Position numbers and translations under genes: made by a program. Positions 1 through 64,000 of a DNA stretch of 64,000 nt are shown here, piece by piece. How positions within the stretch are numbered: position 1 is the stretch's first letter; each line of letters begins with the position of its first letter. The notes under the pieces were generated by a model. That model did not search any database and was not told the origin of the DNA. It worked only from the letters and a program-made list of their open reading frames with translations. This DNA comes from Bacteroidota bacterium (GTDB lineage Bacteria; Bacteroidota; Bacteroidia; AKYH767-A; OLB10), in contig JANOXC010000103.1 in the NCBI GenBank assembly GCA_031418215.1, positions 47,323 through 111,322 on the forward strand. The letters are read 5' to 3'.

Positions 1-477
1 ATTCATTTCGCCTCTGCAATGACTTTGTTAGGTTATTCTGATGGCACCAATCATACTACAGGAGCCAGTTATTTTAACATAGCCGAATTTATTATAAAAA
101 ATGGGAGTAACGTAAATGAAGACCTGGAAGAATTATGGCGTAGAATTGTTTTTTATGTCTTGGTAAAAAACACAGATGATCATTTAAGAAATCATGGCTT
201 TCTATTAACCTCTACAGGATGGAAATTATCACCGGCTTATGATGTCAATCCTGTTGAATATGGCACCGGACTTAGTCTGAATATTTCGGAAAAAGACAAT
301 GCACTTGATCTTGAACTGGCATTAAGTGTTTCAGCGTTTTATCGGTTGGATGTTAAAAAAGCAAATACAATAATTGAACAAATTAAATCTTCAGTAAGCA
401 AATGGCGAAGTGTTGCAACTGATATTGGCATTTCACGTCAGGAGCAGGACAGAATGAAAAATGCTTTTGAGAAGTAA
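1..477 (+). CDS. HipA-family Ser/Thr kinase toxin, C-terminal domain only. The gene starts upstream of the window, so this is a partial CDS.
   Basis: The reading frame is open from base 1. The motif 'VLVKNTDDHLRNHGFLL' matches the HipA_C catalytic loop (TDDH.KN). The N-terminal half is missing at the window edge. Confidence 0.7.
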   Translation: MHFASAMTLLGYSDGTNHTTGASYFNIAEFIIKNGSNVNEDLEELWRRIVFYVLVKNTDDHLRNHGFLLTSTGWKLSPAYDVNPVEYGTGLSLNISEKDNALDLELALSVSAFYRLDVKKANTIIEQIKSSVSKWRSVATDIGISRQEQDRMKNAFEK

Positions 478-524
478 TTGTATTCTTAAAGGCCGCAAAT
501 AATTCATTTCCGAATTTAATTCTA

Positions 525-3500
525 CTATTCAGCAATGAGTATACTTTTTTCAAGGATACGATCAAAAACACGAATCGCCTCTTCAACAGTTTGAATAGAG
601 GTAAATGACAAACTAAGTTTGCTCTTCTCCTCCTTCATCTTACACAACCGTGGATTGGCTTGCACAAACTGCAAAACATTTGCAAATCTTGAAGTCTGAA
701 AATATCCGGATTCAGAATTGCTGATAAAGTAACCTTTCAATAATTTATTTTTCAAAATAATTTTCTCAAAACCAATTTCTCGAGCTCGCCAGCGCAGACG
801 AATCGTATGCATTAAATCATAAATTTGCTTTGGAGGAGCACCAAAACGATCGCGGAGATTATTCTCATATGCTTTTAGCTTTTCTTCTGTTTCCAGTTCA
901 TCCAATTCTTTATATAAACTAAGTCGTTCAGAAATACTAGTTACATAATCATCAGGTATGCGCATTTCGAGGTCAGTATCAATTTGACAATCATTGACGA
1001 ATTTCTTTTCTTCCTCCACAGGAAATAAATCCTTGTAGTCTGTTTCTTTTAATTCCTGCAATGCTTCATCTAAAATTTTCTGGTACATTTCATAACCAAT
1101 TTCTGAAATGAAACCGCTTTGTTCGCCGCCCAATAAATTTCCCGCACCGCGAATGTCAAGGTCACGCATGGCGACGCTAAATCCGCTTCCCAGTTCTGCA
1201 TGTTCCTCAATGGCTTTTAGTCGTTGTCTTGCTTCAGGCGTCTGAACCGTAAGCGGTGGTGCCAACAAATAACAAAATGCTTTTTTATTGGAGCGCCCAA
1301 CCCGTCCACGCATTTGATGCAAATCACTTAGTCCGAAATTTTGCGCATTGTTGATGATGATGGTATTGGCATTGCTGATATCCAATCCCGATTCAACGAT
1401 TGTTGTGGAAACGAGGACATCATTATCACCTTCAATAAAATTCATTAAAACATTTTCCAATTGATCTCCATCCATTTGTCCATGCCCAACTTCTACCCTC
1501 ACTCCCGGACACAACTTCTGTATCATTACAGCAATGTCATGAATATCGCCAATCCTGTTATGAATGAAAAACACCTGTCCGCCACGCGACACTTCATAAA
1601 GAATTGCTTCTTGAATTAACTTATCATTAAACACATGCACTTCAGTATTCACCGGAAAACGATTTGGTGGCGGTGTATTAATAACTGACAAATCTCTTGC
1701 TCCCATCAATGAGAATTGTAGCGTTCGGGGAATGGGTGTTGCTGTTAATGTTAATGTATCAACATTGATACGCACTGCTTTTATTTTTTCCTTTGCTGCT
1801 ACCCCAAACTTTTGTTCTTCATCAATAATAAACAATCCCAAATCTTTAAATACAATGTCTTTGCTTAATAAGCGATGGGTACCTATCACAATATCAACTT
1901 TACCTGATTTCAATTTTTCAATGGTTTCCTTTTGCTGTGCGGCGGTTTTAAATCTACTGATATAATCAATGGTACAAGGGAAGTTTTTTAAACGTTCGGT
2001 AAATGTTCTGTAGTGTTGTGTTGCAAGAATTGTAGTAGGGACTAAAATAGCCACCTGCTTGCCATCGGCAACAGCTTTGAATGCAGCACGAACCGCTATC
2101 TCTGTTTTTCCAAATCCCACATCGCCACAAATCAAACGATCCATGGGAAACTCGCGCTCCATATCTTTCTTTACATCAACAGTTGATTTCACCTGGTCAG
2201 GTGTATCTTCATAAATGAAAGATGCTTCCAGTTCCGTTTGCATGTAGGTGTCTTTTGTAAATGCAAACCCTTTTTGCGCACGACGCTTTGCATATAAGGC
2301 AATTAGATCTTTTGCAATATCCTTAACACGCTTCTTCGTCTTTTGTTTTAATGTCGCCCAGGTTGTTGAACCAAGTTTATTCAACACAGGAGCAGCTCCT
2401 TCTTTACCGGTATATCTTGCAATACGGTGCAAAGAGTGTATACTGATATATAAAATGTCGTGATCCTTATAAACCAAACGGATGGCTTCCTGAGGTTTTC
2501 CACTAACGTCAATTGTTTCCAATCCCGCAAACCGTCCTACACCATGATCAATATGAGTAATAAAATCACCTGGTTTTAAACTGTATAATTCCTTTAATGT
2601 AATGGCTTCAGTCCTGCTGTAATTTTTTCTTAGCCTGAAACGATGATATCGATCGAACACCTGGTGATCGGTGTAACAAGCAAACTTTAAATCATGATCT
2701 ATAAACCCTTCATGAATTGCTACATTGAGTGGAAAAAAACTCAATGCTTGACCTTCAAACTCAGCAGGCTTTTTTATGTCTTCCAAAATAGCATAAATAC
2801 GCTCCGTTTGCTTCGGCGAATCAGAAAATATAATACTGGAATATTTTTGCTGTTGATTTTTATAAAATTGTTGTACCAGCAGATCAAAATTTTTATTGAA
2901 ATGCTGCGGCATTGTCATGCTAAACACAAAGTTTTCCTCATGTTCGAAATAAGATTTGCCACCGAACTCAATATTTCGATGTGCGCCAATCCGCTCAATG
3001 GTTTGTGCTGCGGTGTCGAACACTTCTGCAATCTTTAATACCACTTGCTGCTCTTCTGAATGATAGGAGTCACCGTATTTATCTGAAATCGTATGGAAGG
3101 CTGTCTTCAAATACTCCACAATATATTCCAGATTCTTCGACCATATTACTGCCGCCTCAGGTATAAAATCAAAAAACGATTGATGCTCTTCTCTAACCAA
3201 TCCCCTTTGGACATTTGGAATTACCGTCACAAAATGCATGATAGTTTCCGATAATTGTGTGGAAGGATCAAAGGTGCGGATGGATTCTATTTTGTCGCCA
3301 TTTAACTCAATTCGAAAAGGCAATTCATGAGCGAAGGAATATATATCGATGATACCACCACGTATGGCAAACTGTCCGGGTTCATAAACAAAATCATTGC
3401 GGTCGAATTCATTCTCTACCAAAAATTCCAACATAAAATCAACTGACAATGACTGGCCAACACGTGCCTCCATTGTGTTTCTTTCTAATGTCCGTTTTGT

Positions 3501-3902
3501 GACAACTTTCTCAATGATAGCTTCGGCATAAGTCACAATCATAAAGTTGCCGCTCCCTTTGGAAATCCTTGTCAACACTTCTGCTCGTTGTAACACCTGG
3601 TTGTTATCCAATTCATCAAGGTTAAATGGCTTACGGTAAGAAGCAGGATAATACAAGACCTTATTCTCGCCCAACAAATTTTCAAGGTTATTTTGGAAGT
3701 AAGCCGCTTCTTCCCTGTCGCCCAATATATATACAGCAGGATGCGGCATAGCCAACTGCAATGCAGCAGCAACCACAGCATCTGCTGATCCAACAAGGCC
3801 TTCGAGTTGAAGCTTGTTTTTGCCAGGGGATGAAATGGCTTTTGCCAGGAACCGCACATTGGGGGACTCCTGGTACTTGTTTAATAACTCTAGTATCGTC
3901 AT
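525..3902 (-). CDS. mfd: transcription-repair coupling factor Mfd
   Basis: 1125 aa. It has a UvrB-homology N-terminus and a DEAD/DEAH helicase core (GDVGFGKTE, DEEQKFGV, GRVGRS). The TRCF C-terminal domain is present. Confidence 0.95.
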   Translation of the reverse strand: MTILELLNKYQESPNVRFLAKAISSPGKNKLQLEGLVGSADAVVAAALQLAMPHPAVYILGDREEAAYFQNNLENLLGENKVLYYPASYRKPFNLDELDNNQVLQRAEVLTRISKGSGNFMIVTYAEAIIEKVVTKRTLERNTMEARVGQSLSVDFMLEFLVENEFDRNDFVYEPGQFAIRGGIIDIYSFAHELPFRIELNGDKIESIRTFDPSTQLSETIMHFVTVIPNVQRGLVREEHQSFFDFIPEAAVIWSKNLEYIVEYLKTAFHTISDKYGDSYHSEEQQVVLKIAEVFDTAAQTIERIGAHRNIEFGGKSYFEHEENFVFSMTMPQHFNKNFDLLVQQFYKNQQQKYSSIIFSDSPKQTERIYAILEDIKKPAEFEGQALSFFPLNVAIHEGFIDHDLKFACYTDHQVFDRYHRFRLRKNYSRTEAITLKELYSLKPGDFITHIDHGVGRFAGLETIDVSGKPQEAIRLVYKDHDILYISIHSLHRIARYTGKEGAAPVLNKLGSTTWATLKQKTKKRVKDIAKDLIALYAKRRAQKGFAFTKDTYMQTELEASFIYEDTPDQVKSTVDVKKDMEREFPMDRLICGDVGFGKTEIAVRAAFKAVADGKQVAILVPTTILATQHYRTFTERLKNFPCTIDYISRFKTAAQQKETIEKLKSGKVDIVIGTHRLLSKDIVFKDLGLFIIDEEQKFGVAAKEKIKAVRINVDTLTLTATPIPRTLQFSLMGARDLSVINTPPPNRFPVNTEVHVFNDKLIQEAILYEVSRGGQVFFIHNRIGDIHDIAVMIQKLCPGVRVEVGHGQMDGDQLENVLMNFIEGDNDVLVSTTIVESGLDISNANTIIINNAQNFGLSDLHQMRGRVGRSNKKAFCYLLAPPLTVQTPEARQRLKAIEEHAELGSGFSVAMRDLDIRGAGNLLGGEQSGFISEIGYEMYQKILDEALQELKETDYKDLFPVEEEKKFVNDCQIDTDLEMRIPDDYVTSISERLSLYKELDELETEEKLKAYENNLRDRFGAPPKQIYDLMHTIRLRWRAREIGFEKIILKNKLLKGYFISNSESGYFQTSRFANVLQFVQANPRLCKMKEEKSKLSLSFTSIQTVEEAIRVFDRILEKSILIAE

Positions 3903-4151
3903 TTACTAACTTGCTGTAAAGGTACTGTTTTGGTGATTAAATGATGATGAGATTAGGTGATTAAGTACAATTTATCAATTAGCTATTCTGAAAATAATTG
4001 ATTTTATTTGAAACATAATTATTAAAAGAAAACAGAACCAATTAACAATTACCCAATGACCATTAACATTTAACGGTTTTCGGGTTTAAGAAGTGGCGGA
4101 TTTAGAAGCACGAAATGTCAACCTACCACAACTTTTATTAGCAGCAGTAAG

Positions 4152-4835
4152 TTATTTTTCTGCAATTCCATAAGCAATATATTTCCAATTGTCTGGACAT
4201 ACTTTATTTAAAATTAATTCGTCAATTGTTGAAAGCAAATTTCTCTGACTTTCATTTCTTCCAAATGTTCCAAGAACACCAGTAGTTTTTATGCTGTAGG
4301 TTGAAAAGTCTTTAAGGAATTCTTTCATTTCATTTATAGACACATATCTCCAAGAACTTCCCCAGTTAACAAATCGTTTTCTCAGTCGTTGGTGAAAGGG
4401 AGAAGCAATTAGGTTTTCTGCAAACAAAAGTTTTCCTCCTGGTTTCAAGGCTTTATAAATTTTTTTGAAAACCTTTTGTTGAATTTCATAATTGTTGTTC
4501 CTGCCAATTCCACCAATAATTGATTTGAATACGATAATGTCAAAATAATTTTCATAGGGAATACTACTTGCGTCAATGTCTTGGTATTTTACAAGCGAAG
4601 AAACATTGTGTCGCAAGTGAAGTTGTTCCGCGGTTTTTTTAACATCATTCAGGTCAGAGCAAACTATTGTCTTACCTTTCAAGGCAAGCCAAAGAGAAAG
4701 TCCGCCTTCTCGTCCACCAAGCTCAAGTCCGTTTTGAATTTTGTCCCATTCAATATTTCTGTCCCAATATGAAAGTGCTTTTGACCACGATTTTATGTCC
4801 CATTGGATAATGTCTTTCGTCAATTCTTTTGTCAT
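4152..4835 (-). CDS. class I SAM-dependent methyltransferase
   Basis: It has a Rossmann MTase fold: LELGGREGGLSLWLA (glycine-rich motif I) and an acidic motif II (CSDLND). The start was moved to the internal Met (MTKELT) to remove the out-of-frame overlap with the upstream OMP gene. Confidence 0.55.
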   Translation of the reverse strand: MTKELTKDIIQWDIKSWSKALSYWDRNIEWDKIQNGLELGGREGGLSLWLALKGKTIVCSDLNDVKKTAEQLHLRHNVSSLVKYQDIDASSIPYENYFDIIVFKSIIGGIGRNNNYEIQQKVFKKIYKALKPGGKLLFAENLIASPFHQRLRKRFVNWGSSWRYVSINEMKEFLKDFSTYSIKTTGVLGTFGRNESQRNLLSTIDELILNKVCPDNWKYIAYGIAEK

Positions 4836-4863
4836 TGTTCGGTCTATAATTATTGCTGGTAAC

Positions 4864-5721
4864 TCAATGATAAGCATCACACTGTTTTTTCTTTTTCTTC
4901 TTTTTGGTGTGTGCAGCGCCTTTCCTAACAGGGGTCCAGAGTAATGATACTCCAATATGCGTGAAACTATCTTTTGTTTTTATATTCCCTCTTTGTTCCC
5001 CATTTTGAGGATAATTACCATCTTTATTATTACTTGCCATTTCCACTGCAACTAGTCCATTTGGTGTCGCAGCCAGTGATGCTGAATCGGCATAGTTACC
5101 GCTAACATCATCTAAATAATCGGTAAATAAAAAATGACGTGCAGCTTCCACTCGCAGGGCTAAAGCCCTGCTCAATGAAAATTCAATTCCTATTCCGGCG
5201 GGAATAGAAAGCTGGTATAACTCATATGGCTTCGGGTAATTTCCTTCCTTTATATATTGTCCTTCTGTTCCTGTGCCTTGCAGGTCAATCCATTTACCAT
5301 CCAGTTTGACTTTTGGTTTGAAATAAAAACCTGCCACACCGGCGAATATATATGGAACCACTTTTCGTTGTCTTCCTTTATGATCTCCCAATAAACGAAA
5401 TCCAATATTGATTCCTACCTCATCAATATCTGTTTGAAAACTTAAATTACGATTTCTCAATGCATATTGAATTGCCAATGAATCTACGCCAACCAACTGA
5501 CCATGCATATAGTTGGCCCAAATATCAAAACGATTTGACAATCTATAGAACACACCGATGTTGCCATATCCCCTGAGCAACTTTTCATGGGTGATTATCC
5601 GATCATTCATTTCGCCGGTGTAATACAAGGCTCCGCCGCCAATCAGCAACCCAAATCTGGATTGTGCAAGAGTAGTATCAATTGTTAAAAATGTAAGAAG
5701 GATTAATATATAAAACCTCAT
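4864..5721 (-). CDS. outer-membrane beta-barrel protein (porin-like, signal peptide). The C-terminus has an unusual oligo-lysine tail.
   Basis: The N-terminal signal is MRFYILILLTFLTIDTTLAQ. It shows the alternating hydrophobic pattern of a barrel. The ORF runs through an A/G homopolymer-rich tract, giving a KKKKKKK tail. Confidence 0.5.
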   Translation of the reverse strand: MRFYILILLTFLTIDTTLAQSRFGLLIGGGALYYTGEMNDRIITHEKLLRGYGNIGVFYRLSNRFDIWANYMHGQLVGVDSLAIQYALRNRNLSFQTDIDEVGINIGFRLLGDHKGRQRKVVPYIFAGVAGFYFKPKVKLDGKWIDLQGTGTEGQYIKEGNYPKPYELYQLSIPAGIGIEFSLSRALALRVEAARHFLFTDYLDDVSGNYADSASLAATPNGLVAVEMASNNKDGNYPQNGEQRGNIKTKDSFTHIGVSLLWTPVRKGAAHTKKKKKKKQCDAYH

Positions 5722-5722
5722 C

Positions 5723-7246
5723 TCAGGCAATAAGATTTTTCCCTGTCATCTCTGCAGGAACAGGAATATCCATTAACGATAAAATTGTTGGTGCAATGTC
5801 TGCGAGCCGCCCATTATTGAAATGTGTAACCTTTGCATCCTCTATCAAAATACAAGGAACAGGGTTGGTAGTATGTGCAGTATTGGGTGAGCCATCGGGA
5901 TTAATCATCATATCAGCATTCCCGTGATCAGCGATGATGATAAAGGAATAACCATTGGCACTTCCTGCTTCAACTACTTCCTTTAAACAGCGGTCTACGG
6001 TTTCAACTGCTTTAACTGCAGCAGCAAAAACGCCGGTATGTCCAACCATATCAGCATTGGCAAAATTAAGGCAAACAAAATCCGCTTCTCCTTTTTTCAA
6101 TTCTGCAACAATAGCATCTTTAACGGCAATGGCACTCATCTCGGGTTGCAAGTCATAGGTGGCAACCTTCGGAGAAGGAATCATGATACGTTGCTCACCA
6201 TTAAAAGGCAACTCTCTTCCACCTGAAAAGAAAAAGGTAACGTGCGGATATTTTTCTGTTTCTGCAATACGAATCTGTTTTTTACCAGCTTTCTCCAACA
6301 CTTCTCCTATTGTCATGCTGAGATTTTGCTTTTCATAAATTGTTTCTACGTTTTTATACGACTCCTCATAACGTGTCATAGTAACATAATGCAAATCCAA
6401 TTTCTTCATTCCCTGTTCCGGCATATCATTTTGGGTAAGCACTTGTGTTAGTTCACGCAAACGATCTGTACGAAAATTAAAACAAATGACAGTATCACCA
6501 TCTTTAATTTTCGCAAGCGGGTGACCGTGACTATCTGTTACAATTATTGGTTTAATAAATTCATCCGTCACATTGTTTGCATACGATTCCTCCACCCCAT
6601 TTCGCCAGTCTTCCAACTTCTCTCCAACTCCATTTACCATTGCATCATAAGCAATCTTCACCCGTTCCCAACGTTTGTCTCTATCCATTCCAAAATATCT
6701 TCCAGTTACTGTTGCAATTTTTCCAGTTGTTTTGTGAAGATGTAATTCCAAATCATGTAAAAAACCTAGTCCACTTTTAGGATCAGTATCCCGTCCGTCA
6801 GTCAATGCATGGATATATATTTTCTTCAACCCATAATCATTAGCAATGGTACACAGATGTTCAAGATGTTTTATATGAGAATGAACACCACCATCAGACA
6901 CTAAACCAATAAAATGCATTGCCACATCATTCTTCATTGCATATTCCATGGCATTTATCAATACGGGCATCTTGTCCAAGGTTCGCTCTCGTACTGCTTT
7001 GTTAATGCTTGCCAACTCCTGGTATACCACTCGTCCTGCACCAATATTTAAATGGCCCACTTCTGAATTTCCCATCTGTCCTTCAGGTAATCCAACATCT
7101 TCTCCGCTTGTTACCAATGTTGAATGCGGACGGTCAGCCATCAGCTGATCCATGAATGGAGTTTTTGCTTTCGCAATGGCATTGGCCTTTGTATCAGGAG
7201 CAAGGCCCCAGCCGTCGAGGATGATTAGTGCTACTTTTTTTGACAT
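5723..7246 (-). CDS. gpmI: 2,3-bisphosphoglycerate-independent phosphoglycerate mutase
   Basis: 507 aa. The N-terminus ALIILDGWG, with the catalytic Ser in the NSEVGH motif, is typical of iPGM. Confidence 0.95.
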   Translation of the reverse strand: MSKKVALIILDGWGLAPDTKANAIAKAKTPFMDQLMADRPHSTLVTSGEDVGLPEGQMGNSEVGHLNIGAGRVVYQELASINKAVRERTLDKMPVLINAMEYAMKNDVAMHFIGLVSDGGVHSHIKHLEHLCTIANDYGLKKIYIHALTDGRDTDPKSGLGFLHDLELHLHKTTGKIATVTGRYFGMDRDKRWERVKIAYDAMVNGVGEKLEDWRNGVEESYANNVTDEFIKPIIVTDSHGHPLAKIKDGDTVICFNFRTDRLRELTQVLTQNDMPEQGMKKLDLHYVTMTRYEESYKNVETIYEKQNLSMTIGEVLEKAGKKQIRIAETEKYPHVTFFFSGGRELPFNGEQRIMIPSPKVATYDLQPEMSAIAVKDAIVAELKKGEADFVCLNFANADMVGHTGVFAAAVKAVETVDRCLKEVVEAGSANGYSFIIIADHGNADMMINPDGSPNTAHTTNPVPCILIEDAKVTHFNNGRLADIAPTILSLMDIPVPAEMTGKNLIA

Positions 7247-7459
7247 TGTTTAGGTGACTTGGTTAGGAGGCTTGGAGGCTAGGGGGCTAAGATGCTAGGA
7301 GGCGAGGAGGTTACGAGGCTAGGGGGCTAGGAAGTGTTTAGGTAAAAAAATAAATTGGAGATTGCTATAATCGTTAAATTTAACATTTAATTTCTTCGCC
7401 TCTTTGCTTCTTCGCCTTTTCGCTTTTCACCACTTAGCTTCTTCTCGTTTCGCTATCTT
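7247..7459. repeat. low-complexity intergenic region: degenerate GA/CT-rich short tandem repeats (GGAGGCT/AGGGGGCTA units at 7260-7335; CTTCGCC/TTTCGC units at 7395-7459) flanking an AT-rich core
   Basis: Repeats are seen directly in the sequence. The region lies between the tyrS stop and the gpmI start, on the coding (minus) strand. Confidence 0.6.
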
Positions 7460-8737
7460 CTATTCCACTTTTAGTAAATAATAATTCTTCTTCCCTTTCT
7501 GCACCAATATATATTTTCCTTTTAATAATTGTTCTGAATTAATTTGTTGCTGGGGATCATCAATTTTTGACTTGTTGATGCTTACGCCGCCACCCTGTAT
7601 CATTTTTCTTGCTTCGCCCTTGGAGGGAAATACCTGTGTGTTTACAGATAATAAATCTACCAATGAAATTCCATTGCTGAGTTCTATTTTTGACAATGAC
7701 ATTTGAGGAACTCCTTCCATCACATTCAGCAATAGTTTTTCATCCAAGTTCAACAATGCTTCTGCAGTATCGTTGCCAAATAAAATCCCTGATGCTTCTA
7801 CTGCTGTATGATAATCATCTGCAGAATGAACACGCATCGATATATCTTTTGCCAATGCCTTTTGCAATATGCGTTTCTCAGGAGCAGCGAAATGTTGTAC
7901 TTCCAATTCTGCAATTTCCTCTTTGGTTAACAAAGTAAAAATCCTGATGTACTTTTTTACGTCTTCATCACTTGCATTCAACCAAAACTGGTAGAAATGA
8001 TATGGAGAAGTTTTAGCCGGATCGAGCCATACATTGCCTGCTTCCGTTTTACCAAACTTGCTTCCATCAGCCTTAGTAATCAACGGCGTAGTTAATGCAA
8101 ATGCTTCACCATTGTCTTTACGACGAATCAATTCTGTCCCCGTTACAATATTTCCCCACTGATCGCTGCCTCCCATCTGCAGCTTCACACCCTGGTGTTT
8201 CCATAAGTAATAGAAATCGTATCCTTGCACCAGCTGGTATGCAAATTCAGTGAAGGATAATCCAGACTCTAATCTTTTCTGAACAGAATCCTTAGAGAGC
8301 ATGTAGCTGATGGTAATATGTTTCCCTACATCACGGATAAAATCAAGAAATGAAAAATCTTTGAACCAATCATAGTTATTTACTATTTCAGCAGATTGTT
8401 CGCCTTTATCGAAATCCAAAAATTTCTCCAGCTGTTTACGTTGACATTGCAAATTATGTTGAAGTATGTCATCATTCAATAAATTTCGTTCCTGGCTCTT
8501 CCCGGATGGGTCGCCCACCATTCCTGTAGCTCCGCCAATCAAAGCAATGGGTGTATGCCCGGCGCGCTGAAAATGCAAGAGGATCATTATTTGTACAAGG
8601 TTCCCAACGCCTAATGAATCAGCAGTAGGATCAAATCCAATGTATCCTTTTACCCTTTCCTTTTTAAGGAGTTCTTCGGTGCCGGGCATCACATCATTTA
8701 ACATTCCACGCCACCGAAGTTCTTCAACAAAACTCAT
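7460..8737 (-). CDS. tyrS: tyrosine--tRNA ligase
   Basis: 425 aa. It has a class I aaRS fold with a KFGKT (KMSKS-like) motif and a C-terminal S4-like domain. Confidence 0.9.
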
Positions 8738-8894
8738 AATATAAATTTTGTTGCAAAGATAGCGTTCCGGCGAATCTATGAGATAAGAACTATGCCCAAA
8801 TTAAGGCATGAAACCTTTGGAATAGTTTATATCAGGCCGGCATCGCGTTTACATAAGCTTTTTAGATGCGTTCTAATTAATTATCATTGCCTCC

Positions 8895-9896
8895 ATGATT
8901 TTTGTAACAGGAGGAACAGGTTTGGTGGGAGCACAGTTACTCTTTGATTTGGCCTCATCCGGTTTGGAAGTTACAGCTATGCATCGGCCTACCAGCGATT
9001 TCAGTGTTTATAACCACCTCTTTGCTAATAATAGTGCATTGAAAGACAGAATTTCCTGGATTGAAGGAGATGTGAATTCCCTAGAATCGCTCAATAGGTT
9101 CATCACTACTTCTGCCGATGTCTATCACTGTGCGGGGATGATTTCATTTGATCCGAATGATCGTGAGTTATTGTACCATGTGAATATTGAAGGTACAGCT
9201 GATCTTGTAAATGTTTGTCTTGAAAAACAAATAAGAAAGCTCGTTTATGTCAGTTCTGTTGGAACCTTAGGTCGTAATTCGGCAACTACCTCAACCATCA
9301 ATGAAAACAGTCATTGGCAAACATCAAATGAAAACAGTGACTATGCCATTAGTAAATATGGTGCCGAAAGAGAAGTATGGCGGGGAATTGCGGAAGGATT
9401 GAATGCTGTGATTGTAAATCCTTCTGTCATTATAGGTGCCGGAAACTGGGGCAGCGGAAGCAGCAAACTCATCAAACAGGTTTGGGATGGATTACGATTT
9501 TATACCAATGGTGTCTCCGGTTTTATAGATGTTAAAGATGTAACAACCATCATGATTCAATTGATGGGCAATTCTGTTACAGCTGAACGTTTTATCCTAT
9601 CATCAGAAAATATTTCTTTCAAAACATTTTTTGAAATTGCAGCCGAAGCATTGAATAAAAAACCACCATCCATTTATGCTTCACCCTGGATGGGGGAGCT
9701 GGCATGGCGAATGGAGTCGCTCCGTAATATTTTACTTCATCACAAGCCGCTTATTACGAAATATACAGCTATCAATGCACATAAAATTTATCGTTATGAA
9801 GCCGGAAAGATTAAGCAACTACTGAATTACGATTTTGTTCCGGTAGCAGATACAATCAAAAATGCCTGTAACGAATTCTTACTTCAGCGTCCCTGA
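8895..9896 (+). CDS. NAD-dependent epimerase/dehydratase family protein
   Basis: The N-terminal GGTGLVG Rossmann motif is present. The protein is 333 aa. Confidence 0.8.
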   Translation: MIFVTGGTGLVGAQLLFDLASSGLEVTAMHRPTSDFSVYNHLFANNSALKDRISWIEGDVNSLESLNRFITTSADVYHCAGMISFDPNDRELLYHVNIEGTADLVNVCLEKQIRKLVYVSSVGTLGRNSATTSTINENSHWQTSNENSDYAISKYGAEREVWRGIAEGLNAVIVNPSVIIGAGNWGSGSSKLIKQVWDGLRFYTNGVSGFIDVKDVTTIMIQLMGNSVTAERFILSSENISFKTFFEIAAEALNKKPPSIYASPWMGELAWRMESLRNILLHHKPLITKYTAINAHKIYRYEAGKIKQLLNYDFVPVADTIKNACNEFLLQRP

Positions 9897-9985
9897 AAAA
9901 GGAGACACTGAAGGGACAATAATTAATGGAGCTTGCAAGGAGTTTTTACTTCAGCGTCCCCGAAATGGGAGACGCTGAAGGGACG
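9874..9985. terminator. two tandem copies of an approximately 45-bp segment, each containing a 10-bp-stem hairpin (CTTCAGCGTC...GACGCTGAAG). They lie between convergent genes and likely act as bidirectional terminators.
   Basis: Copy 1 (9874-9917) overlaps the last 8 codons of the epimerase gene. Copy 2 (9940-9985) is a near-identical duplication; its stem is perfect. The copy-1 stem has a single mismatch. Confidence 0.55.
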
Positions 9986-9988
9986 TCG

Positions 9989-11044
9989 TCAGGAGTTCAA
10001 TCTCAGCGCTCCTAACATCTCGCGCAAATTAGGACGAAGGCGGCTCTTGTAAACTGCATGCGCTTGCTTTTTCTCTTTGCCCTTTCTTAATAGACGTTGT
10101 GCTTCAATTGGTAATGCTGCAATTTCTTTACAGCGCGGCATACAACAACCTTTGAATTCTTTTGTGCAATCTTCACATTGTATAAATAACAAGTGGCAAT
10201 CATTGTTTGCACAGTTCACATGTCGGTCAGAAGGCTTGCCGCATTGATGACAAACACTGATAATGTCAGTGGTGATTCGTTCACCCAGCCGATCATCAAA
10301 AACAAAATTCTTCCCAATAAATTTCGTCTCCAGCTTTTCATCCTTCACCTGTCTTGCGTAATCAATGATGCCGCCAAGGAGTTGATTCACATCTTTAAAA
10401 CCCTGGTGTTTGAAAAACGAACTTGCTTTTTCACAACGTATACCACCAGTACAATACAATAATATTTTATGATCCTCCTTTCCTTTTACCATATCGAGTG
10501 CTTTGGGTAAAGCATCACGAAACGTATCAGCATCGGGGCACAATGCATTTTCAAATCGACCCACCTCACTCTCATAGTGATTGCGCATATCAATCACAAT
10601 GGTATGCGGATCCTGCATGGCATCATTAAACTCCTTTGCAGAAAGATGATTGCCAACATTTGTAACATCAAAAGTGTCATCATTTAAACCATCGGCAACA
10701 ATTTTATGCTTGATACGAACGATGAGTTTATAAAAAGATTTACCGTCATCCTCCACAGCAATTTTCAAAGGAACACCTGATAGCGATGCAGTACCTTGTA
10801 AAAATTTTTTAAACTCTTCGAAATAATGTTCAGGAATACTGATTTGTGCATTAACGCCTTCTTCGGCGATATATATTCTTCCGAAAACACCTAACTTATT
10901 TAATTGCAAATACAAATCATCACGAAATTTTTCTAACTCGTCAATTAACACATAACGGTAAAAAGAAAACGTAATGCGTCGAAAATCTTCAGCATGAAGT
11001 TTTTTACGCAACTCTTCCTTATTGTATTTATTATGCAGTATCAT
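9989..11044 (-). CDS. trhO: rhodanese-domain tRNA uridine(34) hydroxylase (UPF0176/YceA family)
   Basis: It carries the UPF0176 N-domain and a rhodanese active-site loop (CTGGIRCE). The C-terminal extension is Cys-rich, which is typical of TrhO. Confidence 0.7.
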   Translation of the reverse strand: MILHNKYNKEELRKKLHAEDFRRITFSFYRYVLIDELEKFRDDLYLQLNKLGVFGRIYIAEEGVNAQISIPEHYFEEFKKFLQGTASLSGVPLKIAVEDDGKSFYKLIVRIKHKIVADGLNDDTFDVTNVGNHLSAKEFNDAMQDPHTIVIDMRNHYESEVGRFENALCPDADTFRDALPKALDMVKGKEDHKILLYCTGGIRCEKASSFFKHQGFKDVNQLLGGIIDYARQVKDEKLETKFIGKNFVFDDRLGERITTDIISVCHQCGKPSDRHVNCANNDCHLLFIQCEDCTKEFKGCCMPRCKEIAALPIEAQRLLRKGKEKKQAHAVYKSRLRPNLREMLGALRLNS

Positions 11045-11065
11045 TTTATCAGCTGGAATGAAAAA

Positions 11066-11299
11066 TCATTTCTTGCGATTACGCCAAATTACATACCCAC
11101 CTATACCTCCCAAAACATAAGGGACAGCCATCAGGTAAAGTATAGCATGATTCAATCCGCGTCCTCTTTGGTTTTCTCCTTGCTTAAGATTGGACTCTGC
11201 TGCCTGACGACACATGGAACACTGGGCAATAGATTGTGAACCTGCTGTAAAGAGTATAAAGAATAGCATTAAAAAGGAAAACACTTTCCACTTTTTCAT
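11066..11299 (-). CDS. small exported/membrane protein (hypothetical)
   Basis: 77 aa. It has an N-terminal signal, a C-terminal TM segment and a basic tail. It lies 22 bp upstream of trhO in the same operon. Confidence 0.4.
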   Translation of the reverse strand: MKKWKVFSFLMLFFILFTAGSQSIAQCSMCRQAAESNLKQGENQRGRGLNHAILYLMAVPYVLGGIGGYVIWRNRKK

Positions 11300-11387
11300 G
11301 GTGCAAAGATAAGGTTCGCCTCTTAATCTGCAATACTAATAGTTGTGATAATGCTCATCTTAAATAGGAAGATTGCAGCCTCACCTC

Positions 11388-11545
11388 TTATCCTCTCCTT
11401 CTGAGAGGAGGATTTACTTCTCTGATGAGTAGAATTTGCTTCTCTGTGGAGAAGACGCAACTTCTCTAATGAGTAGATTTTGGTTCTCTGGTTAGAAGAC
11501 TTTACTTCTCTGATAATAAAAGTTTACTTCTACGGCGAGGATGAT
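11388..11545. repeat. array of about six degenerate 22-25-bp tandem repeats (approximate consensus TTACTTCTCTGRTGAGWAGA). Several are internally palindromic, e.g. CTTCTC-TGTG-GAGAAG.
   Basis: Repeats are seen directly in the sequence. The array is intergenic, between the DUF420 gene and the small membrane-protein gene within the cox maturation operon. Confidence 0.6.
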
Positions 11546-11580
11546 TCAATCGACTAAAGCGGAGGCTGTTGAAACACCAA

Positions 11581-12120
11581 TTAAAATCGGTAATAAGGGG
11601 AAATCATCAGGTAAACCACCACCCCTGTAACAGTAACGTATAACCAAAAAGGGAAGGTCCACCGTGCCAGCTTGCGATGCCTTGCAACCTGCATACCCAA
11701 TCCCAGATAAAAAGTGAACAATACAAACGGAAGGATCGTTGCTGCCAGGATTATATGTGTTATTAAAATAAAAAGATAAACAGGGCGAAGCGGATTGTCC
11801 AATGGGTACTTCGTTTCAATACCAAGAGAATGAAACCAGACGTAGGAAACGAGAAATAATGCAGAAAGGACAAAGGCTGTAATATTAAGCCGCTTATGCA
11901 GTTTGATTTTCTTTAACCTGATGGAGATATATGAAATCATCAATAAAATTGATGCCGTTCCATTCAACAATGCATTAACACGTGGAAGCCAGGGGGTATA
12001 AGACGGTATATCGGTAGCACGTGGAAGAAAAGAAAGTCCGGCAACTACTAAAAATATAACAATGGAAAAAAGGAGGATAATCCTGAAAACACCTTTCTCT
12101 GAAGCTTGCGTTAATTCCAT
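11581..12120 (-). CDS. DUF420 family membrane protein (associated with cytochrome oxidase loci)
   Basis: It has four TM helices and the motif HRKLARWTFPFWLYVTVTGVVVY. It occupies the typical position after SCO1 in Bacteroidota cox clusters. Confidence 0.75.
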   Translation of the reverse strand: MELTQASEKGVFRIILLFSIVIFLVVAGLSFLPRATDIPSYTPWLPRVNALLNGTASILLMISYISIRLKKIKLHKRLNITAFVLSALFLVSYVWFHSLGIETKYPLDNPLRPVYLFILITHIILAATILPFVLFTFYLGLGMQVARHRKLARWTFPFWLYVTVTGVVVYLMISPYYRF

Positions 12121-12135
12121 CCAAAAACGAGGTTT

Positions 12136-12801
12136 TTATTCCTTTTTTTCATACTCCAGTCGTAATACTTTCACTTCATCAATAAGTCTTGTAATTTCAT
12201 TGTAATCGGTGCCATCATAAAAACCCCTGATTCGCTTTTCCTTATCAATTAACACGACCTGCTCGCTATGAATAAAATCATCGGGGCCACCATCACCGTC
12301 CATGGCAGTAACAAAATAACTGTTGCGGGCCATATCGTATAATTGTTTTTTATCACCGGTAACAAAATACCATTTACCATTAATGGCATTGTGTTTTTTT
12401 GCGTATGCGGCAAGCACTGCTGGTGTGTCATGTTCCGGGTCAACGGTATGACTTAAGATCATAATATTATCATCATCCTTAAACTCATGCTGTACCCGCA
12501 TAAGCTGATTACTCATCTTCGGGCAAATAGTTTTGCAAGTAGTGAAGAAAAAATCCGTGATATATATTTTATTCTTAAAAAGTTCTTGTGTTACCGGATT
12601 GCTATCACAACCAATGAAAGAAAAATCTCCCATTGTATGATAAATCGTATCCGTTACTGCTTTCCCATTAACCGTTTTTGTTACAGGTTCCTTTGGCCCG
12701 AAAACATCGAGGTGCTGATAATTATTGCTACCCGTTTGTAAATACCAATAAGATAAAAATGGAACAAGCAGTATTACAAATAGAATTAAGAATTTTTTCA
12801 A
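12136..12801 (-). CDS. SCO1/SenC family copper chaperone
   Basis: It has a thioredoxin-like fold with the CKTICP (CxxxCP) motif and a conserved His. Confidence 0.85.
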   Translation of the reverse strand: MKKFLILFVILLVPFLSYWYLQTGSNNYQHLDVFGPKEPVTKTVNGKAVTDTIYHTMGDFSFIGCDSNPVTQELFKNKIYITDFFFTTCKTICPKMSNQLMRVQHEFKDDDNIMILSHTVDPEHDTPAVLAAYAKKHNAINGKWYFVTGDKKQLYDMARNSYFVTAMDGDGGPDDFIHSEQVVLIDKEKRIRGFYDGTDYNEITRLIDEVKVLRLEYEKKE

Positions 12802-12814
12802 CTCGGCTTACGAA

Positions 12815-13171
12815 TTATCTTCCTCCCCAAAAGTGAATGTAACTTCCTTCGGCAATACACATTGCAATTAAATATGCAATCAATAAAAATGGTAAAATAA
12901 TAGTATAACCAAAAGATTTTGTCTCATGCTTAAGATGCATAAAGAAGGCAATAATGAAATATGCTTTTACGATAGTTAAGACGATGAAAACAATCATTAA
13001 TATTTGCTTTGAGACAGCACTAAAGGCTATCGCTACTTCAAACAAGGTAATGAAAAGCAGTATCCAAAATGTCCGCCAAATAACAGCTTTGCTTTTAGGA
13101 TCATGATGCTCTTCTACGAATTGGTTATGAATATCTCCGGTGTAGTATCCGTGTTTTTGATTATCGCTCAT
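12815..13171 (-). CDS. cytochrome c oxidase subunit IV (Bacteroidota-type)
   Basis: 118 aa with 3 TM helices. It sits directly downstream of subunit III. Confidence 0.7.
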   Translation of the reverse strand: MSDNQKHGYYTGDIHNQFVEEHHDPKSKAVIWRTFWILLFITLFEVAIAFSAVSKQILMIVFIVLTIVKAYFIIAFFMHLKHETKSFGYTIILPFLLIAYLIAMCIAEGSYIHFWGGR

Positions 13172-13235
13172 ATCAATGGTTGATGATTAATTGTTAATGG
13201 TTAATTAGAAAAAAATCCGTCTTTAAGAATAACTT

Positions 13236-14048
13236 TTATACCAGGTAGAAGAAGGTAAATACGAATACCCAAACTAAATCTACAAAGTGCCAGTACAGTC
13301 CTACTTTTTCTATTTGCTCATAATGTCCTCTTTTTGTGTAAACACCACCAAGCACATTGAACCAAATAATAATATTGATAACAACTCCGCTAAATACGTG
13401 GAACCCATGGAATCCGGTGATAAAGAAGAAGAAATCAGCAAACAACGGATGACCGTATTCATTCTCTGTTAAGTTAGCGCCGTGAATTTCACGTGCTCCA
13501 ACCATTATTTTTTGAGCGGCTTCGCCCTCCACCATAGTGTAATTGGCTAAGCGTAGAACACCTTCCTTTCCTTCTATATGATGAGCAATTGTACCATCCG
13601 TTAAAACAAAGGCGCCATGCTCAGTGCCTTTAATAAAATGATACCACTCCCAAGCCTGAGAACCAACGAACATTAATCCTCCGATAATGGTTAAACCCAG
13701 CCATAATGCAACTGCTTTATTGTTTCGTAAATGTCCGGCATCAACAGCCAATACCATGGTAACAGAACTCATGATAAGAATAAAGGTCATTAATGCTACA
13801 TAAGCCAATTGTATATGACCATCGTAAAATGGAAAATGCGTAAAAACATCACTTGCTTTGGGCCATATATCAGTATATCGGTGACGCAAAGCACCATAAG
13901 CAGTTAGCAATGTTGAGAAGGTAAAGGCATCGGACACGAGGAAAAACCACATGTACATTTTACCCCAGCTTACGCCGTATGGCGATTTTCCCCCGCCCCA
14001 GGTATTCTTATTGGTTGTTGTTTCTGTTACTGTTGCTTCTGCTGACAT
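13236..14048 (-). CDS. ctaE: cytochrome c oxidase subunit III
   Basis: It has the conserved subunit III C-terminal signature WHFVDLVWVFVF. Confidence 0.85.
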   Translation of the reverse strand: MSAEATVTETTTNKNTWGGGKSPYGVSWGKMYMWFFLVSDAFTFSTLLTAYGALRHRYTDIWPKASDVFTHFPFYDGHIQLAYVALMTFILIMSSVTMVLAVDAGHLRNNKAVALWLGLTIIGGLMFVGSQAWEWYHFIKGTEHGAFVLTDGTIAHHIEGKEGVLRLANYTMVEGEAAQKIMVGAREIHGANLTENEYGHPLFADFFFFITGFHGFHVFSGVVINIIIWFNVLGGVYTKRGHYEQIEKVGLYWHFVDLVWVFVFTFFYLV

Positions 14049-14080
14049 ATTTAATAGTTAATGCAGTTGGAGGTTAATGG

Positions 14081-14659
14081 TTATCTGATAGCGACCAAAA
14101 ATACAAATAAATACAACCAAAGAAAATCCAGGAAATGCCAATAGGTAGCACATAGCTGTATTCCCAATAAATTCTTTGAATTATATTTTTCAAGTATCGC
14201 TTTTCCGGTTGTAAATAACAGGGCTAAAATGCCGCCTACGAGATGGGCAATGTGCAGACCAGTGATCACATAAAAAAAGGATCCGGCCACATTTCCCCCG
14301 GTGAAGAATACACCGTCCTTCACCAATTGATTGTACCCAATAAATTGAGAGAAAACAAAGGCAAAACCCAGTCCCAATGTGAAAATGAGCCATGTTTTTA
14401 AAGCCTGCTTATCATCCTTTTTCGCTGCCCTTAAAGCCAAAAACATTGTTAAAGAACTTGCCAACAAAATACCTGTTGAAACATAAAAAGCTAAAGGCAC
14501 CTCAAAAGCCATCCAATTACCCTCTGCCTGACGAACAACATATCCGCTGGTAAGCCCGGCAAAAATCATGATCATGCTAGCCAATGCTACCCACAATACA
14601 ATTTTAGGTGTTGGAATTTTTGTTGATGTTACCTGATCTTCTACTGTTGCTGTCATCAT
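14081..14659 (-). CDS. cytochrome c oxidase subunit III family protein (second paralog)
   Basis: It carries the same WHF.DF.W signature (ATYWHFLDFLWLYLFVF). The protein is 192 aa. Confidence 0.8.
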   Translation of the reverse strand: MMTATVEDQVTSTKIPTPKIVLWVALASMIMIFAGLTSGYVVRQAEGNWMAFEVPLAFYVSTGILLASSLTMFLALRAAKKDDKQALKTWLIFTLGLGFAFVFSQFIGYNQLVKDGVFFTGGNVAGSFFYVITGLHIAHLVGGILALLFTTGKAILEKYNSKNLLGIQLCATYWHFLDFLWLYLFVFLVAIR

Positions 14660-14713
14660 CGGTTAAAATCTTTGGATCAATAAGTATCATTAATAAATTA
14701 AGGCAATGGTCAT

Positions 14714-15610
14714 TTACATTTTGTCTAATACAATAACTAATTGCACAACAGGGAGGTAAATAAAGGAAGCAAACATTAATTTTCGTGCTGAAGTAATCGC
14801 CTGATCAACAAATAATTGATAAGCGGTATAGGCGAAATATAAAGTAACCGAAGCAATCACTAGCACTGATATCCATCCACTCAACCCAAATAAGAACGGC
14901 ATAAAACCAATGGGTAATAAACTTAATGAGTAGATAAATGTTTGCAATGCCGACCCTTTATCACGTTGCCCGGTAGGGAGCATAATGAATCCTGCTCTTT
15001 TATAATCGTCATCCAGCACCCAGGCAATGGCCCAGAAATGCGGAAACTGCCAGATAAATTGTATGGCAAACAACACCCAGGCTTCAATACCAAATCGACC
15101 TGTTGCAGCAACCCAACCTAACAATGGCGGAATGGCACCGGGAATAGCACCGGCAAAAACACTGAATGAGGTAATTCTTTTTAACGGTGTATAGATTAGT
15201 GTATAACTCAATAATGCAAATAGTCCAAGTGCTCCACTGGCAATATTGAGGTAATAGGTTAGCATAAAAACACCTGCAATACCACATACAATACAAAGGA
15301 GTAATGCTTCATTGACGGAAAGTCGCTGGTCAGGCAATGGTCGGTTCTCTGTACGGTTCATCAGCTTGTCCAGATCACGCTCAATAACCTGATTGAGGCC
15401 ATTACTGGAGGCAGTAACAAGAAAACCACCAATAATAAGCATCAGCAATTTTGACAAATCAACAGGTCCCGGGGCTGTCATAAATCCCATGGCAGCGGAA
15501 AAAACCACCAGGGAAGCCAACTTAAACTTTGTCAGCAAGGCATAGTCATAAAGCCTTGCTTTTAATGTTTGTGGATTTTCCAGAGAAACGGGGTTCATTT
15601 TGAGGGGCAA
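14714..15610 (-). CDS. ctaB: protoheme IX farnesyltransferase (heme O synthase)
   Basis: It has the UbiA prenyltransferase fold and motifs typical of CyoE/CtaB. It is the first gene of the cox maturation operon. Confidence 0.9.
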   Translation of the reverse strand: MPLKMNPVSLENPQTLKARLYDYALLTKFKLASLVVFSAAMGFMTAPGPVDLSKLLMLIIGGFLVTASSNGLNQVIERDLDKLMNRTENRPLPDQRLSVNEALLLCIVCGIAGVFMLTYYLNIASGALGLFALLSYTLIYTPLKRITSFSVFAGAIPGAIPPLLGWVAATGRFGIEAWVLFAIQFIWQFPHFWAIAWVLDDDYKRAGFIMLPTGQRDKGSALQTFIYSLSLLPIGFMPFLFGLSGWISVLVIASVTLYFAYTAYQLFVDQAITSARKLMFASFIYLPVVQLVIVLDKM

Positions 15611-15769
15611 AAGTAAGATTTGCTTTCTTACCCGACAATATCAAGTTCCTCTTTTAAAGAAAAATAATCGATTTCCATTAATAAGTTAAAAACCTGATTT
15701 CAAGGCTATTCAACTTATTTAATGGAGCAATCACAATTAAGACACGAATTTAACCAAGGAGCAACCAGT

Positions 15770-18700
15770 TTAATCAATCACCAGCAACTGTTTTTCAAGG
15801 GAATTTTCCGTTGTTAAGTTGATGGCATAAACACCGGGTTTTAGGGTATTATCAAATTTCAGCATTGCGCCTCCCTCATCATCAAATTTCAAACTTGTTG
15901 CTGAATAAATTTTCAATCCATTCATGTCAAACAATTCAACACCGATATCAGTTGATGAACCTGAAGTTACAACATCTTTGATTTTTAACTTAACAAAAGT
16001 TCCGTTTGATGGATTTGGATAAACGGTAAAAACTGAAAGTGGATCCTTCGCTGCAAAAAGCACACTCCTTACCGGTGAATAGGTAAAATCACCATTCTCG
16101 TCAACTTGTCTCAATCGATAATAGGAATAACCGCTTAGTGGACGAACATCATTCCAGTTATAATTTTTCAGAATGCTTGAATTAAATGCACCGGGTATTT
16201 GAACAAGCTCTGTAAATGTTTTACCATCAGCAGAACGTTCTAAGGAGAAATGATCATTATTTTTTTCACTGGCCGTTGCCCAAACAAGATTTACTTCTGT
16301 TTCATTTGGTATGGCTTCAAAGTTAACCAGCTCGATGGGCAATGGATTATTGGATGTAGTAGAAGCTAAAGTGAATGGAGAGGTGGCAGCAAAGGTCGTT
16401 ACTGCAGCACTGGTGATTACAGTTCCAGCAGCATTTGCTCCTGTTGTTCCGCCATTACCATGATCTCGCCATGTAGTACCATCCCAACGCGCAACCCTTA
16501 ATTGAGCCATATTGGTGACTCCACCGCTTGAACCATCCCAACTCAAAGTAACATTCACATTGGATGCACCATTTGTACGATTGATGATCCAATATTCATT
16601 TCTGCTGATGTGGTTCAAAGTTGCATCTAATGAGTTTACATTATATGATCCGTTTGGATCAGCAGCACGATATTCAGCTGTGAAATGATGTGTGTTATTA
16701 GATGGAGCCGATATTGTTGCCGGTTGATAATTCGGTACTCCTGCAAATGCACCACCAATCGGAAATGTAAAAGCTTGATTACCTACTTTACGTATTGGAC
16801 CATCAACATAACTGGCATTGCTTGCGCCACTTACTGTCGCCGTGTTGGATATTATTATATATGCTGAACTGGATGATGACACCACTCCATTGGTAAATGC
16901 AAGATTACAACCTGAAGGAATGGTCGCTACGCCTTCAGCTGCAGACATTAATATTGATGGACAAGTACTGCTGGAATTATTGAAAACAACATTTCCATAA
17001 GTAAAAGCATCTCCTCCGCTTCCTGCATCACCAGCTAATGTTTGCGTGCCACTTGTTCCAATATATTCAACAAATGCTGATGTTGCAACGCTTAAAATAC
17101 CAAATCTGTTCGGTGCTGCAGCGCGGAAAAAACTTCCTTTCAATTTAAAACGAGAAGTATTATATACTGCGATGTCTAGCTGTGCTGCTGTTGCGGCTGT
17201 TAACATAACGTTGCCATTCACCGTTACGGATGATGAATTCCACATCCTGAAACGTGATTGTCCTCCTCCTGAATCGAGTAACTTCAATGCACCTAATGTT
17301 AAGACAGGAGACCCTGAACTGTTTCCAAGATACACATAAGTAAGGTTACCACCTGTGTGATTGAGATAAAGCGTATCCCCTACTGTTACTGTACAAGCGC
17401 CATCAAGTGTAACCAATGCATCTTTTCCAGCAATACCATTCATGTTCAGGTTACGCGTGATGTTTAATGTTCCGCCATTCATATCCAACTCAATGTTGTT
17501 GCTAGCAGCGTTTGGGCCTGATAAGAGATTCATGGTTAAACTTCCGCCTACAGTTAACGTTGGTGTGTTCTGCATCCTTACACGTGCTAAATCACCTCCG
17601 CTAGCATTGTTATTGATGGTAAAGTTACCTCCAATCGCAAGTACTGACGACTGATCCGTTTGAAAATACACACCTTGTGCAGCTGTACCATGTGTGACTG
17701 TACAATTTCCCCCAACATTCATTTGTGCTGTGGAGCCACTTGAAACATTTAAATAAACTACAACCTGTCCGCCGTACTGTTGATTGATGTCAACATTACC
17801 GGTAACATTAAATCTACCCGATCCATCAATTCTTAGATCAAGATCTTCCGTTGTTCCGCCTGATGTTGTTTGCACGTGATAAAAGTTCTGGCTTACAGTA
17901 AGTGTTCCGCCATTGATATCCATAAGAAAGTCATCACCATCTGTACTTATCAAAGTATCCGTTAAATTTCCCGATACAGTCATGGTGACATTATTGTTTA
18001 ATTCAAGTTCCATGTTATCGCCACCGGTGTGACTTAACATCATATTACCGCCAACTGTAAAGACTGAAGGATTAGTTGTTGATGTTTGATTCAACCAAAA
18101 ATTAACATCTCCCTTACCTCCACCACCTTGCTGGTAAGAGGTTACATCATTGGTAACATTAACGGTAGCTCCGTCAATGGTAAAATAATAGTAGTTACCA
18201 TTTGTTGCTCCCGATGCGAATGTATTTAATATACTATTAAAGGTAGATGTTCCTCCGTTAAAGTCAAGATAAACGTTATCATTATCTGCACTTGATGACA
18301 TTGTAGTTGAAAGTTGTCCTGTTACTGTCAAAGTAGAATTGGCATTCGTTTCTATTTCCATGTTATCGCCTCCAGTATGGATCATTGTCAAATTACCGTT
18401 CACGGTTAATGAAGAAGGGTTGGTTGTAGAAGATTTGTTAATCCAAATATTGGCATCACCATTTCCTCCTCCGCCATGATTCACAGTCATTGCACCAGTT
18501 GTTACCGCAGCTCCATCAATTTGAATATTAAAGGTATTTCCACTGCTGGCCGATGCTGCAATTGTTGCTGTAAAAGTTCCGTCAACCAATAGCGTTCCGC
18601 CGTTAAAGTCAAGGTTATAATCATCGTCATCATTGTTGTTGGAGAGCGTAAATAAGGCATTACCTGTTACATGACAAGATGCAGTATTATTAAGTATAAA

Positions 18701-19699
18701 ATCATAAGTAGTCCCGCCGCCGTTATTATTTCCATAACTGACAGTATAATTACCATTTATTGTTAATGAACTTGTATTATTTAATTCCATTTCTTTCGAA
18801 CTGGTATAATCTGCTCCGGCATGTGCATAAGTAAACGCACCTGTAGTTAACGATGAACTATTATACAACAAGATGCCGGCAGTACTATTGCCGCTTGCCG
18901 TACTTGCAACTGTTGCATTGCAGGTACCAGTCACGGTCATGGTTCCGCCATTCATAATAAGATTTAATAAATCATCGTCATTCGTATTGGAAACCGTCAT
19001 ACTTAGATTACCACCTATTGTGCAAACGGACGTGTTATTCATTTCAAATTCGAAAATGTTGCTCTTCCCGTTGTTATTACCAACTGTAATGGTCATATTT
19101 CCTGCTACGCTCAATCTGCCGCTATTATCCAATTGAATTTCATTGGCTGTTGCTTCATTGTCCATTGCACGACCATAGGTATATGTAAAATTACCTGTAA
19201 CGTTCATCCAGCCGCTATTTAAAATATTAAAACGTAACCGTCTGTCCTTGCTGTTACTGGTACTTCTTGTAGCACTTACACTTCCGTTAACCTGCAATTT
19301 AGCTGTTGAAGATATTGACACATCAACATTATCATCCCGATTATTATCAATTACGGACATTGAATTAGTAGTTAGGATTACTCCTGCAGTATTAAGATCT
19401 AGTTTTGTATCATTACCTGAATTATAATTCTGACTTATAGTAAGCGATAAAATGGCATTGGCCGGTGTTGCTGTTACTGTTACTGCAATTCCACTTAGCA
19501 GCACTACATCCCCCGTAGCTGCTCCTGGAGTTGAAGCTGCCGCTACACCGCCATAACCAGCTGTAGACCATGTTGTCGTGGCATTCCAGTTACCCGATTG
19601 CCTTGCAAAGTAAATTGAACCTGCGTTGACATATTGCGCTGCACTCATCAGCAATATGGCAACCAGCCAGGGTTTGAAACTACACTTATTTGATTTCAT
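15770..19699 (-). CDS. large secreted beta-helix repeat protein (1309 aa from the chosen start; putative adhesin) with a T9SS type-A C-terminal sorting domain
   Basis: The start was set at the internal Met that gives a signal peptide (MKSNKCSFKPWLVAILLMSAAQYVNA). It contains many approximately 90-aa N/G/T-rich repeats. The C-terminus 'VYPNPSNGTFVKLK...LLVID' matches the Por sorting domain. Confidence 0.8.
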   Translation of the reverse strand: MKSNKCSFKPWLVAILLMSAAQYVNAGSIYFARQSGNWNATTTWSTAGYGGVAAASTPGAATGDVVLLSGIAVTVTATPANAILSLTISQNYNSGNDTKLDLNTAGVILTTNSMSVIDNNRDDNVDVSISSTAKLQVNGSVSATRSTSNSKDRRLRFNILNSGWMNVTGNFTYTYGRAMDNEATANEIQLDNSGRLSVAGNMTITVGNNNGKSNIFEFEMNNTSVCTIGGNLSMTVSNTNDDDLLNLIMNGGTMTVTGTCNATVASTASGNSTAGILLYNSSSLTTGAFTYAHAGADYTSSKEMELNNTSSLTINGNYTVSYGNNNGGGTTYDFILNNTASCHVTGNALFTLSNNNDDDDYNLDFNGGTLLVDGTFTATIAASASSGNTFNIQIDGAAVTTGAMTVNHGGGGNGDANIWINKSSTTNPSSLTVNGNLTMIHTGGDNMEIETNANSTLTVTGQLSTTMSSSADNDNVYLDFNGGTSTFNSILNTFASGATNGNYYYFTIDGATVNVTNDVTSYQQGGGGKGDVNFWLNQTSTTNPSVFTVGGNMMLSHTGGDNMELELNNNVTMTVSGNLTDTLISTDGDDFLMDINGGTLTVSQNFYHVQTTSGGTTEDLDLRIDGSGRFNVTGNVDINQQYGGQVVVYLNVSSGSTAQMNVGGNCTVTHGTAAQGVYFQTDQSSVLAIGGNFTINNNASGGDLARVRMQNTPTLTVGGSLTMNLLSGPNAASNNIELDMNGGTLNITRNLNMNGIAGKDALVTLDGACTVTVGDTLYLNHTGGNLTYVYLGNSSGSPVLTLGALKLLDSGGGQSRFRMWNSSSVTVNGNVMLTAATAAQLDIAVYNTSRFKLKGSFFRAAAPNRFGILSVATSAFVEYIGTSGTQTLAGDAGSGGDAFTYGNVVFNNSSSTCPSILMSAAEGVATIPSGCNLAFTNGVVSSSSSAYIIISNTATVSGASNASYVDGPIRKVGNQAFTFPIGGAFAGVPNYQPATISAPSNNTHHFTAEYRAADPNGSYNVNSLDATLNHISRNEYWIINRTNGASNVNVTLSWDGSSGGVTNMAQLRVARWDGTTWRDHGNGGTTGANAAGTVITSAAVTTFAATSPFTLASTTSNNPLPIELVNFEAIPNETEVNLVWATASEKNNDHFSLERSADGKTFTELVQIPGAFNSSILKNYNWNDVRPLSGYSYYRLRQVDENGDFTYSPVRSVLFAAKDPLSVFTVYPNPSNGTFVKLKIKDVVTSGSSTDIGVELFDMNGLKIYSATSLKFDDEGGAMLKFDNTLKPGVYAINLTTENSLEKQLLVID

Positions 19700-20225
19700 A
19701 TACCATTGTATTGTACTGTGTGTATTCGATATGCTTACTTCAACCTTTCGATTCATCCCACTTAAGTAATATGAGATGTCGCAAATATTCCGTTAACGCT
19801 TGAAATGAAATGGTCAATTATTCTTTAATCCTTACATAATGAAATAAAAGTTTTTCGGAAAAACCTTACAAAACATAAAAGCAGGATTAACAGGACAAGT
19901 TTCCGGCAAATTATCCTTAACATGTGCTTTATTCCCCTCCTAATTAGCGGTCTGCTTGAATTATCAGCCAACAATGCATGGTTATACTGTTGCTCATTTA
20001 TAGTGATAAACAGGCCTTTTTTATCAAAAACATTACAGGTCTGAATAGCGATATTTTGCCAATAATATAACTAATCAGGTGTGCCATCAAATAATTTTAC
20101 TATATTTAAATACCCCTATTAAAAATCCGCAGACCGCCTAATTCAATGGGTCAATGAACAATCGAAGCAATAAATTTTTATCTATTTCTATATGAATTCA
20201 ACGCCATATTTAGCTTAAAATAAAC

Positions 20226-21791
20226 ATGTCAAAAGGCACTTCCGATATACTGTTCCGTTTTATTAAATCATTAACTCCTCCTGAAAAAAGGTATTTCAAA
20301 CTATTTGCCGCTCGTCATACCATAGGCAATAAAAACGAATACCTTAAGATGTTTGAAGCCATTGATAAAATGGAAGAATATGATGAACCTGTCCTTAAAC
20401 GCACCTTCCGCAGGTTAAAAGCCAAGAACTCTTTCTCGATCGCAAAAAACAGGTTGTATGAAACCATTCTTCGCAGCCTTGACGCCTATCACTCTGAAAG
20501 CTCTATAGATGTGCAGTTAAGAAGTCAGTTACATTATGCTGAAATACTTTACAAGAAATCCCTTTATGATGAATGCAGTAAAATGTTGGCAAAATCTAAA
20601 AAACTGGCGCAGCGTTATGAAAAACATTCCATCTTACTGGATATATATAAATGGGAAAAGAAACTTATTGAAAAAGACAGTTATGCCACAGTAACAGAAG
20701 TTGACCTTTTGCATTTCCTGGAAGAGGATATGCTGCTGCTTGATAAGATGAATAACTACAGTGATTTCTGGAACCTTAAAAGTCGGCTATTTTTTAAGTT
20801 AAACCGTTACGGAAAAGTACGCGACCTCCGTGAACTAGAAGAATTCAAAACGATTATTGATAATGTCCTGCTAAAAAGTGAAGAAGCTGCCCTTACTTAT
20901 GAAACACGTTGCCTGAATGCACATATATACAGCGCCTATTATTTCGGTATTGGTGATTACATTAACAGTTATCAATATATCAAAAAATACTTGTTATTGA
21001 TGGAGTCCAATCCGGAAATGCTACAGGAAGAACCCAATAAGTATTTCGCAGCCCTTAGTAATATCATCTACCTCTGCACACAACTTCACAAACATCGCGA
21101 AATACTTAAATTTCTTTCCAGGCTAAAAGAGATTCCTGCTATGCTCGGTAAAAAGACAACTGAAGATTTGGAGATAAAATTATTTTCCACCAGCCTCAGT
21201 GCTGAACTTACTTTATATATACAAACAGGGCAGTTTAAAAAGGCAGAAGCCCTGGTTCCCACAGTTATTAGCGGACTAAGAAAATACAAAGACAAAATCA
21301 ATAAAGTCCGCGAAGCATTTTTCTATTTTAATATTGCCATTGTTTATTTTGGATTGGGACAATATAATGAATCCCTGAAGTGGCTGAACCGGCTTTTGAA
21401 CGACAGTGACATGGATGCCAACCAGGATATTTATGCTTTAGCGAGGTTATTTGATTTAGTGGTACATCTCGAAATAGGTAACAATGAATTGATCCCATAC
21501 ACCTTGCGTTCGGTGCAGCGTTATCTAACTAAACGTAAAAGAATGTATAAGTTTGAAGCAGTTTTTCTTGACTTCATCAAGGTGATTGCCCGTTCAGGTA
21601 ATGAAAACTTAAATCACAGCTCTTTCGCACTACTTTATAATGAATTAATCAAACTAAACAAGGATCCGTTTGAAAAACCCGTTTTCGAGTACTTTGATTT
21701 TCTAACCTGGGCAGAAAGCAAACTGAAAAAAACAGGCTTTGCAGAACTTGTTAAACGGAATAGCATCGGCAAGAAAGACATTGCGGCATAA
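20226..21791 (+). CDS. hypothetical cytoplasmic helical (TPR-like) protein of unknown function
   Basis: 521-aa ORF with no signal peptide and all-alpha composition. It follows a 470-bp ORF-free intergenic region. Confidence 0.6.
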
Positions 21792-21838
21792 AGTGCTTTA
21801 CTTTTCTTTATTATTATCCTGTAACTTCGCCGGCATCT

Positions 21839-23875
21839 ATGCTGACAGAAAACCCTTCACAACATACCAATGAACTCATCCATGAAAGCAGTCCATACCT
21901 GTTGCAACATGCACACAACCCTGTAAACTGGCTTGCATGGAATGAATCCGCTTTAAAAAAAGCTGTTGATGAAAATAAATTGTTGTTGATCAGCATTGGT
22001 TATTCTTCCTGTCATTGGTGTCATGTGATGGAGCATGAGTGTTTCGAAGATGAAGAAACAGCAGCCATCATGAATAAATATTTTATATGTGTTAAAGTTG
22101 ACAGAGAAGAACGTCCCGATGTTGATGCTATATATATGTCGGCAGTACAATTAATAACAGGACGGGGTGGCTGGCCTTTGAATTGCATTACACTCCCAGA
22201 CCAACGTCCAATTTATGGTGGCACCTATTTTCCCAAACAGCAATGGCAGCAAGTGTTGGTACAGGTTGCAACATTATTTGAAAAAGAACCAGATCAATGC
22301 ATACAGTATGCCAGCGACCTCACCCAAGGCGTAAAAAAGATGGAGCTGGTTCAAAAATCAGTTGATTCATTTGATGAGATTGCTATAAACGCAATAGATT
22401 TTGTCAAAAATTTAGCAGCACATTTTGACAAAGAGAACGGCGGCATGAACCGCGCACCTAAATTTCCAATGCCGGCCAACTGGGAATTATTATTGCAACT
22501 GTATTACCATACCGGTAAAAACGAATGTCTGAATCAAGTTGATCTCACCTTAACAAAAATGGCTTATGGTGGTATTTATGACCAGCTGGCTGGTGGTTTT
22601 GCAAGATACTCAACAGATAATTTTTGGAAAGTGCCACACTTTGAAAAAATGTTGTATGACAATGCACAATTAGTTTCACTTTACTCCAATGCATTCCTGG
22701 TAACAGGAAATGCTTTATACAAATCGGTGGTTTATGAAACGTTGGAATTTATTTCTCATGAAATGACATCTTCAGAAGGCGGCTTCTATTCAGCATTAGA
22801 TGCCGACAGTGAAGGCATGGAAGGCAAATATTATATCTGGAAAAAAGCTGAAATTGAAAATATATTAGTCGAACATGCAGTAGTTTTCTGTGATTATTAC
22901 AATGTGAACGAATTGGGTTATTTGGAAGACGACTACTATATATTGTTGCGTGATAAAGAGAATAAAGAGATTTCATCCAACCATAATATTACTGAAAAGC
23001 AATTGCATATTATTATTGCCGAATGTAAAAAATTATTGAATGAAGAAAGATTTAAGCGCATTCGTCCCGGACTGGATGACAAGCAAATCTGTTCCTGGAA
23101 TGCATTAATGCTGAAAGGATATACGGATGCTTATGTTGCGTTTAATGAAGAACATTTTTTAAAAACTGCATTAAAAAATGCGACATTGCTATTTGAAAAA
23201 TTCTCGTTGGGGGACCATCTTTTTCGCATCTATAAAGAAGGCAATGCAAAAATCAATGGCTATCTGGAAGATTATGCATTAGTAATTGAAGCATTTATTG
23301 CATTGTATCAATGTACAGGCAATCTGCAATGGCTGTCAAAATCCAGGTCTTTGACTACAATTGTTTTGGATGAGTTTTATGATGTAGAAAGCGGCATGTT
23401 TTATTTTACATCAAAAAAAGACAATCCACTCATTGCCCGTAAAATGGAGATTCAGGATAATGTTATTTCATCTGCCAATTCTACCATGGCAAAAAACCTG
23501 ATTCGCTTAAGTCATTATTACTCATTGCCGGAATTTTCAGCCATTGCCAAACAGATGATTGCAAATATTTCTGAAGACATTACCAAGAATACCCCATGGT
23601 ATAGCAATTGGGCCCAAGCTGCTTTGCTATTGAAAAACACGATTTATGAAGTAGTGATTTTTGGAAACGAAGCAACCCTTTTTTATAAAGAATTTTCAAA
23701 ACACTTTTTACCAAATGTTTTATTTGCATTTTCGACAGAAGAAAACTCCTTGCCTGTTTTTGAAAACCGTTTTGTAAAAGGCGAAACACTGATCTATATA
23801 TGCCGCGACAATAGCTGTTTGGCTCCTGTAAAGTCTGTTGGTGAGGCATTGAAATTATTAAAATCAGAAAATTGA
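21839..23875 (+). CDS. thioredoxin domain-containing protein (DUF255/YyaL family)
   Basis: The N-terminal thioredoxin-like region has the CHWCH motif. It is followed by an (alpha/alpha)6-barrel-like region. The protein is 678 aa. Confidence 0.85.
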
Positions 23876-23904
23876 TTTGCAAATTCATTAGCCCGGTAAT
23901 TAAT

Positions 23905-23959
23905 AGAACAGGAATTAATTCCTGTTCTAAAAAAAACGGGGAACAAAATTCCCCGTTTT
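23905..23959. terminator. bidirectional rho-independent terminator pair: palindrome AGAACAGGAATTAATTCCTGTTCT, then A8, then CGGGGAACAAAATTCCCCG, then TTTT
   Basis: The structure is seen directly in the sequence. It lies between the convergent DUF255 gene (+) and recQ (-). Each hairpin has a U-run on the appropriate strand. Confidence 0.75.
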
Positions 23960-23981
23960 AAAAATCTAACATCAAGTTCTA

Positions 23982-26174
23982 TTAATTCCCCAACTCACTC
24001 ATAAACTTTATGCGCATGAGTCGAATATCATCTTCACTGTAATCATCTTCTCCAAGTTCAGCAAGGGCGTCCTCCACTGAGTCGGTTTCAGCAGTGCGGA
24101 AATAATCATAAACTTCATCCTGTCTGTCTTCATCAATCACTTCATTGATGTAATAATTAATATCAATTTTTGTACCTGACGAAACGATGGTTTCAATTTC
24201 ACCCAGCAAATCACGCAGCGGCATTCCTTTGGCACGCGCCATATCGTTCAATGAAATTTTACGGTCGATATTCTGAATGATGTAAACCTTTAATACACTT
24301 TTGTTGGCAACACTTTTAATGATGAGATCCATTGGGCGTTCAATCTCATTTTCCTCCACATAATGCTGAATCATTTCAATAAAAGGCTTTCCATACTTTG
24401 AAGCCTTACCACCTCCCACACCTGTGATGTTTTTCATTTCCTCCATGGTGATGGGATAATTCGTCGCCATCTCTTCTAATGAAGGATCTTGGAAAATTAC
24501 GAAAGGAGGAAGATTTAATCGCTTAGCCTCATTCTTCCGCATATCTTTCAGCATGGCAAACAATTCTTCATCTGCAGCACCGCCACCACCTACTCCGGAG
24601 AAATCATCATCTTCATCAGTCTCCGTATTTTCAAAATTGGCATCCAGCGCAATTTTAAATGTCGTTGGATTTTTCAAATATGCTTTAGCCTTGTCGCTAA
24701 ACTTCAACAATCCGTAATTATCAATATCCTTAGTAAGCAGCCCGGCTAATAATGCCTGACGGATTAATGCAGTCCAGAATCGCTCATTCTGATCAATGCC
24801 TTCACCGAATATTTCCAGCTTATCATGTTTATAGGTCTTCACAGCTTGGTCTGTTTTACCTACCAATACATTGACCACATGCTCTGACTGGTGTTTTTCT
24901 TTCACTGCCAACACTGCTTCCAGCATCAACTTTAATTCTTCTTGCGCTTCCACCATTTGTTTTGGATGAATACAGTTATCACAACTTTGGCAGTTATCCT
25001 GATCGTAATGCTCTCCAAAATAATGTAACAGTACTCTCCTCCGGCAAACGGAAGTTTCTGCATACCCAACTGTATCCAATAACAATTGCTTCCCAATTTC
25101 CTGCTCAGCAACCGGTTTGCCTTTCATGAATTTCTCCAATTTCTCAATGTCCTTGTAACTATAAAAACAAACACATTTTCCTTCACGTCCATCTCTGCCA
25201 GCCCTTCCTGTCTCTTGGTAATATCCTTCAAGGCTTTTTGGAATATCGTGGTGTATAACAAAACGTACATCGGGCTTATCGATACCCATTCCAAAAGCAA
25301 TTGTGGCCACTATCACATCCACATCTTCCATCAGAAACATATCCTGGTGTTTGGCGCGGGTAGTTGCATCCAGCCCGGCATGATAGGGTAAAGCTTTTAC
25401 TCCATTTACTGTTAATGTTTGTGCAACCTCCTCCACTTTCTTCCGGCTCAGGCAATAAATGATTCCTGATTTACCGGAGTTCTGTTTTACGAACTTGATA
25501 ATTTCTTTAATAACATTAATCTTCGGACGTATTTCGTAATATAAGTTAGGTCGGTTAAATGATGCTTTGAAAACGGTAGCATCCATCATGCCCAGGTTCT
25601 TTTGAATGTCGGCCTGTACTTTTTCCGTTGCCGTAGCTGTAAGCGCTATGATTGGCACTTCCCCAATCATCTCAATAATCGGTCTAAGTCGGCGGTATTC
25701 AGGACGGAAATCATGGCCCCACTCGGAGATACAATGTGCTTCATCAATGGCAAAAAATGAAATATTGACTTCCTTGAGAAATTTAATATTTTCCTCTTTA
25801 GTCAAAGACTCAGGTGCTACAAAGAGCAACTTTGTCTTTTCATCCATTATGTCTTTCCTGACCTTGGTTATTTCCAATTTGGAGAGCGATGAATTCATGA
25901 AGTGTGCCACACCGTCTTCTGTATTAAAACCACGGATGCTATCCACCTGGTTCTTCATCAATGCAATTAATGGAGAAATTATAACGGCGGTGCCAGGGCT
26001 CATTAAAGCAGGCAACTGATAACACATTGACTTACCACCACCTGTCGGCATAATTACAAAAGTATTTTTGCGCTCCAACACATTTTTTATAACGGCTTCT
26101 TGGTCGCCTTTAAACGACTCATAACCAAAAAATTTATTCAAAGCATCAATAAGGGTATTCTCGGCAACTAACAT
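23982..26174 (-). CDS. recQ: ATP-dependent DNA helicase RecQ
   Basis: It has the DEAH box (DEAHCISEWGHDFRPEY), an RQC zinc-binding Cys cluster and a C-terminal HRDC-like region. The protein is 730 aa. Confidence 0.95.
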   Translation of the reverse strand: MLVAENTLIDALNKFFGYESFKGDQEAVIKNVLERKNTFVIMPTGGGKSMCYQLPALMSPGTAVIISPLIALMKNQVDSIRGFNTEDGVAHFMNSSLSKLEITKVRKDIMDEKTKLLFVAPESLTKEENIKFLKEVNISFFAIDEAHCISEWGHDFRPEYRRLRPIIEMIGEVPIIALTATATEKVQADIQKNLGMMDATVFKASFNRPNLYYEIRPKINVIKEIIKFVKQNSGKSGIIYCLSRKKVEEVAQTLTVNGVKALPYHAGLDATTRAKHQDMFLMEDVDVIVATIAFGMGIDKPDVRFVIHHDIPKSLEGYYQETGRAGRDGREGKCVCFYSYKDIEKLEKFMKGKPVAEQEIGKQLLLDTVGYAETSVCRRRVLLHYFGEHYDQDNCQSCDNCIHPKQMVEAQEELKLMLEAVLAVKEKHQSEHVVNVLVGKTDQAVKTYKHDKLEIFGEGIDQNERFWTALIRQALLAGLLTKDIDNYGLLKFSDKAKAYLKNPTTFKIALDANFENTETDEDDDFSGVGGGGAADEELFAMLKDMRKNEAKRLNLPPFVIFQDPSLEEMATNYPITMEEMKNITGVGGGKASKYGKPFIEMIQHYVEENEIERPMDLIIKSVANKSVLKVYIIQNIDRKISLNDMARAKGMPLRDLLGEIETIVSSGTKIDINYYINEVIDEDRQDEVYDYFRTAETDSVEDALAELGEDDYSEDDIRLMRIKFMSELGN

Positions 26175-26311
26175 GTTTTACAGCAGGATTTTTTTAAGGA
26201 TTGCAAAGATAACAGAATATTAATTGGATGCTAATAATATTTAGCCTCCTTGAAAATTCAATTTATTGCGTATTCATAACAATAAAGTTATGATTATTAT
26301 CATAGTAAACA

Positions 26312-26319
26312 TCTAAGCA
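26312..26319 (+). promoter_or_regulatory. candidate Bacteroidota sigma-A -7 element (TATTTTTG = TAnnTTTG) upstream of kpsF
   Basis: It matches the TAnnTTTG consensus and sits 70 nt upstream of the kpsF start. No clear -33 element is present. Confidence 0.25.
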
Positions 26320-26388
26320 TATATTTTTGCAACACTTTGTGAATTTATTAAAAAAAACATCATAATTACTTTTTAACCAAATTTTTTT

Positions 26389-27354
26389 GTGAAAGGAGAG
26401 CGCCAGATAGTTGAGATTGCCAAGCGGACACTTGAAATAGAGGCCGATTCGGTAAAAGGGCTAACGAAATTTATCGATAAAAATTTTGTAGCTGTTGTCA
26501 AGCTTATAGTTGAATCCAAAGGCCGTGTGGTGGTGAGTGGCATAGGTAAAAGCGCCATCATTGCGCAAAAACTCACTGCAACTTTTAACTCCACAGGCAC
26601 CCCTTCAGTTTTCATGCATGCTGCCGATGCCATTCATGGCGATTTGGGTACCATTCAAAAAAATGATGTGGTATTATTAATCAGCAACAGTGGTAATACA
26701 CCTGAAATCAAGGTGCTGGCTCCTTTGATTAAGAATGGTGGAAATATTTTGGTGGGCATAGTAGGCAATATAGCTAGTTTCTTATCAGATCAGGCTGATT
26801 ATGTATTGAATGCCTCAGTAAAAAAAGAAGCCTGCCCTTTGAATCTGGCACCAACCAGCAGCACAACAGCACAGCTTGCCATGGGCGATGCGCTTGCCGT
26901 TTGTCTTTTGGAACACCGTGGATTTACCAAGTCCGACTTCGCCCGCTACCATCCCGGCGGCGCATTGGGCAAACGTCTATACCTTAAAGTAGAAGATTTA
27001 TATGCCCAAAATCCCAAGCCTTCAGTTTCAAAAAACGCCTCCATTAATGATGTGATACTTGAGATTTCATCTAAGCGTCTGGGTGTGACAGCCGTTCTGA
27101 ATAAAAAAACACTGGAAGGAATTATCACTGATGGTGACTTGCGCAGGATGATGCAGCAGCATAAAACTTTTGTGAAGCTTACTGCAAAAGATATTATGAC
27201 AACTAAACCTAAAACAGTAAGCCGCGACTCCATGGCTGTTGAAGCTTTACAGTTAATGAAAGCCAGCAATATCACACAGTTGGTTGTACTTGATAATAAA
27301 ACATTCCTTGGGTTTATTCATTTACATGATTTATTGAAAGAGGGAATAATTTAA
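26389..27354 (+). CDS. kpsF: KpsF/GutQ family arabinose-5-phosphate isomerase (SIS plus tandem CBS domains)
   Basis: The SIS motif (GRVVVSGIGKS) is followed by CBS domains. The only in-frame start is GTG. Confidence 0.85.
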   Translation: MKGERQIVEIAKRTLEIEADSVKGLTKFIDKNFVAVVKLIVESKGRVVVSGIGKSAIIAQKLTATFNSTGTPSVFMHAADAIHGDLGTIQKNDVVLLISNSGNTPEIKVLAPLIKNGGNILVGIVGNIASFLSDQADYVLNASVKKEACPLNLAPTSSTTAQLAMGDALAVCLLEHRGFTKSDFARYHPGGALGKRLYLKVEDLYAQNPKPSVSKNASINDVILEISSKRLGVTAVLNKKTLEGIITDGDLRRMMQQHKTFVKLTAKDIMTTKPKTVSRDSMAVEALQLMKASNITQLVVLDNKTFLGFIHLHDLLKEGII

Positions 27355-27355
27355 C

Positions 27356-27488
27356 ATCAACGAATTACGATTTCATCAACTAATTACGAATAAAATACGA
27401 ATTTACGAATAGGTATATTTTTAACCGGCAATCACACTCCCCACTAAACACAATTAGTAAAATTAGTAACTATTCGTAATTCGTTGAT
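27356..27488. promoter_or_regulatory. 15-bp perfect inverted repeat (ATCAACGAATTACGA / TCGTAATTCGTTGAT) enclosing three direct TACGAAT repeats; kpsF-tatC intergenic region
   Basis: The repeats are seen directly in the sequence. The right arm ends 16 bp before the tatC ATG. Confidence 0.45.
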
Positions 27489-27503
27489 CCCATTATATAT
27501 ATT

Positions 27504-28322
27504 ATGAAAAACAGACTATCCAATGAAATGACCTTCCTGCAGCACCTGGAAGCTTTACGTTGGCATATTGTCCGGTCAGTTATTGCAATTCTTACCTTTG
27601 CAACAATTGCTTTTTTAAACAAGGAATTTATTTTTGACGACATCATACTGGCACCTAAGAATTCCAGCTTTTTAACGTACAGAATATTGTGCTCACTGTC
27701 TCAGAAATACAATCTCGACATGTGCTTTGATCAGATTAACTTCAAGATCATTAGTACCGATCTGTCGGGGCAATTTACCATGCACATGTGGGTGGCATTT
27801 GTAGTTGGATTCATTATTGCCTTTCCTTATTTCATTTGGGAGATTTGGCGTTTTATTAAACCTGCATTAAGTGCAAAAGAACAGAAATACTCCAGAGGAA
27901 TTGTCTTTGCGGTTTCCTTTTTGTTTCTGGTGGGGCTATCATTCGGCTATTACATCATAGCGCCTATGTCAATTAATTTTCTTGGGAATTATCAGGTTAG
28001 CAGTGAAGTCCAAAACCAAATCACACTCGATTCTTACATCAGTACCGTTACAATTTTATCACTTTCGTCAGGTTTGGTTTTTGAATTACCAATGATAGTT
28101 TACTTTCTTTCAAAACTCGGTGTGATCACACCTGAGTTCATGCGTAAATATCGAAAACATGCGATGATTGTCAATTTAATTATTGCAGCATTTATCACTC
28201 CATCGCCTGACGTAACAAGTATGATGTTGGTTGCAATTCCACTTTTTCTATTATATGAAATAAGTATATATGTATCAAGGGCGGTGACTTTCAAAAAACG
28301 GAAGGCTGAAAAAATAAATTGA
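27504..28322 (+). CDS. tatC: twin-arginine translocase subunit TatC
   Basis: It has 6 TM helices and the TatC family signature. The protein is 272 aa. Confidence 0.9.
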   Translation: MKNRLSNEMTFLQHLEALRWHIVRSVIAILTFATIAFLNKEFIFDDIILAPKNSSFLTYRILCSLSQKYNLDMCFDQINFKIISTDLSGQFTMHMWVAFVVGFIIAFPYFIWEIWRFIKPALSAKEQKYSRGIVFAVSFLFLVGLSFGYYIIAPMSINFLGNYQVSSEVQNQITLDSYISTVTILSLSSGLVFELPMIVYFLSKLGVITPEFMRKYRKHAMIVNLIIAAFITPSPDVTSMMLVAIPLFLLYEISIYVSRAVTFKKRKAEKIN

Positions 28323-28388
28323 AGATGGAGAAATGTAAATCAAAAAACCTTAACCAATAAACTTTAAAACAAAAACCTTAAACTTTCA

Positions 28389-28736
28389 ATGGGCAAACTG
28401 GCTGAAGAATTTAATTCCTATCGTTCCCGCATGAATGCAAAAATTCTTGCACAGGGAAACGTGAACATCAAACGTTTGTATAATCTGGATACCAATACGT
28501 ATACTGATGGCGCTTTGTCTTTAAAGTCAAAAGAAATGATGGGTTTAGTGGCTTCCATGGTTTTACGATGTGATGACTGTATCCGATATCATCTCGAAAA
28601 ATGTCATTCTGCCGGCTTAACAACAGATGAATTATTTGAGATTTTTATGGTTGCCAACCTGGTCGGCGGCACTATTGTTATCCCTCATACACGAAGGGCA
28701 CTTGAGTACTGGGAAGATTTGTTAACTTTGGAGTGA
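28389..28736 (+). CDS. carboxymuconolactone decarboxylase (AhpD-like) family protein
   Basis: The CxxC-H motif (CDDCIRYH) is typical of the CMD/AhpD fold. The protein is 115 aa. Confidence 0.75.
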   Translation: MGKLAEEFNSYRSRMNAKILAQGNVNIKRLYNLDTNTYTDGALSLKSKEMMGLVASMVLRCDDCIRYHLEKCHSAGLTTDELFEIFMVANLVGGTIVIPHTRRALEYWEDLLTLE

Positions 28737-31291
28737 ATTCACATCCGAAAAGATATCACAACTACTTCTTATTGTTTATGACGCTCGTTTTCAGCAAAAA
28801 ACATTTCCTGTTTTTCTTCTTTTTGTTTTTTGCATACCTGGTGGTTCCTGCACAAATAACCAATATTAGTGGCAAGGTAACAGATGCTTTAACCAATGAA
28901 CCCATCCCTTTTGCAACTATTGTTTTAAAAGGATCAACTATTGGCACCAATACGGGGATGGATGGGAACTACAGTTTGATCACCACTACACCAACAGATT
29001 CTATCATTTGTACGATGTTAGGTTACCGCAATGTAACACTAAGGGTGAAAAAAGGTCAGGTGCAAAAAGCAAATTTTGCCATGAAGGCCAGTTATTACGA
29101 TTTAAAAGAAGTGGAAATCAAAGCAGGAGAAAATCCGGCTAATGTAATTTTACGCAACATCATTAAACATAAAGATGAAAATGATCCCGCAAAATTAGAG
29201 ACCTACCAGTTTGAAGTTTACAACAAAGTGGAATTTGATGTAACTAATATCACAGAAAAATTCAAATCGAAAAAGTTATTAAAACCATTTGCATTTATCT
29301 GGGATAACATTGATAGTACAGAAACAAACAGCAAACCATTTCTTCCGTTTTTCATTTCAGAAACCATGTCAGATATTTATTTTAAAAATAACCCCAAGGC
29401 TAAAAAAGAGGTTATTAAAGGCAGTAAGATTTCAGGACTGGAAAACACTTCCATCACACAATTTTTAGGTGATATGTATCAACGCGTTGATATCTATCAG
29501 AATTACATTGACCTTTTCAACAAAGCTTTTGTCAGCCCCATTTCAGATCTTGGGCTTTTGTATTATAAATACTATTTAATTGACAGCACTTTTATTAACG
29601 ACCAATGGTGTTATAAATTAAAGTTTAAACCGCGCCGTGTTCAGGAATTAACCTTTACCGGTGACTTTTGGGTCCATGATACTACCTGGGCTGTTAAAAA
29701 AATTAATATGCGTATTGCCGAAGATGCCAACATTAACTGGATTGATGATATGGCAATTGTGCAGGAATATACAAGAGTTGACAACAAGCAATGGATGTTA
29801 TCGAAAGACATGCTTGTTATTGATTTTGCGGCCCGGGAAGAGGGCATGGGATTTATTGGGCGTAAAACAACATCTTATAAAAAATTTCTTTTTAATCAGC
29901 CCATCAATGATGAGATCTTTAATGGTACGGAAAACATTGTAGTTGTTGATGAAGCGCTCTCCCGAACAAACGACTTTTGGGATAAAGAAAGACATGACAG
30001 CTTAAACGAACGTGAACAGAAAATTTATCACCTGGTTGACACCATTAAAACCTTACCTGCTTTTAAAACTTATGTCGACATCATTACGCTTTTCTTTACC
30101 GGTTATTATACAACAGGATACTTTGATCTTGGGCCCTATTACACCTTTTTTAGCTTTAATAATATCGAAGGTGCCAGATTTCGTATCAGCGCACGAACGA
30201 GCAACAAATTCAGTACCAGACTTGAATTAAACGGAGGGTTGGCATACGGAACAAAAGATATGAATTTCAAATATGCATATGGCTTCCGATATATGCTTTC
30301 AAAAAAACCAAGGCAATTTATTGGGTTCAGTTATCGGGATGATGTGCAACAATTAGGACAAAGTGATAATGCTTTCCAGGATGACAATATATTAACAAGT
30401 ATATTCAGAACTTCTCCCGCCAACAAATTAACACATACTAAGGTCACTAAATCCTGGTATGAAAGGGAATGGATACCAGGCTTTTCAAACAAGATCATGT
30501 TGATGCACGGTGTTATTTCTCCACTTGGCTCACTCGATTATTCTTATTACACCAATCCTGAACATACTGAAGTAGAAGAAAATATCAGAGCCACGGAGTT
30601 GTCCATCAATACAAGGTTTTTATATAGAGAGAAATTTATCAATGGTAAAATGGACCGTGTAAGCATTGGAAGCGCCTACCCAACGTTGCAAGTAAATGTT
30701 GGCCTTGGTATAAAAGATTTCATGCAAGGGAATTTCGAGTATCAGAAACTGATGGTCAAAATCGATGACCAGATAAAAATTAAACCATTTGGCTACACCT
30801 ATTACGTTTTACAATTCGGTAAAATTTGGAAAACAGTTCCCTACCCTTTGCTTGAAAATCATCCTGGAAATGAAAGTTACTTTTATGATTTTGCAGCGTA
30901 TAATATGATGCAGTATTACGAATTTGTCAGCGACTTTTATGTAAGCATGTATGCAACACATCACTTTGATGGATTTTTTCTTGACAAAATACCATTGATG
31001 CGGAAATTAAAATGGCGTGAGCTTGCAGGGATTAAAGCTGTAAGTGGTAGTCTTAGTGAAGCAAACAGGGACATCCTAACCAATCCAAATGCATTTTCTT
31101 CGCTTACTAAACCTTACATTGAAACGAATCTTGGCGTAGAAAACATTTTTAAAATAATACGTGTGGACTTTATTTGGAGACTATCCTATATTGATAAAGA
31201 TTATATCAATTTATACAAAATAAGAAATGGTCCTGACGCCATAACTCCCAGTCAATTTGGAATCCGCGCAAGTCTTCAATTGGTATTCTGA
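28733..31291 (+). CDS. DUF5686 protein with an N-terminal carboxypeptidase-regulatory-like domain (outer-membrane associated)
   Basis: It has a signal peptide and a CarbopepD_reg-like N-domain (GKVTDALTNEPIPFATIVLKGS...GNYSL), followed by a long beta-rich domain. It starts at GTG and overlaps the upstream gene by 4 bp. Confidence 0.7.
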   Translation: MNSHPKRYHNYFLLFMTLVFSKKHFLFFFFLFFAYLVVPAQITNISGKVTDALTNEPIPFATIVLKGSTIGTNTGMDGNYSLITTTPTDSIICTMLGYRNVTLRVKKGQVQKANFAMKASYYDLKEVEIKAGENPANVILRNIIKHKDENDPAKLETYQFEVYNKVEFDVTNITEKFKSKKLLKPFAFIWDNIDSTETNSKPFLPFFISETMSDIYFKNNPKAKKEVIKGSKISGLENTSITQFLGDMYQRVDIYQNYIDLFNKAFVSPISDLGLLYYKYYLIDSTFINDQWCYKLKFKPRRVQELTFTGDFWVHDTTWAVKKINMRIAEDANINWIDDMAIVQEYTRVDNKQWMLSKDMLVIDFAAREEGMGFIGRKTTSYKKFLFNQPINDEIFNGTENIVVVDEALSRTNDFWDKERHDSLNEREQKIYHLVDTIKTLPAFKTYVDIITLFFTGYYTTGYFDLGPYYTFFSFNNIEGARFRISARTSNKFSTRLELNGGLAYGTKDMNFKYAYGFRYMLSKKPRQFIGFSYRDDVQQLGQSDNAFQDDNILTSIFRTSPANKLTHTKVTKSWYEREWIPGFSNKIMLMHGVISPLGSLDYSYYTNPEHTEVEENIRATELSINTRFLYREKFINGKMDRVSIGSAYPTLQVNVGLGIKDFMQGNFEYQKLMVKIDDQIKIKPFGYTYYVLQFGKIWKTVPYPLLENHPGNESYFYDFAAYNMMQYYEFVSDFYVSMYATHHFDGFFLDKIPLMRKLKWRELAGIKAVSGSLSEANRDILTNPNAFSSLTKPYIETNLGVENIFKIIRVDFIWRLSYIDKDYINLYKIRNGPDAITPSQFGIRASLQLVF

Positions 31292-31512
31292 TAAACTTTA
31301 CTTTTGCTGACAGTTGAGATTTTCAATCAGGAAAATAAAACCTTAGGAATAGTAATAAAAAACAGCATGCAGTGACATTAACCTTTTACAATTGGCAATT
31401 AGCAAACAACTTATTTAACAATTTCAAACTTTTTCAACGGCGAAGCCCTCACCGCAGGTAAACAATTGTAACTAGCTTAAACAAAAAACTTTAAACTTTA
31501 AACCAAAAACCC

Positions 31513-32238
31513 TTGTTCCTTCGCTCCGATAATTTAGTTAAAAGATATAAAGGCCGCACCGTTGTAGATAATGTCTCAATTCGGGTACAGCAGGGAGAAA
31601 TTGTTGGTTTATTGGGTCCAAACGGAGCAGGTAAAACAACTACTTTTTATATGACGGTTGGTTTGATCAAACCGAATGAAGGCCGGATTTATATTGATGA
31701 TAAAGAAATAACGAGTGAGCCAATGTATAAACGTGCGCAGCGTGGTATTGGTTATCTGGCACAGGAAGCATCCGTTTTTCGAAAGTTGACCGTTGAAGAT
31801 AATATTAAAGCGGTGCTTGAAATGACTGGCCTTGATGCGAAGATACAACGTGACAAGGTTGAGAGTTTATTGGAAGAATTTGGTTTGCAAAAAATTCGCA
31901 AAAGTCGTGGCGATTTACTTTCCGGCGGCGAACGCAGAAGAACTGAGATTGCGCGTGCCCTCGCCGTTGACCCAAAGTTTATGTTATTAGATGAACCATT
32001 TGCAGGCGTTGACCCTATTGCCGTAGAAGACATCCAATCAATCATTGCACGATTAAAAGAAAAAAATATCGGCATCCTGATTACTGATCACAATGTTCAT
32101 GAAACACTTAGTATCACTGACCGTGCTTACCTTTTATTTGAAGGAAAAATTCTAAAAGAAGGTACTGCTGTTGAACTGGCAAACGACGAACAGGTAAGAC
32201 GTGTTTATCTGGGGCAAAATTTTGAATTGCGTAAATAA
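31513..32238 (+). CDS. lptB: LPS export ABC transporter ATP-binding protein LptB
   Basis: It has Walker A ([10 protein letters not shown]), the ABC signature (LSGGERRR) and Walker B (LLDEPFAG). The LptB-like N-terminus is KRYKGRTVV. The start codon is TTG. Confidence 0.85.
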
Positions 32239-32250
32239 TATTTAAGGGCG

Positions 32251-32592
32251 TTATTTCCCGTAAAATCTCCTGGTAAGCACTTTGAGTAATTCCCGTTTTA
32301 GCAACAGCTCTGCAACATCTTCCGATTGCTGCTCTATTAGCTGCTGCGGTATATCAATCCTGTAAAAGAGGTTGAACAAAAGGGTTGCATTGGTGACAGA
32401 TATTTGACTAACGTATTCAGCGACCATATTTTTAAGTATTACGATATCAGTATATCCTTCTTTAGGAATTTCCAAAATCCCACCTGAAAGCACGACATCT
32501 TTTTCCAATTGTTTTATTACATCAGCAATAATTTCCAGATCAAAACGATAAGGAATAATATCAACATTTTGTTTATTGGGCAAATACATCAT
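32251..32592 (-). CDS. hypothetical protein (about 113 aa), conserved-looking, unknown function
   Basis: ORF with the start trimmed to an internal Met so that it does not overlap the divergent neighbour. No recognisable motif was found. Confidence 0.4.
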   Translation of the reverse strand: MMYLPNKQNVDIIPYRFDLEIIADVIKQLEKDVVLSGGILEIPKEGYTDIVILKNMVAEYVSQISVTNATLLFNLFYRIDIPQQLIEQQSEDVAELLLKRELLKVLTRRFYGK

Positions 32593-32620
32593 ACAAAAAA
32601 ACACTTTCTTTGATTTCGTC

Positions 32621-33601
32621 ATGCAAATGAACTTAAAAAAATTCATCACGCTACATTTTTTACTTTCTCTTTTGCAAGTTTCAATTGTTTCAGCCCAGGT
32701 TTGGCCCGGACCACATCCACTGCTTTCATCACATATTAAAATGAATGTAGAAAGTCATATTGCCAGTCAGGTAGATACCTTGGAGGATAAATTCGGGTAT
32801 GAAAAAGCAGAGATTCAATTCGGCTTCCCATTATATAAGGGTAAAGACTGGCTAACATCAAATGGAAACACTCCGTTAATTGGGGTCACCCTGCAGGGTG
32901 CAGCGGCCATTATTCAACCTGTAGGCGGCTTTTTGAGTTCAGATAAATTATTAAGAGCGCGATTGGGAAGTAATTTTATTTACTCCAAAGGCCTTCGAAA
33001 TTTATACATGGTATCACTGCAAGGGATTCTTGCGCATGAGTTGAATGAGATTTCTTTGAATGGATTATATATGAATGGCAGTGCATTTTGGCGACACAGA
33101 CAAAATGATGAGTTTGATTGGACAGTCGGTGTTGCCTATACTTCTGTTTATGCTTATAATAAGCTGCTTCCAATAATCGGACTCCAGTATCGGCCAACAA
33201 AAGAAGACCTGATAAGCATATTATTACCTATCACAATTCAATACACTCATTTTTTCAGTAATGCAACATCAATATCGGCTACCATTAAACCCAACGGTGG
33301 CTTTTACAATGTCCATTATCCTGAAAATGATATTAATGATGCCACCTTTCGGCATAAAAACATGCTCATTGCAGTTATCTTAAATCACAAACTTTCCTAT
33401 CAATTCTCTATTCAACCTGAACTAGGAATACAGACCAATACCAAATTATTTGTTAATGATTTTAGCACTCAATCCGCTACATCTGTCTTTGCACGCATTG
33501 CTTTTCGCTATAAATTTGGTCGAAGAGTTAATGTGGCTCCTATATTGGATTTTGATCCAGCAGATTTTACTACTGCAGATTCCGAAACACCTGAGAAATA
33601 A
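32621..33601 (+). CDS. hypothetical secreted/outer-membrane protein
   Basis: It has a signal peptide (MNLKKFITLHFLLSLLQVSIVSAQ), beta-rich composition and an aromatic-rich C-terminal region (FRYKF). Confidence 0.55.
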   Translation: MQMNLKKFITLHFLLSLLQVSIVSAQVWPGPHPLLSSHIKMNVESHIASQVDTLEDKFGYEKAEIQFGFPLYKGKDWLTSNGNTPLIGVTLQGAAAIIQPVGGFLSSDKLLRARLGSNFIYSKGLRNLYMVSLQGILAHELNEISLNGLYMNGSAFWRHRQNDEFDWTVGVAYTSVYAYNKLLPIIGLQYRPTKEDLISILLPITIQYTHFFSNATSISATIKPNGGFYNVHYPENDINDATFRHKNMLIAVILNHKLSYQFSIQPELGIQTNTKLFVNDFSTQSATSVFARIAFRYKFGRRVNVAPILDFDPADFTTADSETPEK

Positions 33602-33625
33602 TTTACTTGCCCTAATTCATAAAAC

Positions 33626-34534
33626 ATGAATACCCTTAAAGGAAAAAAAGTTTTAATTACCGGTGGCACAGGCCTTATTGGATCTAGGTTAACGGAAATG
33701 CTCTTAGAATCAGGCTACACGGTTGCCCACCTTAGCAGAAAAGCAAGAGCGGATTCAAAAACAGAAACGTTTGAATGGAATCCCGCTAAAAACCATATCG
33801 ATGAAAAAGCGCTACTCAATGTTGATTATGTAATACATCTTTCAGGTGAAAATATTGCAGCGCACCGTTGGACGAATTCATTTAAGAAACAAGTAATAGA
33901 AAGCCGGGTGCAGTCAGCTGAGCTATTGAAAAAGATTATTATCAAATCTCCTCAGGTGAAAGCAATAATTTGTGCATCAGGAACGGGAGTATATAAGGAC
34001 GAAAATGAAAAATGGGTTGACGAATCATCTCCGCACGACAATAGCTTTCCGGCACTTACCTGTGAACAATGGGAAGAAGCAAACAGCCATTATCCCTGTC
34101 GCACGGTAATACTTCGAACAGGTCTGGTATTGTCGTTGAAAGGTGGAGCACTACCTGAGTTATATAAGCCATTTCGCTTTGGTATTGCGCCTTATTTTGG
34201 AAATGGAAACTTTTATCAAAGCTGGATTCACATTGATGATATGTGCCGCATGTATATCCATGCCATCGAAAACATTCAACTATCAGGTATATATAATGCT
34301 GTTGCGCCTATTCCGGTTCCCAATATTGAACTTGTTAAAGTGCTTCAATCAGTAACTAAACAATTTTCCATTCGAGTGCCTGTTCCGCCGTTGATGCTGA
34401 AAATATTACTCGGCGAAAAGTCAATTATTGTTTTAGCAGGATGCAGGGTAAATTCACAAAAATTTGTTGAGACAGGATTTAAATTTATTTACAAAGACAT
34501 TAACAGTGCTTTAAAAAATATTTTTGCGCAATGA
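33626..34534 (+). CDS. TIGR01777 (YfcH-like) NAD-dependent epimerase/dehydratase with a DUF1731 C-terminus
   Basis: The N-terminal Rossmann motif is VLITGGTGLIGSRL. The length of 302 aa fits the YfcH family. Confidence 0.75.
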   Translation: MNTLKGKKVLITGGTGLIGSRLTEMLLESGYTVAHLSRKARADSKTETFEWNPAKNHIDEKALLNVDYVIHLSGENIAAHRWTNSFKKQVIESRVQSAELLKKIIIKSPQVKAIICASGTGVYKDENEKWVDESSPHDNSFPALTCEQWEEANSHYPCRTVILRTGLVLSLKGGALPELYKPFRFGIAPYFGNGNFYQSWIHIDDMCRMYIHAIENIQLSGIYNAVAPIPVPNIELVKVLQSVTKQFSIRVPVPPLMLKILLGEKSIIVLAGCRVNSQKFVETGFKFIYKDINSALKNIFAQ

Positions 34535-35832
34535 AGGAACTTGTCAACGTTTTTTGGTTTAGGCGGGATTTGCGACTGGAAGACAATTGCGGCTTATATC
34601 ATGCGCTAAACAGTATTCATCCGGTTATCCCGCTTTTTATTTTCGACAAAGCCATTTTAGATAAACTGGAAGATAATTCCGACCAGCGTGTAAATTTTAT
34701 TCATCAGCAACTTGAGCGTATCAATAAACAACTGGCTGCCCTTGGGTCCACATTGCTAGTTAAACATGGGAAACCACTTGATGTGTGGAAAGAGCTGACG
34801 GAGACCTTTTCCATTAAACAGGTTTTTACCAACAACGATTATGAACCTTATGCTATTGATCGTGATAACCAGGTAAAAGAATTCCTTCAATTAAAAAGCA
34901 TTTCCTTTCATACTTATAAAGACCATGTCATCTTTGAAAAACAAGAAATCACAAAAGATGATGGAACTCCTTATACGGTTTTTACACCATTTTCAAAGAA
35001 ATGGCTGACTAAGCTGAGCGATGATCATTTAAAAACGTGGACAACAGAAAAGCATTTCACTAATTTCTCGCAAATTAAAAAACTTGCAATTCCCACGTTG
35101 GAGTCAATTGGTTTTAAGAATGCAAAAGCTCAATTTCCTCCAACAACTGTTAGCGATGACCTGATAAAAAATTACGAAACAACAAGAAATTTCCCTGCTA
35201 TCAATGGCACTTCGCATCTCAGTATCCATTTACGTTTTGGAACTGTCAGCATTAGAAAAATTGCAAAAAAAGCAAAATCGCTGGGTCAAACTTTTCTGAT
35301 TGAATTAATATGGCGCGAATTTTATCAGGTAATCTTATGGCATTTCCCTTACATTATCAATGGATCATTTAAACCCTTATACGACAATATGAAATGGCGA
35401 AATAATGAAGCAGAGTTTGATAGTTGGTGCATGGGAAAAACCGGCTACCCGATGGTAGATGCAGGCATGCGTGAATTAAATGAAACCGGATTCATGCATA
35501 ACAGGTTACGCATGGTCACGGCCAGCTTCCTAACCAAACATTTATTGATCGACTGGCGATGGGGGGAAGCATACTTCGCCAAAAAATTATTGGATTATGA
35601 ACTGGCCAGCAACAATGGCGGCTGGCAGTGGGCTGCGGGAACTGGCTGTGATGCTGCGCCTTACTTCCGCATTTTTAACCCTACGGAACAAGCAAAAAAA
35701 TTTGACCCTGATTTAATATATATAAGAAAATGGATTCCTGAGCTAGAAGAAATTAATTATCCCAGCCCTATTGTAGATCATCAATTCGCACGCGAACGTT
35801 GCCTCAATGCTTATAAATCAATCCGTATTTAA
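34531..35832 (+). CDS. phr: deoxyribodipyrimidine photolyase / cryptochrome-DASH family protein
   Basis: It has an N-terminal photolyase alpha/beta domain and a C-terminal FAD-binding domain (WREFYQ, TGYPMVDAGMRELNETGFMHNRLRM). Confidence 0.85.
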   Translation: MKELVNVFWFRRDLRLEDNCGLYHALNSIHPVIPLFIFDKAILDKLEDNSDQRVNFIHQQLERINKQLAALGSTLLVKHGKPLDVWKELTETFSIKQVFTNNDYEPYAIDRDNQVKEFLQLKSISFHTYKDHVIFEKQEITKDDGTPYTVFTPFSKKWLTKLSDDHLKTWTTEKHFTNFSQIKKLAIPTLESIGFKNAKAQFPPTTVSDDLIKNYETTRNFPAINGTSHLSIHLRFGTVSIRKIAKKAKSLGQTFLIELIWREFYQVILWHFPYIINGSFKPLYDNMKWRNNEAEFDSWCMGKTGYPMVDAGMRELNETGFMHNRLRMVTASFLTKHLLIDWRWGEAYFAKKLLDYELASNNGGWQWAAGTGCDAAPYFRIFNPTEQAKKFDPDLIYIRKWIPELEEINYPSPIVDHQFARERCLNAYKSIRI

Positions 35833-35963
35833 TTCAGATTTCGGTTATTCTGATTGGCATTTTATTCTTGCCTCCAATAAAAATGGCGTTAATAGATTTG
35901 TGAACGAAGTTTATAAGTTTAAATAAAAAGTATATCTTGCGGACCGAAAAAAAATCACAAATG

Positions 35964-36473
35964 AAAATTTCACAAAATGTAGTTGTATCTGTTATTTATC
36001 AGCTTCGGGCCGGATCAACAGAACTACCAATGCATGACGTTGAGCAAGTTGATGAAAGCAGTCCTTTGGTATTTATTTTCGGAAGCGGGATGATGATACC
36101 AGGATTTGAACAAAAACTAGATGGGTTGAAGTCGGGCGACCAGTTTAAATTTGATATCCGTCCTGAAGATGGTTATGGCTACACCGATAAGGAAGCCATT
36201 ATTAAATTACCGATTGAAATATTTAAACAAGACAATGTGATTGATTTCGAAGTTGTGAAAGTTGGCAACATATTGCCAATGTCAGACAATGAGGGTAATA
36301 TGCTTCGCGGGAAAGTACTTGCATTTGATGATACTGATGTTACCATGGATTTTAATCACCCACTTGCAGGAATGGATTTACATTTTAATGGTGCAGTTCT
36401 TTCTGTTCGTGAAGCCACCATGGATGAACTGGCACATGGGCATGTGCATGGTGACGGTGGGATTGAGCATTAA
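35964..36473 (+). CDS. slyD: FKBP-type peptidyl-prolyl cis-trans isomerase (SlyD-like) with a His-rich C-terminal tail
   Basis: It has an FKBP domain with an inserted flap region. The C-terminus is HGHVHGDGGIEH. The start was trimmed to the internal Met. Confidence 0.7.
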   Translation, partial: KISQNVVVSVIYQLRAGSTELPMHDVEQVDESSPLVFIFGSGMMIPGFEQKLDGLKSGDQFKFDIRPEDGYGYTDKEAIIKLPIEIFKQDNVIDFEVVKVGNILPMSDNEGNMLRGKVLAFDDTDVTMDFNHPLAGMDLHFNGAVLSVREATMDELAHGHVHGDGGIEH

Positions 36474-36545
36474 TATCCCAGGAATTATTTCCAGATCTAA
36501 GACTTGAAACAACCTAACAATTCAATTCTTTCAGGCACCATTTTA

Positions 36546-38063
36546 TCATTTAAATTCTATTGTACCGAACCTGTAATCACCACCTGACTCAGTAATCAGA
36601 AATATTTTTTTCTCATTGATTATTGCCGCCTTATCAGGAATAAAGTAATGATAGTTGTTATTTTTCTGTGGAACTAAAGCAAATCTTTCCATTGATTCAT
36701 CATTGATGGAAACCATTACAATTTCTGTAGCATCATCAGAATGGTAAGATCTTGGTATTTCTCCGTCTTTCAAATCATGATTCCGTGGGTTATCATTATA
36801 GACAAGCAACGCATTTTTCCCAATGACAGATTCAAATGAAGCAGCTGTATTGTATGAAGAACTAAAAACCTGTTTCTTTGGTACCATTTGTATCCAGTCG
36901 AGTTTGTTTTCTGTACTAAAATGGATTACGAGCCCTTCATCAATATTGAACTGATGGTATACTGGATTTCGTATGATGTTGTATCGGTACAACTTAGGAT
37001 TGTAGGTTGCACGCTCCGCGAATACGTATAATCCGCTTTTCCTATCAAATGCATTAGTAATATAAAAGTCTTTTAAAAAAAGGTTGATTGCAGTATCAGG
37101 AGCATCCAGCATAAAATTTTTTGTTTCTCTTGAAATTTGTTTCCCTGTTACAATATCATATTGATCATGGTAAAACCCTAAGGAATACTTTCCATCCGTT
37201 GAATTGTTGAAACCAAAAACATCAATTCTATTTTTCCTTGAAATAAAAAAATAAGCTTGTTGCGGAGATTTATGAATAAACTGTAAATCACTGTGATGAA
37301 ATATTGTATCGCCATCATCAGCATAAAATATCCTGTACTGCCTGATTAAGCTGTCACCTTTGGGCCCATACACCTTTTCTTCTGTGTGTGTAAGAAGGTA
37401 AAACCGATTGAATTCATAGGTATAATTTTCAGGTTCATAGCCGAGTGATAATAATGGAAATTTGAAATCAACCTGCGAAATCAACTTTGCTTCATTATCA
37501 AGCATGAAATAACCACATCGATCAAGCCAATTATTTTTTCCTAAATATGAAACTACCAATCTGTTTCCGGAATAATAAAGACTTGCAGTGATTATTGATG
37601 TGTCCAGCTCGCCAATTACACTCCAAAGCTTTACATCCTCCTTAACCATTGTAAGCGACTCACAATCGAGTATATCTATAAAAAACTGTGTTGAACTGCC
37701 AATGTACTTCTTGGTAAAAAAATTCAATTTGCCATCAACAATTTTCGCATCAAAAAAATATTCCGATTTCCCTGCTTTTTTTAATAAAATTTTTTCGCCG
37801 ATTTTTCTAAACTGCTGATCAAATTTTACAATTTTGAATTCCCCATTCTTTCTTGCAAGAAGAAAATAATTCAAATTGTCAGCCCCTAGGAATTCATAAT
37901 TACAGTTTCCACAACGGATATTCTCACTCCAAGATTCAGTGAATGGTTGTCCATTGCTGTAAAAACAGTTTATCAGGATAAAAAAAGTAAATAATTTTAT
38001 ATATAAAAATGGCGCACTATTATTAGTACGCCATTTAATATATTTTCTAATCTTCCTAATGCT
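36546..38063 (-). CDS. hypothetical secreted protein (about 505 aa), last gene of the ACIII-oxidase operon
   Basis: It has a signal-peptide-like N-terminus (FLYIKLFTFFILINCFYS). The 5' end overlaps the ctaD stop by about 8 bp, which suggests translational coupling. Confidence 0.5.
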   Translation of the reverse strand, partial: SIRKIRKYIKWRTNNSAPFLYIKLFTFFILINCFYSNGQPFTESWSENIRCGNCNYEFLGADNLNYFLLARKNGEFKIVKFDQQFRKIGEKILLKKAGKSEYFFDAKIVDGKLNFFTKKYIGSSTQFFIDILDCESLTMVKEDVKLWSVIGELDTSIITASLYYSGNRLVVSYLGKNNWLDRCGYFMLDNEAKLISQVDFKFPLLSLGYEPENYTYEFNRFYLLTHTEEKVYGPKGDSLIRQYRIFYADDGDTIFHHSDLQFIHKSPQQAYFFISRKNRIDVFGFNNSTDGKYSLGFYHDQYDIVTGKQISRETKNFMLDAPDTAINLFLKDFYITNAFDRKSGLYVFAERATYNPKLYRYNIIRNPVYHQFNIDEGLVIHFSTENKLDWIQMVPKKQVFSSSYNTAASFESVIGKNALLVYNDNPRNHDLKDGEIPRSYHSDDATEIVMVSINDESMERFALVPQKNNNYHYFIPDKAAIINEKKIFLITESGGDYRFGTIEFK

Positions 38064-39891
38064 CATCACCCGGAATATTACTCTCCGGTGTTTCACTGTA
38101 AGGAATAGTTTGCATGATAAAATCTTCCTTTGCACCGGGTTTACCATAATCATATGGCCAACGGTGAACAGTAGGAATTGGACCGGGCCAGTTACCGTGC
38201 AAATGTTCTACAGGTGCTGTCCATTCAAGGGTGTTCGACTTCCAAGGATTCTGAACTGCTTTCTTTCCTTTCCAAATGCTGTAGAAGAAGTTGAATGCAA
38301 ATATTAACTGTGCTAAACCACCTAAGAGAGCAAACACAGTGATTAGACCATTTACATTCACCATTTCATGGAAACCTTCATATGCAGTATTAGCATAATA
38401 TCTTCTTGGCAATCCGCCGAGACCTAAAAAATGCATCGGAAAAAACACACCATATACGCTGACAACCGTCATCCAAAAGTGAATGTATCCCAATTTCTTA
38501 TTCATCATCCTTCCATATAAACGAGGGAACCAATGATAAACTCCGGCAAACATCCCGAAGATAGCTGATGATCCCATTACAATATGAAAGTGTGCCACTA
38601 CAAAATAAGTGTCGTGCACATTAATATCCAAAGCTGAATCACCAAGTATAATTCCTGTTAATCCGCCAGTGATAAAGAAGGAAACCAAACCAATGGCAAA
38701 TAACATTTGAGGCGTAAACTGAAGATTCCCTCGCCATAATGTTGTTAAATAATTAAACACTTTAACAGCCGAAGGAATAGCAACTAACAATGTAGTAAAT
38801 ACGAAAACAGAACCTAGGAATGGATTCATTCCTGTGATAAACATGTGATGGCCCCATACTATAAAGGACAGGAATGCAATCACCAACATAGAACCAATCA
38901 TTGCCTTGTAACCAAATATTGGTTTACGTGAATTAACAGCGATTACTTCAGAGGCAAGTCCTAACGCAGGCAACAATACAATATATACTTCAGGGTGACC
39001 TAGGAACCAGAATAAATGTTGAAATAAAATCGGGCTTCCTCCTAAATGATCCAACGGGGCCCCATCAATAAATATGTCAGAGAGATAAAAACTTGTTCCA
39101 AAGCTGCGGTCGAATACCAATAATAAAGCCGCTGCGAATAATACAGGGAATGAAAGTATTCCAAGGATTGCGGTGATAAAGAATGCCCATATTGTTAAAG
39201 GAAGGCGTGTCATGCTCATACCAACAGTACGAAGGTTTATAATCGTAGAAACGTAATTGATACCTCCTAATAATGCAGATGCAATAAACATAACCATACT
39301 AACCAACCACAATGTCATCCCTAATCCCGAACCGGAAATAGCTTGCGGCAATGCACTTAAAGGCGGATAGATTGTCCAACCACCTGATGCCGGGCCTCCA
39401 GTTAAAAACAAGGAGATGGTCATGATTACGCAGGATACAAAGAAGAACCAATACGACAACATGTTCAATACACCAGAAGCCATATCGCGTGCTCCTACCT
39501 GCAACGGAATTAACAAGTTACTGAAAGTTCCGCTCAACCCTCCGGTCAAAACAAAGAATACCATGATGGTTCCATGTATGGTAACAAGACCAAGATAGAA
39601 TCCGGGGTCCAGCTTTCCATCTTTCCCCCATTTCCCTAAAATGCTTTCAAGGAATGCGAATTTTGTATCAGGCCAGGCCAGCTGCAACCTGAAGATCATA
39701 CTCATTCCCATTGCCAGAAATGCCATGATGATGGCTGTAATTAGAAACTGCTTGGAAATCATTTTATGATCTGTACTGAAAACGTACTTCGTCCAGAAGT
39801 TCGTTTCATGTTCATGATCATGGTCATGACCGTGTCCATGCGCATCATGGTGCACTGTGTCTTGAGCGTGTATATGTTGATTCACTTCCAT
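38056..39891 (-). CDS. ctaD: cytochrome c oxidase subunit I
   Basis: 12 TM helices with heme-copper oxidase His ligands. The N-terminal His-rich extension is HHDAHGHGHDHDHEHE. The protein is 611 aa. Confidence 0.95.
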   Translation of the reverse strand: MEVNQHIHAQDTVHHDAHGHGHDHDHEHETNFWTKYVFSTDHKMISKQFLITAIIMAFLAMGMSMIFRLQLAWPDTKFAFLESILGKWGKDGKLDPGFYLGLVTIHGTIMVFFVLTGGLSGTFSNLLIPLQVGARDMASGVLNMLSYWFFFVSCVIMTISLFLTGGPASGGWTIYPPLSALPQAISGSGLGMTLWLVSMVMFIASALLGGINYVSTIINLRTVGMSMTRLPLTIWAFFITAILGILSFPVLFAAALLLVFDRSFGTSFYLSDIFIDGAPLDHLGGSPILFQHLFWFLGHPEVYIVLLPALGLASEVIAVNSRKPIFGYKAMIGSMLVIAFLSFIVWGHHMFITGMNPFLGSVFVFTTLLVAIPSAVKVFNYLTTLWRGNLQFTPQMLFAIGLVSFFITGGLTGIILGDSALDINVHDTYFVVAHFHIVMGSSAIFGMFAGVYHWFPRLYGRMMNKKLGYIHFWMTVVSVYGVFFPMHFLGLGGLPRRYYANTAYEGFHEMVNVNGLITVFALLGGLAQLIFAFNFFYSIWKGKKAVQNPWKSNTLEWTAPVEHLHGNWPGPIPTVHRWPYDYGKPGAKEDFIMQTIPYSETPESNIPGDEH

Positions 39892-39917
39892 GTGAAATTT
39901 TTTACGATATATATATA

Positions 39918-40982
39918 TTAATTCAATGCTGTTACTGCTTTCTTATCACTCTTACCTGAAGTTGTTTCCATTGCTGCGGGGGTTGCAGAAGATGGTGCAG
40001 CAACAGGTGCTGAAGCTGCCTTTTCAAAAACCAGTTTTTCTTTTTTCAGCCATTTGCGAAAATCATCGGGCTCATCCACTACAATTTTCATCTGCATATT
40101 ATAATGCGCTACGCCACAAATTTTATTACATAATAAAACATAATCAAATTTAGGATTGCCGGTAATCTCACGCATCTTAGCGGTAGTAATGGTAGGCTTA
40201 AAATAAAAACGTGTATTCATTCCTGGAACAGCATTCATCTGTACACGGAAATGAGGAAGATAAAAACTATGGAGAACGTCCCTGGAGTTTATTTGCACAT
40301 CAATAGGAATTCCAACAGGGAAATGCATCTCCCGGGTGATTTTATCATCAACTGAAGCCACATCCAGAGAGTCAACACCTAATGGATTATTGTCAGTGAT
40401 CTTTCTGAAACTTGAAGCCCCTAGTTTATTGTCTTTTCCTGAATAACGTGCTGTCCAGTCAAACTGCTTTCCATAAATCTGGATCTTCATACCATCTGTT
40501 TGATTTTGAGAATCGGTAATACGATTCCATTCCTTCAATCCTGTAAAAACCAATACAAGCAAAACAATTGCAGGAATAACAGTCCAGATGACTTCAATTT
40601 TATTATTATCATGGTAAAAGAAAGCCCTCCTGTTTTTATTATAGCGGTATTTAAATGCAAAGGAGAATAACAAAATCTGGGTAATAAAGAATACAATGAA
40701 TAAGATAATCCAGTTAATATTCATCAGTTCATCCAATGCAACACCATGCTCTGATGCAGATACCGGTAACAGAAAATGTTGATATCCGATCATCATATAT
40801 ACCATTAAAGCAAGCCCAATCCACAAAAACCCTACAAGCATCCAGGCATTGAAACGGTTGTCACGGTCTTGTTCAGCCTCTTCATCCTCTTCGGCCAGTT
40901 GCGACGACAACTGTGTAATGTTGGCCAGGCGCACCAACACCAGAACTCCAAAAAGAACTGCAAGTATCCAGAGTAAACTCAT
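39918..40982 (-). CDS. coxB: cytochrome c oxidase subunit II (no fused cytochrome c domain)
   Basis: It has two N-terminal TM helices and the CuA site (H...CNKICGVAHYNM). No CXXCH motif is present. Confidence 0.9.
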   Translation of the reverse strand: MSLLWILAVLFGVLVLVRLANITQLSSQLAEEDEEAEQDRDNRFNAWMLVGFLWIGLALMVYMMIGYQHFLLPVSASEHGVALDELMNINWIILFIVFFITQILLFSFAFKYRYNKNRRAFFYHDNNKIEVIWTVIPAIVLLVLVFTGLKEWNRITDSQNQTDGMKIQIYGKQFDWTARYSGKDNKLGASSFRKITDNNPLGVDSLDVASVDDKITREMHFPVGIPIDVQINSRDVLHSFYLPHFRVQMNAVPGMNTRFYFKPTITTAKMREITGNPKFDYVLLCNKICGVAHYNMQMKIVVDEPDDFRKWLKKEKLVFEKAASAPVAAPSSATPAAMETTSGKSDKKAVTALN

Positions 40983-41062
40983 ATCTGTGTATTATTTTCT
41001 GATTAATATTTTTTTTATAGAATCATGAAGCAAGCATCAAAACTTAACTTCTACTCCACAAT

Positions 41063-41110
41063 TCCTTTTTTTCTTTCTTTTTTTTTCTTGGTTCTTGGTT
41101 CTTGGTTCTT
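41063..41110. repeat. pyrimidine tract followed by (CTTGGTT)x3 heptamer microsatellite between actF and coxB
   Basis: Seen directly in the sequence. On the mRNA it reads (AAGAACC)n followed by an A-rich tract, just upstream of the coxB start. Confidence 0.6.
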
Positions 41111-41118
41111 ATATCTAT

Positions 41119-42354
41119 TTAAAGCACATGATGAAGACTTTCTTCCATCATTGGATGGTTCTTAATAACCAGCGGCGCTTTTGATAAATGATGTTGTACC
41201 ATATACATAAACAATCCAAGGAATCCTATCGTTGTACCAATCTCCATCCATCCAACAGTTCCAATTAACGGATGGCCTTCATGTGAATGCAATGCCATAC
41301 TTCCAGGAATTACCATGATGTAGGTATCCATCCAGTGACCAATAAACAACAATACCGACATTGACATCAATAACTTTATCTTCCGTTTTGCATCGCGTGT
41401 CATTAAAATAATAAATGGACAGATAAAGTTGATTAAAAACGCTGCTATCCACATCGTGCGATAGTGATCCTGACGTAACATGAAATAGGTAATTTCTTCA
41501 GGAATGTTGGCATACCAGATCAACATGAATTGAGCAAACCAGAGGTAGGTCCAGAAGATGCTGAATGCAAACATAAATTTGCCAATATCCTGAATATGAT
41601 TTTCTGTTACTTCTGGCAAATAGCCTTTTGACTTTAAAAAGCCTACGGTGAATGCGAGTATTGAAAGACAGGTAATAAACATCCCTGCAAAAGTATACCA
41701 GCCAAACAAAGTGCTGAACCAATGTGTTTCAATCGACATTACAAAATCCCATGACATGGTAGAAGAAGTAATGGCGAACAACACAAGGAATGCTGCAGCA
41801 AAACGTTTATTTGCATTGTAAGAATCAACAGCGCTTCCCAATTCTGCATCCATCTTTAAGGAGTTCTTGCGGAAGATAAAAGCAAATCCGCACCAAATTA
41901 TAAAATACGCAACCAAACGAATCCAAAAAAATGGAACATTTAAAAATCCTGATTTTCCTGCAATAATAGCATCATACTCCGGTGATTTAGGATCTGTAAT
42001 TTCCGGATTCATCCAGTGATACAAATGATGCCCGCCAAAAAACACAATCAGCACCATAATTGCTCCTGCAACAAATAAATACTGGCTCATGGCTTCCAAC
42101 ACTCGCTTGATAACGGCGCTCCATCCTACTTCAGCTACGTATTGAATAGCAAGAAAAAAAGTTGCTCCCAAAGCCATTAACATGAAATAATAATTATTCA
42201 TCAGCAGATTCGGCCACGTCTGATTATAATGTGTAGCGAACTGTGCGACCACAGCCACCAGCCCGATAATTATCATGATGCCGGCAATCATCCTGCTACG
42301 TGTTTTGAACTCGTAGGGCTGAGTACTTGTTACTTCTTTATGTTGATGATTCAT
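41119..42354 (-). CDS. actF: Alternative Complex III subunit ActF (quinol:cytochrome c oxidoreductase membrane subunit)
   Basis: It is a polytopic NrfD-like membrane protein (411 aa) in the canonical position after ActE. Confidence 0.8.
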   Translation of the reverse strand: MNHQHKEVTSTQPYEFKTRSRMIAGIMIIIGLVAVVAQFATHYNQTWPNLLMNNYYFMLMALGATFFLAIQYVAEVGWSAVIKRVLEAMSQYLFVAGAIMVLIVFFGGHHLYHWMNPEITDPKSPEYDAIIAGKSGFLNVPFFWIRLVAYFIIWCGFAFIFRKNSLKMDAELGSAVDSYNANKRFAAAFLVLFAITSSTMSWDFVMSIETHWFSTLFGWYTFAGMFITCLSILAFTVGFLKSKGYLPEVTENHIQDIGKFMFAFSIFWTYLWFAQFMLIWYANIPEEITYFMLRQDHYRTMWIAAFLINFICPFIILMTRDAKRKIKLLMSMSVLLFIGHWMDTYIMVIPGSMALHSHEGHPLIGTVGWMEIGTTIGFLGLFMYMVQHHLSKAPLVIKNHPMMEESLHHVL

Positions 42355-42406
42355 CTTAATGGTGTATTCCGTTTTATATATAAATCCCGGCTTTTGCCTA
42401 ATGCAA

Positions 42407-43039
42407 TTATTTTGAAGCTGTTACTGTAGAATCCTTGGTCGCTGACGCATTATCAACTGGTGCAGCTCCTTTCATAATGCTACGCACGAACATTATAATT
42501 TTCCATCTTTCTGTTGGATTTATTTGTGATGCATGTGAACCCATCAGGTTGATTCCATAAGTAATCGTATGAAATATTTTCCCATCGGTAAGATCTTTCA
42601 TATCTCCTCCACGAGAGGATTTTCCTGTGGTGTAAGATGGAGGCGCGGGAAACTTTCCGGTTGCAATTAGTGAGCCATCAGCTAGTCCGCCTTCCCCATG
42701 GCAATGCATGCAGAAAATATCATACAATCTTTTTCCTTCCTCAAGATTTTCCTTAGTCTCAGGAAATAAATTCTTCATGTCTTTTCCGGCTGCTTCATAA
42801 CCTTCATTGGATGCAGGATAAGGGAAAAAGGCATACCCTCTTGGCAATGTGCCGACAACGGGATGTTGCATGGTAAGGCTGTCTTTAAAATTTGGGTTAC
42901 CGGAATATACTTCATAGGAAGAAGAACGATACATGTCGGGCATGTATTCGAGACCCGGTTGTTTTGGGTCTTTGCCACAGGATGCAATAACAATTATCAT
43001 TGCAACGGCAGCAAAGGCTATATATATTCTTTTATTCAT
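42407..43039 (-). CDS. actE: ACIII monoheme cytochrome c subunit ActE (lipoprotein)
   Basis: It has a lipoprotein-like signal (ASCGKD) and a single CMHCHG heme motif. The protein is 210 aa. Confidence 0.8.
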   Translation of the reverse strand: MNKRIYIAFAAVAMIIVIASCGKDPKQPGLEYMPDMYRSSSYEVYSGNPNFKDSLTMQHPVVGTLPRGYAFFPYPASNEGYEAAGKDMKNLFPETKENLEEGKRLYDIFCMHCHGEGGLADGSLIATGKFPAPPSYTTGKSSRGGDMKDLTDGKIFHTITYGINLMGSHASQINPTERWKIIMFVRSIMKGAAPVDNASATKDSTVTASK

Positions 43040-43094
43040 ACTATTCTAATATATATTTTAAATTAATGTATCTGAGCGGGCAGCATTATTGTAT

Positions 43095-43619
43095 TTATCC
43101 TTTTGTTTCTACAGCACCTGCCTGCATAAACATTCCTTTAATAGCTTCTGATGATTGTCCTTCTTTTACCTGAACAGTCATCACAAAATGATCATCAGCC
43201 TGACGCGGATCCAGTATAACAGGCTCCACACCGGGCAATAGTTTACTACGCAAGTAGAATGTAATTACCATTCCATGCGCAGCACAAAGCACAGTACTTT
43301 CAAATATGATGGGTACGTATGCAGGAAGATTTTTATAGAAAGCAAAAGATGGCTTTCCACCTATATCCATTGGCCAGTCGAAGATGTTCATGTACCAGAT
43401 CATCAGCATCGCCAGACAGCTGCCTGTCATTCCATAAATGAAACAGCAAATGGAAATACGTGTGCGTTTCAATCCAAGCACTTCATCGATACCATGAATA
43501 GGAAATGGAGAAACAACATCTTTTACATTCAATCCCTGGGCACGTAACTGAGGGATAGCATTTAACACCATTTCATCATCATTAAAGATGCCATATATAA
43601 ATTTCTTAGCAGCGCTCAT
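43095..43619 (-). CDS. actD: ACIII subunit ActD (DUF3341)
   Basis: 174 aa with a TM segment. Synteny with actC/actE supports the call. It overlaps actC by 4 bp. Confidence 0.75.
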   Translation of the reverse strand: MSAAKKFIYGIFNDDEMVLNAIPQLRAQGLNVKDVVSPFPIHGIDEVLGLKRTRISICCFIYGMTGSCLAMLMIWYMNIFDWPMDIGGKPSFAFYKNLPAYVPIIFESTVLCAAHGMVITFYLRSKLLPGVEPVILDPRQADDHFVMTVQVKEGQSSEAIKGMFMQAGAVETKG

Positions 43620-45013
43620 GAATGTACCTCCTTGCTTTTTAATACTTGTGCTTTTTTGGATTTTTCACCAGATGATTTAATGATTGTTTTTAACTCGCTC
43701 ATTGCAATTACCGGGAAGAATCGGGTAAACAACAGGAAGCAGGTGAAGAACAGTCCCAGTGAACCAATAAAAATTCCGATCTCGACCCATGTAGGGTGAT
43801 ACATCGTCCAACTGGAAGGAATATAATCACGGTGAAGTGAAGTAACGATAATTACAAATCGTTCGAACCACATACCGACGTTTACAAAAATACTAATGAT
43901 AAATGTGGCGAAAATACTTTCACGTAAACGCTTACTCCAGAATAACTGCGGTGTAATAACGTTGCAGGTCATCATACTCCAGTATGCCCACCAGTAAGGA
44001 CCGGTAGCACGATTGATAAATGCATATTGTTCATATTCCACTCCTGAATACCAGGCTATGAAAAATTCAGTAATGTAGGCAACACCTACAATAGAACCGG
44101 TGATAAGGATTACGCGGTTCATCATATCAATATGATAAACTGTTATGTATTCTTCCAGACCTAACACTTTACGAGTAATGATTAACAATGTTTGAACCAT
44201 TGCAAAACCTGAAAAGATGGCACCGGCCACAAAGTATGGAGGGAAGATAGTTGTATGCCAACCCGGAACAACCGACGTGGCAAAGTCCATTGATACTACT
44301 GAGTGAACTGAAAGTACAAGTGGTGTGGAAATTCCTGCAAGCACTAATGATACCTCTTCAAATCGCTGCCAGTTCTTTGCTGTTCCTGTCCAGCCGAAGC
44401 TCAAGATTGTATACCAGAATTTTCTTGCCTTTGTTTTTGCACGATCACGTACAACAGCAAAATCAGGAATTAAACCGGTATACCAGAAAACCAATGATAC
44501 AGAAAAGTAAGTAGAGATTGCAAATACATCCCACACAAGGGGAGAGTTAAAGTTTACCCATAATGAACCAAACTGGTTGGCTAATGGCAACGGCCAATAT
44601 GCTACCCATGGACGACCCATGTGTGCTACAATAAAAGATGCTGCACATATTACGGCAAAGATGGTCATCGCCTCTGCTGAACGATTGATGGATAAGCGCC
44701 ATTTCTGACGAAATAATAATAGAATCGCTGAGATAAGCGTTCCGGCATGACCAATACCCACCCACCAAACGAAGTTGGTAATATCCCATGCCCAGCCTAC
44801 CGTTTTATTGAGACCCCAAACACCAAGGCCCGTGCCTACGGTATAGGATACAACAATGAGCCACCAAATAAATGCGGCTAATGAAAAGCTAAATGCAAGC
44901 CACCACCATTTATTAGCCTTGCCCTCAATAGGCCTGCATACATCTTCTGTGATGCTGTGCCATGTTTTATCACCCAAAATTAATGGCGGGCGTAGATTTG
45001 ATTCTTTTTGCAT
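43616..45013 (-). CDS. actC: ACIII subunit ActC (NrfD/PsrC-like quinol-interacting membrane subunit)
   Basis: It is a 465-aa polytopic membrane protein of the polysulfide-reductase NrfD family type. Confidence 0.85.
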   Translation of the reverse strand: MQKESNLRPPLILGDKTWHSITEDVCRPIEGKANKWWWLAFSFSLAAFIWWLIVVSYTVGTGLGVWGLNKTVGWAWDITNFVWWVGIGHAGTLISAILLLFRQKWRLSINRSAEAMTIFAVICAASFIVAHMGRPWVAYWPLPLANQFGSLWVNFNSPLVWDVFAISTYFSVSLVFWYTGLIPDFAVVRDRAKTKARKFWYTILSFGWTGTAKNWQRFEEVSLVLAGISTPLVLSVHSVVSMDFATSVVPGWHTTIFPPYFVAGAIFSGFAMVQTLLIITRKVLGLEEYITVYHIDMMNRVILITGSIVGVAYITEFFIAWYSGVEYEQYAFINRATGPYWWAYWSMMTCNVITPQLFWSKRLRESIFATFIISIFVNVGMWFERFVIIVTSLHRDYIPSSWTMYHPTWVEIGIFIGSLGLFFTCFLLFTRFFPVIAMSELKTIIKSSGEKSKKAQVLKSKEVHS

Positions 45014-45063
45014 AGATGAATAAAATTTCTTGTTAGTTGCCTCTTAATTGCTAATATATATAA

Positions 45064-48000
45064 TCAGGCTTCTTTTTTCTCTGATACTTTATTACGAACC
45101 TTGGTGTGATAATAAACTGATGGCTGTGTATCCAGCTCTTCCAATAAACTGTAAGAACGAGGATCGGCATTTGCTTTCACTATCTCACTTTCTTTATCCA
45201 AAGAATCACCAAAGATGATTGCATTGGTAGGGCATGATTGTGCACATGCTGTTTTTATCTCTCCGTCAATTGGTCGACGTCCTGCTTTCTTGGCATCAAG
45301 CTTACCATATTGAATACGTTGAATACACATCGTGCATTTTTCCATTACACCACGTGAGCGAACAACGACATCTGGATTCAACACCATCTTGCCTAAGTTG
45401 TCATACTGGTTATAAGGGAACTGCTCATTCTCGTTGTAGCGGAACCAATTAAATCTTCTTACTTTATATGGACAGTTATTCGCACAATATCTGGTACCTA
45501 CACAACGGTTGTAAGCCATCATGTTTAATCCTTCCATACTATGTGTTGTTGCTACAACTGGACAAACCGTTTCACAAGGTGCATGATTACAATGTTGACA
45601 CATAACCGGCTGAAACACCACCTCCGGGTTATCGGCTGCCGGCTTCTCCATCTCGGCATACATACTTAATTTGCCTAATTTTTTTGCTTCAGCATTCTCT
45701 TTAGTCGTATCGCTGCTGTAATAACGATCGATACGGATCCAATGCATCTCGCGGCTGCGGCCAATTTCATCTTTACCAACAACAGGAACATTATTTTCCG
45801 CAGTACAAGCAACCACACAAGCGCCACATCCAATACATGCATTCAAATCAATGGACATGTTCCAGAAGTGATTTGTTTTGGGGTGACCGGGATTTTTTTC
45901 CGTAGCCCACAAGTCCAACTCACCAGGTTTCTTCTTACCATAAGGAGAAGCTATTGTTAATTGGGCATTACCTGAATTTGGTTTTACTAACCACTCAGCT
46001 AATGTTGTCTCCTTTACAATTTCGCGACCCATCATGGTATGGTGCGTCTGCGTTGTTGCAAGTTCATATAAATCATCCGGAGTCTTTGTTACACTTACAC
46101 CGGTTGCATAATATTTCATCGCTCCATTCTCAACGCTAACGAATGGATAAACGTTAACTCCAACATTGTTGCCAGCTTTACCAACCTTTGTTCTTCCATA
46201 TCCTAAGGCTATGGCTAAAGTTTCATCCGTCATTCCGGGTTGCAGCAATACAGGGCCTTTTATTTTAAAGTCTCCTGCCTTCACTTCAATTACTGTTCCC
46301 TGAACGTAACCCATCTTCTTTGCATATGCAGGTAATACAGCAAAGTAATTATCCCAACACACTTTTGAAACCGGATCCGGTAATTCCTGCAACCATGGAT
46401 TATTAGCCTGGTTACCATCACCCAATCCTGTTTTTGTATACAATACTAATTCAACACCAGGTTTTGGTTGTTGTGTTTTTGCAGCAGCATCTTGAATATT
46501 GCCTGTGAATGCCACAACAGCACCGGCATTAACATTTATTTCAAATATTCCGTCCTGTAAAGATTTATTCCAAAAAGCTTCAAATGAACTCATACCAGAC
46601 TGCTGAGAAAACATATTTGCTTTCCAATACTCTTCTATATATGTATGGAAATCCGTATTTGCAGCTTCAGCCCAAGTTAATAGACTTGATTGTGCTTGTC
46701 TTGTATCAAACAAATTCTCAATAGTTGGTTGGCCGAGGCTAAAAACACCTTTTATGGGTTCAGCATCACTCCATGACTCCAGATAATGAGAATCAGGACA
46801 GATATAATCACAAACGGCGGAAGTTTCGTCCTCGCGATCAGCAAAAGAAATTTTTACGCCTGCTTTATTAATTGCTGCTTGCAATGCAGGCATGCTATAT
46901 CCGGGGTTTGCATTATATATAATCACAGCTCCCACTTCACCGTTGTTTAGTTCAGTGATAAGTGAAGCAACTGCTTCATCGTTACTTGCACGTATTAAAT
47001 AGGGCTGATCAGCATTGATGGTGTTACCATAGCTTCCCAACATACTGTTAATAGCATTCACAAGCACTTGCTCATTGGGATCATTAGATCCGGAAACAAC
47101 AAGAGCCTTTCCTTTTGCATTCCATAATTCCTGTGCTACGGAGTCAATTGTTTTATCGGCTGGAATGGATGGTGCATTTACTGCTACTCCTCCTGACAAT
47201 GATGCAATCTTATTATATAAGGCAGCCACTGCAGCACTCTGTTCACTTGCACGAATCTTGTAGCGGTTGTCGGCATTTGATCCGGTTAAAGAAAGCATGG
47301 TTTCAAACTGAATATGTCTTGACATATTTTTCTTGCCCCCACGCAGTTTCCTTGTAGCTGCATACTGACGTGAAATTTCAATTGGCGACAACCAATTCAC
47401 GAGGAAGTCAGCACCGAAGCTTACAATTACATCTGCCTTATCAAAGCGGTATCCCGGAATTGAAAACTTTCCAAATGACAATTCATTTCCTTTTAATAAG
47501 CCGTAACTTGAAACAGCATCATACACCACTTGTTTGGTAGTAGGGTATTTAGCAGTAAAATCAGTCATCACCTTTTTAGTAGAAGGACTGCTAACAGAAG
47601 AAGAGAGAATAACAATCTTTTTTCCCGATGCACTTACTTCAGCTAATTTCTTTTTTATTTCACCATCGACAGAAGCCCATGTTGATACTTTTTTATTGGC
47701 TAACGGACCTTTTAAACGTGCACTGTCATATAATCCCAAAACAGAAGCCTGCACCCGTGCACTCGTTCCACCTTTTGAAAATGAAGATAATTCATTGCCT
47801 TCGATTTTAATTGGGCGACCTTCACGTGTCTTTACAAGCACACTGCAATAATCACTGCCGTCAAAATAGGTAGAAGCATAATAATTAGGAACCCCTAATG
47901 TTAACTCCTCAGGCTTTATTACATAAGGAATTGCCTTTTTAACAGGGGCCTGACAAGCTGCTAAGGAAGCGGCTGCTACACTGAATCCCATGAATTTCAA

Positions 48001-48153
48001 AAAGTCTCTTCTTGAGGTGTTATCTGTTGAAGATGCTTTATTACTCATCACTTCATCAACAGGAAGGTGCTCAAAAAATTCATTGTTCTTCAAACGAACG
48101 AATTCCGCATCGTTTTGCAGTTCTTCAACACCTTTCCAATATTGTTTTTCCAT
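45064..48153 (-). CDS. actB: ACIII subunit ActB (fused molybdopterin-oxidoreductase-like B1 plus 4Fe-4S ferredoxin B2; Tat signal)
   Basis: The Tat motif is RRDFLKFMGFSVAAASLAAC. It has a large MopB-like domain. The C-terminal region has several CxxCxxCxxxCP iron-sulfur clusters. Confidence 0.9.
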   Translation of the reverse strand: MEKQYWKGVEELQNDAEFVRLKNNEFFEHLPVDEVMSNKASSTDNTSRRDFLKFMGFSVAAASLAACQAPVKKAIPYVIKPEELTLGVPNYYASTYFDGSDYCSVLVKTREGRPIKIEGNELSSFSKGGTSARVQASVLGLYDSARLKGPLANKKVSTWASVDGEIKKKLAEVSASGKKIVILSSSVSSPSTKKVMTDFTAKYPTTKQVVYDAVSSYGLLKGNELSFGKFSIPGYRFDKADVIVSFGADFLVNWLSPIEISRQYAATRKLRGGKKNMSRHIQFETMLSLTGSNADNRYKIRASEQSAAVAALYNKIASLSGGVAVNAPSIPADKTIDSVAQELWNAKGKALVVSGSNDPNEQVLVNAINSMLGSYGNTINADQPYLIRASNDEAVASLITELNNGEVGAVIIYNANPGYSMPALQAAINKAGVKISFADREDETSAVCDYICPDSHYLESWSDAEPIKGVFSLGQPTIENLFDTRQAQSSLLTWAEAANTDFHTYIEEYWKANMFSQQSGMSSFEAFWNKSLQDGIFEINVNAGAVVAFTGNIQDAAAKTQQPKPGVELVLYTKTGLGDGNQANNPWLQELPDPVSKVCWDNYFAVLPAYAKKMGYVQGTVIEVKAGDFKIKGPVLLQPGMTDETLAIALGYGRTKVGKAGNNVGVNVYPFVSVENGAMKYYATGVSVTKTPDDLYELATTQTHHTMMGREIVKETTLAEWLVKPNSGNAQLTIASPYGKKKPGELDLWATEKNPGHPKTNHFWNMSIDLNACIGCGACVVACTAENNVPVVGKDEIGRSREMHWIRIDRYYSSDTTKENAEAKKLGKLSMYAEMEKPAADNPEVVFQPVMCQHCNHAPCETVCPVVATTHSMEGLNMMAYNRCVGTRYCANNCPYKVRRFNWFRYNENEQFPYNQYDNLGKMVLNPDVVVRSRGVMEKCTMCIQRIQYGKLDAKKAGRRPIDGEIKTACAQSCPTNAIIFGDSLDKESEIVKANADPRSYSLLEELDTQPSVYYHTKVRNKVSEKKEA

Positions 48154-48260
48154 AGCTTAGTTATTGGTTATTGGGCTAAAACGTACATTTATAAATGCAC
48201 TCAAACTATCCCAATTCTTTTTATTTTCCTGATAACTTAATTATCTAATTACTGAATTAT

Positions 48261-49496
48261 TTAATAATGGCAACGCGCACATTCTAACCCACCAATTTTA
48301 TCGACGGTTATTTTTGCATCCTTACCATATTGCTTTTTCATATCCTCATGAAGCGCTGTGTAATATCCATTGCCTTCCATTTTTACTTCTGTATCACGGT
48401 GACACTGGATGCACCATCCCATATTTAAAGGAGAGAACTGCTTAACTACCTCCATTTCCTGAACAGGGCCATGACAGGTTTGGCATTCAATCTTGCCTAC
48501 TACTACATGCTGAGAGTGGTTGAAGTATGCCAAATCTGGCAGATTATGAATACGTACCCACTGAATAGCTTTTCCGGGACCGGTATATTGTGCCTTTGAC
48601 GCATCCCATCCAACTGCATCATATATTTTTTGAATTTCTTCTTTCCCATATTGCGCCCCGGTCTGAACATATTTATGACAATTCATGCAGACATTTGGAG
48701 AAGGTATTCCGGCGTTTTTACTTTTCTCTGCTCCTGAGTGGCAGTATTTGCAATTGATGCCATTGGTCCCGGCATGCATAGCATGTGAAAATTTAATAGG
48801 CTGATCAGGTTGATAATTTAGTTCCTGACCTATTCCGGCCAAAGCATACCATCCCTTGTAACTGCTTACTACAGCACCCACAATTAAAAATACAGCTATT
48901 AATTTTTTGTGTTCGCGAATCCAGTGCTTGGTTCCCGCTTTGCCTTTCAAAACAACCGGTTCTGGCGTCCCTTCATTCTGACGAACTACTCTTTCAAGGC
49001 TTTTCTTTACCCTATTTAATATAGCGTAAATTCCAATCAACGCAATTACAACGATAACCAGCATCCAAGGAAAGCCTTCATCTTCCCCGGAAGCAGCTCC
49101 GGCAACTGGTGCGGCAGTTGTTGCTACTGCAGGCGCCTTATCATTTTCTGCTTTAACATAGGCCAAAACGGCTTTGATTTCCTCATCATTTAATGCCTGA
49201 GATGGCATCACCACTTTGTTGTTTTCCTCAAAAAGTTTCACAGCAGTGGCTTCGCCGCTTTTAATTACAGCCTGCGAATTCTTTATCCAAGGAAGAAGCC
49301 ATGCGAGGGTGCGTCTTTTCTCAACATCCTTTAACCCGGGGCCAATTACTTTACTGTCGCTTGTTGCATGACAGGAAGCACAATTGTTTTGGAACAGGAC
49401 TTTACCATCAGGCTGTGCTGATATGGGTTGGGAAGAAAACAAGAATAAAAACCCAATAAGGGCGATACAGCATTTACCGGTAATCTTGTGAATCAT
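48261..49496 (-). CDS. actA: ACIII multiheme cytochrome c subunit ActA with an additional N-terminal monoheme class-I cytochrome c domain (6 CXXCH in total)
   Basis: The CXXCH motifs are CASCH, CKYCH, CMNCH, CQTCH, CIQCH and CARCH. There are two internal TM helices. The start was trimmed to the Met that gives a signal peptide (MIHKITGKCCIALIGFLFLFSS). Confidence 0.85.
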   Translation of the reverse strand: MIHKITGKCCIALIGFLFLFSSQPISAQPDGKVLFQNNCASCHATSDSKVIGPGLKDVEKRRTLAWLLPWIKNSQAVIKSGEATAVKLFEENNKVVMPSQALNDEEIKAVLAYVKAENDKAPAVATTAAPVAGAASGEDEGFPWMLVIVVIALIGIYAILNRVKKSLERVVRQNEGTPEPVVLKGKAGTKHWIREHKKLIAVFLIVGAVVSSYKGWYALAGIGQELNYQPDQPIKFSHAMHAGTNGINCKYCHSGAEKSKNAGIPSPNVCMNCHKYVQTGAQYGKEEIQKIYDAVGWDASKAQYTGPGKAIQWVRIHNLPDLAYFNHSQHVVVGKIECQTCHGPVQEMEVVKQFSPLNMGWCIQCHRDTEVKMEGNGYYTALHEDMKKQYGKDAKITVDKIGGLECARCHY

Positions 49497-49829
49497 AGTT
49501 ACATGATTAATAGTTAAGCGTTTACGGAAGATTTTTACCAATTCCTGACAATTATCCCGCAAAAGTGTGGGCAAATTTAACAGAAACAACAGGAAAGCAA
49601 ATTTTTATGGGGGATATTTTTACACGTTTTTCCACTTATTTTTAGTTCAGGCTTAAGTTAATTGGAATCAACTACTAAAAAAATTAAAAATGAAGAATCA
49701 AAATTTTTTTAAAATGCCGAAGATCGATTTTGAAAGCAAATGAATAATAGAAGACGTTGAAGTATGCTTCCGTTTTATTTTCTACAACAAAATACATTTC
49801 TATTGTTTTACCAATACTTTTGCATTGAA

Positions 49830-50216
49830 ATGATGCTACGATTTTCAATTGTATTTATTTGCTTATTCAATTCTGCGATTTTATTTGGTCAGTCTTTTAA
49901 GTCACAAGACAGCTTGGTGAACCAATTGATAGAGCGCCAAAAAGCAATCAATGCACAAAAGATGACAATGTCGGGTTACCGTATTCAACTTTTTTTTGGT
50001 GGCGACCGGGCAAGGGCAAATAATATGCGTCTGGACTTTTTACAACAATATCCTGATTTGGGCGCCTATGTGATTTATCAACAGCCCAATTTCAAACTCC
50101 GCATTGGTGATTTTAAATCCAGAATGGAAGCTGCTACATTTTTGAAAGAAATGCAGCCTGGTTATTCAATGGCCTTTATTGTGCCTGATGAGGTGAAGTT
50201 GCCAGTTATCGAATAA
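49830..50216 (+). CDS. SPOR-like domain protein (small, secreted/anchored)
   Basis: The N-terminal hydrophobic segment is followed by a region resembling the C-terminal SPOR fold (GYRIQLFFGGDRARANNMRLDFLQQYPDLGAYV...FKLRIGDF). The start was trimmed to the internal Met. Confidence 0.5.
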   Translation: MMLRFSIVFICLFNSAILFGQSFKSQDSLVNQLIERQKAINAQKMTMSGYRIQLFFGGDRARANNMRLDFLQQYPDLGAYVIYQQPNFKLRIGDFKSRMEAATFLKEMQPGYSMAFIVPDEVKLPVIE

Positions 50217-50250
50217 CAGAAAAATCAGCGCTTTTGGTATAAACTTTATG

Positions 50251-50391
50251 TTTGAGTTGGTTTGAGTTGGTTTGAATTGGTTTGAATTAGTTTGAGTTGG
50301 TTTAGATAAGTTAATATCAAACCTTTTATTTTTAGCGAAACCAGAAACCAGAAACCAGAAACTAGAAACTAGAAACTAGAAACTAGAAACC
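50251..50391. repeat. two adjacent microsatellite arrays: (GTTTGAGTTG)x~5.5 at 50251-50305 and (GAAACCA)x3 plus (GAAACTA)x4 at 50337-50391, separated by 31 bp. They end 12 bp before the DUF1211 start codon.
   Basis: Seen directly in the sequence. The unit cores are partially reverse-complementary (GGTTTG vs CAAACC). Confidence 0.8.
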
Positions 50392-50402
50392 TTTTCCAAA
50401 CC

Positions 50403-51091
50403 ATGGAAGACGAAAAACCATATTTAATGGAAGAAATCCGTAAAGAATTCCAATTGGAACGCATGGTGCTTTTTAGTGATGCCGTTTCCGCCATTGTAAT
50501 CACTTTGATGGCCATAGAAATACACTTGCCTCAATTTTCTGAGAAAATGACTGAGGCTGTATTAGTTCATGAGCTGAAGCTTTTATTGCCTGTTTTTTTG
50601 CATACCTGGTAAGCTTCGTTTTCATCGGACAATCCTGGTATCGGCATTTGAAATTCTTCAGCCTATTAAAAGATTACGACAAAGGTTTGGTCGTCCGAAA
50701 CCTGGTGATGTTGTTTTTTATTGGATTATTCCCTTTCGGTGCATCACTGGTTTCCCAAAGCGGAGGGCTTACAACACCCATCTATATTTATTTTGGCATC
50801 ATATTCTGCTGCACAACAGCCCAGTATGTATTAAATTACTACATTGTTTATCAGCGTCCACATTTGTGCCGGATCACCAATACCAAAGAGGAAAAAGAAT
50901 CACTGAAAAAAAGCAGGGATTTCCTGATTGGATTAATGGCAATAATGTTGTTGATCTTTATTACTAATGAGGTTATTACAGACCCCGATCTCAAGCCACT
51001 TTCCGCAATTTGGGCATTGGTGTTTTTGGCGATAAGAAAGCTATCTTCAATGAAGAAAAGTGCCAGAAAAGCTACTCCTAAATCAAAATAA
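50403..51091 (+). pseudogene. DUF1211 (TMEM175-like) membrane protein gene interrupted by a +1 frameshift in a T7 homopolymer (50593-50599)
   Basis: ORF 50403-50612 ends 'LLPVFLHTW*'. Reading the +1 frame from the T-tract gives 'AYLVSFVFIGQSWYRHLKFFSLLKDYDKG', which continues into ORF 50648-51091. Together the two segments form one DUF1211-type protein of about 229 aa. Confidence 0.65.
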
Positions 51092-51472
51092 TGTAAAACT
51101 TAAGATGCTAACACCTTGGCATTCGGATATTTCACTGTCCACAATTTTAAGGCAGACATGTGAGGGATAGTAATAAAGGTGCGTTCATCTAATTGAACTT
51201 TAATTTTTGCTTTCGTAGGAGCCTGCGTCATGATGCGGTTCTTTACTCTACTGGGATATTTATTTTTCATAGTACGAAGATAACCTTATTTAGCCAAATA
51301 AATTGCATAAACACTAATAAATATTACACTTATCAACAACGTAACATTGAAAATCAATGGGTAAGCTTCATTTGTTAGCTAAACTTTAACTTTTAGCTCA
51401 ATTCCTTTACAGTTGAGGGTTTGAAGGGCATTGGTCATTATTAGCCAAAAAGACCTTCATTCTTGCTTGAAC

Positions 51473-51480
51473 TATATTTG
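51473..51480 (+). promoter_or_regulatory. candidate Bacteroidota -7 promoter element TATATTTG (TAnnTTTG), 20 nt upstream of the SIMPL gene ATG
   Basis: It matches the consensus and the spacing is typical of short Bacteroidota leaders. Confidence 0.3.
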
Positions 51481-51500
51481 CAACCCAATTAGCTAATCCG

Positions 51501-52223
51501 ATGAAAAAAACAATACTCTTGGCCCTTTTGACAACTTTTACATGGAATGCCTTGTTTGCCCAACCAACCAATAGTTTACCCATTCCGGTTAAAAAAATTG
51601 AAGTTACCGGAATCGCTGAGATGGAAGTTGTGCCTGATGAAATATATATAGGTATAACACTTCAGGAATACTACAACAAACAAAAAGTAAAAATTGATAT
51701 TAATGAGATTTCGAAAAAGTTCCTGGCAACATGCGAGATGTCGGGTATCACTAAAGAAAGAATAGAAGTTCAAAATATGTCGGGATTTGATAATACGAAT
51801 TGGTGGAATAGCAGAAGAAAAAAGGAACAACCTGATTTATTGCAAGCTACAACTTATTTATTAAAATTCAACGCTCCCGGTGAAGTTGATAAGCTTGTAA
51901 ATATGTTGGATGATAACGCTACGCAGAATGTATTTGTTAGTAAAACATCAAGCTCAAAGGAAAAAGAATACCGTAAACAACTTAAAATTCAAGCTTTACA
52001 AAACGCAAAAGTAAAAGCAAACTATTTGTTGGAAGGTATTGGTGAAAAAGCAGGAAAGGTATTGTTTGTGAAAGAAGTTGACGCTGCACAACCAGAGTAT
52101 CCAATGTATCAAATGAAAATGGCAAATACAATGATGGCAGGTGATGCCGGCGCCAATGAAGGAATTAATTTCAAAAAAATAAAATACAGTTTTCAGGTGG
52201 AAGCACATTTTGCAATTGAATAG
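51501..52223 (+). CDS. SIMPL domain (DUF541) periplasmic protein
   Basis: It has a signal peptide and the SIMPL-like N-terminal core KIEVTGIAEMEVVPDEIYIGITLQ. The protein is 240 aa. Confidence 0.7.
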   Translation: MKKTILLALLTTFTWNALFAQPTNSLPIPVKKIEVTGIAEMEVVPDEIYIGITLQEYYNKQKVKIDINEISKKFLATCEMSGITKERIEVQNMSGFDNTNWWNSRRKKEQPDLLQATTYLLKFNAPGEVDKLVNMLDDNATQNVFVSKTSSSKEKEYRKQLKIQALQNAKVKANYLLEGIGEKAGKVLFVKEVDAAQPEYPMYQMKMANTMMAGDAGANEGINFKKIKYSFQVEAHFAIE

Positions 52224-52232
52224 AAAAAAAAC

Positions 52233-52436
52233 AATTTGAAAATTCGAAAATTCGACAATTTGAAAATGAAGCCATAATTAATCCTTATCTGTATAAGAGG
52301 CAAGGATGAGTCTGAATTTTTAAACTGAAAATTGAATTATTCTCCTCAATAATTTATTGATAAAATGAAAGGAATATATATTCCATTTAAATAAACAGAC
52401 AATTATCTAATTTTCAAATTGTCGAATTTTCAAATT
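52233..52436. repeat. inverted repeat pair: 27-bp perfect IR (AATTTGAAAATTCGACAATTTGAAAAT / reverse complement; the left copy has an 8-bp internal duplication) bracketing a 142-bp AT-rich segment
   Basis: Seen directly in the sequence. IR-L is at 52233-52267 and IR-R at 52410-52436. It is intergenic, between the SIMPL gene and the cytochrome c gene. Confidence 0.8.
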
Positions 52437-52473
52437 AAAAACATCTATTTTCACCAACCAAACCCAACACACT

Positions 52474-53088
52474 ATGTTCACAGGAATGTTACACACCCAT
52501 AAATTAGTAGTTACCCTTTTTCTGCTGATTTACCTCATCAAAACTATTTTACTGCTGCTGAATAAAAATGAAACACTGCAAAGTTTTATCAAAAAAACAC
52601 GCATCGCTGAAATGATCATTAGTGTTGCTTTTCTGGCAACAGGAATATATCTGGCTAATAACAGTGGCAACATCGGACAATTATTTTGGATCAAAATTAT
52701 ATGCGTTGCTGCTTCCATCCCAATTGCTGTAGTTGCCTTTAAAAAATCAAAAAAAGCACTTGCGGTATTGGCTCTTTTATTAATAATAGCTTCCTACGGT
52801 TTAGGTGAAATGGGAAAGAAAGGTAAGAAAACCAATCCTCAGGAATTTGCAAATGTTGAAGCAGCACAATTGGGCCAATCGATTTATGAAAAGAAATGCA
52901 TGAATTGTCATGGCGCAGATGGAAAACTGGGACTCAGCGGTTCAAAAGATCTGACGGTTTCCGTATTGACACGGGAAGAAAAAATAATTGCAATCAAAGA
53001 AGGCAAGAATGCCATGATGAGCTTTAAGGATCAACTGGACGATGAGCAGATAAACGCTGTCGTTGACTATGTTTCTCAATTCAAATAG
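52474..53088 (+). CDS. membrane-anchored class I c-type cytochrome (4 TM N-domain plus monoheme CMNCHG domain)
   Basis: Four hydrophobic helices are followed by a single CXXCH motif and a Met-containing distal region (NAMMSF). Confidence 0.75.
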   Translation: MFTGMLHTHKLVVTLFLLIYLIKTILLLLNKNETLQSFIKKTRIAEMIISVAFLATGIYLANNSGNIGQLFWIKIICVAASIPIAVVAFKKSKKALAVLALLLIIASYGLGEMGKKGKKTNPQEFANVEAAQLGQSIYEKKCMNCHGADGKLGLSGSKDLTVSVLTREEKIIAIKEGKNAMMSFKDQLDDEQINAVVDYVSQFK

Positions 53089-53130
53089 TTTAGATGTTTT
53101 TCTTTATACTCCGGCAAAATTATATATATA

Positions 53131-54354
53131 ATGGACCAGAATAATTTTGATGTAATCGTAATTGGTGGCGGCATTGTTGGGCTTGCTTCAGCATACAAAT
53201 TAAATGTGCATCATCCTCATTTAAAAATTTGCGTACTTGAAAAGGAAAGCGCTGTTGCCGCACATCAGACCGGGAGAAACTCAGGAGTAATTCATTCAGG
53301 CATTTATTATAAGCCGGGGAGTTATAAAGCAAAGAATTGTGTGGATGGCAGACGCGAACTTGTGCAATTTGCGCGTGAGCATAATGTGCGACATGATGTA
53401 TGCGGTAAAATCATCGTTGCAACACAGGAAAAAGAATTACAGCACATGGAACGCGTTTATAATAACGGCATCCAAAATGGTGTGGAAGATTTAGAAAAAA
53501 TTACGGCAGCTCAAATAAAGGAAATAGAACCTTTTTGTACAGGTATTGCCGGATTGCGTGTTGGTTGCACAGGAATTATTGATTTCGTTGGTGTATGTAC
53601 TACGCTATCATCCCTGATTGAAAATAAATTTCCGGGAAGTAAAGTAAAATTGAATCATGAGGTTAAAGCTTTTGTTAAAGCTGCTGATCACACAACCCTT
53701 ATTACCAATCATGGAAACTTTACTGCTAAATATTTAGTAAACTGCACCGGATTATTTGCTGATCGAATTGCAAAAAAAGATGATGTTAAACCCGGCATGC
53801 AAATCGTTGGATTCCGAGGCGATTATTATGAATTGACTCCTGAAGCACAACATAAAGTCAAGCACCTTATTTACCCTGTTCCTGATCCGCAATTTCCATT
53901 TTTAGGAGTGCACTTTACACGCATGCTCAACCATCCAACTGAATGCGGCCCAAATGCCGTCTTTACATTTAAAAGAGAAGGATATGGTAAAACAGACTTT
54001 GACCTTCGTGATACGTTGGAAGCAATTACTTACGTTGGCACCTGGAAATTGTTTTTTAAACATTGGCGCTTCGGACTTGATGAATACAGACGTGCTTTTT
54101 CAAAAAAATTATTTCTTGAACGCTTACAACGACTAGTTCCATCCTTAACAATGAGTGATATCGAACCTGGTCGTGCCGGAGTAAGAGCGATGGCGCTTGA
54201 TAGTGAGGGAAATATGATTGATGATTTCAAAATCGTACATAGCGAACGATCCTTACATGTTTTAAATGCTCCTTCTCCGGCTGCTACTGCTTGTCTTGCC
54301 ATCGGAAGTGCGGTGAACGATATGGCGGCTGCACATTTTCAACTTGACAGATAG
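53131..54354 (+). CDS. lhgO: L-2-hydroxyglutarate oxidase/dehydrogenase (FAD-dependent)
   Basis: The N-terminal FAD motif DVIVIGGGIVGLASA is present. The DAO-family length of 407 aa fits, and the overall pattern is LhgO-like. Confidence 0.75.
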   Translation: MDQNNFDVIVIGGGIVGLASAYKLNVHHPHLKICVLEKESAVAAHQTGRNSGVIHSGIYYKPGSYKAKNCVDGRRELVQFAREHNVRHDVCGKIIVATQEKELQHMERVYNNGIQNGVEDLEKITAAQIKEIEPFCTGIAGLRVGCTGIIDFVGVCTTLSSLIENKFPGSKVKLNHEVKAFVKAADHTTLITNHGNFTAKYLVNCTGLFADRIAKKDDVKPGMQIVGFRGDYYELTPEAQHKVKHLIYPVPDPQFPFLGVHFTRMLNHPTECGPNAVFTFKREGYGKTDFDLRDTLEAITYVGTWKLFFKHWRFGLDEYRRAFSKKLFLERLQRLVPSLTMSDIEPGRAGVRAMALDSEGNMIDDFKIVHSERSLHVLNAPSPAATACLAIGSAVNDMAAAHFQLDR

Positions 54355-54482
54355 ATTAATCAATCATATTTTTATGGTTGACAATACTGGTTTTTCCAAT
54401 TTCGCTGAATCACTTTACCAATTAAGAACAAATTGGTAGTTAATTTTCACTAGCGCCGAAAAAGGGGATTTAATATTCTATA

Positions 54483-54490
54483 ATTTTGAA
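54483..54490 (+). promoter_or_regulatory. candidate -7 promoter element TAATTTTG (TAnnTTTG), 77 nt upstream of the 54568 CDS
   Basis: It matches the consensus. The leader contains the recurrent AAACCTTTAAACTTTCA motif. Confidence 0.3.
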
Positions 54491-54567
54491 AATAATTTGA
54501 GGCATTTTTTTCATTCACAAACCAAACCTTTAAACTTTCATCGAAATTAATTTAGCTAAAAAACAAA

Positions 54568-56121
54568 ATGAAACATTCCATTTTAACAATATTATTTGCA
54601 TTAAGTGCACTTATTACATCGGCTCAACAAACAAGTTTTGAATTAACTGCAAATATTACGAACAATGATGTGGCCGCAGATATAGTCGAAAACGCAGATG
54701 GTGATTTTGTTGCGGTAACAACAACCGTTGTTTCCAATAATTTTGATGTAACACTTATTAAATTTTCTGCTGCCGGAGTGGTACTTGCAACGGCAACTAT
54801 TGGCACATCGCAAAATGAGATTGCAAAGTCTATTTGCACCACTGCTGATGGTGGATATTTCATAACCGGGTATGCGAATACGACATTTAGCGACAATGAT
54901 GCGCTTGTAATAAAAGTTGATTCAAGTTTCCAGATTCAATTTATGAAAAGGTTTGGAACTACTCCGGGTAATGATTATGCAAACGAGGGATTTGAAGCCT
55001 CTCCAGGTCAATTTACTTTTACCGGTACTATTGCAATTGGAGGAAGTGCAAAGCCATCCAGGGTTACTTTGGATGAAAACGGTATTGTAATCAGTCAATC
55101 ATATTTGAACACCAATCAATTTGCCAGCCCGAATTACCGTGGAAACTATCTTGGCAATGGCTTAATTGGGTTCGCACATCTTTCAAATGCAATTTCTATT
55201 GTAGACACTTCCGGAAATGTTGTAAGGGATTTTCCTTTTACAGCAGGTACATTCACCTCTTCTGTCATAAGGACAAATGACGGTAAGTTTGTGGCTATTG
55301 GATTAGCAAACTTAGGTGGGTCAAGCACGACCGTTTCTTTTTGTAAAGCAGATACCACTACGAATTTACTTTCCATGACCAATGAATATGGATACAACGG
55401 CTTCAGCCTTGAGCCTGTAGGAATAGTTCAAGATGCTCAAAATAATTATTTCATTGCCGTTAACAAGATTGATAATGGCACCGGTTTCAGTAAAGCGATG
55501 GTTGTTAAAACAAATCCTTTAGGAACCGTTTTATGGGGTAAGCAATATAACGCTGTGTCAACAATTGATGGGCGCGTGAACAGTATAATTCTTACATCTG
55601 ATGGCGGAATTATGATTGCCGGAAGTATTGATTTAACCGGCACGAATCCTGATTTGTTTTTTGCTAAAATAGATTCTTTTGGTTCCAGTACATGTAATAC
55701 ATTAACTGTCACTATTGCATCATCAACTTATAGCCCAAATTCCGCTACACCGCATACTATGAATGCAGGGACAATAAACACCATTACTTTAGGAACACCC
55801 TATGATTTTCCTGTAACGCCGCTACCTAATTTAATGTGCATTACCATCGATATAAATGATGTCACAGCTAAAGATATGAGTGTTAAGGTATACCCAACCT
55901 TGTTTGATCAGTTTGTTACTGTTGAATCAGATGAACCATCACAACGCCTGAATGTTTGTATTACTGATCTGAATGGTAGCGAAGTTTTTAGAAAATCATT
56001 TTATGGAAATGAACAACTAAACCTCAGCAACCTTGCTTCTGGAAGTTATATTATTAATATTGAAAATGCAGAAAAGTCGCAGACTATTCACCGTAAACTG
56101 ATAAAAGCAACGTTTCATTAA
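54568..56121 (+). CDS. secreted beta-propeller-like repeat protein with a T9SS type-A C-terminal sorting domain
   Basis: It has the signal peptide MKHSILTILFALSALITSAQ and repeated 'DGG..I.G' blades. The C-terminus 'VKVYPTLFDQFVTVE...SGSYIINIEN...' matches a Por sorting domain. Confidence 0.75.
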   Translation: MKHSILTILFALSALITSAQQTSFELTANITNNDVAADIVENADGDFVAVTTTVVSNNFDVTLIKFSAAGVVLATATIGTSQNEIAKSICTTADGGYFITGYANTTFSDNDALVIKVDSSFQIQFMKRFGTTPGNDYANEGFEASPGQFTFTGTIAIGGSAKPSRVTLDENGIVISQSYLNTNQFASPNYRGNYLGNGLIGFAHLSNAISIVDTSGNVVRDFPFTAGTFTSSVIRTNDGKFVAIGLANLGGSSTTVSFCKADTTTNLLSMTNEYGYNGFSLEPVGIVQDAQNNYFIAVNKIDNGTGFSKAMVVKTNPLGTVLWGKQYNAVSTIDGRVNSIILTSDGGIMIAGSIDLTGTNPDLFFAKIDSFGSSTCNTLTVTIASSTYSPNSATPHTMNAGTINTITLGTPYDFPVTPLPNLMCITIDINDVTAKDMSVKVYPTLFDQFVTVESDEPSQRLNVCITDLNGSEVFRKSFYGNEQLNLSNLASGSYIINIENAEKSQTIHRKLIKATFH

Positions 56122-56255
56122 GTTATAGTTTACAATACTGCACTTTATTTTAATTACGACCATGTTTTTTCTATTGAGTTTTTATGCGGAAGAAGGAATA
56201 GAAACAAACAGCTAACTGCTTTTCGTTATTGTTTTCTCAAGGCATCATCCTTAAT

Positions 56256-56723
56256 TTCACGCAGAGAACGCTGAGGAGCGGAGAACGCAGCTATGAAAAT
56301 AAATGAAATTACTTCGGTTGTAATTGAAGAAAGTATATATATACACCGATCACTTGGGCCGGGTTTATTTGAATCGGTTTATGAAGAAGTGCTTGCTTAT
56401 CGTTTAACAAAACGTGGCTTGATGGTCAAATGCCAAAAAGGAATTCCCGTTTTGTTTGAAGATGTTAAAATGAATGTTGGTTTCCGCGCTGATTTAATAG
56501 TGAATGATAAAGTCCTGTTAGAAATTAAATCCCTGGAAGTAGTTCCCAAAGTTGCAGAAAAGCAGGTTATGACTTATTTACGTTTAAGCGGAATACAAAT
56601 TGGATTGTTAATCAATTTTAATGTGGAAAGATTAGTGGATGGAGTTAAGCGTATTGCAAATCACTATAAAGAAGATTAACATTCCTCTGCGCCCTCCGCC
56701 TCTCTGCTTCCTCTGCGTGAAAT
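56256..56723. other. GC-rich cassette: GxxExxY gene flanked by approximately 38-bp imperfect terminal inverted repeats (12-bp perfect core TTTCACGCAGAG / CTCTGCGTGAAA)
   Basis: Left IR is at 56256-56292 and right IR at 56684-56723. The arms are about 70% complementary overall. Their GC-rich composition contrasts with the AT-rich surroundings. Confidence 0.55.
56293..56679 (+). CDS. GxxExxY protein (PD-(D/E)XK nuclease superfamily)
   Basis: 128 aa with the 'GPGLFESVYEEVL' motif (GxxExxY). It has a D...E.K-like core (ADLIVNDKVLLEIKS). Confidence 0.8.
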   Translation: MKINEITSVVIEESIYIHRSLGPGLFESVYEEVLAYRLTKRGLMVKCQKGIPVLFEDVKMNVGFRADLIVNDKVLLEIKSLEVVPKVAEKQVMTYLRLSGIQIGLLINFNVERLVDGVKRIANHYKED

Positions 56724-56733
56724 GAATGGATTA

Positions 56734-57384
56734 TCAATGCTTGAGTTTATCCTTAAAAACCTTCTTAAACTTATCCAACTTAGGTTCAATTACCATGGAA
56801 CAATAAGGCTGGTTCTTATTGTTATTGTAATAATCCTGGTGATATTTCTCTGCACTGAAAAATTTAGTGTATGGGGAGATTTCTGTTACCACAGGTTTAG
56901 TAAATGATCCTGATTTATCCAGTTCAGCTTTATAATGCTCCGCTAATTTTTTTTGTTCTTCATTGTGATAAAAAACTACAGAACGGTATTGTGTTCCGAT
57001 ATCTGCACCCTGTCTGTTTAATGTTGTAGGATCATGAACTGTCCAGAATACCTCCAGCAATTCTGTAAAAGATATTTTCGTTGGATCATAAACAATCTGG
57101 CACACTTCTGCATGTCCTGTTTCTCCTGAACAAACAGCTTCATAGGACGGATTATCTGATTCCCCTCCGGCAAATCCTGAAGTAACTTTCTCGACTCCAA
57201 CCAACTGCTGGTAAACAGCCTCCACGCACCAAAAACAACCGGCACCAAATGTGGCGGTATCAATTTTACTATTCACTTTATTTCCTGTCTCCATATTTTT
57301 TAGATGTATTTCTTTAGCCGGCTGCCCGCATGCAATGCAGGAGAAAAGCATAAATATATATATAATTCCTGAAATATTTTTCAT
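56734..57384 (-). CDS. msrA: peptide-methionine (S)-S-oxide reductase MsrA, exported/lipoprotein form
   Basis: The GCFWC active-site motif is present and there is an N-terminal signal or lipobox (LFSCIAC). The protein is 216 aa. Confidence 0.9.
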   Translation of the reverse strand: MKNISGIIYIFMLFSCIACGQPAKEIHLKNMETGNKVNSKIDTATFGAGCFWCVEAVYQQLVGVEKVTSGFAGGESDNPSYEAVCSGETGHAEVCQIVYDPTKISFTELLEVFWTVHDPTTLNRQGADIGTQYRSVVFYHNEEQKKLAEHYKAELDKSGSFTKPVVTEISPYTKFFSAEKYHQDYYNNNKNQPYCSMVIEPKLDKFKKVFKDKLKH

Positions 57385-57468
57385 GCCTTTTTTTATTATT
57401 TAGTTTATCGATAAACGATGAAACAATTCAATTATTCTCTTTGCTCAAAAATAAAATCCTTTTTCTGA

Positions 57469-60400
57469 TTAACGAATCAAAGAGAATTTGCCCTTGAAAG
57501 AAAAATCTTTATTCAATTGATCTGCAATCCTGAGTTGGTACATGTAAACCCCTATTGTTGCAGGATCACCATTCGAAAGGTTCCCGTTCCATCCTATTGT
57601 TGGATTGGTGGAAATAAATATTTGCTGTCCCCATCGGTCCCATACGATGAATTCATAATCCGAAATATCGGTTGCTCCATAATAGGTTGGAAACACTTCA
57701 TTCTTTCCATCTCCATTTGGCGTAAAGGCTGATGGTATATAAATTGGTGAAACAGTTATTTCAAGATGTTCCTTATCCTCGCAATCAGCCGGGTTAAAAG
57801 CCGTTAAAACAACTTTATAATATCCGGGTTCACGATAGTTATGTAATGGGTTAACTTCTGTTGAACCACTCTGATCACCAAAATCCCAATGAAAACGAAC
57901 AGCATTTATACTCGCATTGGTAAAACTAATCGGACCACCAAAAACACTTTCGATGTTAGTGCTGGTAGTAAATGCTGCAACAGGATCAGGGAAACGGGTA
58001 ATTTGTACGATGCTGCTGTCGCTGGATGTACAACCGTAAGGACTGATAATAGTGAGCACAACCACATACTCCCCTTCGACGGTATACCAATGAACAGGTG
58101 ACATTTTAATGGATGAATCACCATCACCAAAACTCCAGTGAAAAGTTGAACCATTATCAAATGTTGACTGATTTCTGAACAATATTTTAAACGCCTCGCA
58201 CTCCGAGCTACTGTCAACTGTAAATGATATTAAAGGAAAATCATGAACAGTTACTACAACAGGATCCGATGTTTTTACACATCCATTGGGATTGGTAACT
58301 GCAACATTATATGTTCCATTATTGCTAACAGTAATATTATTGCTTGTTGCACCATTGGACCATTGATAAGTACCCGGACTAACAACAGTGATGGTAACAT
58401 CTCCTCCCTGACAAAATGCAATAGGACCGTTCACTGTAACTACTGCAAATGATGAGAGCGTATCTATATAAATAGGATTAGATTGCGCAAGACATCCGAT
58501 AGAATCAGCTACTGTTACAGCATAACTTCCTTCCGTACCAACAGTTATATGATCAGCTGTTGAACCATTTGACCATAAATAACCCGATCCGAAATTTGCT
58601 TGAAGTGTTGCGCTTTGATTCGGACATAACCGAACGGTATCGGCAAGCGGGCTGACTATCTGTGCAACAGGAATACTGGTAATAATGTTGACAGCAGCAG
58701 AAGTTGCTTTACATCCTATTGAATCGGTAATTGTTACCGTAACTGTGTAATTTCCGTTTCCAATTGCATTATTTGTTGAAGAAGTAGTATTGTCAGACCA
58801 CTGATATCCTTGGTTGTTGTTTGCTGTTCCATTATACGCAGTTAATACTGTTGCGGCATTCTGACATATCACAACATTGCCTGAAGGAGAAATAGTGGCT
58901 TGGGGTATACTAAGATTTGTATACACCAAATCCGATGTGTCCTTACAACCGTTTACATCGGTAACAACAACATAATATATATTGGCATTATTCACCCAGA
59001 TGGAAGGGGAAGCAGCACCATTCGACCATACGTGAGTTGGATTTGCTGTTTCCGTCAACTGGATACTGTCGCCTGTACAAAATGTAAATGTACCACCGGC
59101 TTGCAACACCGCCAATGCTTCGTTCACGACTATATTAACTTGTGTATTCGCTGAACAGCCATAAAGATCAGTAACAGTAACACTCACCATTCCGGCATTG
59201 GTAATAACTACAGAAGAATCTGTTTCGCCATTTGACCAAAGCCATGCACTGCCGGTATTGGCATTTAATGTTACACTGCTGCCCTTACAGAATGTAGTAT
59301 CTCCAATATTGGTAATATTTGCTACAGGTATACTCTGGCTAACGGTTAGTGATGCTACTGCCGAACAAGTATCACTATTGGTCACAGTAACAGTGTATAG
59401 ACCGGGTGCATTAATATTAATTAATTGCGAGGTAGCTCCTGTTGACCATGCATAACTGAGCCCGTTATTGGCTGTCAATGAAAATGTAGCACCTGGACAG
59501 AAATAGAGTGATGGGTCCTGCGGTATGATGGCTGCTGCCGGGGAACTTTGTGTAATTATAACAGGAACAGCGGTGGCTATACATCCATTTGCATTTGTTA
59601 TAGTGACTGTGAAAGTATCTGCCTGACTAATATTGATACTTGCACTTGTTGCACCGTTGCTCCAAGTATATTGCAATCCATTTGCCGGTGAGGCATCCAT
59701 ACTGATTATTTCATTGGGGCAAATTACATTATCGCTGTTCACAGTAATTTGTGCAGTAGCGATATTCATTTGTGTATTTAGCGTGTTAGAAGTTGCTATG
59801 CAGCCAACACTATCAGTAACTGTTAAATTAATAGCAGCAGTTTGAGAAACAGTTATCGACGAAGATCCGGTAATGCCGGTACTCCAGTTATAAGAAGCAA
59901 AACTTGCAGATGAAGCATTAATAATTGCATTGCTTCCCTGGCAAAAATTGAGTGGGTCGGTAGTTGAGATGGTAACTTGTGGATCACTCACCGTAACTTT
60001 TACCTGTCTTGTATGTTTGCATAGATCAGTTGCGGTAACCGTCACGGTATATATATTCGTAAGCAAAGCATTTGCAGCAACAGCAGCAGTTATTGCACCT
60101 GTTGACCACTGGTAAGTCCCACCACCTGTAGCTACAACGGAAATATTGGTGCCAATACAAATAGTAGTATCAGCAGCAGGTGAAACAATTGCAGCCGAAG
60201 ATGAACTCATATATATATTAACCGGTGATGAGGTAAAATGGCATGTATTCGCATTTTGCACATCCACAGAATAGCTTCCTGCAGCATTAACCCATATTGA
60301 TGACCCTGTTAATCCTGTCGGTAATCCGTTATTCAACCAGTCATAAGAAATTCCACCAGCAGGATTTGCAAACAACTGAATAGAATCTCCAGGACACAGA

Positions 60401-62175
60401 ATGGAATCAGTTAATGCAGTAATAGATGCAGATGCATTATTCATTGTTACATTTACTGTAGCAGTGTCTTTGCATCCTACAGAATCAGTGGCGATCAGCT
60501 GGAATAATCCTGTAGTATTAACAGTTACTGAATCATTTGAAGATAACGGTAAAGTATTCCACAAATAGGTTTGAAATCCGGCTGAGCCTATTAAAATGGT
60601 ATTTCCTCCCTGGCAAAAAGATAACGGTCCTGACGAACTGATGCTAATATTTGGAATAGATAAGCTGACTGATAATGGCAATGAAATGGAAGAGCAGGTA
60701 CCATTACCAACGGTAACTGTATAATTGCCGACTGTTGCATTGATGCTTGAAGAAGTTGCGCCGTTCGACCAAAGATAAGATGCCGCACCCGGAGGAAAGG
60801 CATTCAACGTTACAGTTGCTCCGGGACAAATTGTAGTGCCACTTGAAGCCACAATAGTTGGTGTTACAGAACTTGAATACACCGCAACCGTTTCACTAAT
60901 AACATTTCCGCATCCGCCTGTATCAACAAAGGTGCAATTATAAGTTCCGGGAGCATTCACCCAAATGCTTTGTGTACCGGCACCATTCGACCAAGTATAA
61001 CTTGTACTGGCTGCATTTGCTGTTAACTGAACACTGTCACCGGGGCAAAGTGTTAAAGGACCATTTACTGAAACAGTTGTATCAGGGTTGCTTGAACCAA
61101 CATGAAAAAGTGTACCGCTGGATGCGAAGCAAATTTGGTTAGGATTGAGTACCTGAATACCATAATTACCGGTATCAGGATAAACTACATTAATACATTG
61201 TGTAGTGGCTCCTCCCGACCATAAATAATTGTAAGAATTAGGCGCACATAATGTAACTGTATCTCCGGGACAAATTGTAGCACCATTAGTTGTTGCATTT
61301 GAACCACCTGACGCTGTTATTGGAATATTAAAACTTCCACCGAAGCTATAAGCCTTTAAGAAAACAGCAGATTCAAACACACCATCTTTTGCATTTGCAA
61401 TGCCCATTTTCAAATGGTAAACCGAACAAATATTTACAGGGATAGTAACTGAAAGCACCTTTGTAAAACCATCAAAAATGATTGTACTTCCGGTATTGTT
61501 TGTGTACAAACTAGAATATGCCAAAGACTGGCCGGGACCACTGCATGTACCACCACCTGATGCTGCCCCGGGTGTGCCGGGGTTGATGGAATTAACAGAA
61601 ACAGGCAAATTAGTTCCGGGTATCAAAGCAAAATTTTTGTTTACATAATTTCCTCCTGCCGGATTAGGACCAGTCACAAAAAAACCAAAAACATCATTAA
61701 AGTTACATACATATTCAGGATACTCTTCTGAGGCAAATACATATTCAAACTTTACGGTATCAGTCAAAGGTTGAAAATCAAATTCCAATATTGTAACATC
61801 ATTAATAGCATTGCCCGGAGTTAGTGATTGCAATTGCACATCAGGGCATTGTGTTGCATAATTTGGACCACAATTATTGCCATCATCTACCTGGTTACCT
61901 GCAGGATTAGGGATATTTAATGTATTGCCTGTAGATAAAATAATTCCTTCTGTAAAACCGATATTGGAAGTGCCGGTAAATGTGGCAAACCTTCCGGCAA
62001 ATCCACTGGTGCAGCTTACATTTTGAACACTTCCGGGAAATACTCCTGAAGGGCTCAGAAACTTCGTGTTGATTACACTTTGGGCCAAAAAAATACTCTG
62101 TGAGGTAACTACGATCTGCCCCCATCCTTTAATACTCCACAAAAGAAATAAAACAACAAGTAATCTTTTATTCAT
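57469..62175 (-). CDS. giant cell-surface adhesin (1568 aa). It has an N-terminal anchor-like domain, about 14 tandem Ig-like repeats, a PKD domain and a T9SS type-B (gliding-motility-associated) C-terminal domain.
   Basis: It has a signal peptide. The repeats are of the form SP...C.GDS/T V.L.A; 'YxWSNGAT..SI.V'. The PKD motif is (HWSFGDGDS). The C-terminus is 'FTPNGDGKNEVF...GVYMYQL...' type-B CTD. Confidence 0.85.
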   Translation of the reverse strand: MNKRLLVVLFLLWSIKGWGQIVVTSQSIFLAQSVINTKFLSPSGVFPGSVQNVSCTSGFAGRFATFTGTSNIGFTEGIILSTGNTLNIPNPAGNQVDDGNNCGPNYATQCPDVQLQSLTPGNAINDVTILEFDFQPLTDTVKFEYVFASEEYPEYVCNFNDVFGFFVTGPNPAGGNYVNKNFALIPGTNLPVSVNSINPGTPGAASGGGTCSGPGQSLAYSSLYTNNTGSTIIFDGFTKVLSVTIPVNICSVYHLKMGIANAKDGVFESAVFLKAYSFGGSFNIPITASGGSNATTNGATICPGDTVTLCAPNSYNYLWSGGATTQCINVVYPDTGNYGIQVLNPNQICFASSGTLFHVGSSNPDTTVSVNGPLTLCPGDSVQLTANAASTSYTWSNGAGTQSIWVNAPGTYNCTFVDTGGCGNVISETVAVYSSSVTPTIVASSGTTICPGATVTLNAFPPGAASYLWSNGATSSSINATVGNYTVTVGNGTCSSISLPLSVSLSIPNISISSSGPLSFCQGGNTILIGSAGFQTYLWNTLPLSSNDSVTVNTTGLFQLIATDSVGCKDTATVNVTMNNASASITALTDSILCPGDSIQLFANPAGGISYDWLNNGLPTGLTGSSIWVNAAGSYSVDVQNANTCHFTSSPVNIYMSSSSAAIVSPAADTTICIGTNISVVATGGGTYQWSTGAITAAVAANALLTNIYTVTVTATDLCKHTRQVKVTVSDPQVTISTTDPLNFCQGSNAIINASSASFASYNWSTGITGSSSITVSQTAAINLTVTDSVGCIATSNTLNTQMNIATAQITVNSDNVICPNEIISMDASPANGLQYTWSNGATSASINISQADTFTVTITNANGCIATAVPVIITQSSPAAAIIPQDPSLYFCPGATFSLTANNGLSYAWSTGATSQLININAPGLYTVTVTNSDTCSAVASLTVSQSIPVANITNIGDTTFCKGSSVTLNANTGSAWLWSNGETDSSVVITNAGMVSVTVTDLYGCSANTQVNIVVNEALAVLQAGGTFTFCTGDSIQLTETANPTHVWSNGAASPSIWVNNANIYYVVVTDVNGCKDTSDLVYTNLSIPQATISPSGNVVICQNAATVLTAYNGTANNNQGYQWSDNTTSSTNNAIGNGNYTVTVTITDSIGCKATSAAVNIITSIPVAQIVSPLADTVRLCPNQSATLQANFGSGYLWSNGSTADHITVGTEGSYAVTVADSIGCLAQSNPIYIDTLSSFAVVTVNGPIAFCQGGDVTITVVSPGTYQWSNGATSNNITVSNNGTYNVAVTNPNGCVKTSDPVVVTVHDFPLISFTVDSSSECEAFKILFRNQSTFDNGSTFHWSFGDGDSSIKMSPVHWYTVEGEYVVVLTIISPYGCTSSDSSIVQITRFPDPVAAFTTSTNIESVFGGPISFTNASINAVRFHWDFGDQSGSTEVNPLHNYREPGYYKVVLTAFNPADCEDKEHLEITVSPIYIPSAFTPNGDGKNEVFPTYYGATDISDYEFIVWDRWGQQIFISTNPTIGWNGNLSNGDPATIGVYMYQLRIADQLNKDFSFKGKFSLIR

Positions 62176-62332
62176 CAGGATTTATGAAAGGCTTAAGATA
62201 AGGGATTTGCCTCTCAAAGGTAACAAACTATTTGGTAAGATACCTCTGCAATGCCCCTGAATCAGTCAATTTCTTAATCGAAAGGGCCAATTCCGTTGCT
62301 GATTAGTTAAAATTAACTAGTAAAAAGAAGGC

Positions 62333-63028
62333 TTAAGCACCCTTATTTCCAACAAATTCTTTCAGATAGAAAGGTTCGAAATAGGCTAAATCTTCAAATT
62401 GTTGGGTATGGAAACGACGGTTGGCTTCTGCAACCATGCCATTAGCCCTCAAAATAAATTCGTCAATAAATTCAGCATTGATCTTTGGCGCTATTACCGC
62501 TTTTAATTTTTGAGCACCATCACCAAAAAAAATCAACTTTTTATCTTTAAAATCTATGAATGAATTATTGTCCATAATCAGTGCATTGGTTTTGGAAATT
62601 TCCTGCAACTGAGCATTATAAATCGCTGTATAGACCTCCATCCTTCTGGCATCGATCAGCGGGCAAAACAATAAAGTGTCTTCCTCAACAGAACTCATTT
62701 GCTGATACTGCTCCTTCATACATACCGTCATTGAAAACAATGTATTGATTGCTATCAAAGGTTTATCCAATGCGTAGCATAATCCCTTTGCAACAGCTAC
62801 ACCAATCCTTAAGCCTGTGTACGAACCGGGTCCTTTGCTTACACATACAGCATCCAGTTGTTTAAATGTAAAACCTGCATCTGCAAACAAATCATCAATA
62901 AAAATGGTTAGTAGTTGTGCATGTGCACGTGATTCTATTGAATGCTTTTCAGCAACCAGCTTACCGTTTTGAGACAATGCAACACTGCAAACGGTTGTTG
63001 CTGTTTCGATGTGTAAAATAAGGGCCAC
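62333..63028 (-). CDS. tsaB: tRNA threonylcarbamoyladenosine biosynthesis protein TsaB (YeaZ)
   Basis: The N-terminus 'LILHIETATTVCSVAL' shows the inactive Kae1/YgjD-like fold. The protein is 231 aa. Confidence 0.85.
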   Translation of the reverse strand: MALILHIETATTVCSVALSQNGKLVAEKHSIESRAHAQLLTIFIDDLFADAGFTFKQLDAVCVSKGPGSYTGLRIGVAVAKGLCYALDKPLIAINTLFSMTVCMKEQYQQMSSVEEDTLLFCPLIDARRMEVYTAIYNAQLQEISKTNALIMDNNSFIDFKDKKLIFFGDGAQKLKAVIAPKINAEFIDEFILRANGMVAEANRRFHTQQFEDLAYFEPFYLKEFVGNKGA

Positions 63029-63030
63029 AA

Positions 63031-64000
63031 TTACTCCTTTGATTTTTCGCCTTCAAAAAGTTCACCTTTAGGAACAACTTTTACGATGGTGCCATTTTTT
63101 AATGTTTTAGAAATAGCATTGAATGGAGCAACTACAACTTCATCACCATCTTTCATCCCCTTCATAATCTCAATATACTTACTATCCTGAACACCCGTCT
63201 TTACCGGAACCAATTTCACCTTGTCATGGTCCATCATAAAAACACATTCAATCATTTTTTCTTTATCTGTTTCAGTGGATTCAACATCTGCATCTTTACC
63301 GCCCTGAGAACCTTTAGCATTCTTTTCAGCTTTGGCTGTATCCCTTGTAGTAACACTTTGTATTGGTAGCGCTAGCACTTTAAGCACTGACTTGGTTTGT
63401 ATATCCACTGTTGCAGACATCCCTGGACGAAATGGACTTTCATCAAGATGATCTGCAGGCACAAGATCGATATATGATTCCCGAAGGATTCGAATCTTGA
63501 CAGTAAAGTTTGTTACTTGATCTGTTGATGTTACGCCACTCACATTTGCTGAGTTTGCAACCTCAGTTACAATTCCTTTAAATTTTCTTTCAAGATAAGC
63601 ATCTATTTCAATTGTTGCAGTATCATTCAACACTACTCTTACAATATCATTTTCACTTACATCAACACTTACTTCCATTTCATTCAGGTTTGCAATACGC
63701 AGAATTTCCGTTCCCTGTAAGCCGCTAATTCCTTGTACTCTTTCCCCTTTTTCTACATTAAGTTTTGAAATGGTTCCATCAACAGGAGCATAAATGGAAG
63801 TTTTATTCAAGTTTTCTTTTGCTTCCTTCAATGATGCTTCAGCACTCCTTACATTATACTCAGCTGCTGCAACACTTTGGCGTGAAGCATCTACTTCTGA
63901 CTTGGCTACTTCATAAGCTGAATTAATAGCTTCCCAATCAGAAGCTGATATCACACCGTCATTATAAAGTTTTTTGTTGCGATTATATGTTGCTTCTGAT
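63031..64000 (-). CDS. RND efflux transporter periplasmic adaptor subunit (HlyD/MexA family). It is partial: the N-terminus lies beyond the window end.
   Basis: It has a coiled-coil hairpin, beta-barrel and MP domains (IYAPVDGTISKLNVEKGERV). The ORF is open to the window edge. Confidence 0.75.
   Translation of the reverse strand, partial: SEATYNRNKKLYNDGVISASDWEAINSAYEVAKSEVDASRQSVAAAEYNVRSAEASLKEAKENLNKTSIYAPVDGTISKLNVEKGERVQGISGLQGTEILRIANLNEMEVSVDVSENDIVRVVLNDTATIEIDAYLERKFKGIVTEVANSANVSGVTSTDQVTNFTVKIRILRESYIDLVPADHLDESPFRPGMSATVDIQTKSVLKVLALPIQSVTTRDTAKAEKNAKGSQGGKDADVESTETDKEKMIECVFMMDHDKVKLVPVKTGVQDSKYIEIMKGMKDGDEVVVAPFNAISKTLKNGTIVKVVPKGELFEGEKSKE

What the first reader, a model, noticed from the sequence alone, without database searches (positions are those of the whole stretch)
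50251..50391. Two different microsatellite arrays, partly complementary, immediately upstream of the DUF1211 start
The arrays are (GTTTGAGTTG)x~5.5 and (GAAACCA)x3/(GAAACTA)x4, separated by 31 bp, and end 12 nt before the ATG. Together they fill the whole putative promoter/leader. The cores GGTTTG and CAAACC are reverse complements, so the arrays could pair imperfectly in the DNA or RNA. Copy-number variation in either array would change promoter spacing. Tandem repeat arrays of this kind are rare in compact Bacteroidota intergenic regions.
Basis: seen in the sequence. Interest (0 to 1): 0.5.

Follow-up and report, generated by a model that had tools for sequence, protein, structure and literature searches.

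The report
Hypervariable heptamer repeat before TMEM175 gene
Two real short tandem-repeat arrays lie between a SPOR gene and a frameshifted TMEM175 channel gene of an uncultured Bacteroidota bacterium, and the 7-base array changes copy number between environmental samples, but it is one of many such intergenic microsatellites in this lineage, a known kind of bacterial repeat with no shown effect on expression.

Summary
A decamer array (GTTTGAGTTG, 5.4 copies, 50250-50303) and a heptamer array (GAAACCA/GAAACTA, 7.9 copies, 50337-50391) fill the SPOR-TMEM175 spacer and end 11 nt before the ATG. This is far beyond chance.

The main new result is that the heptamer array is hypervariable in nature. 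Metagenome contigs with otherwise identical flanks carry 6, 7, 9, 11, 11 and at least 11 units. The decamer array is nearly fixed.

The locus is not unique. The window and its three nearest MAG relatives carry 3-9 intergenic 7-8-nt arrays each, and 67 of 74 more distant Bacteroidota loci carry none. This matches the published class of intergenic heptamer-repeat assemblages.

The claimed complementarity is weak. The shared core is 6 nt, which 23% of unrelated array pairs reach, and the fold z-score is -2.05. True repeat-armed hairpins do occur nearby.

Promoter-spacing control is unlikely. The array is too long for a promoter spacer and too close to the ATG, so it most probably lies in the transcribed leader.

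The downstream gene carries a -1 frameshift in a T7 run in every sampled allele.

Verdict: a new member of a known kind, of moderate interest.

The parts
49764..50216 (+). Upstream gene encoding a SPOR-domain protein. The signal-peptide start is probably at 49830.
   Evidence: Pfam PF05036, E = 4.6e-08. The divergent ActA|SPOR gene order is conserved in many Bacteroidota loci.
50247..50254 (+). TATGTTTG, the only perfect Bacteroidota -7 promoter box (TAnnTTTG) within 200 nt of the TMEM175 ATG. It overlaps the first decamer unit and is the candidate promoter.
   Evidence: Motif scan. Other genes in the window have this box 10-115 nt from their start codon. Here it is 156 nt away, which would be 47 nt without the two arrays. 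Its function is inferred, not shown.
50250..50303 (+). Decamer array (GTTTGAGTTG/GTTTGAATTG), 5.4 copies. It is G/T-rich and contains no C.
   Evidence: TRF score 87. It is identical in the window and in every other contig that spans it whole (L010, L013-L015, L093, L095-L099). L094 has one unit fewer, and L100 has a longer variant. It occurs only once in the window.
50299..50333 (+). Spacer hairpin GGTTT-A-GATA / AGTTAA / TATC-AAACC (50299-50323), followed by TTTTATTTTT (50324-50333). It resembles a weak intrinsic terminator for the SPOR gene. TATTTTTA (50327-50334) matches the -7 box at 7 of 8 positions.
   Evidence: Fold dG -6.5 kcal/mol, z = -2.24. The stricter terminator scan did not report it. 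It is invariant in all alleles.
50337..50391 (+). Hypervariable heptamer array, (GAAACCA)3(GAAACTA)4 GAAACC in this window.
   Evidence: TRF score 82. Alleles found: 2+4, 3+4, 2CTA+2CCA+5CTA, 7+4 (twice), at least 8+3, and 1CTA+5CCA+5CTA. k=31 Logan contigs break inside the array. The CTAG in the CTA units puts a stop codon in all six frames, so the array is non-coding (read directly from the sequence).
50392..50410 (+). Small hairpin UUUUCCA-AACCA-UGGAAGA that includes the start codon.
   Evidence: dG -7.2 kcal/mol, z = -2.3. It is invariant among alleles.
50403..51091 (+). TMEM175/DUF1211 gene, split into 50403-50612 and 50648-51091 by a -1 frameshift in the T7 run at 50593-50599. A T8 run would restore a 229-aa protein.
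   Evidence: ORFs and Pfam. The repaired protein aligns over 91-99% of its length with 220-235-aa homologues at 50-57% identity, and no intact near-identical allele was found in a search of about 5.8 billion non-redundant proteins. The 69-aa product is called in 10 contigs.

Best explanation
These are two slippage-prone simple-sequence-repeat arrays. They belong to a class of intergenic 7-10-nt repeat assemblages that has proliferated in this uncultured Bacteroidota clade.

The heptamer array is long and pure enough (95% matches) to gain and lose 7-bp units on a population timescale. The decamer array and the spacer are nearly fixed.

I infer that the arrays lie inside the transcribed leader of the TMEM175 gene. 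That leader would start either at the -7 box at 50247-50254 or further upstream, by read-through from the SPOR gene. Copy-number change would then alter 5'-UTR length by 7n nt, not promoter geometry.

The likely consequence is neutral or a mild tuning of mRNA or translation, not an on/off switch. The downstream gene is in any case interrupted by a frameshift in all sampled alleles.

The arrays probably grew out of the local sequence around a weak terminator-like hairpin whose arms (GGTTT.../...AAACC) resemble the repeat units.

Shown: the arrays, the polymorphism, the clade-wide abundance, the non-coding nature and the frameshift. Inferred: the slippage mechanism, the position in the leader, the weak effect and the origin.
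For: - The arrays are real and beyond chance.
- There are four length classes among five complete alleles. L013 and L014 differ from the window by array indels only (0 mismatches), and every contig is 99.9-100% identical downstream of the array. Changes come in whole 7-bp units.
- In the same set of contigs, less pure or shorter arrays are stable. The 52233/52401 arrays are identical in 6 contigs. The 13175 array is identical in 10 contigs. L001 and L002 are 100% identical to the window over 7.8 kb.
- The array upstream of the iPGM (phosphoglycerate mutase) gene differs by +2 units in L111. This is what length- and purity-dependent slippage predicts.
- The trait is clade-wide. There are 20 intergenic arrays in 100 kb for the window plus L016-L018, all non-coding and mostly of period 7-8. 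The 74 more distant loci have 11 arrays between them, and 67 of these loci have none.
- Unit sequences differ between loci and between species, even at the same intergenic position: after the SPOR gene in L017 and between ActA (the cytochrome c gene at 48261-49589) and ActB (the gene at 45064-48153) in L016, L017 and L018.
- The array is too long and too close to the ATG to be a promoter spacer, and the only -7 box lies upstream of both arrays.
- Predicted start-codon accessibility stays at 0.42-0.47 for 0-14 units.
- No Rfam family matches.
- Published descriptions fit. Heptamers are over-represented among long bacterial SSRs and vary in length between close relatives (PMC4692102). Heptamer assemblages lie just upstream of start codons in several Bacteroidetes, and contigs end inside the repeats (PMC4679880).
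Against: - The transcription start site is unknown, so placing the arrays in the leader is an inference.
- Copy numbers come from short-read assemblies, not from reads, and four contigs are chimeric at the array (L008, L009, L093, L096).
- Arrays next to start codons in the clade are mostly G-poor on the coding strand (8 of 10). Arrays also recur at the same intergenic positions in relatives. Both hint at selection rather than pure neutrality.
- The fold pairing three decamer units with the three CCA units is marginally better than shuffled controls (z = -2.05).
- A proven precedent exists for a heptamer repeat in a 5'-UTR that acts through such a hairpin (hmw1A, PMC12721329).
Confidence: 0.55

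Rival explanations
1. An hmw1A-like rheostat. The G/U-rich decamer units (UUGGUUU) pair with the AAACCAG parts of the heptamer array in the 5'-UTR and form a long bulged hairpin around the central stem-loop. The number of CCA units sets the stem length. Processing (for example by RNase III) or stability of this hairpin then grades TMEM175 expression.
For: - The predicted minimum-free-energy structure pairs 3 decamer units with the 3 CCA units (z = -2.05, 9 of 200 shuffles as good).
- Natural alleles are predicted to form 14-38 inter-array pairs, increasing with the number of CCA units.
- CCA units vary more (2-8) than CTA units (3-5).
- The precedent is the (ATCTTTC)n repeat of H. influenzae hmw1A, which sits in the 5'-UTR and pairs with a G-rich arm. 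There RNase III cleaves the hairpin and expression is inversely proportional to n (PMC12721329).
- True hairpins with repeat arms exist at 52224-52473 (z = -6.0), in L018 (z = -4.6) and in unrelated bacteria carrying the same heptamer (z = -10.3 and -8.7).
Against: - The exact complementary core is only 6 nt, which 23% of non-partner array pairs reach.
- 12% of heptamer arrays built from permuted units fold as well.
- The whole leader has z = -1.15.
- A 3-nt bulge every 7 bp makes a poor RNase III substrate (inference).
- Accessibility of the start codon is insensitive to copy number.
- The gene is frameshifted in every sampled allele.
Confidence: 0.15
2. A translational leader element. In Bacteroidota, whose ribosomes do not use Shine-Dalgarno pairing, the A/C-rich, G-poor, unstructured array just before the ATG would serve as a loading platform for the ribosome or as a binding site for an RNA-binding protein (S1, a Csp-like protein). 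Copy number would then tune translation.
For: - Arrays within about 80 nt of a start codon in this clade are G-poor on the coding strand in 8 of 10 cases, and arrays next to stop codons tend to be G-rich.
- Arrays abut the start codons of essential genes: iPGM at 17 nt, COX4 at 3 nt, and ActB in L016 and L018 at 10-13 nt.
- MacGregor proposed this role for TAACTGA repeats (PMC4679880).
- Translation in Bacteroidetes depends on low structure and on specific A residues upstream of the start codon (PMC6847099).
Against: - The sample is only 10 arrays.
- In 80 metagenome loci from diverse organisms, (GAAACYA)n arrays near a start codon show no orientation bias (16 versus 10, p = 0.33).
- G-poor composition could simply be inherited from the local sequence that was amplified.
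- No binding protein has been identified.
Confidence: 0.12
3. Promoter-spacing phase variation. Gain or loss of units would change the distance between promoter elements, or between an activator site and the core promoter, and so switch transcription on and off.
For: Copy number does vary. The decamer units carry TTTG motifs like the Bacteroidota -33 element, and TATTTTTA at 50327-50334 is a near-match to the -7 box (read directly from the sequence).
Against: - The array lies downstream of both candidate -7 boxes.
- At 42-84 bp it cannot be a -33/-7 spacer.
- Only 11 nt lie between the array and the ATG, with no TAnnTTTG there.
- The sigma-70-type scan finds nothing in the spacer.
- The decamer array, the only array that could sit in a promoter, is almost invariant.
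Confidence: 0.04
4. The copy-number differences are assembly artefacts of short-read metagenome assemblers at a low-complexity repeat.
For: Logan k=31 contigs break in the array. Four contigs (L008, L009, L093, L096) join the array to foreign DNA of 46-70% GC.
Against: - Complete alleles come from MEGAHIT (k141) or scaffold assemblies, and the arrays (42-84 bp) are shorter than a read.
- Each pure block (at most 49 bp) is anchored by CCA/CTA transitions and by unique flanks.
- The 7+4 allele was recovered independently in two samples (L010, L015).
- All differences are whole units.
Confidence: 0.05

Closest known systems
Intergenic heptamer direct-repeat assemblages (TAACTGA repeats of Beggiatoaceae, Cyanobacteria and five Bacteroidetes; MacGregor 2015, PMC4679880)
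   Same: - The repeats are 7-nt units in tandem, strictly intergenic, and in forward orientation within a few nucleotides of a start codon.
- Other heptamer arrays lie in the same spacer.
- Close relatives with the same gene order lack the arrays.
- The arrays sit at breaks in gene order.
- Contigs end inside the repeats.
- They occur in organisms that do not rely on Shine-Dalgarno sites.
   Different: - The unit is GAAACYA, not TAACTGA, and the window has no TAACTGA repeat.
- Here many different units coexist rather than one dominant heptamer.
- Population-level length polymorphism is documented here.
hmw1A/hmw2A (ATCTTTC)n 5'-UTR repeat of Haemophilus influenzae (PMC12721329, PMC8262952)
   Same: - A heptamer repeat lies directly upstream of a gene.
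- Its copy number is variable in nature.
- It is transcribed in the leader (inferred here).
- It may pair with a G-rich partner region on the other side of a hairpin.
   Different: - In hmw the hairpin, the RNase III cleavage and the inverse relation between expression and n are proven. Here the pairing is statistically marginal.
- The partner here is itself a repeat array of another period.
- The organism is an environmental Bacteroidota bacterium.
- The gene is a frameshifted channel homologue, not a surface adhesin.
Cyanobacterial STRR heptamers and the GGGAATC / GGGGA(C/T)T repeats of Xanthomonas and Nostoc (PMC4692102 and references cited there)
   Same: - Heptameric intergenic repeats are over-represented genome-wide in particular lineages.
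- Some occur as inverted pairs able to form stem-loops.
- Length varies widely between close relatives.
- Polymerase slippage is the proposed cause.
   Different: Those repeats are G-rich and can form G-quadruplexes. The arrays here are A/C-rich or G/T-rich with no G-runs. Units here are diverse, with periods of 7, 8 and 10.

Membership tests
Hypermutable simple sequence repeat (contingency-type SSR tract) | Head-to-tail copies of a short unit with high purity | tested here: met
   TRF: period 7, 7.9 copies, 95% matches; period 10, 5.4 copies, 90% matches.
Hypermutable simple sequence repeat (contingency-type SSR tract) | Copy number differs among closely related strains or populations, in whole units, while the flanks are conserved | tested here: met
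   Alleles of 6, 7, 9, 11, 11 and at least 11 units. L013 and L014 differ from the window by gaps only, and identity downstream of the array is 99.9-100% in all contigs. This is assembly-level evidence only.
Hypermutable simple sequence repeat (contingency-type SSR tract) | Expression of the linked gene switches or grades with copy number | not testable with these tools
   No expression data exist. Modelling shows no change in start-codon accessibility. The gene is frameshifted.
hmw-type 5'-UTR repeat hairpin | The repeat is transcribed as part of the 5'-UTR | tested here: inconclusive
   The only perfect -7 box lies upstream of both arrays, and only 11 nt separate the array from the ATG. The transcription start site is not mapped.
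hmw-type 5'-UTR repeat hairpin | A stable long hairpin between the repeat units and a partner region | tested here: inconclusive
   z = -2.05, and z = -1.15 for the whole leader. Twelve per cent of permuted-unit arrays fold as well. The 6-nt core is reached by 23% of unrelated array pairs.
Intergenic heptamer-repeat assemblages (STRR / TAACTGA type) | 7-nt units in tandem, confined to intergenic DNA, many loci per genome | tested here: met
   The window has 9 intergenic arrays and none in coding sequence. L016-L018 have 3-5 each, mostly of period 7-8.
Intergenic heptamer-repeat assemblages (STRR / TAACTGA type) | Several different arrays in one spacer, close to a start codon | tested here: met
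   A decamer plus a heptamer array lie here, 11 nt from the ATG. The same arrangement is seen at 7247-7462, 52224-52473 and in L017.
Intergenic heptamer-repeat assemblages (STRR / TAACTGA type) | The specific unit TAACTGA (for the MacGregor family in the strict sense) | tested here: not met
   No TAACTGA dimer in the window, even allowing 1 mismatch.
Dispersed mobile repeat (MITE / REP / BOX-like element) | Multiple similar copies dispersed in the genome | tested here: not met
   Both units occur only at this locus in the 64-kb window and in none of the 77 loci from relatives. Only 64 kb of this genome could be searched. L017 does have two copies of one composite block.
Intrinsic (Rho-independent) terminator, for the spacer hairpin | A G+C-rich stem followed by a U-run | tested here: inconclusive
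   A 9-bp stem with one bulge, dG -6.5 kcal/mol, then U4AU5. The consensus scan did not report it.
Any curated RNA family (riboswitch, leader, sRNA) | A match to an Rfam covariance model | tested here: not met
   No hit at gathering score in the window and none at E <= 1 in 50100-50700.

The most novel reading that the evidence does not exclude
The arrays are not junk. In this Bacteroidota clade, whose ribosomes ignore Shine-Dalgarno sites, orientation-specific G-poor repeat arrays placed just before start codons would act as copy-number-tunable leader elements. They would work either as ribosome or protein landing pads or, paired with a G-rich upstream array, as hmw-like hairpins. That would give the lineage a genome-wide set of mutable translational rheostats. 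At this locus the heptamer array, together with the T7 tract in the coding sequence, would make the TMEM175 channel gene a two-switch contingency locus in a free-living environmental bacterium.
Probability: 0.1. Interest if true: 0.65.

Novelty: new member of a known kind. Interest (0 to 1): 0.35.

Why it matters
Repeat-driven variation in gene expression has been worked out almost only in host-adapted pathogens such as Haemophilus, Neisseria and Campylobacter. In Bacteroidota, the phase variation I know of works through DNA inversion (my own knowledge, not checked here).

This locus shows a heptamer array that really does change length between natural samples of an uncultured, free-living Bacteroidota bacterium. 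It is embedded in a lineage where such arrays occupy 4-28% of non-coding DNA.

If the arrays affect translation or mRNA processing, this clade would be a natural system for studying tunable leaders in organisms that do not use Shine-Dalgarno sites. If they do not, the clade is still a clear case for asking why 7-8-nt repeats proliferate in some lineages.

There is also a practical consequence. These arrays break assemblies and create chimeric contigs in metagenomes.

Tried and rejected
- Known RNA families: Rfam gave nothing at gathering score or at E <= 1.
- Sigma-70 promoter and terminator scan of 49600-51200: nothing in the spacer.
- A JGI metagenome scan with the unique flank CCTTTTCCAAACCATGGAAGACG gave 0 hits, so no extra alleles came from there.
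- Association with small selfish genes (23S rRNA IVS protein, PDDEXK_3). I suspected that (GAAACYA)n arrays mark such elements, because one L128 site precedes an ORF that looked like one to me. The 139 ORFs flanking 80 metagenome arrays fall into 199 Pfam families, with none in more than 3 ORFs. Rejected.
- A specially conserved, cross-phylum GAAACYA motif. More than 120 metagenome contigs of 21-68% GC carry it. However, permuted control heptamers are equally frequent in viral contigs (8 versus 9 and 13), and the same spacers hold many other heptamers. Not supported. The control could only be run on viral contigs.
- Orientation constraint of GAAACYA arrays relative to the downstream start codon in the metagenome set: 16 versus 10, p = 0.33.
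- An intact (T8) allele of the TMEM175 gene: none in the protein database.
- A stimulatory structure for -1 frameshifting after the T-run: none (z = 0.21).
- TMEM175 downstream of SPOR in relatives: absent in all 77 loci, so no orthologous spacer could be aligned.

Full report
**1. The observation**

The sequence and Tandem Repeats Finder confirm two arrays in the 186-bp spacer between a SPOR-domain gene (49764-50216) and the ATG at 50403 of a TMEM175/DUF1211 gene (Pfam).

- The first array is (GTTTGAGTTG/GTTTGAATTG), 5.4 copies, at 50250-50303, TRF score 87.
- The second is (GAAACCA)3(GAAACTA)4 GAAACC, at 50337-50391, TRF score 82.
- The gap between them is 33 bp, and 11 nt separate the second array from the ATG.
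- None of 30 Markov-simulated windows produced an array scoring above 61. The real window has five TRF rows with score 80 or more.
- The heptamer array cannot be coding, because the CTAG in the CTA units puts a stop in every frame on both strands.
- No Rfam family matches.

**2. Copy number in nature**

I looked up the exact 69-aa N-terminal product of the TMEM175 gene, the SPOR protein and the SIMPL (DUF541) protein encoded at 51501-52223 in public assemblies. This returned about 25 metagenome contigs from the same species.

| Contig | Heptamer array | Units |
|---|---|---|
| L014 | 2 CCA + 4 CTA | 6 |
| window | 3 CCA + 4 CTA | 7 |
| L013 | 2 CTA + 2 CCA + 5 CTA | 9 |
| L010 and L015 (independent samples) | 7 CCA + 4 CTA | 11 |
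| L011 (contig starts inside the array) | at least 8 CCA + 3 CTA | at least 11 |
| L009 (left flank foreign) | 1 CTA + 5 CCA + 5 CTA | 11, after a degenerate CAAACCA unit |

These alleles are read.

- L013 and L014 differ from the window by gaps only, with no mismatch, and identity downstream of the array is 99.9-100% in every contig.
- The decamer array and the spacer are identical in the window and in every other contig that spans them whole. L094 has one unit fewer and L100 has a longer variant.
- Logan k=31 contigs stop inside the array.
- Four contigs (L008, L009, L093, L096) are joined at the array to DNA of 46-70% GC from other organisms. These are assembly chimeras.

The heptamer array is a genuine hypervariable site, with the caveat that the evidence is at assembly level.

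Other arrays in the same contig set behave as length and purity would predict.
- The impure heptamer array 3 nt upstream of the COX4 (cytochrome oxidase subunit IV) gene is identical in 10 contigs.
- The inverted arrays at 52233 and 52401 are identical in 6 contigs.
- The octamer array upstream of the iPGM (phosphoglycerate mutase) gene has two extra units in L111.

**3. Context: a trait of the clade**

A scan of species-representative genomes with ActA, the cytochrome c encoded next to SPOR at 48261-49589, shows that the nearest genomes are uncultured Bacteroidota MAGs at about 70% amino-acid identity (L016-L018).

- Running TRF over all loci shows 9 intergenic arrays in the window and 3-5 in each of L016-L018. 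That is 20 arrays in 100 kb, covering 4-28% of non-coding bases. None is in coding sequence, and periods are mostly 7 or 8.
- Of 74 more distant Bacteroidota loci, 67 have none.
- Units differ from locus to locus and from species to species, even at the same intergenic position.
- In L017 the roughly 250 bp after the SPOR gene is filled with five or more different arrays.
- The junction between ActA and ActB (the gene at 45064-48153) carries different arrays in the window, L016, L017 and L018.
- TMEM175 follows SPOR in none of the relatives. The arrays therefore sit at a break in gene order.
- In L017 the same composite block of arrays flanks a gene on both sides.

The statement that such arrays are rare in Bacteroidota holds for the phylum but not for this lineage.

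**4. Are the two arrays complementary?**

- The exact shared inverted core is TGGTTT/AAACCA, 6 nt.
- Among 300 pairs of arrays from the clade, 23% share an inverted substring of 6 nt or more.
- The RNA fold of 50250-50391 pairs three UUGGUUU segments (each followed by a 3-nt bulge) with the three AAACCAG segments, around the spacer hairpin. Its z-score is -2.05, and 9 of 200 shuffles fold as well.
- With the flanks included, z is -1.15.
- When the heptamer unit is permuted, 12% of the resulting arrays fold as well.

At this locus, then, pairing is physically possible but not distinguishable from chance.

The architecture does recur in clearer form elsewhere. It consists of a G-rich array, a small hairpin, a complementary C/A-rich array and then the start codon.
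- 52224-52473 is a 22-bp perfect inverted repeat of octamer arrays, with fold z = -6.0.
- The ActA-ActB spacer of L018 has (GGTTTAC)n and (GTAAACG)n arms around a GC palindrome, z = -4.6.
- 7247-7462 shows the same compositional pattern but no significant fold (z = -0.2).

I infer that the finding may be a degenerate member of this repeat-armed hairpin type. Its arms would have grown from the weak terminator-like hairpin GGTTTAGATA...TATCAAACC plus U4AU5 (dG -6.5 kcal/mol, z = -2.2). That hairpin's arm sequences resemble the two repeat units.

**5. Promoter or leader?**

- The Bacteroidota -7 box TAnnTTTG is found 10-115 nt upstream of many start codons in the window.
- For TMEM175 the only perfect box within 200 nt is TATGTTTG at 50247-50254, which overlaps the first decamer unit. 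It is 156 nt from the ATG, or 47 nt if the arrays are subtracted.
- A 7-of-8 match, TATTTTTA, lies at 50327-50334, just before the heptamer array.
- Nothing promoter-like fits in the 11 nt after the array, and a tract of 42-84 bp cannot be a -33/-7 spacer.

By inference the heptamer array is transcribed, and its variation changes leader length, not promoter geometry.

- Predicted mean unpaired probability of positions -15 to +12 stays at 0.42-0.47 for 0-14 units.
- A small invariant hairpin includes the AUG (dG -7.2 kcal/mol).

**6. The downstream gene**

- The TMEM175 reading frame breaks in a T7 run at 50593-50599.
- Adding one T gives a 229-aa protein that aligns over 91-99% of its length with 220-235-aa homologues at 50-57% identity.
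- No intact near-identical allele turned up in a search of about 5.8 billion non-redundant proteins.
- All 10 contigs found carry the truncated 69-aa call.
- U_UUU_UUG is a formal -1 slippery site, but no downstream structure is predicted (z = 0.21).

Whatever the array does, it is currently attached to a gene that is either inactive or needs recoding.

**7. The same heptamer elsewhere**

- (GAAACYA) arrays of 4 or more units occur in more than 120 JGI metagenome contigs of 21-68% GC.
- Of 86 arrays examined, 42 mix CCA and CTA units, 20 have an inverted (TRGTTTC)n partner within 300 bp, and 52 have another array, mostly a heptamer array, nearby.
- Examples with inverted partners fold with z = -10.3 and -8.7.
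- Flanking genes are unrelated housekeeping genes: 199 Pfam families, none enriched.
- Orientation relative to the downstream start is unbiased, 16 versus 10.
- Permuted control heptamers are equally frequent in viral contigs, 8 versus 9 and 13.

I read this as a general propensity of some bacteria to grow heptamer assemblages, not as a conserved GAAACYA element.

**8. Comparison with what is known**

- Heptamers are the over-represented class of long repeats in bacteria. They are intergenic, sometimes occur as inverted pairs, and vary in length between close relatives. Examples are Xanthomonas GGGAATC, Nostoc GGGGAYT and the Calothrix heptanucleotide repeats (PMC4692102).
- MacGregor (PMC4679880) described TAACTGA heptamers and larger assemblages of heptamer repeats just upstream of start codons in Beggiatoaceae, Cyanobacteria and five Bacteroidetes. 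Relatives lacked the repeats and contigs ended in them. That is the closest description of what is seen here, although TAACTGA itself is absent from the window.
- The best mechanistic analogue is the H. influenzae hmw1A (ATCTTTC)n repeat in the 5'-UTR. It pairs with a G-rich arm, is cleaved by RNase III, and grades expression (PMC12721329). Membership in that mechanism is untested here, and the structural criterion is inconclusive.
- Bacteroidetes translate without Shine-Dalgarno pairing and rely on an unstructured start region (PMC6847099). This makes a leader role conceivable. Eight of ten start-proximal arrays in the clade are G-poor on the coding strand, but the sample is small.

**9. Verdict**

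The arrays are real, and the heptamer array is a naturally hypervariable repeat. Both belong to a known kind of intergenic heptamer-type repeat assemblage that is unusually abundant in this uncultured Bacteroidota clade. The specific ideas of promoter spacing and inter-array pairing are not supported beyond chance at this locus. A regulatory role remains possible but unproven, and the linked gene is frameshifted. Novelty: a new member of a known kind. Interest: moderate (0.35).

Noticed in passing
window 50593-50599 (gene 50403-51091): The TMEM175 gene has a -1 frameshift in a T7 run, and T8 would restore a 229-aa protein. All 10 contigs found by the 69-aa lookup share the truncated product, and no intact near-identical allele exists in the protein database. 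U_UUU_UUG is a formal -1 slippery heptamer, but no downstream structure is predicted.
   Followed up: partly
window 52224-52473: A long hairpin lies between the SIMPL (DUF541) gene at 51501-52223 and the cytochrome c gene at 52474-53088. Inverted arrays of AATTTTC/GAAAATT-type octamers form a 22-bp perfect core (35-42-nt arms, 81-86% complementary) enclosing about 134 nt. RNA fold z = -6.0. The region is identical in six metagenome contigs.
   Followed up: partly
window 7247-7462 (minus strand): The spacer between the tyrosyl-tRNA synthetase gene (7460-8737) and the iPGM gene (5723-7246) has a purine-rich array right after the stop codon, a small AT palindrome plus T-run, and a C-rich octamer array (GCCTCCTA type) 17 nt before the ATG. 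The octamer array has two extra units in contig L111. The fold is not significant (z = -0.2).
   Followed up: partly
window 11400-11531: Six copies of a 22-nt unit (TCTGATGAGAAGAATTTACTTC), each with an internal CTTCTC...GAGAAG palindrome, lie 49 nt downstream of the DUF420 gene at 11581-12120. This is the highest-scoring tandem repeat in the window (TRF 103-135).
   Followed up: no
window (whole), L016, L017, L018: Intergenic 7-8-nt tandem arrays are a trait of the clade. There are 20 arrays in 100 kb, all non-coding, whereas 67 of 74 more distant Bacteroidota loci have none. Arrays next to start codons are mostly G-poor on the coding strand, and arrays next to stop codons are mostly G-rich.
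   Followed up: partly
L017 1-345 and 1625-1915: The same composite block of several different arrays (about 230-300 bp, with high identity in the alignable parts) occurs on both sides of a 428-aa gene. Copy numbers differ between the two copies. This looks like a dispersed or duplicated mosaic repeat.
   Followed up: partly
L018 7153-7251: Within the ACIII (alternative complex III respiratory) operon, the spacer between ActA and ActB of the close relative L018 is a hairpin. Its arms are the heptamer arrays (GGTTTAC)n and (GTAAACG)n around a GC palindrome (z = -4.6), and it ends 10 nt before the ActB start codon.
   Followed up: partly
L112-L191 (JGI metagenome contigs), e.g. L137 826-970, L143 118-262: The identical heptamer (GAAACCA/GAAACTA), often with mixed units, occurs in more than 120 contigs of 21-68% GC. 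Of 86 arrays examined, 23% have an inverted (TRGTTTC)n partner, forming very stable hairpins (z = -8.7 to -10.3), and 60% lie next to other heptamer arrays. No common flanking gene was found. Whether this heptamer is over-represented in bacteria could not be tested properly, because the control was run on viral contigs only.
   Followed up: partly
L008, L009, L093, L096: Four public metagenome contigs are chimeric at the heptamer array. They join this Bacteroidota locus to DNA of 46-70% GC, for example a gene I read as CheZ-like (my reading of the translation, not checked against a database) and a UPRTase (uracil phosphoribosyltransferase) gene. This is a warning for binning and annotation around such repeats.
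   Followed up: partly
window 56682-56716: A C-rich 9-mer array (TTCCTCTGC, 4 copies) starts 2 nt after the stop codon of a small PDDEXK_3 gene (56293-56679), between convergent genes. It is identical in L001 and L002.
   Followed up: no

Follow-up and report, generated by a model that had tools for sequence, protein, structure and literature searches.

The bacterial TMEM175 K+ channels, represented by MtTMEM175 of Marivirga tractuosa and CmTMEM175 (PDB 5VRE), are the closest described relatives of the gene examined here; the role that these proteins play in bacteria is itself unclear (PMC7176437). The roles given below to the RxxxFSD signature of helix 1 and to the Trp and His of helix 2 are those of the MtTMEM175 structure paper, in which Asp30 and Arg24, the equivalents of the Asp and Arg of the signature, hold the helix 1–3 network and the tetramer together (PMC7176437). 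In the contingency loci of Neisseria, Haemophilus, Campylobacter, and Helicobacter, the length of a coding mononucleotide run sets the reading frame. The minimum tract at which PhasomeIt calls a poly-T run phase-variable is 11 (PMC5953494). Bacterial pseudogenes are quickly removed (Kuo and Ochman 2010, PMC2916853). Programmed -1 frameshifting, as in dnaX and IS elements, combines a slippery-type heptamer with a downstream frame at -1. In insect endosymbionts, and for mxiE in Shigella, frameshifted genes are rescued when the polymerase slips on long A/T runs, and efficient transcriptional slippage is known from runs of at least nine bases.

The window, i.e., the whole 64,000-nucleotide stretch of DNA analyzed here, contained one 229-aa TMEM175/DUF1211 gene in two halves, an ORF at 50403–50612 and an ORF at 50600–51091, both on the forward strand. 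Read straight from the sequence, the T run at which the two halves part was seven bases long and occupied exactly positions 50593–50599, within CCT GTT TTT TTG CAT ACC TGG TAA, with the stop codon at 50610–50612. The N-terminal fragment (50403–50612, 69 codons) matched Pfam PF06736 on its own (E = 2.6e-7); it covered helix 1, with R20-x3-F24-S25-D26, and the first half of helix 2, and ended with four out-of-frame codons (LHTW) before the TAA. The C-terminal part (50600–51091) covered the second half of helix 2 (W79, H82) and helices 3–6, as judged from the alignment and from the six hydrophobic segments obtained after repair. It was read in the -1 frame, which is open from 50573, and this downstream frame of 163 codons remains open. 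The earlier note had placed the C-terminal part at 50648–51091; its identity was right, but its start was not, as the homologous frame runs from 50600 and the TTG at 50648, 16 codons into that frame, is only the first possible start codon. Gene callers called the C-terminal ORF on no public contig, and a functional split channel was rejected, as helix 2 is destroyed and a TTG is the only start available to this ORF.

Adding one T to the T7 run gave a 229-aa product that matched PF06736 over model positions 1–88 of 88, scoring 77.6 bits where the Pfam gathering score is 25 (E = 1e-21), while no NCBIfam model matched the repaired protein. Sequence matches in the PDB were human TMEM175 (6w8n, E = 3.6e-15) and the cyanobacterial CmTMEM175 (5vre, E = 6.4e-11). 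When compared with 14 intact homologues, the repaired protein aligned without a gap over the junction, where LLPVFFAYLVSF stood against LLPVLFAY and LLPMFFAY, and the alignment was gapless only when one T was added; the restored junction is spanned by LLLPVFFAYLVSFVFIGQSWYR. The invariant P63 directly precedes the T run and the conserved A67 and Y68 immediately follow it, which places the missing base within the run. Both the Pfam match and the gapless repaired alignment bear out the earlier proposal that a single-base change in a T run divides one TMEM175/DUF1211 gene. The direction of the shift, given as +1, had to be reversed: one base is missing from the gene, the frame beyond the run lies at -1, and a ribosome would need a -1 slip to enter it. 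The repaired protein carried the RxxxFSD signature on helix 1 (R20, F24-S25-D26) together with its helix-2 partners W79 and H82, and had six hydrophobic segments, based on hydropathy only, at about residues 21–41, 57–78, 97–117, 124–144, 173–192, and 199–215. The reading frame itself is interrupted, being lost at 50593–50599, and by its sequence the locus is classed as a member of the TMEM175/DUF1211 family by descent, but as a pseudogene.

T7 and A7 runs are frequent in the window, with 17 T7 and 36 A7 (53 together) in 64 kb at 38% GC, so the tract itself is not unusual. It encodes Val-Phe-Phe at conserved hydrophobic positions in an AT-rich genome, and an intact homologue of the Ferruginibacter type reads ATG TTT TTT GCA at the same site. 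The ancestor of the 1-bp deletion site is inferred to be GTT TTT TTT (Val-Phe-Phe, T8). This T8 would be the longest homopolymer of the repaired gene, which would make it the likeliest place for a slippage deletion.

The 69-aa product was present in a collection of 15 billion proteins drawn from NCBI, Logan, and ENA sources, and its exact look-up led to 10 contigs from nine independent metagenome samples. These were the Logan assemblies SRR23617247 and SRR20217212, the k141-type (MEGAHIT-style) ENA assemblies ERZ27314301, ERZ27314275, and ERZ27315198, and the scaffold-type ENA assemblies ERZ28573510, ERZ28573519, ERZ28573537, and ERZ28573559; the product was also recorded on an NCBI contig 153,983 bp long. 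The run was T7 in 10 of 10 contigs (nine samples), all of them consensus assemblies and as such blind to a minority of T8. All 10 contigs were about 100% identical to the window, and the gene varied among contigs of the window lineage at a single position, where one contig has the SNP 50987 G>T (Asp to Tyr). The window lineage is thereby nearly clonal in public data, and the uniform T7 may reflect one recent clone, not long-term fixation; “fixed” is used here in the sense of fixed within one sampled clone complex. Neither the exact T8 product nor the exact T5 product occurred among the roughly 15 billion public proteins. The full-length match closest to the repaired protein was 57% identical, the 69-aa fragment was the sole member of its 90% cluster, and a search with this fragment returned no diverged relative bearing the shifted tail. 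Scans with the repaired protein found no close relative in GTDB genomes and JGI metagenomes, the source species being absent from the GTDB representatives; relatives were instead found through exact look-ups of flanking proteins.

Two microsatellites lie upstream of the gene on the forward strand, as the earlier note had observed. TRF placed a decamer repeat (GTTTGAGTTG; 5.4 copies) at 50250–50303, between the gene for a SPOR-domain protein and the pseudogene, and a heptamer repeat (GAAACCA/GAAACTA; 7.9 copies) at 50337–50391, ending 12 nt before the ATG. The heptamer array, immediately ahead of the pseudogene, is a genuine variable-number repeat: it had 6, 7, 8, 10, 12, or 13 units on contigs otherwise identical to the window, i.e., at least six length alleles. 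Situated about 200 nt upstream of the T run, it provides an internal control on the very contigs that carry T7: since heptamer lengths vary on these contigs, the assemblies do capture length variation here where it is present, and the T run shows none. Many assemblies break within the heptamer array. In a sister lineage, described below, the arrays were homologous short versions that varied there too, with only about three copies of the heptamer and with a decamer array that was shorter in contig L096 and longer in contig L113; both arrays were absent from relatives without the gene. The intergenic array pair folded no more stably than shuffled sequences (z = -0.45), and a scan for sigma-70 promoters and terminators, which is ill suited to Bacteroidota promoters, gave nothing above the shuffled expectation. 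The arrays are read here as slippage-prone leader or promoter-region sequence of a gene no longer under selection.

The order of C-type and T-type heptamer units also differed among contigs L007–L014. On three contigs (L007, positions 1–411; L008, 1–94; L108, 890–1827), unrelated DNA was joined exactly within the heptamer array; one array-joined contig ran from the SPOR gene through the array into a UPRTase gene, and the foreign flank of L007 bore an inverted copy of the heptamer (GTTTCTAGTTTCTTGTTTCAGG). Such joins are either chimeras formed via similar arrays in this or co-occurring genomes, or real rearrangements. Elsewhere in the window, paired intergenic arrays were found at 7264–7332 and 7392–7460, where a purine-rich (TAGGAGGC)n precedes a pyrimidine-rich (TTCTTCGC)n, and at 52233–52267 and 52401–52436, which were of the AATTCGAA type and apparent reverse complements around about 130 nt. 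Together with the decamer and heptamer at 50250–50391, these paired arrays look like a recurring intergenic architecture of the genome. A tandem repeat at 11400–11531, with 22/44-nt units in 6 and 2.2 copies, lay in a 340-nt gap between ORFs.

Two flanking genes served as synteny anchors, upstream the SPOR-domain protein gene (49764–50216, forward strand; Pfam PF05036), which lies next to the ActA gene in relatives, and downstream the gene for a 56-aa protein (51100–51270, reverse strand), which is convergent with the pseudogene and encodes a 100% identical protein in seven related contigs. The nearest GTDB genomes were uncultured Bacteroidota MAGs, many from lakes and rivers, with ActB 70–78% identical; among 80 GTDB relatives, no TMEM175 gene was found within 8 kb of ActB, and the SPOR gene beside ActA was conserved. 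Closer relatives were found by a look-up of the downstream 56-aa gene. One of these, a sister lineage with SPOR 87% and ActA 83% identical, had a syntenic TMEM175 gene between the SPOR gene and the 56-aa gene. This copy carried TAA at codon 9, which is ATG in the window, and D26Y in the FSD motif, at an Asp that is otherwise invariant, and L096 and L113, which come from independent samples, share both lesions exactly. Where the window has its T run, the sister copy has CCG ATC ATT TTA GCT, in frame; a restart at Met21 would cost it Arg20. In four further contigs (L098, L100, L101, and L102; SPOR 68–81% identical), the SPOR gene and the 56-aa gene lay about 240 nt apart, with neither TMEM175 nor microsatellites in between. 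One clade shows the locus frameshifted, nonsense-mutated, and empty; the empty locus results either from loss in those relatives or from gain in the clade of the window and its sister.

The 56-aa ORF at 51100–51270 on the reverse strand (MKNKYPSRVKNRIMTQAPTKAKIKVQLDERTFITIPHMSALKLWTVKYPNAKVLAS) differed from the window at 20–25 of 171 nt in the seven related contigs, all differences being synonymous, and the proteins neighboring it were only 68–87% identical across those contigs. The 56-aa protein belonged to no Pfam or NCBIfam family and had only nine homologous clusters, with 69–100% identity and none of them named. We take it to be a real, very strongly constrained, and clade-restricted small protein. 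Further upstream in the window, the reverse strand at 38056–49589 held alternative complex III genes (a multihaem cytochrome ActA-like, a 1030-aa Fe-S ActB-like, an NrfD-type ActC, ActD, and a cytochrome c), with cytochrome oxidase subunit I next in order. The Bacteroidota origin of the DNA was confirmed by a T9SS-sorted protein at 54556–56121, and the host is an uncultured, freshwater-type Bacteroidota bacterium.

Of the 72 family columns with a conservation of 90% or more, the repaired protein departed from one (F29S), which is also the median number for intact members, and the sister copy from three. Both disabled copies look young. Between the window gene and its sister ortholog, pS was 0.87 and dN 0.27, synonymous sites being saturated, so that no dN/dS was derived. 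Given this saturation between the lineages and the undecayed state of the copies, both lesions should be much younger than the lineage split. An undecayed gene would also fit the rapid removal of bacterial pseudogenes (Kuo and Ochman 2010). At codon 29 (50487–50489), the nearly invariant Phe of helix 1 is replaced by Ser in the window and by Tyr in its sister; the constraint on the channel may already have been relaxed in their common ancestor.

The best explanation, to which we assign a probability of roughly 80%, is that a dispensable gene of the TMEM175 family underwent a T8-to-T7 deletion that is recent and fixed, i.e., a real and population-wide loss of function. Replication slippage would have dropped one T from the T8 (GTT TTT TTT, Val64-Phe65-Phe66) in the part of the gene coding for helix 2. 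Translation would then stop after 69 residues, with helix 1 kept and W79, H82, and helices 3–6 gone, and a six-helix subunit that must tetramerise cannot come from such a 69-aa product. The gene would be dispensable in the clade and on its way out; its dispensability follows from the independent disabling of the sister copy and from the empty position in further relatives. The locus combines a reproducible disabling lesion, uniform over the samples, with an independent lesion in the sister lineage and with absence of the gene in other relatives. We infer that full-length protein is not produced in any useful quantity and that the deletion occurred recently. The earlier note had preferred not to see a dead pseudogene here and had named a uniform T7 with the same stop as the outcome that would speak for one, and this is what was found at assembly level. 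Two observations run counter to a pseudogene, namely that, apart from the frameshift, the coding sequence is undecayed and its 163-codon downstream frame open, as would also be expected under continued use via slippage, and that the heptamer at the break, U_UUU_UUG, is formally slippery.

Homopolymer indels are a classic type of error, and a genome with a true T8 could have been misread in sequencing or assembly. However, the identical T7 came from nine independent samples and at least three assembly pipelines, with different assemblers, which excludes an assembly error for all practical purposes; the large neighboring ORFs, of up to 1571 codons, were also intact. The earlier note had likewise set this explanation aside. 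General frameshift noise in the assembly was also considered and rejected, as the other ORFs of the window ran long without interruption and those neighboring pairs that were tested proved to be separate genes. Slipped-strand phase variation, which the earlier note had favored, would have the run switch between T7 (OFF) and T8 (ON) at high frequency, with the sampled populations mostly OFF. The tract does set the frame, which is broken with T7 and intact with T8, and a frameshift in a homopolymer is in principle reversible; the remainder of the gene is undecayed, and the neighboring heptamer array shows the locus to be slippage-prone. Yet such switching is highly unlikely, as T7 was found in 10 of 10 contigs from nine samples, with no ON allele in public collections and no difference in tract length between samples. 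T7 is not of switching length, being short against the poly-T minimum of 11 in the published pipeline (PMC5953494), and T7/A7 runs are commonplace (53 in 64 kb), this one being a by-product of Val-Phe-Phe codons. A comparison of orthologous loci, which the earlier note had suggested as a check, went against switching as well: the sister copy carries TAA and D26Y, the four related contigs are without the gene, and no T8 allele was seen. Nonsense and missense changes in the sister lineage and absence of the gene elsewhere indicate dispensability, not contingency.

Recoding is the other way in which the gene could still be in use, with a low level of full-length channel made by -1 ribosomal slippage or by an RNA polymerase adding a U, the frameshift being tolerated or regulatory. 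In the zero frame, G UUU UUU UG holds a heptamer of the X_XXY_YYZ form (U_UUU_UUG at 50594–50600), a -1 shift at this heptamer leads exactly into the homologous frame, and no decay was seen over the 72 conserved columns. A stimulatory RNA structure was not found downstream, however, as the 115 nt at 50586–50700 folded no better than shuffled sequences (z = +0.91; 166 of 200 shuffles folded at least as well), and Rfam gave no match at E ≤ 1 over 49500–52600. The frameshift was not common to the sister lineage or to any diverged relative, and TMEM175 fragments of other lineages break at other sites. At seven bases, the run is also shorter than the runs known for efficient transcriptional slippage. 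Moreover, the nonsense codon of the sister copy is beyond such rescue, yet the sister gene is equally undecayed (three of 72 columns), and taken with the points above this makes recoding quite improbable. It would likewise be a long shot that T7 is tolerated as a permanent expression damper, with slippage on the U run giving little full-length channel and the heptamer array acting as a second tunable layer. Slippage rescue, if true, would be a rare case outside endosymbionts, here in a free-living member of the Bacteroidota.

In other metagenomes, Bacteroidota-like sequences (P0122–P0127, P0134, and P0136) had short N-terminal TMEM175 fragments with out-of-frame tails, which broke at various T-rich sites, after roughly 63, 75, 100, and 105 residues. 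These could be errors, contig ends, or further pseudogenes, and T-rich coding may make the TMEM175 family prone to frameshifts.

A recent pseudogene of this sort is an ordinary finding, and has little importance beyond correct annotation. The locus should be annotated as a TMEM175-family pseudogene (frameshifted), and not as a phase-variable gene, an assembly error, or a pair of hypothetical proteins. On a small scale, it exemplifies gene loss at three stages within an uncultured clade, as a frameshift, as a nonsense plus a motif mutation, and as absence, and it illustrates that public metagenome assemblies can replace strain comparisons for testing claims of phase variation.

Compared with the bacterial TMEM175 channels (MtTMEM175 and CmTMEM175), the repaired protein had in common the full PF06736 match, the RxxxFSD signature, and W79/H82, and was likewise about 230 aa long with six hydrophobic segments. 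The window gene differs from them in that its frame is broken in helix 2, so that no six-helix subunit is encoded, and in a nearly invariant residue of helix 1 (F29S). As in the contingency loci of Neisseria, Haemophilus, Campylobacter, and Helicobacter, a coding mononucleotide run sets the frame by its length; however, the window tract is short (T7), consists of ordinary Val-Phe-Phe codons, and shows no length polymorphism in 10 contigs. Unlike those loci, it lies in an ion channel gene and not in a surface, restriction-modification, or glycosylation gene, it has no ON allele, and the relatives are disabled or without the gene by other routes. With programmed -1 frameshifting (dnaX, IS elements) and slippage rescue (endosymbiont poly-A runs, mxiE) it shares a slippery-type heptamer and a downstream frame at -1, whereas the window site is without a downstream structure, its shift is unconserved, and its run is shorter than efficient slippage sites. 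The likeness is closest to young pseudogenes under deletional bias (Kuo and Ochman 2010), which likewise show a single lesion in an otherwise intact gene, an independent lesion in a sister lineage, and complete absence of the gene in relatives.

Follow-up and report, generated by a model that had tools for sequence, protein, structure and literature searches.

As judged from its sequence, the inverted repeat at positions 52233-52436 of a 64,000-nucleotide stretch of DNA from a Bacteroidota bacterium (the whole of which we call the window) is one copy of a widespread Bacteroidota class of facing octamer-array pairs, a class that is apparently undescribed. The reading that we favor, with moderate confidence, is that the element forms a co-transcribed, intercistronic A/U-rich hairpin that would act post-transcriptionally. 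The anatomy of the element, the polarity of its arrays, their positions relative to stop and start codons, their operon context, the conservation of their arms, and the stability of the locus are established by the observations set out below.

The earlier note on this DNA had described perfect 27-bp inverted repeats that enclose an A/T-rich 142-bp core. The repeats lie where it had placed them, but exact contiguous complementarity between the arms extends over only 22 nt (GAAAATTCGACAATTTGAAAAT); the 27-mer of the right arm matches positions 52241-52267 with one mismatch, and a perfect 27-nt match is obtained only when one 8-nt unit of the left arm is skipped. The 8-bp internal duplication reported for the left repeat is present (AAAATTCG at 52239-52246 and again at 52247-52254) and is simply one extra unit of an octamer array. 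The right repeat had been given as 52410-52436, whereas the octamer array itself covers 52405-52436 and contains only two G residues on the plus strand. Class membership is defined by at least three consecutive units of the form [AG]AT[TG]NGNN per arm in strict 8-nt phase, and the element has four (Table 1). The plus-strand array on the left and the minus-strand array on the right both point toward the loop and away from the genes.

The whole copy measures 204 bp, with arms of 22-27 bp. Its left arm begins 9 nt past the TAG stop codon of the upstream SIMPL gene, the perfect stem begins 22 nt past the same stop codon, and the right arm ends 37 nt before the ATG of the downstream gene, a distance that was the same on remeasurement. 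The identification of that downstream gene as a membrane cytochrome c gene was likewise confirmed by its domains (Table 1). The core (52268-52409, 142 nt) is A/T-rich as had been noted, with 24.6% G+C compared with 38.3% in the window. It contains a local hairpin (ATCCTT at 52282-52287 and AAGGAT at 52303-52308) and a palindrome (GGAATATATATTCC at 52371-52384), and neither the window nor about 1 Mb of related loci yielded a homologue of it.

Table 1. Positions of the octamer-array element, its parts, and its flanking features in the window.
Feature	Position	Strand	Description
SIMPL -7 box	51473..51480	+	TATATTTG; perfect Bacteroidota consensus, 20 nt upstream of the SIMPL ATG
Upstream gene	51501..52223	+	SIMPL (PF04402) family, 240 aa
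Direct repeat, left copy	52227..52232	+	AAAAAC, exactly abutting the element; possible target-site duplication or chance
Left (5') arm	52233..52267	+	AATTTGAA AATTCGAA AATTCGAC AATTTGAA followed by AAT; four in-phase 8-nt units, toward the core
Perfect stem, 5' half	52246..52267	.	22 bp, GAAAATTCGACAATTTGAAAAT
Loop/core between arrays	52268..52404	.	without promoter consensus, without meaningful ORF
Right (3') arm	52405..52436	-	minus-strand units AATTTGAA AATTCGAC AATTTGAA AATTAGAT, toward the core
Perfect stem, 3' half	52410..52431	.	22 bp
Direct repeat, right copy	52437..52442	+	AAAAAC, exactly abutting the element
Degenerate -7 position	52446..52453	+	TATTTTCA; relatives have perfect boxes here for cytochrome c (TAAATTTG, TAACTTTG)
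Downstream gene	52474..53088	+	204 aa; membrane-anchored SirB2-like N-terminal domain fused to a c-type cytochrome (CXXCH)

Three lines of evidence establish that the inverted repeat is not a product of chance, namely shuffling controls, its rarity in the window, and its predicted RNA fold. Matches to the 27-mer with three or fewer mismatches numbered three, compared with none in 100 shuffles, and the 64-kb window contains just one other perfect inverted repeat of 20 nt or longer within 400 nt. The RNA fold predicted for 52220-52480 has an energy of -50.6 kcal/mol (z = -5.0), and in it the 22-bp perfect helix is lengthened by imperfect pairs. A position weight matrix of three units scores 34.4 bits on the left arm and 35.3 bits on the right arm, while no other site in the window reaches 4 bits and the maximum over 20 shuffles is 14 bits. 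Neither 27-mer matching nor the matrix scan revealed a second copy of the array element in the 64-kb window, and thus the further 27-mer copies whose existence had been raised were not found there.

The only consensus promoter able to drive transcription through the element is the -7 box at 51473, ahead of the SIMPL gene. At this locus, the cytochrome c gene is without a consensus -7 box, and a degenerate sequence stands at the corresponding position (Table 1). As had been observed for the core, TAnnTTTG does not occur on either strand of the intergenic region, where the best candidate agrees at seven of eight positions (TAATTTTC at 52408, on the right arm's inner edge). Because there is a SIMPL promoter, no cytochrome c promoter, and no predicted terminator, co-transcription of the two genes across the hairpin is the most economical reading of the promoter layout and the one that we consider most likely. 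The consequence at this locus would be modest, in that expression of cytochrome c would probably depend on read-through from the SIMPL promoter across the hairpin. We also considered the arrays themselves as promoters (TTTG ... nAnnTTTG) and rejected this idea: the G-to-G spacing is 24 nt rather than approximately 26-27 nt, the -7 box lacks its TA, and transcription from either arm would run into the loop.

Relatives whose cytochrome c is 71-74% identical keep the SIMPL-cytochrome c-DAO gene order, and their spacers are unrelated in sequence, free of arrays, and equipped with perfect -7 boxes located 21-23 nt before the ATG. Orthologous spacers of relatives with 71-80% identical cytochrome c do not contain the element, which is therefore not needed for the SIMPL-cytochrome c pair. 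Note that this empty-site comparison involves spacers (71-80% protein identity) that cannot be aligned except over the last 30 nt or so before the ATG.

A 410-nt region of the locus is identical, in orientation as well as in unit number, in seven independent metagenome assemblies from seven samples, and none of these assemblies shows a contig break at the repeats. Orientation was assessed at the level of the assembly consensus, and an inverted 52268-52409 segment would give the junction GAAAATTCGAAAATTCGACAATTTGAAAATTAGATAATTGTCTG. These results bear directly on the proposal that a site-specific recombinase flips 52268-52409 and thereby switches the cytochrome c gene. Bacteroidota are rich in invertons, and the perfect 22-bp inverted repeats around a short segment upstream of a gene invite such an interpretation, but all seven assemblies carry the one orientation, the segment contains no TAnnTTTG on either strand, and the genes called on the 10.7-kb contig that contains the element include no recombinase Pfam family. 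Moreover, most members of the class among the matches listed have non-identical arms and reside in essential operons, with one in an rRNA spacer. The invertible switch suggested previously is thus largely refuted, and we regard it as very unlikely.

The consensus unit of the class is [AG]AT[TG]NGNN, and its dominant units are AATTTGAA and AATTCGAC. A search of species-representative genomes with the 20-mer AAATTCGACAATTTGAAAAT returned 31 matches, 24 of which sit in arrays. All 24 are from Bacteroidota and represent many families and groups, including Chitinophagaceae, Saprospiraceae, Cyclobacteriaceae, Spirosomataceae, Flavobacteriales, Rikenellaceae, Lentimicrobiaceae, and others. One culturable carrier is Sediminibacterium magnilacihabitans DSM 22423, with an array on PVEQ01000006.1. 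The remaining seven matches, which come from other phyla or do not sit in arrays, occur singly and are as many as chance would produce. Each genome holds one or two copies of the exact 20-mer. When metagenome contigs were searched with a degenerate 24-mer (three repeats of AATTYGAM), at least 120 stretches were recovered, whereas viral contigs gave only six matches. Altogether, at least 220 arrays of three or more units are present in at least 120 metagenome loci.

The arrays are strongly oriented. Among the matches listed, neighboring arrays within 400 nt of each other are convergent in 39 cases, divergent in one, and tandem in 23, and 104 of the arrays, which are intergenic, point away from the nearest gene, compared with 24 that point toward it. 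For the 25 listed pairs with both flanking genes called, these genes are co-directional in 22 cases, convergent in three, and divergent in none. Positions relative to codons are equally sharp among the matches listed: of the 105 arrays located after a stop codon, 64 begin no more than 10 nt from it, the distribution spiking where the stop codon TAA overlaps AATT, and of the 90 located before a start codon, 35 end at a distance of 4-10 nt, mostly 5-7 nt, from the ATG. Those near the ATG all share one orientation among the matches listed, and the bin of distances from 21 to 40 nt holds seven of the 90. The frequent inner AATG was examined as a possible start of small ORFs and discarded, as it shows no consistent frame.

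The window copy resembles other members in that its flanking genes are co-directional and its 5' arm begins no more than about 10 nt from the upstream stop codon. It is atypical for its class in two respects: 37 nt rather than 4-10 nt separate its 3' arm from the start codon, and its loop (140 nt between arrays) is the largest of the pairs examined.

Many members occupy conserved operons. Among the matches listed, the S3/L16 (rpsC-rplP) junction bears a pair in six of eight species, and pairs are also found at the ribosomal-protein junctions L4/L23, L2/S19, L6/L18, and L18/S5. Respiratory and energy-related neighbors among the matches listed include SdhA/SdhB, NuoD/NuoE, ATP synthase gamma, ETF, and ActD, and one listed pair lies in the spacer of an rRNA operon between tRNA-Ala and 23S, while other listed arrays directly follow tRNA-Trp genes. 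In such contexts, the element must be transcribed through, which rules out terminator, promoter, or DNA switch as a general function of the class.

For the window copy itself, we consider it quite improbable that the hairpin is a terminator or attenuator that stops or pauses RNA polymerase after SIMPL. A strong hairpin does stand directly past the stop codon, and its 3' arm is U-rich; a few class members (L007, L017, and L059) also hold a small G+C hairpin or a canonical terminator inside their loops. However, there are no terminator-like sites in 51400-53200, and the element has neither a G+C-rich stem nor a U-tract past the stem, which is followed by AAAAACATC. The source genome has a canonical terminator of its own elsewhere, a textbook bidirectional one (A-tract/GC-hairpin/T-tract) at 23930-23964. 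In addition, the cytochrome c gene lacks its own promoter, termination inside the ribosomal-protein, sdh, and nuo operons or the rRNA spacer where the class occurs would be lethal, and only three of the 25 pairs considered among the matches listed lie between convergent genes. The idea of a long RNA stem acting in processing or termination thus survives in its first half, since processing would best fit the context, and not in its second, for which canonical terminator features are missing.

We compared arms and loops across the class for signs of constraint. Loops are unrelated among the approximately 40 pairs in the matches listed, except for two neighboring pairs on one contig (L079). In this same set of listed matches, arm identity is 0.811 within a locus and 0.810 between loci, and the corresponding duplex energies are -21.6 and -21.5 kcal/mol. 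Mismatches that would form G·U pairs on the sense strand show no significant bias among the matches listed (20 versus 12, with 63 others). By these comparisons, there is no locus-specific covariation, the usual mark of a selected RNA helix, and the pairing of the arms appears to be generic, following from the fact that both arms share one unit type. The arms of most class members in the matches listed are not identical, and an internal loop usually arises where one arm carries a variable unit such as AATGTGGC.

Two further comparisons argue, at the level of sequence, for a constraint specific to the transcribed strand. Among the co-directional pairs in the matches listed, canonical units make up 63% of the arm preceding the start codon versus 43% of the one following the stop codon (Wilcoxon p = 0.003, n = 21, some of the cases being orthologous). 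Across four species, identity at the rpsC-rplP junction amounts to 0.93 in the 3' arm and 0.79 in the 5' arm, compared with 0.60-0.84 for third codon positions of rplP and with 0.64 for the loops (0.57 when shuffled); by this measure, the arms are more conserved than synonymous sites. Arm conservation could instead reflect homogenization of tandem repeats and not selection.

The main rival to the hairpin reading is that the element is a selfish or neutral palindromic repeat (a MITE, a REP, a Correia-like element, or a self-expanding tandem-repeat palindrome) that was inserted in the spacer, has no function, and persists because an insert that folds on itself is nearly harmless in a transcribed spacer. 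We rate this as possible, although not probable. The generic complementarity of the arms would be expected if copies carry a common end sequence, and the terminal-inverted-repeat-like geometry (22 nt perfect, 27 nt with the unit skip) agrees with such an origin, as does the outer-to-inner polarity (39 versus 1 among the matches listed) that repeats of this kind always show. Absence from the orthologous spacers of relatives and the homologous core common to the two neighboring L079 pairs also speak in its favor. The cores are nevertheless unrelated among the approximately 40 listed pairs taken as a set, the core of the window copy has no homologue in about 1 Mb, and both the single copy in 64 kb and the one or two exact 20-mers per genome are at odds with a mobile family. 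Random insertion would not predict the sharp positioning at stop and start codons or the strand-asymmetric purity, and the occupation of rpsC-rplP in six of eight species among the matches listed, the conservation of its arms above the synonymous level, and the invariance of the window locus in seven assemblies likewise count against it.

A hint of an insertion is the exact 6-nt repeat AAAAAC that flanks the window copy. Among the matches listed, 29 of 40 pairs have a flanking repeat of 0 nt, and the distribution equals the null; the AAAAAC copy is the only one of the 40 with more than 3 nt. A flanking repeat of at least 6 nt has a null frequency of about 0.002, so that about 0.08 cases are expected over the set of 40. 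This repeat may therefore be a record of insertion or a chance occurrence in an A-rich spacer. A check for target-site duplications, which the earlier note had recommended, thus gave a repeat at the window copy and nothing beyond chance across the class. Its suggestion of a MITE is left at most as a weak candidate, with the terminal-repeat geometry and AAAAAC on one side and the lack of a class-wide duplication, the unrelated cores, and the single copy in 64 kb on the other.

An effect at the level of DNA is improbable in our estimation. Here, phased AATT octamers would bind a nucleoid-associated or topology protein, with opposite orientations at either end of the spacer, or cruciforms would be extruded, with consequences for local supercoiling or domain boundaries such as have been proposed for BIME-gyrase/IHF sites. 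Conservation of the arms across loci and families without pairwise covariation would suit sequence-specific recognition, the strict 8-nt phase and A/T richness favor an altered DNA structure, and arrays occur in non-coding (rRNA spacer) as well as coding contexts. The asymmetry of purity and the nucleotide-precise placement at codons are properties of RNA and translation, however, and an 8-bp period is out of helical phase; moreover, there is no known candidate protein.

We therefore return to the co-transcribed hairpin as the best reading. We infer for it that transcription passes through the element, that the RNA folds in vivo, and that nuclease processing and coupling of the neighboring cistrons follow. 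The spacer would most likely be transcribed from the SIMPL promoter, and the two arrays would pair to give a long A/U-rich hairpin with 22 perfect base pairs and a free 142-nt loop. The predicted helix provides at least about 20 bp of dsRNA, as a processing hairpin of the RNase III type has, within what would be a co-transcribed spacer. Such intercistronic dsRNA might be cut by a dsRNA-specific nuclease or might serve as a barrier to exonucleases, and either event could set the relative stability and translation of both cistrons.

Typical members of the class might do more. Where the 5' arm starts at the stop codon and 5-7 nt separate the 3' arm from the AUG, pairing would juxtapose stop and start codons, and the hairpin would mask the leader, so that downstream translation could become coupled to upstream translation or to processing. 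This masking and coupling cannot apply to the window copy, because its start region is 37 nt clear of the stem. The units on the two sides would be suited to their places. Post-stop units contain G, and AAUUUGAA would give UGA in three frames within 24 nt, while the pre-start unit UUCAAAUU is free of G and would leave no AUG, GUG, or UUG just before the start. Translation start regions have to be free of structure in Bacteroidota, with AUG depleted between positions -21 and -1 (PMC6847099). The fixed polarity of the arrays fits translation initiation in these bacteria, which do not use Shine-Dalgarno sequences.

A more ambitious version, which we offer tentatively and consider unlikely, is that the arrays constitute a phylum-specific, sequence-defined translation module, of which the window cytochrome c gene would have a looser variant. 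A G-poor (UUCAAAUU)n array located 5-7 nt before the AUG would recruit the ribosome, for example via bS1, and this (UUCAAAUU)n leader would be masked by its complement, a (AAUUUGAA)n array fused to the upstream stop codon. A terminating ribosome or a dsRNA nuclease would then unmask the leader, which could yield stoichiometric, coupled expression of neighboring genes, such as those in ribosomal-protein and respiratory-complex operons.

These possibilities matter because Bacteroidota lack Shine-Dalgarno sequences, and initiation at internal cistrons and the balance of expression within operons are poorly understood in them. A conserved, oriented, and nucleotide-positioned motif across key operons of the phylum offers a handle that can be tested by mutation. 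In Bacteroidota genomes, the arrays also give rise to false calls of invertons and MITEs, and their strong hairpins can disturb assembly and cloning.

Rfam 15 at the gathering score gave no matches in the whole window or in six class loci, and a permissive scan of 52100-52600 produced chance-level matches only (E > 1). Searches of the open-access literature for octamer strings and for descriptions of Bacteroidetes MITEs and REPs returned nothing relevant, which does not in itself prove novelty. By its defining features, the element would be a kind of intergenic short-repeat or palindromic element that is distinct from those described. REP/BIME, ERIC, Correia, and T7 sites fail as matches on the grounds of tags, conserved interior, target-site duplication, or copy number.

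REP/BIME and ERIC (IRU) elements resemble the octamer pairs in being extragenic, non-coding, imperfect palindromes of transcribed spacers and 3' UTRs, and they fold in mRNA, with effects on how stable the upstream cistron is and how strongly the downstream one is expressed. REPs are G+C-rich palindromes of 20-40 nt that bear a GTAG/CGTC tag and are mobilized by RAYT transposases (PMC3733652). In contrast, the octamer pairs are tagless, A/T-rich arrays with a long, variable loop and an apparently low copy number per genome; at the window copy, the arms are A/T-rich, neither end has a GTAG/CGTC tag, and the loop is 142 nt. Correia elements, which are MITEs of Neisseria, are very similar in geometry to the 204-bp window copy: they are intergenic, approximately 100-200 bp long with inverted repeats of approximately 26 bp, and are co-transcribed to give a long dsRNA stem reported as a target of RNase III. 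Their interior is conserved, they duplicate a TA target, and a genome carries hundreds of them, whereas the octamer pairs have unrelated interiors and no class-wide duplication, with one copy in the 64 kb of the window.

The RNase III hairpins of phage T7 are likewise intercistronic features of a polycistronic mRNA, with an irregular stem of at least 20 bp and an internal loop. When the T7 hairpins are cleaved, a protective 3' hairpin remains and the downstream leader is released. The non-matching variable unit of octamer class members would often give a T7-like internal loop, at which cleavage would be hypothetical; unlike T7 sites, the octamer arms are repetitive and conserved across loci. 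The invertible promoters of Bacteroides share with the element inverted repeats of 15-30 bp around a 100-400-bp segment upstream of a gene, but the segment here is promoterless, seven assemblies show no orientation variants, and the class lies within essential operons. An analogy with integron attC sites was also tried and dropped, as the RYYYAAC/GTTRRRY core sites are absent and flanking synteny is kept in element-free relatives.

The closest described phenomenon, and the only analogue found, is the TAACTGA heptamer array. Direct repeats of this heptamer were described as 'long simple sequence repeats' (LSSRs) in marine Beggiatoaceae, Cyanobacteria, and five Bacteroidetes (MacGregor 2015, PMC4679880), where they stand in forward orientation a few nucleotides upstream of start codons and in reverse orientation after the stop codon (PMC4679880). 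The octamer arrays differ from them in having an 8-nt unit of another sequence, in forming facing pairs capable of hairpin formation, in occurring across Bacteroidota rather than sporadically, and in preferring conserved operons. For both, a post-transcriptional or translational role has been proposed and is unproven. Both consist of short tandem intergenic units with strong orientation specificity, contain stop codons in the forward reading, and have array-free neighbors in related species. Like LSSRs of the TAACTGA type, the octamer arrays are tandem, intergenic, orientation-specific, and, at the level of the class, adjacent to start codons.

Facing pairs of octamer arrays, in which two arrays of in-phase 8-nt units read inward toward a shared core, were also found in ribosomal RNA and ribosomal protein operons. 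In locus L123, one such pair lies between a tRNA-Ala gene (1162-1235, minus strand) and the 23S rRNA gene, whose 5′ end is at 874 (minus strand), and therefore the class extends beyond protein-coding junctions. At the rpsC-rplP junction, an array pair sits precisely between the S3 stop codon and the L16 start codon in six of the eight species seen. Both arms of the pairs in L104 and L140 are built from another unit family, AATKWGCT, a co-variation of unit type at the lineage level.

Coordinates of features near octamer arrays and within the window
Feature	Location	Position or strand
Facing octamer-array pair	L123 982-1153	rRNA operon spacer, tRNA-Ala to 23S rRNA
rpsC-rplP junction pairs	L051, L065, L104, L107, L140, L163	
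Perfect Bacteroidota -7 promoter box, TATATTTG	window 51473-51480	20 nt 5′ of SIMPL ATG
Molybdopterin/4Fe-4S protein (1029 aa) and multihaem cytochrome c (442 aa)	window 45064-49589	minus strand
Palindrome and terminator	window 23904-23964	between convergent ORFs 21839-23875 (+) and 23982-26174 (-)

Homology between the cores of array pairs was found only in locus L079, where two pairs located approximately 700 nt apart (2311-2509 and 3196-3362) have a homologous core that could reflect local duplication or be a sign of mobility. Other repeats also occur near arrays. In locus L016 (~1380-1440), an array has as its neighbour a palindromic repeat of another kind (GTCATTCCGAGGTACGAGGAATC ...), which seems to belong to a further family of intergenic repeats in Bacteroidota. 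The repeat density is unusually high in L028, a 2.7-kb contig from a Mesohalobacter MAG that carries four octamer arrays along with long tandem repeats with units of approximately 20 nt.

Besides the predicted hairpin at 52233-52436, the whole window holds only one inverted repeat that is perfect over 20 nt or more within 400 nt. Directly after this 26-nt palindrome, TAGAACAGGAATTAATTCCTGTTCTA, comes a canonical intrinsic terminator that is bidirectional and reads A8-CGGGGAAC-AAAA-TTCCCCG-TTTTAAAAA.

The 1029-aa and 442-aa proteins encoded 3-7 kb upstream of the hairpin look, judged solely from their translations, like alternative complex III subunits. Among the metagenome loci, one of the octamer arrays is also flanked by an ActD gene. 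Nearer to the hairpin, the SIMPL gene has a perfect -7 box, and the downstream cytochrome c gene has none. Orthologues of the latter gene carry perfect -7 boxes 21-23 nt before the ATG in the relatives' loci L034 (TAAATTTG) and L036 (TAACTTTG). The 37-nt leader that connects the right arm of the hairpin to the cytochrome c ATG (52437-52473; AAAAACATCTATTTTCACCAACCAAACCCAACACACT) contains no G, and its A/C-rich, CAA-rich composition is typical of translation start regions that lack a Shine-Dalgarno sequence.

Follow-up and report, generated by a model that had tools for sequence, protein, structure and literature searches.

The intervening sequences (IVSs) of 23S rRNA genes are among the described systems closest to the locus reported here. 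Their ORFs encode S23p/four-helix-bundle proteins, as in Coxiella, Leptospira, Brucella, and Xanthomonas, and the Coxiella IVS is 428 to 444 nt long (PMC4990558). REP/REPIN-RAYT is another such system, in which, as at our locus, a single protein gene lies between inverted copies of a palindromic repeat (PMC3116915). The gene at our locus belongs to the GxxExxY/PDDEXK_3 family, and the original prediction, made from the sequence alone, had treated GxxExxY genes as known residents of 23S rRNA IVSs. That claim was not supported, as the ORFs described in IVSs are S23p (PMC4990558) and none of the GxxExxY loci that we fetched was located in rRNA; three weak 23S-type motif matches lay far from the arms described below, and none was confirmed by Rfam. 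No literature record of GxxExxY ORFs within rRNA IVSs was found. The family is a very large one, and 15,281 cluster representatives at 50% identity were matched in our search (E up to 0.001). To our knowledge, it has no known function. We found no paper on its genomic setting, and no published description of the architecture reported here in the literature on GxxExxY/PDDEXK_3, IVS proteins, or the repeat sequence.

The locus was analyzed within the window, by which we mean the whole 64-kb stretch of DNA. As predicted, a GxxExxY ORF lies between a T9SS gene and msrA and is bracketed by inverted repeats (Table 1). The ORFs neighboring the cassette encode a cytochrome c, a DAO oxidoreductase, the T9SS protein, MsrA, and a CHU_C adhesin-like protein.

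Table 1. Features of the GxxExxY locus and its immediate surroundings in the window
Feature	Position	Strand	GC content	Source
Left (upstream) inverted-repeat arm	56251-56290	+ carries purine-rich strand	58%	Repeat search, core search
Right (downstream) inverted-repeat arm	56687-56726	+ carries pyrimidine-rich strand	62%	Repeat search, core search
GxxExxY / PDDEXK_3 gene, 128 aa	56293-56679	+		ORF list, profile HMMs
AT-rich spacer, T9SS-tail gene to left arm	56122-56250	+	31%	
T9SS-tail protein gene, upstream neighbor	54568-56121	+		Family search
msrA, downstream neighbor	56734-57384	-		Family search

The repeat search returned two arms of 40 nt each, 80% complementary and separated by 396 nt. 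The 12-nt perfect core that had been noticed earlier, TTTCACGCAGAG, occurs exactly twice in the window, at the outer tip of either arm: the left arm has it on the plus strand (56255-56266), and the outer tip of the right arm reads CTCTGCGTGAAA (56711-56722), with the core on the minus strand. Each arm contains two sub-repeats at a spacing of 17 nt. Those of the left arm are of the form GC(A/G)GAGAACGC (56261-56271 and 56278-56288), those of the right arm are of the CTCTGC(G/T) type (56685-56699 and 56702-56716), and a regular expression for the repeat unit matched at 56261-56283 and, on the minus strand, at 56685-56716. The ORF fits tightly between the arms, its ATG at 56293 beginning 2 nt past the end of the left arm and its stop at 56679 preceding the right arm by 5 to 8 nt; the right arm in turn ends 8 nt from the stop codon of msrA. 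Local alignment of the two flanks scored 44 at this locus, against a 95th percentile of 20 and a maximum of 25 at control positions. The cassette had been described as GC-rich, and this holds for the arms (Table 1), but not for the cassette as a whole (37.7%, compared with 38.3% for the window) or for the ORF (33%, with flanking DNA at 31 to 37%).

Taken singly, an arm consists of purines only or of pyrimidines only, and no local hairpin can form within it. When the element was folded, a check proposed with the original prediction, the arms made the closing stem of the minimum-free-energy structure on both strands (z of -3.9 for plus and -6.4 for minus). Rfam searches of the window at gathering thresholds gave no family, rRNA included, and at E values up to 5 the element itself matched no family, the only matches being generic long-hairpin ones to plant miRNA precursors. 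A tRNA/tmRNA search found none. No further copies of the arm sequence occur elsewhere in the 64-kb window. Contig breaks near the left arm were considered as a sign of genomic repetition, and their positions upstream varied and were uninformative.

The encoded protein is a full-length member of its family, matching TIGR04256 (GxxExxY) over profile positions 2 to 115 of 116 (E of 2e-36; 124.7 bits, cut-off 35) and PF13366 (PDDEXK_3) with an E value of 6e-35 (120.5 bits, cut-off 22). Its motifs G24xxE27xxY30, D67, E77-x-K79, and Q91xxxY95 are intact. Across 75 aligned family members, the window protein included, G24, E27, Y30, D67, K79, and Y95 show no variation, and E77 is retained in 73 members, as is Q91. 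A sequence search of the PDB with the protein gave no match at E values up to 1. An AlphaFold2 model (pLDDT 88.6), searched with Foldseek, gave its best, if weak, fold matches to Cas4 SSO0001 and lambda-type exonucleases, which are of the PD-(D/E)XK type. From the motifs and the model, the product is predicted to be a minimal RecB/Cas4-like PD-(D/E)XK nuclease. Searches of PADLOC and PHROGs gave no match that would place the protein in a known defense-system or phage family, and only 8 of 72,556 plasmid records held a relative.

The bracketed arrangement recurs at most GxxExxY genes. At 59 of 75 loci the two flanks formed inverted repeats scoring above the 95th percentile of control positions, and the median flank-to-flank score was 32 at GxxExxY loci versus 16 at controls. 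The loci come from at least seven phyla, among them Bacteroidota, Acidobacteriota, Ignavibacteriota, Nitrospirota, Chloroflexota, and Planctomycetota, and a Gemmatimonadota locus has the same arm-ORF-arm arrangement. A common build was seen across loci, in which the arms consist of purine-rich GCNRAG units of 8 to 9 nt with conserved tips, TTTCACGC and GCGTGAAA, and matches to the unit repeat concentrate within 100 nt of the ORF ends. Arm motifs are near-identical between phyla, and the genomic contexts, numbering dozens, are unrelated. Neither a repeat-less orthologue nor a unique, non-recurring repeat, the two findings that the original prediction had named as counting against it, was encountered; the orthologous locus of a related species (L092) keeps the repeats with diverged sequence. 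When 80 GxxExxY loci were searched for other gene families bracketed by arms, none was obtained, only spurious ORFs consisting of repeats.

The two arms of one cassette match each other better than they match the arms of other cassettes, with a median arm-to-arm score of 32 within one locus versus 19 across loci. In covariation tests on 16 anchored cassettes, which used loci chosen beforehand for pairing and alignments whose columns lack strict homology from locus to locus, 83.5% of cells pair versus 64.2% in shuffles (the observed value was reached by 0 of 500), 28 of 30 pairs were altered on both sides, and slid controls paired at 35 to 53%. Protein identity correlates with arm similarity (Spearman 0.46), and arms and ORF move and diverge as one. 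About one-third of the paired cassettes have "inside-out" arms, with the GTGAAA/TTTCAC tips beside the ORF, which speaks against polar, transposase-style recognition of the ends. Mismatch transitions in the arms were of the sense type in 54 cases and the antisense type in 64, indicating no strand-specific tolerance of G-U pairs. An RNA-pairing step is thus left without a positive sequence signature, and by this test RNA pairing of the arms is neither supported nor excluded.

The upstream neighbor lies on the same strand at 72 of the 75 loci, compared with 143 of 195 control pairs (73%; P of about 3e-7), and the median gap to it is 95 nt. This suggests that the cassette lacks a promoter and is expressed by read-through, an expression mode that we regard as likely. 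At our locus, a promoter scan found no sigma-70-like promoter on the plus strand of the spacer, which is presumed to be the path of read-through transcription into the cassette. Many other loci have 30 to 100 nt between the upstream arm and the start codon, so that an internal promoter is possible there.

The arm pattern is not confined to GxxExxY genes. More than 120 stretches of metagenome sequence and 58 from IMG/VR contain it, and of 178 loci only 6 hold a GxxExxY gene, most being ORF-less hairpins. Inverted partners are mostly 0 to 92 nt apart, and the loops that are large enough for an ORF nearly all contain GxxExxY. About one-fifth of the solo hairpins have inward-facing tips. In a Gemmatirosa replicon, one solo hairpin shares its loop with a hairpin adjoining a GxxExxY gene, and in one case a hairpin is nested within another hairpin. 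Ten solo hairpins searched against Rfam gave no family, the only matches again being generic long-hairpin ones to plant miRNA precursors. Four-helix-bundle (S23p/Avd-like) genes outside rRNA are bracketed by the same kind of unit-repeat arms, and the Nostoc and Leptolyngbya genes of this type that we fetched have short, strand-asymmetric tandem units on both sides in inverted arrangement. The link to IVSs is real by this other route. A jackhmmer search found no four-helix-bundle proteins in the 64-kb window. Separately, the window contains an ORF-less repeat at 7250-7460, whose DNA fold is not better than that of shuffled sequence (z of -0.9); it is at most a possible degenerate relative.

An insertion element had been predicted as one possibility. 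As expected of such an element, the Chitinophagaceae include genomes with and without the cassette at one site. About ten species have the complete block of arm, ORF, and arm between nuoF and nuoG; the gene order at locus L043 is nuoF, arm-GxxExxY-arm, nuoG, nuoH. Four relatives lack the block and have a nuoF-nuoG spacer of 15 to 43 nt with no hairpin, one of them with a NuoG that is 92% identical. At ten filled sites the TTTCACGC tip begins 0 to 6 nt past the nuoF stop, and the GCGTGAAA tip finishes 6 to 15 nt ahead of the nuoG ATG. At the window locus this comparison gave no clean empty site among MsrA relatives: those at L094 (90% identity) and L092 (81%) have the cassette, and those at L095, L096, and L098 are without it and differ in downstream synteny. 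Inspection of the window element and of the filled nuoF-nuoG sites showed no target-site duplication, and none was detected at 34 hairpins, where the mean adjacent direct repeat was 0.91 versus 0.97 in permuted flanks. Proteins of close identity occur at different sites, adjacent to msrA (the window, L092, and L094) and between hisS and hutH (L091 and P0006). Within a clade the msrA, nuoF-nuoG, and hisS-hutH sites are conserved, and movement must therefore be rare. Part of the presence/absence pattern could reflect precise loss. No identical cassette copies were seen at two sites, nor was any direct evidence of transposition. The arm-ORF-arm block is very probably a discrete unit of insertion.

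We consider the chances about even that 56251-56726 represents one copy in a widespread cassette family, small insertion elements that apparently have no promoter of their own and that combine read-through, a stem, and nuclease-driven spread. How the cassettes spread, and what the stem does as RNA or as DNA, we infer as follows. The cassette would be transcribed by read-through out of the upstream gene, and in the transcript the arms would pair to give a stem of some 35 to 40 bp that encloses the ORF and has the start codon 2 nt within it, an arrangement that rRNA IVSs also have. RNase III would then probably cut this stem, releasing the RNA of the cassette from the host mRNA and gating translation of the nuclease; we put forward this stem and its processing tentatively, at somewhat less than even odds. 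At the DNA level, the nuclease may have the hairpin or the inverted repeat, in a single-stranded or extruded state, as its substrate, such that the cassette and its ORF-less relatives are spread or maintained. The relation of nuclease to hairpin would then be a PD-(D/E)XK analogue of REP/REPIN-RAYT. Propagation of the hairpin by the nuclease is the more tentative of these steps, and we know of no strand-transfer activity for a 125-aa RecB-like nuclease, which counts against the mobility model. A wider scheme, which we regard as rather unlikely, would place GxxExxY and four-helix-bundle cassettes, ORF-less hairpins, and ORF-bearing 23S IVSs in one superfamily of selfish hairpin-bounded elements, spread without target-site duplication by a so far undescribed mechanism in which the minimal nuclease acts on DNA hairpins, and kept harmless by RNase III, which would use the shared arms to excise them from host transcripts.

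The gene might instead be a domesticated, nonmobile host gene, with arms that pair in mRNA only and stabilize the message of a housekeeping nuclease, gate its translation, or place it under RNase III control; hairpins lacking an ORF would then be unrelated REP-like or terminator-like elements that have similar units by coincidence. The co-directional upstream neighbors, the start codon enclosed 2 nt inside the stem, the conserved location within clades, and strong purifying selection on the protein are all consistent with this reading, and the occurrence of arms in both polarities agrees with a requirement for pairing and not for particular end sequences. We nevertheless consider it unlikely, since close relatives differ in having or lacking the block, whose boundaries coincide exactly with the arm tips, and since the same arms, with motifs near-identical across phyla, stand in dozens of unrelated contexts. 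The same bracket on the unrelated four-helix-bundle family, the hairpin nested within a hairpin, and the absence of G-U asymmetry from the arms also argue against it.

Very unlikely, in our view, is an integron-like gene cassette, in which the hairpins would be attC-like single-strand sites and the promoter-less ORF would be moved by a tyrosine recombinase encoded elsewhere. A small, apparently promoter-less ORF co-oriented with upstream transcription, flanking sites that form hairpins, block presence and absence free of target-site duplication, and the hairpin-ORF-hairpin or tandem ORF-hairpin arrays at some loci (L011 and L137) would all suit such a cassette. However, the cassettes sit singly, scattered behind ordinary housekeeping genes rather than in integrase-adjacent arrays, the roughly 4 kb upstream and 5 kb downstream of the window cassette contain no integrase, and the commonest form has the ORF within one split palindrome and not beside a complete one. 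An attC site has RYYYAAC/GTTRRRY cores and is laid out as a hairpin that contains bulges and extrahelical bases, whereas the cassettes have TTTCACGC/GCGTGAAA tips and arms of long regular unit repeats.

A classical terminal-inverted-repeat transposon with MITE-like derivatives, in which a transposase would bind the arms as ends and move the element by cut-and-paste, is highly improbable. It would account for the terminal inverted repeats, their conserved tips, and the sub-repeats inside them, for the numerous ORF-less copies, and for block presence and absence between relatives, but not for the failure to find a target-site duplication, the inward tips of about one-third of cassettes and one-fifth of solo hairpins, or the very low copy number within the window; moreover, no recombinase of the DDE, HUH, serine, or tyrosine type is encoded, the sole ORF being that of a 125-aa RecB-like nuclease. 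An inverted repeat that arose by chance, or an ordinary terminator pair around an ordinary gene in a region between convergent genes, where hairpins are common, has a negligible probability and is already refuted by the recurrence statistics (59 of 75 loci), besides the excess of the alignment score over the control maximum and the inability of a single arm to form a local hairpin.

As the cargo of an inverted-repeat-bounded, read-through-dependent cassette, the very large GxxExxY/PDDEXK_3 family would gain a concrete biology that can be tested with respect to nuclease substrates, RNase III processing, and mobility. Three puzzles that had been treated separately now appear linked, namely the origin of ORF-bearing rRNA IVSs, the non-DGR four-helix-bundle (S23p/Avd-like) proteins, and the strand-asymmetric tandem-unit hairpins of many phyla. 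There is also a consequence for annotation, as the arms are regularly mistranslated into spurious protein extensions and small ORFs.

Compared with known systems, the cassettes resemble insertion sequence elements with MITE derivatives in their terminal inverted repeats, ORF-less derivatives, and presence/absence polymorphism, but differ in having no target-site duplication, no recognizable transposase, and a variable polarity of the arms to the ORF. With integron gene cassettes they share a small, apparently promoter-less ORF that depends on upstream transcription and hairpin-forming bounds, and they differ in being scattered singly, with no integrase, no attC core motifs, and the ORF inside a split palindrome. 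The STRR heptamers of heterocystous cyanobacteria form direct tandem arrays in intergenic DNA and are likewise short (7 to 8 nt), strand-asymmetric tandem units between genes; we know of no gene-bracketing role described for them. The likeness to REP/REPIN-RAYT (PMC3116915) extends beyond the bracketed single gene to a repeat that is far commoner as ORF-less hairpins (REPIN-like doublets), to the absence of target-site duplication, and to a mostly intergenic location with largely vertical inheritance and rare movement. However, RAYT is an HUH/Y1 (IS200/IS605-type) transposase whereas the cassettes encode a nuclease of the RecB/Cas4-like type, the arm motifs recur across phyla and are not, like REPs, genus-specific, and the cassette arms are tandem 8- to 9-nt units, with no extra arm copies in the 64-kb window. 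The window element differs from the 23S rRNA IVSs in lying outside any rRNA gene helix (9, 25, or 45), between a T9SS-tail gene and msrA, and in having a PDDEXK_3 ORF of the PD-(D/E)XK type instead of S23p. It resembles them in being an element of about 450 nt whose complementary borders form a long stem around a small ORF (PMC4990558), in being a passenger of a host transcript, insofar as read-through holds for the GxxExxY cassette, and in a sporadic distribution that suggests horizontal spread, and the two are further joined by the unit-repeat bracket that GxxExxY genes have in common with four-helix-bundle genes outside rRNA.

The GxxExxY gene of the window lies between two arms that form an inverted repeat (see table), and the layout given in the original prediction matches the region as read. 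The neighbours are a gene for a T9SS-tail protein, upstream on the same strand, and the MsrA gene (msrA), which is convergent with the ORF. The ATG sits 2 nt past the end of the left arm; the right arm begins 5 to 8 nt past the ORF stop, and its end is 8 nt from the msrA stop codon. Each arm holds two copies of one unit at a 17-nt spacing; the left-arm unit is GC(A/G)GAGAACGC, and the right arm has the pyrimidine mirror of it. The predicted 12-nt perfect core, TTTCACGCAGAG, is present once at the outer tip of either arm and has no third copy in the 64-kb window. The cassette had also been described as GC rich, but the whole unit is 37.7% GC versus 38.3% for the window; just the arms are rich (58% and 62%), and the ORF is at 33%. 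When 56240-56740 was folded as RNA, as had been proposed, the two arms formed the closing stem on either strand (z of -3.9 sense and -6.4 antisense), with the start codon 2 nt inside the stem. The locus was found base-identical on 18 metagenome or MAG contigs, and judging by its nearest relatives the host is a Chitinophagales-like member of the Bacteroidota.

Arms, ORFs, and brackets. Coordinates are those of the window unless a fetched locus from another genome or metagenome (L number) is named.
Feature	Location	Strand	Description
Left arm	56251-56290		40 nt, 80% complementary to right arm, 396 nt apart (repeat search)
Right arm	56687-56726		40 nt, 80% complementary to left arm (repeat search)
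GxxExxY ORF	56293-56679	+	128 aa; sole ORF between the arms
Four-helix-bundle gene	L279, 33757-34296, Gemmatirosa kalamazoonensis plasmid 1	-	Bracket (GGCAGGAG)x4 plus inverted copy
Four-helix-bundle bracket	L089, Bacteroidales MAG		GGGACTGG-type units
Four-helix-bundle bracket	L176		GGGTGCCG-type units
Four-helix-bundle brackets	L280 (Nostoc) and L281 (Leptolyngbya) plasmids		GCAGGGA and GGAGA-type units

Flanks were scored by aligning the 150 nt upstream of a gene with the reverse complement of the 150 nt downstream. The window scored 44, against a 95th percentile of 20 and a maximum of 25 for control positions in related loci; its inverted repeat is neither a chance nor a local feature. The comparison set comprised 80 loci encoding relatives (49 to 73% identity), one genome per species, and included several orders of Bacteroidota as well as Acidobacteriota, Ignavibacteriota, Nitrospirota, Chloroflexota, and Planctomycetota; a Gemmatimonadota replicon with a relative came from a plasmid collection. 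The control 95th percentile was exceeded in 59 of the 75 loci with full flanks. The flanks that were read are alike nearly everywhere, with tandem units of 8 to 9 nt (GCAAAG, GCAGAG, GCACAG, GCAGCG, and others) making up one purine-rich and one pyrimidine-rich arm, and with tips of the type TTTCACGC ... GCGTGAAA. Unit-repeat matches are concentrated in the 100 nt next to either ORF end; of 222, just 9 are farther off than 1 kb. Gene callers often translate the arms, which leaves N- or C-terminal tails in database proteins (...FHAEGAEKQ..., ...SLCVK...). Spurious terminal extensions such as FHAEGAEKQSKTEK and MFSLRLLPLRSPCVK in family members P0005-P0013, P0030, P0059, P0063, and P0113 are such translated arms, and this annotation error may extend to many small ORFs in the phyla concerned. 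Cluster representatives of 270 to 295 aa with two GxxExxY domains (P0241-P0246 and others) are fused tandem copies or read-through over two adjacent cassettes.

Comparison of filled and empty sites defines the unit. In Lacibacter luteus (L043), the cassette lies within the nuo operon, in the order nuoF-[arm-GxxExxY-arm]-nuoG-nuoH, a site common to about ten Chitinophagaceae species. Four other Chitinophagaceae, one of them sharing 92% NuoG identity with L043, have an empty site with a spacer of 15 to 43 nt and no hairpin. At filled sites the TTTCACGC tip starts 0 to 6 nt past the nuoF stop and the GCGTGAAA tip finishes 6 to 15 nt ahead of the nuoG start, and therefore what a filled site has over an empty one is exactly the repeat-bounded unit. 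In two different organisms, hisS and an aromatic-lyase gene flank a gene whose protein is 77 to 79% identical to that of the window. The msrA site of the window has carriers in L092 and L094; no clean empty site was found for it, the noncarriers L095, L096, and L098 having changed synteny. No target-site duplication was detectable at 34 hairpins or at the nuoF-nuoG, hisS/aromatic-lyase, or window-type sites. GxxExxY shares its strand with the upstream neighbour in 72 of 75 loci, at a median gap of 95 nt, as it does with the T9SS-tail gene in the window; among the remaining adjacent gene pairs of these loci, 143 of 195 are codirectional (binomial P of ~3e-7; orthologous loci inflate the count somewhat, and the bias is strong). 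The downstream neighbour is codirectional in 51 of 63. A scan that does not cover Bacteroidota promoters found no sigma-70-like promoter on the + strand between the T9SS-tail gene and the left arm, and the cassette appears to be promoter-less and to ride on the upstream gene. The arm-ORF-arm block is well supported as a discrete, widespread unit of insertion placed behind codirectional host genes. In several Chitinophagales loci (L013, L015, L018, L025, and L048), the stretch separating the upstream arm from the ATG contains a conserved TTAACCTT(A)AAAA motif, 20 to 30 nt ahead of the GxxExxY start codon. The motif, perhaps a translation or promoter signal that the element brings with it, is missing from the window copy, where the arm-to-ATG distance is 2 nt.

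The median arm score was 32 within loci versus 19 between loci. Across 16 tip-anchored cassettes, preselected for a complementarity of at least 20/30 and with columns not strictly homologous because units are 8 or 9 nt long, 83.5% of cells pair, compared with 64.2% when partners were shuffled among loci; none of 500 shuffles reached the observed value. A slid register gave 35 to 53%, and both-sided changes were seen at 28 of 30 paired positions. Lineage-specific variants occur in both arms simultaneously, as with GCAGCG for GCAAAG in L059, L070, and L088. At the nuoF-nuoG site, the mean similarity between left and right arm is 21.9/30 within a locus, versus 16.9/30 for left arms of different genera. 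The more alike two proteins are, the more alike their arms tend to be (Spearman 0.46). L092, the window orthologue in a related species (protein 81% identical, adjoining msrA), has arms unlike those of the window in sequence, with complementarity kept. By these measures, the two arms of a locus evolve jointly, and with the gene. L092 (2251-2640) has two right arms, the first abutting the ORF stop and the second, ~330 nt beyond, abutting msrA where the window has its right arm; the intervening stretch may once have been a second cargo, now decayed.

Profile searches place the protein, over its full length, in TIGR04256 (GxxExxY, E of 2e-36) and PF13366 (PDDEXK_3), in a family of 15,281 cluster representatives at 50% identity (E up to 0.001). 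AlphaFold2 models it as a compact alpha/beta PD-(D/E)XK domain (pLDDT 88.6). The best PDB fold matches, all weak, were Cas4 (SSO0001) and lambda-type exonucleases, and the PDB held no sequence relative. Of the motif residues, four (E27, D67, K79, and Y95) never vary and two (E77 and Q91) each occur in 73 of 75 family members; together they make up the RecB-family motif set. The predicted nuclease is therefore very likely active, and most likely on DNA. Defence-system and phage family searches gave no match to the window protein, and a plasmid collection search showed GxxExxY relatives to be rare on plasmids.

GxxExxY genes had been said to occur in intervening sequences of 23S rRNA genes. We found nothing to that effect in the accessible literature, and none of the fetched GxxExxY loci is in an rRNA gene. 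The ORFs of these intervening sequences encode S23p/four-helix-bundle proteins, and the flanks are complementary sequences that RNase III cuts (PMC4990558). Outside rRNA, four-helix-bundle genes (TIGR02436, S23p/Avd-like) are bracketed by purine/pyrimidine unit repeats like those of GxxExxY cassettes (see table), and thus two unrelated small proteins share one kind of vehicle. The inverted bracket was missing at L282 and L283, and at L098, where the downstream flank alone was readable, and was at best weak at L075. The rRNA intervening sequence looks like a special case of this vehicle. On Pseudanabaena galeata plasmid pPg_04 (L283, 1-228), a four-helix-bundle gene lies immediately 3' of cas2; one Pfam-based study reportedly lists the intervening-sequence protein family among cas-associated genes.

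Hairpins also occur without a gene. One common arm variant, CACGCAAAGNCGCNAAGNNGCAAAG, was scanned against public metagenome contigs and IMG/VR and matched at least 120 metagenome and 58 IMG/VR stretches, on contigs spanning 35% to 76% GC. Among the matches listed, just 6 of 178 loci had a GxxExxY segment; 65 of 211 arms had a strong downstream inverted partner, usually 0 to 92 nt off (solo hairpins), ~130 had no strong partner within 1.6 kb, and loops of ORF size (400 to 550 nt) were nearly all GxxExxY genes. The 58 IMG/VR contigs, classed as viral (L220-L277), contain no GxxExxY gene. Solo hairpins are mainly intergenic, in every gene-orientation context. On the Gemmatirosa replicon (L279, 1690-1860), palindromes are nested, a complete hairpin lying in the loop of a larger one of the same family; the loop sequence of the former (...AGAGAGTTGGTTTCCTCTG) recurs ~18.7 kb away in the same stretch, in a hairpin beside a GxxExxY gene (~20400-20475). 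The window's tips point outward; among cassettes and solo hairpins both outward and inward tips occur, at roughly 2-4 to 1, and therefore the constant feature is arm pairing ability and not tip orientation. L137 (1-1100) holds GxxExxY genes in tandem, with a nearly identical hairpin and a common 5' gene segment after each, a pattern suggestive of gene conversion or a recent duplication. L142 (1-1414) has four same-family hairpins in 1.4 kb. The window itself has an ORF-less arm pair of cassette-like style in the spacer (7247-7459) between gpmI (5723-7246, - strand) and tyrS (7460-8737, - strand). Purine-rich 8-nt units (GGCTAGGG, GGCTAAGA, TGCTAGGA, GGCGAGGA...), resembling those flanking four-helix-bundle genes elsewhere (L089), make up the first arm, and 74 nt of AT-rich spacer separate it from its pyrimidine-rich mirror (arms at 7285-7313 and 7388-7416, 76% complementary). 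Since its DNA folds no better than shuffles (z of -0.9), it may be a degenerate relic.

The main rival reading, in which the nuclease gene is domesticated and its RNA stem serves regulation alone, fits poorly with the presence or absence of the whole block, its many genomic contexts, the bracket on an unrelated protein family, and the nested hairpins. An integron-type cassette fails for lack of attC cores and an integrase, and a classical terminal-inverted-repeat transposon for lack of target-site duplications and a transposase. For the insertion unit itself, we propose that a read-through transcript from the upstream gene would include both arms, which might pair in the RNA and be processed in the fashion of rRNA intervening sequences; arm mismatches show no strand-specific G-U tolerance, which counts against this step. 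The nuclease might work on DNA hairpins in the spread or upkeep of cassettes and solo hairpins. Against nuclease-driven spread, no recent transposition was seen among the loci compared, and we know of no strand-transfer chemistry for a 125-aa nuclease. Literature searches on the family names, Pfam/TIGRFAM accessions, and repeat sequence found no account of the architecture, although informal curator notes may exist. We rate the cassette as belonging with the palindrome-associated selfish elements, with a real chance that it is a new class; the proposed action of the nuclease on DNA hairpins would parallel the role of RAYTs for REPINs (PMC3116915).
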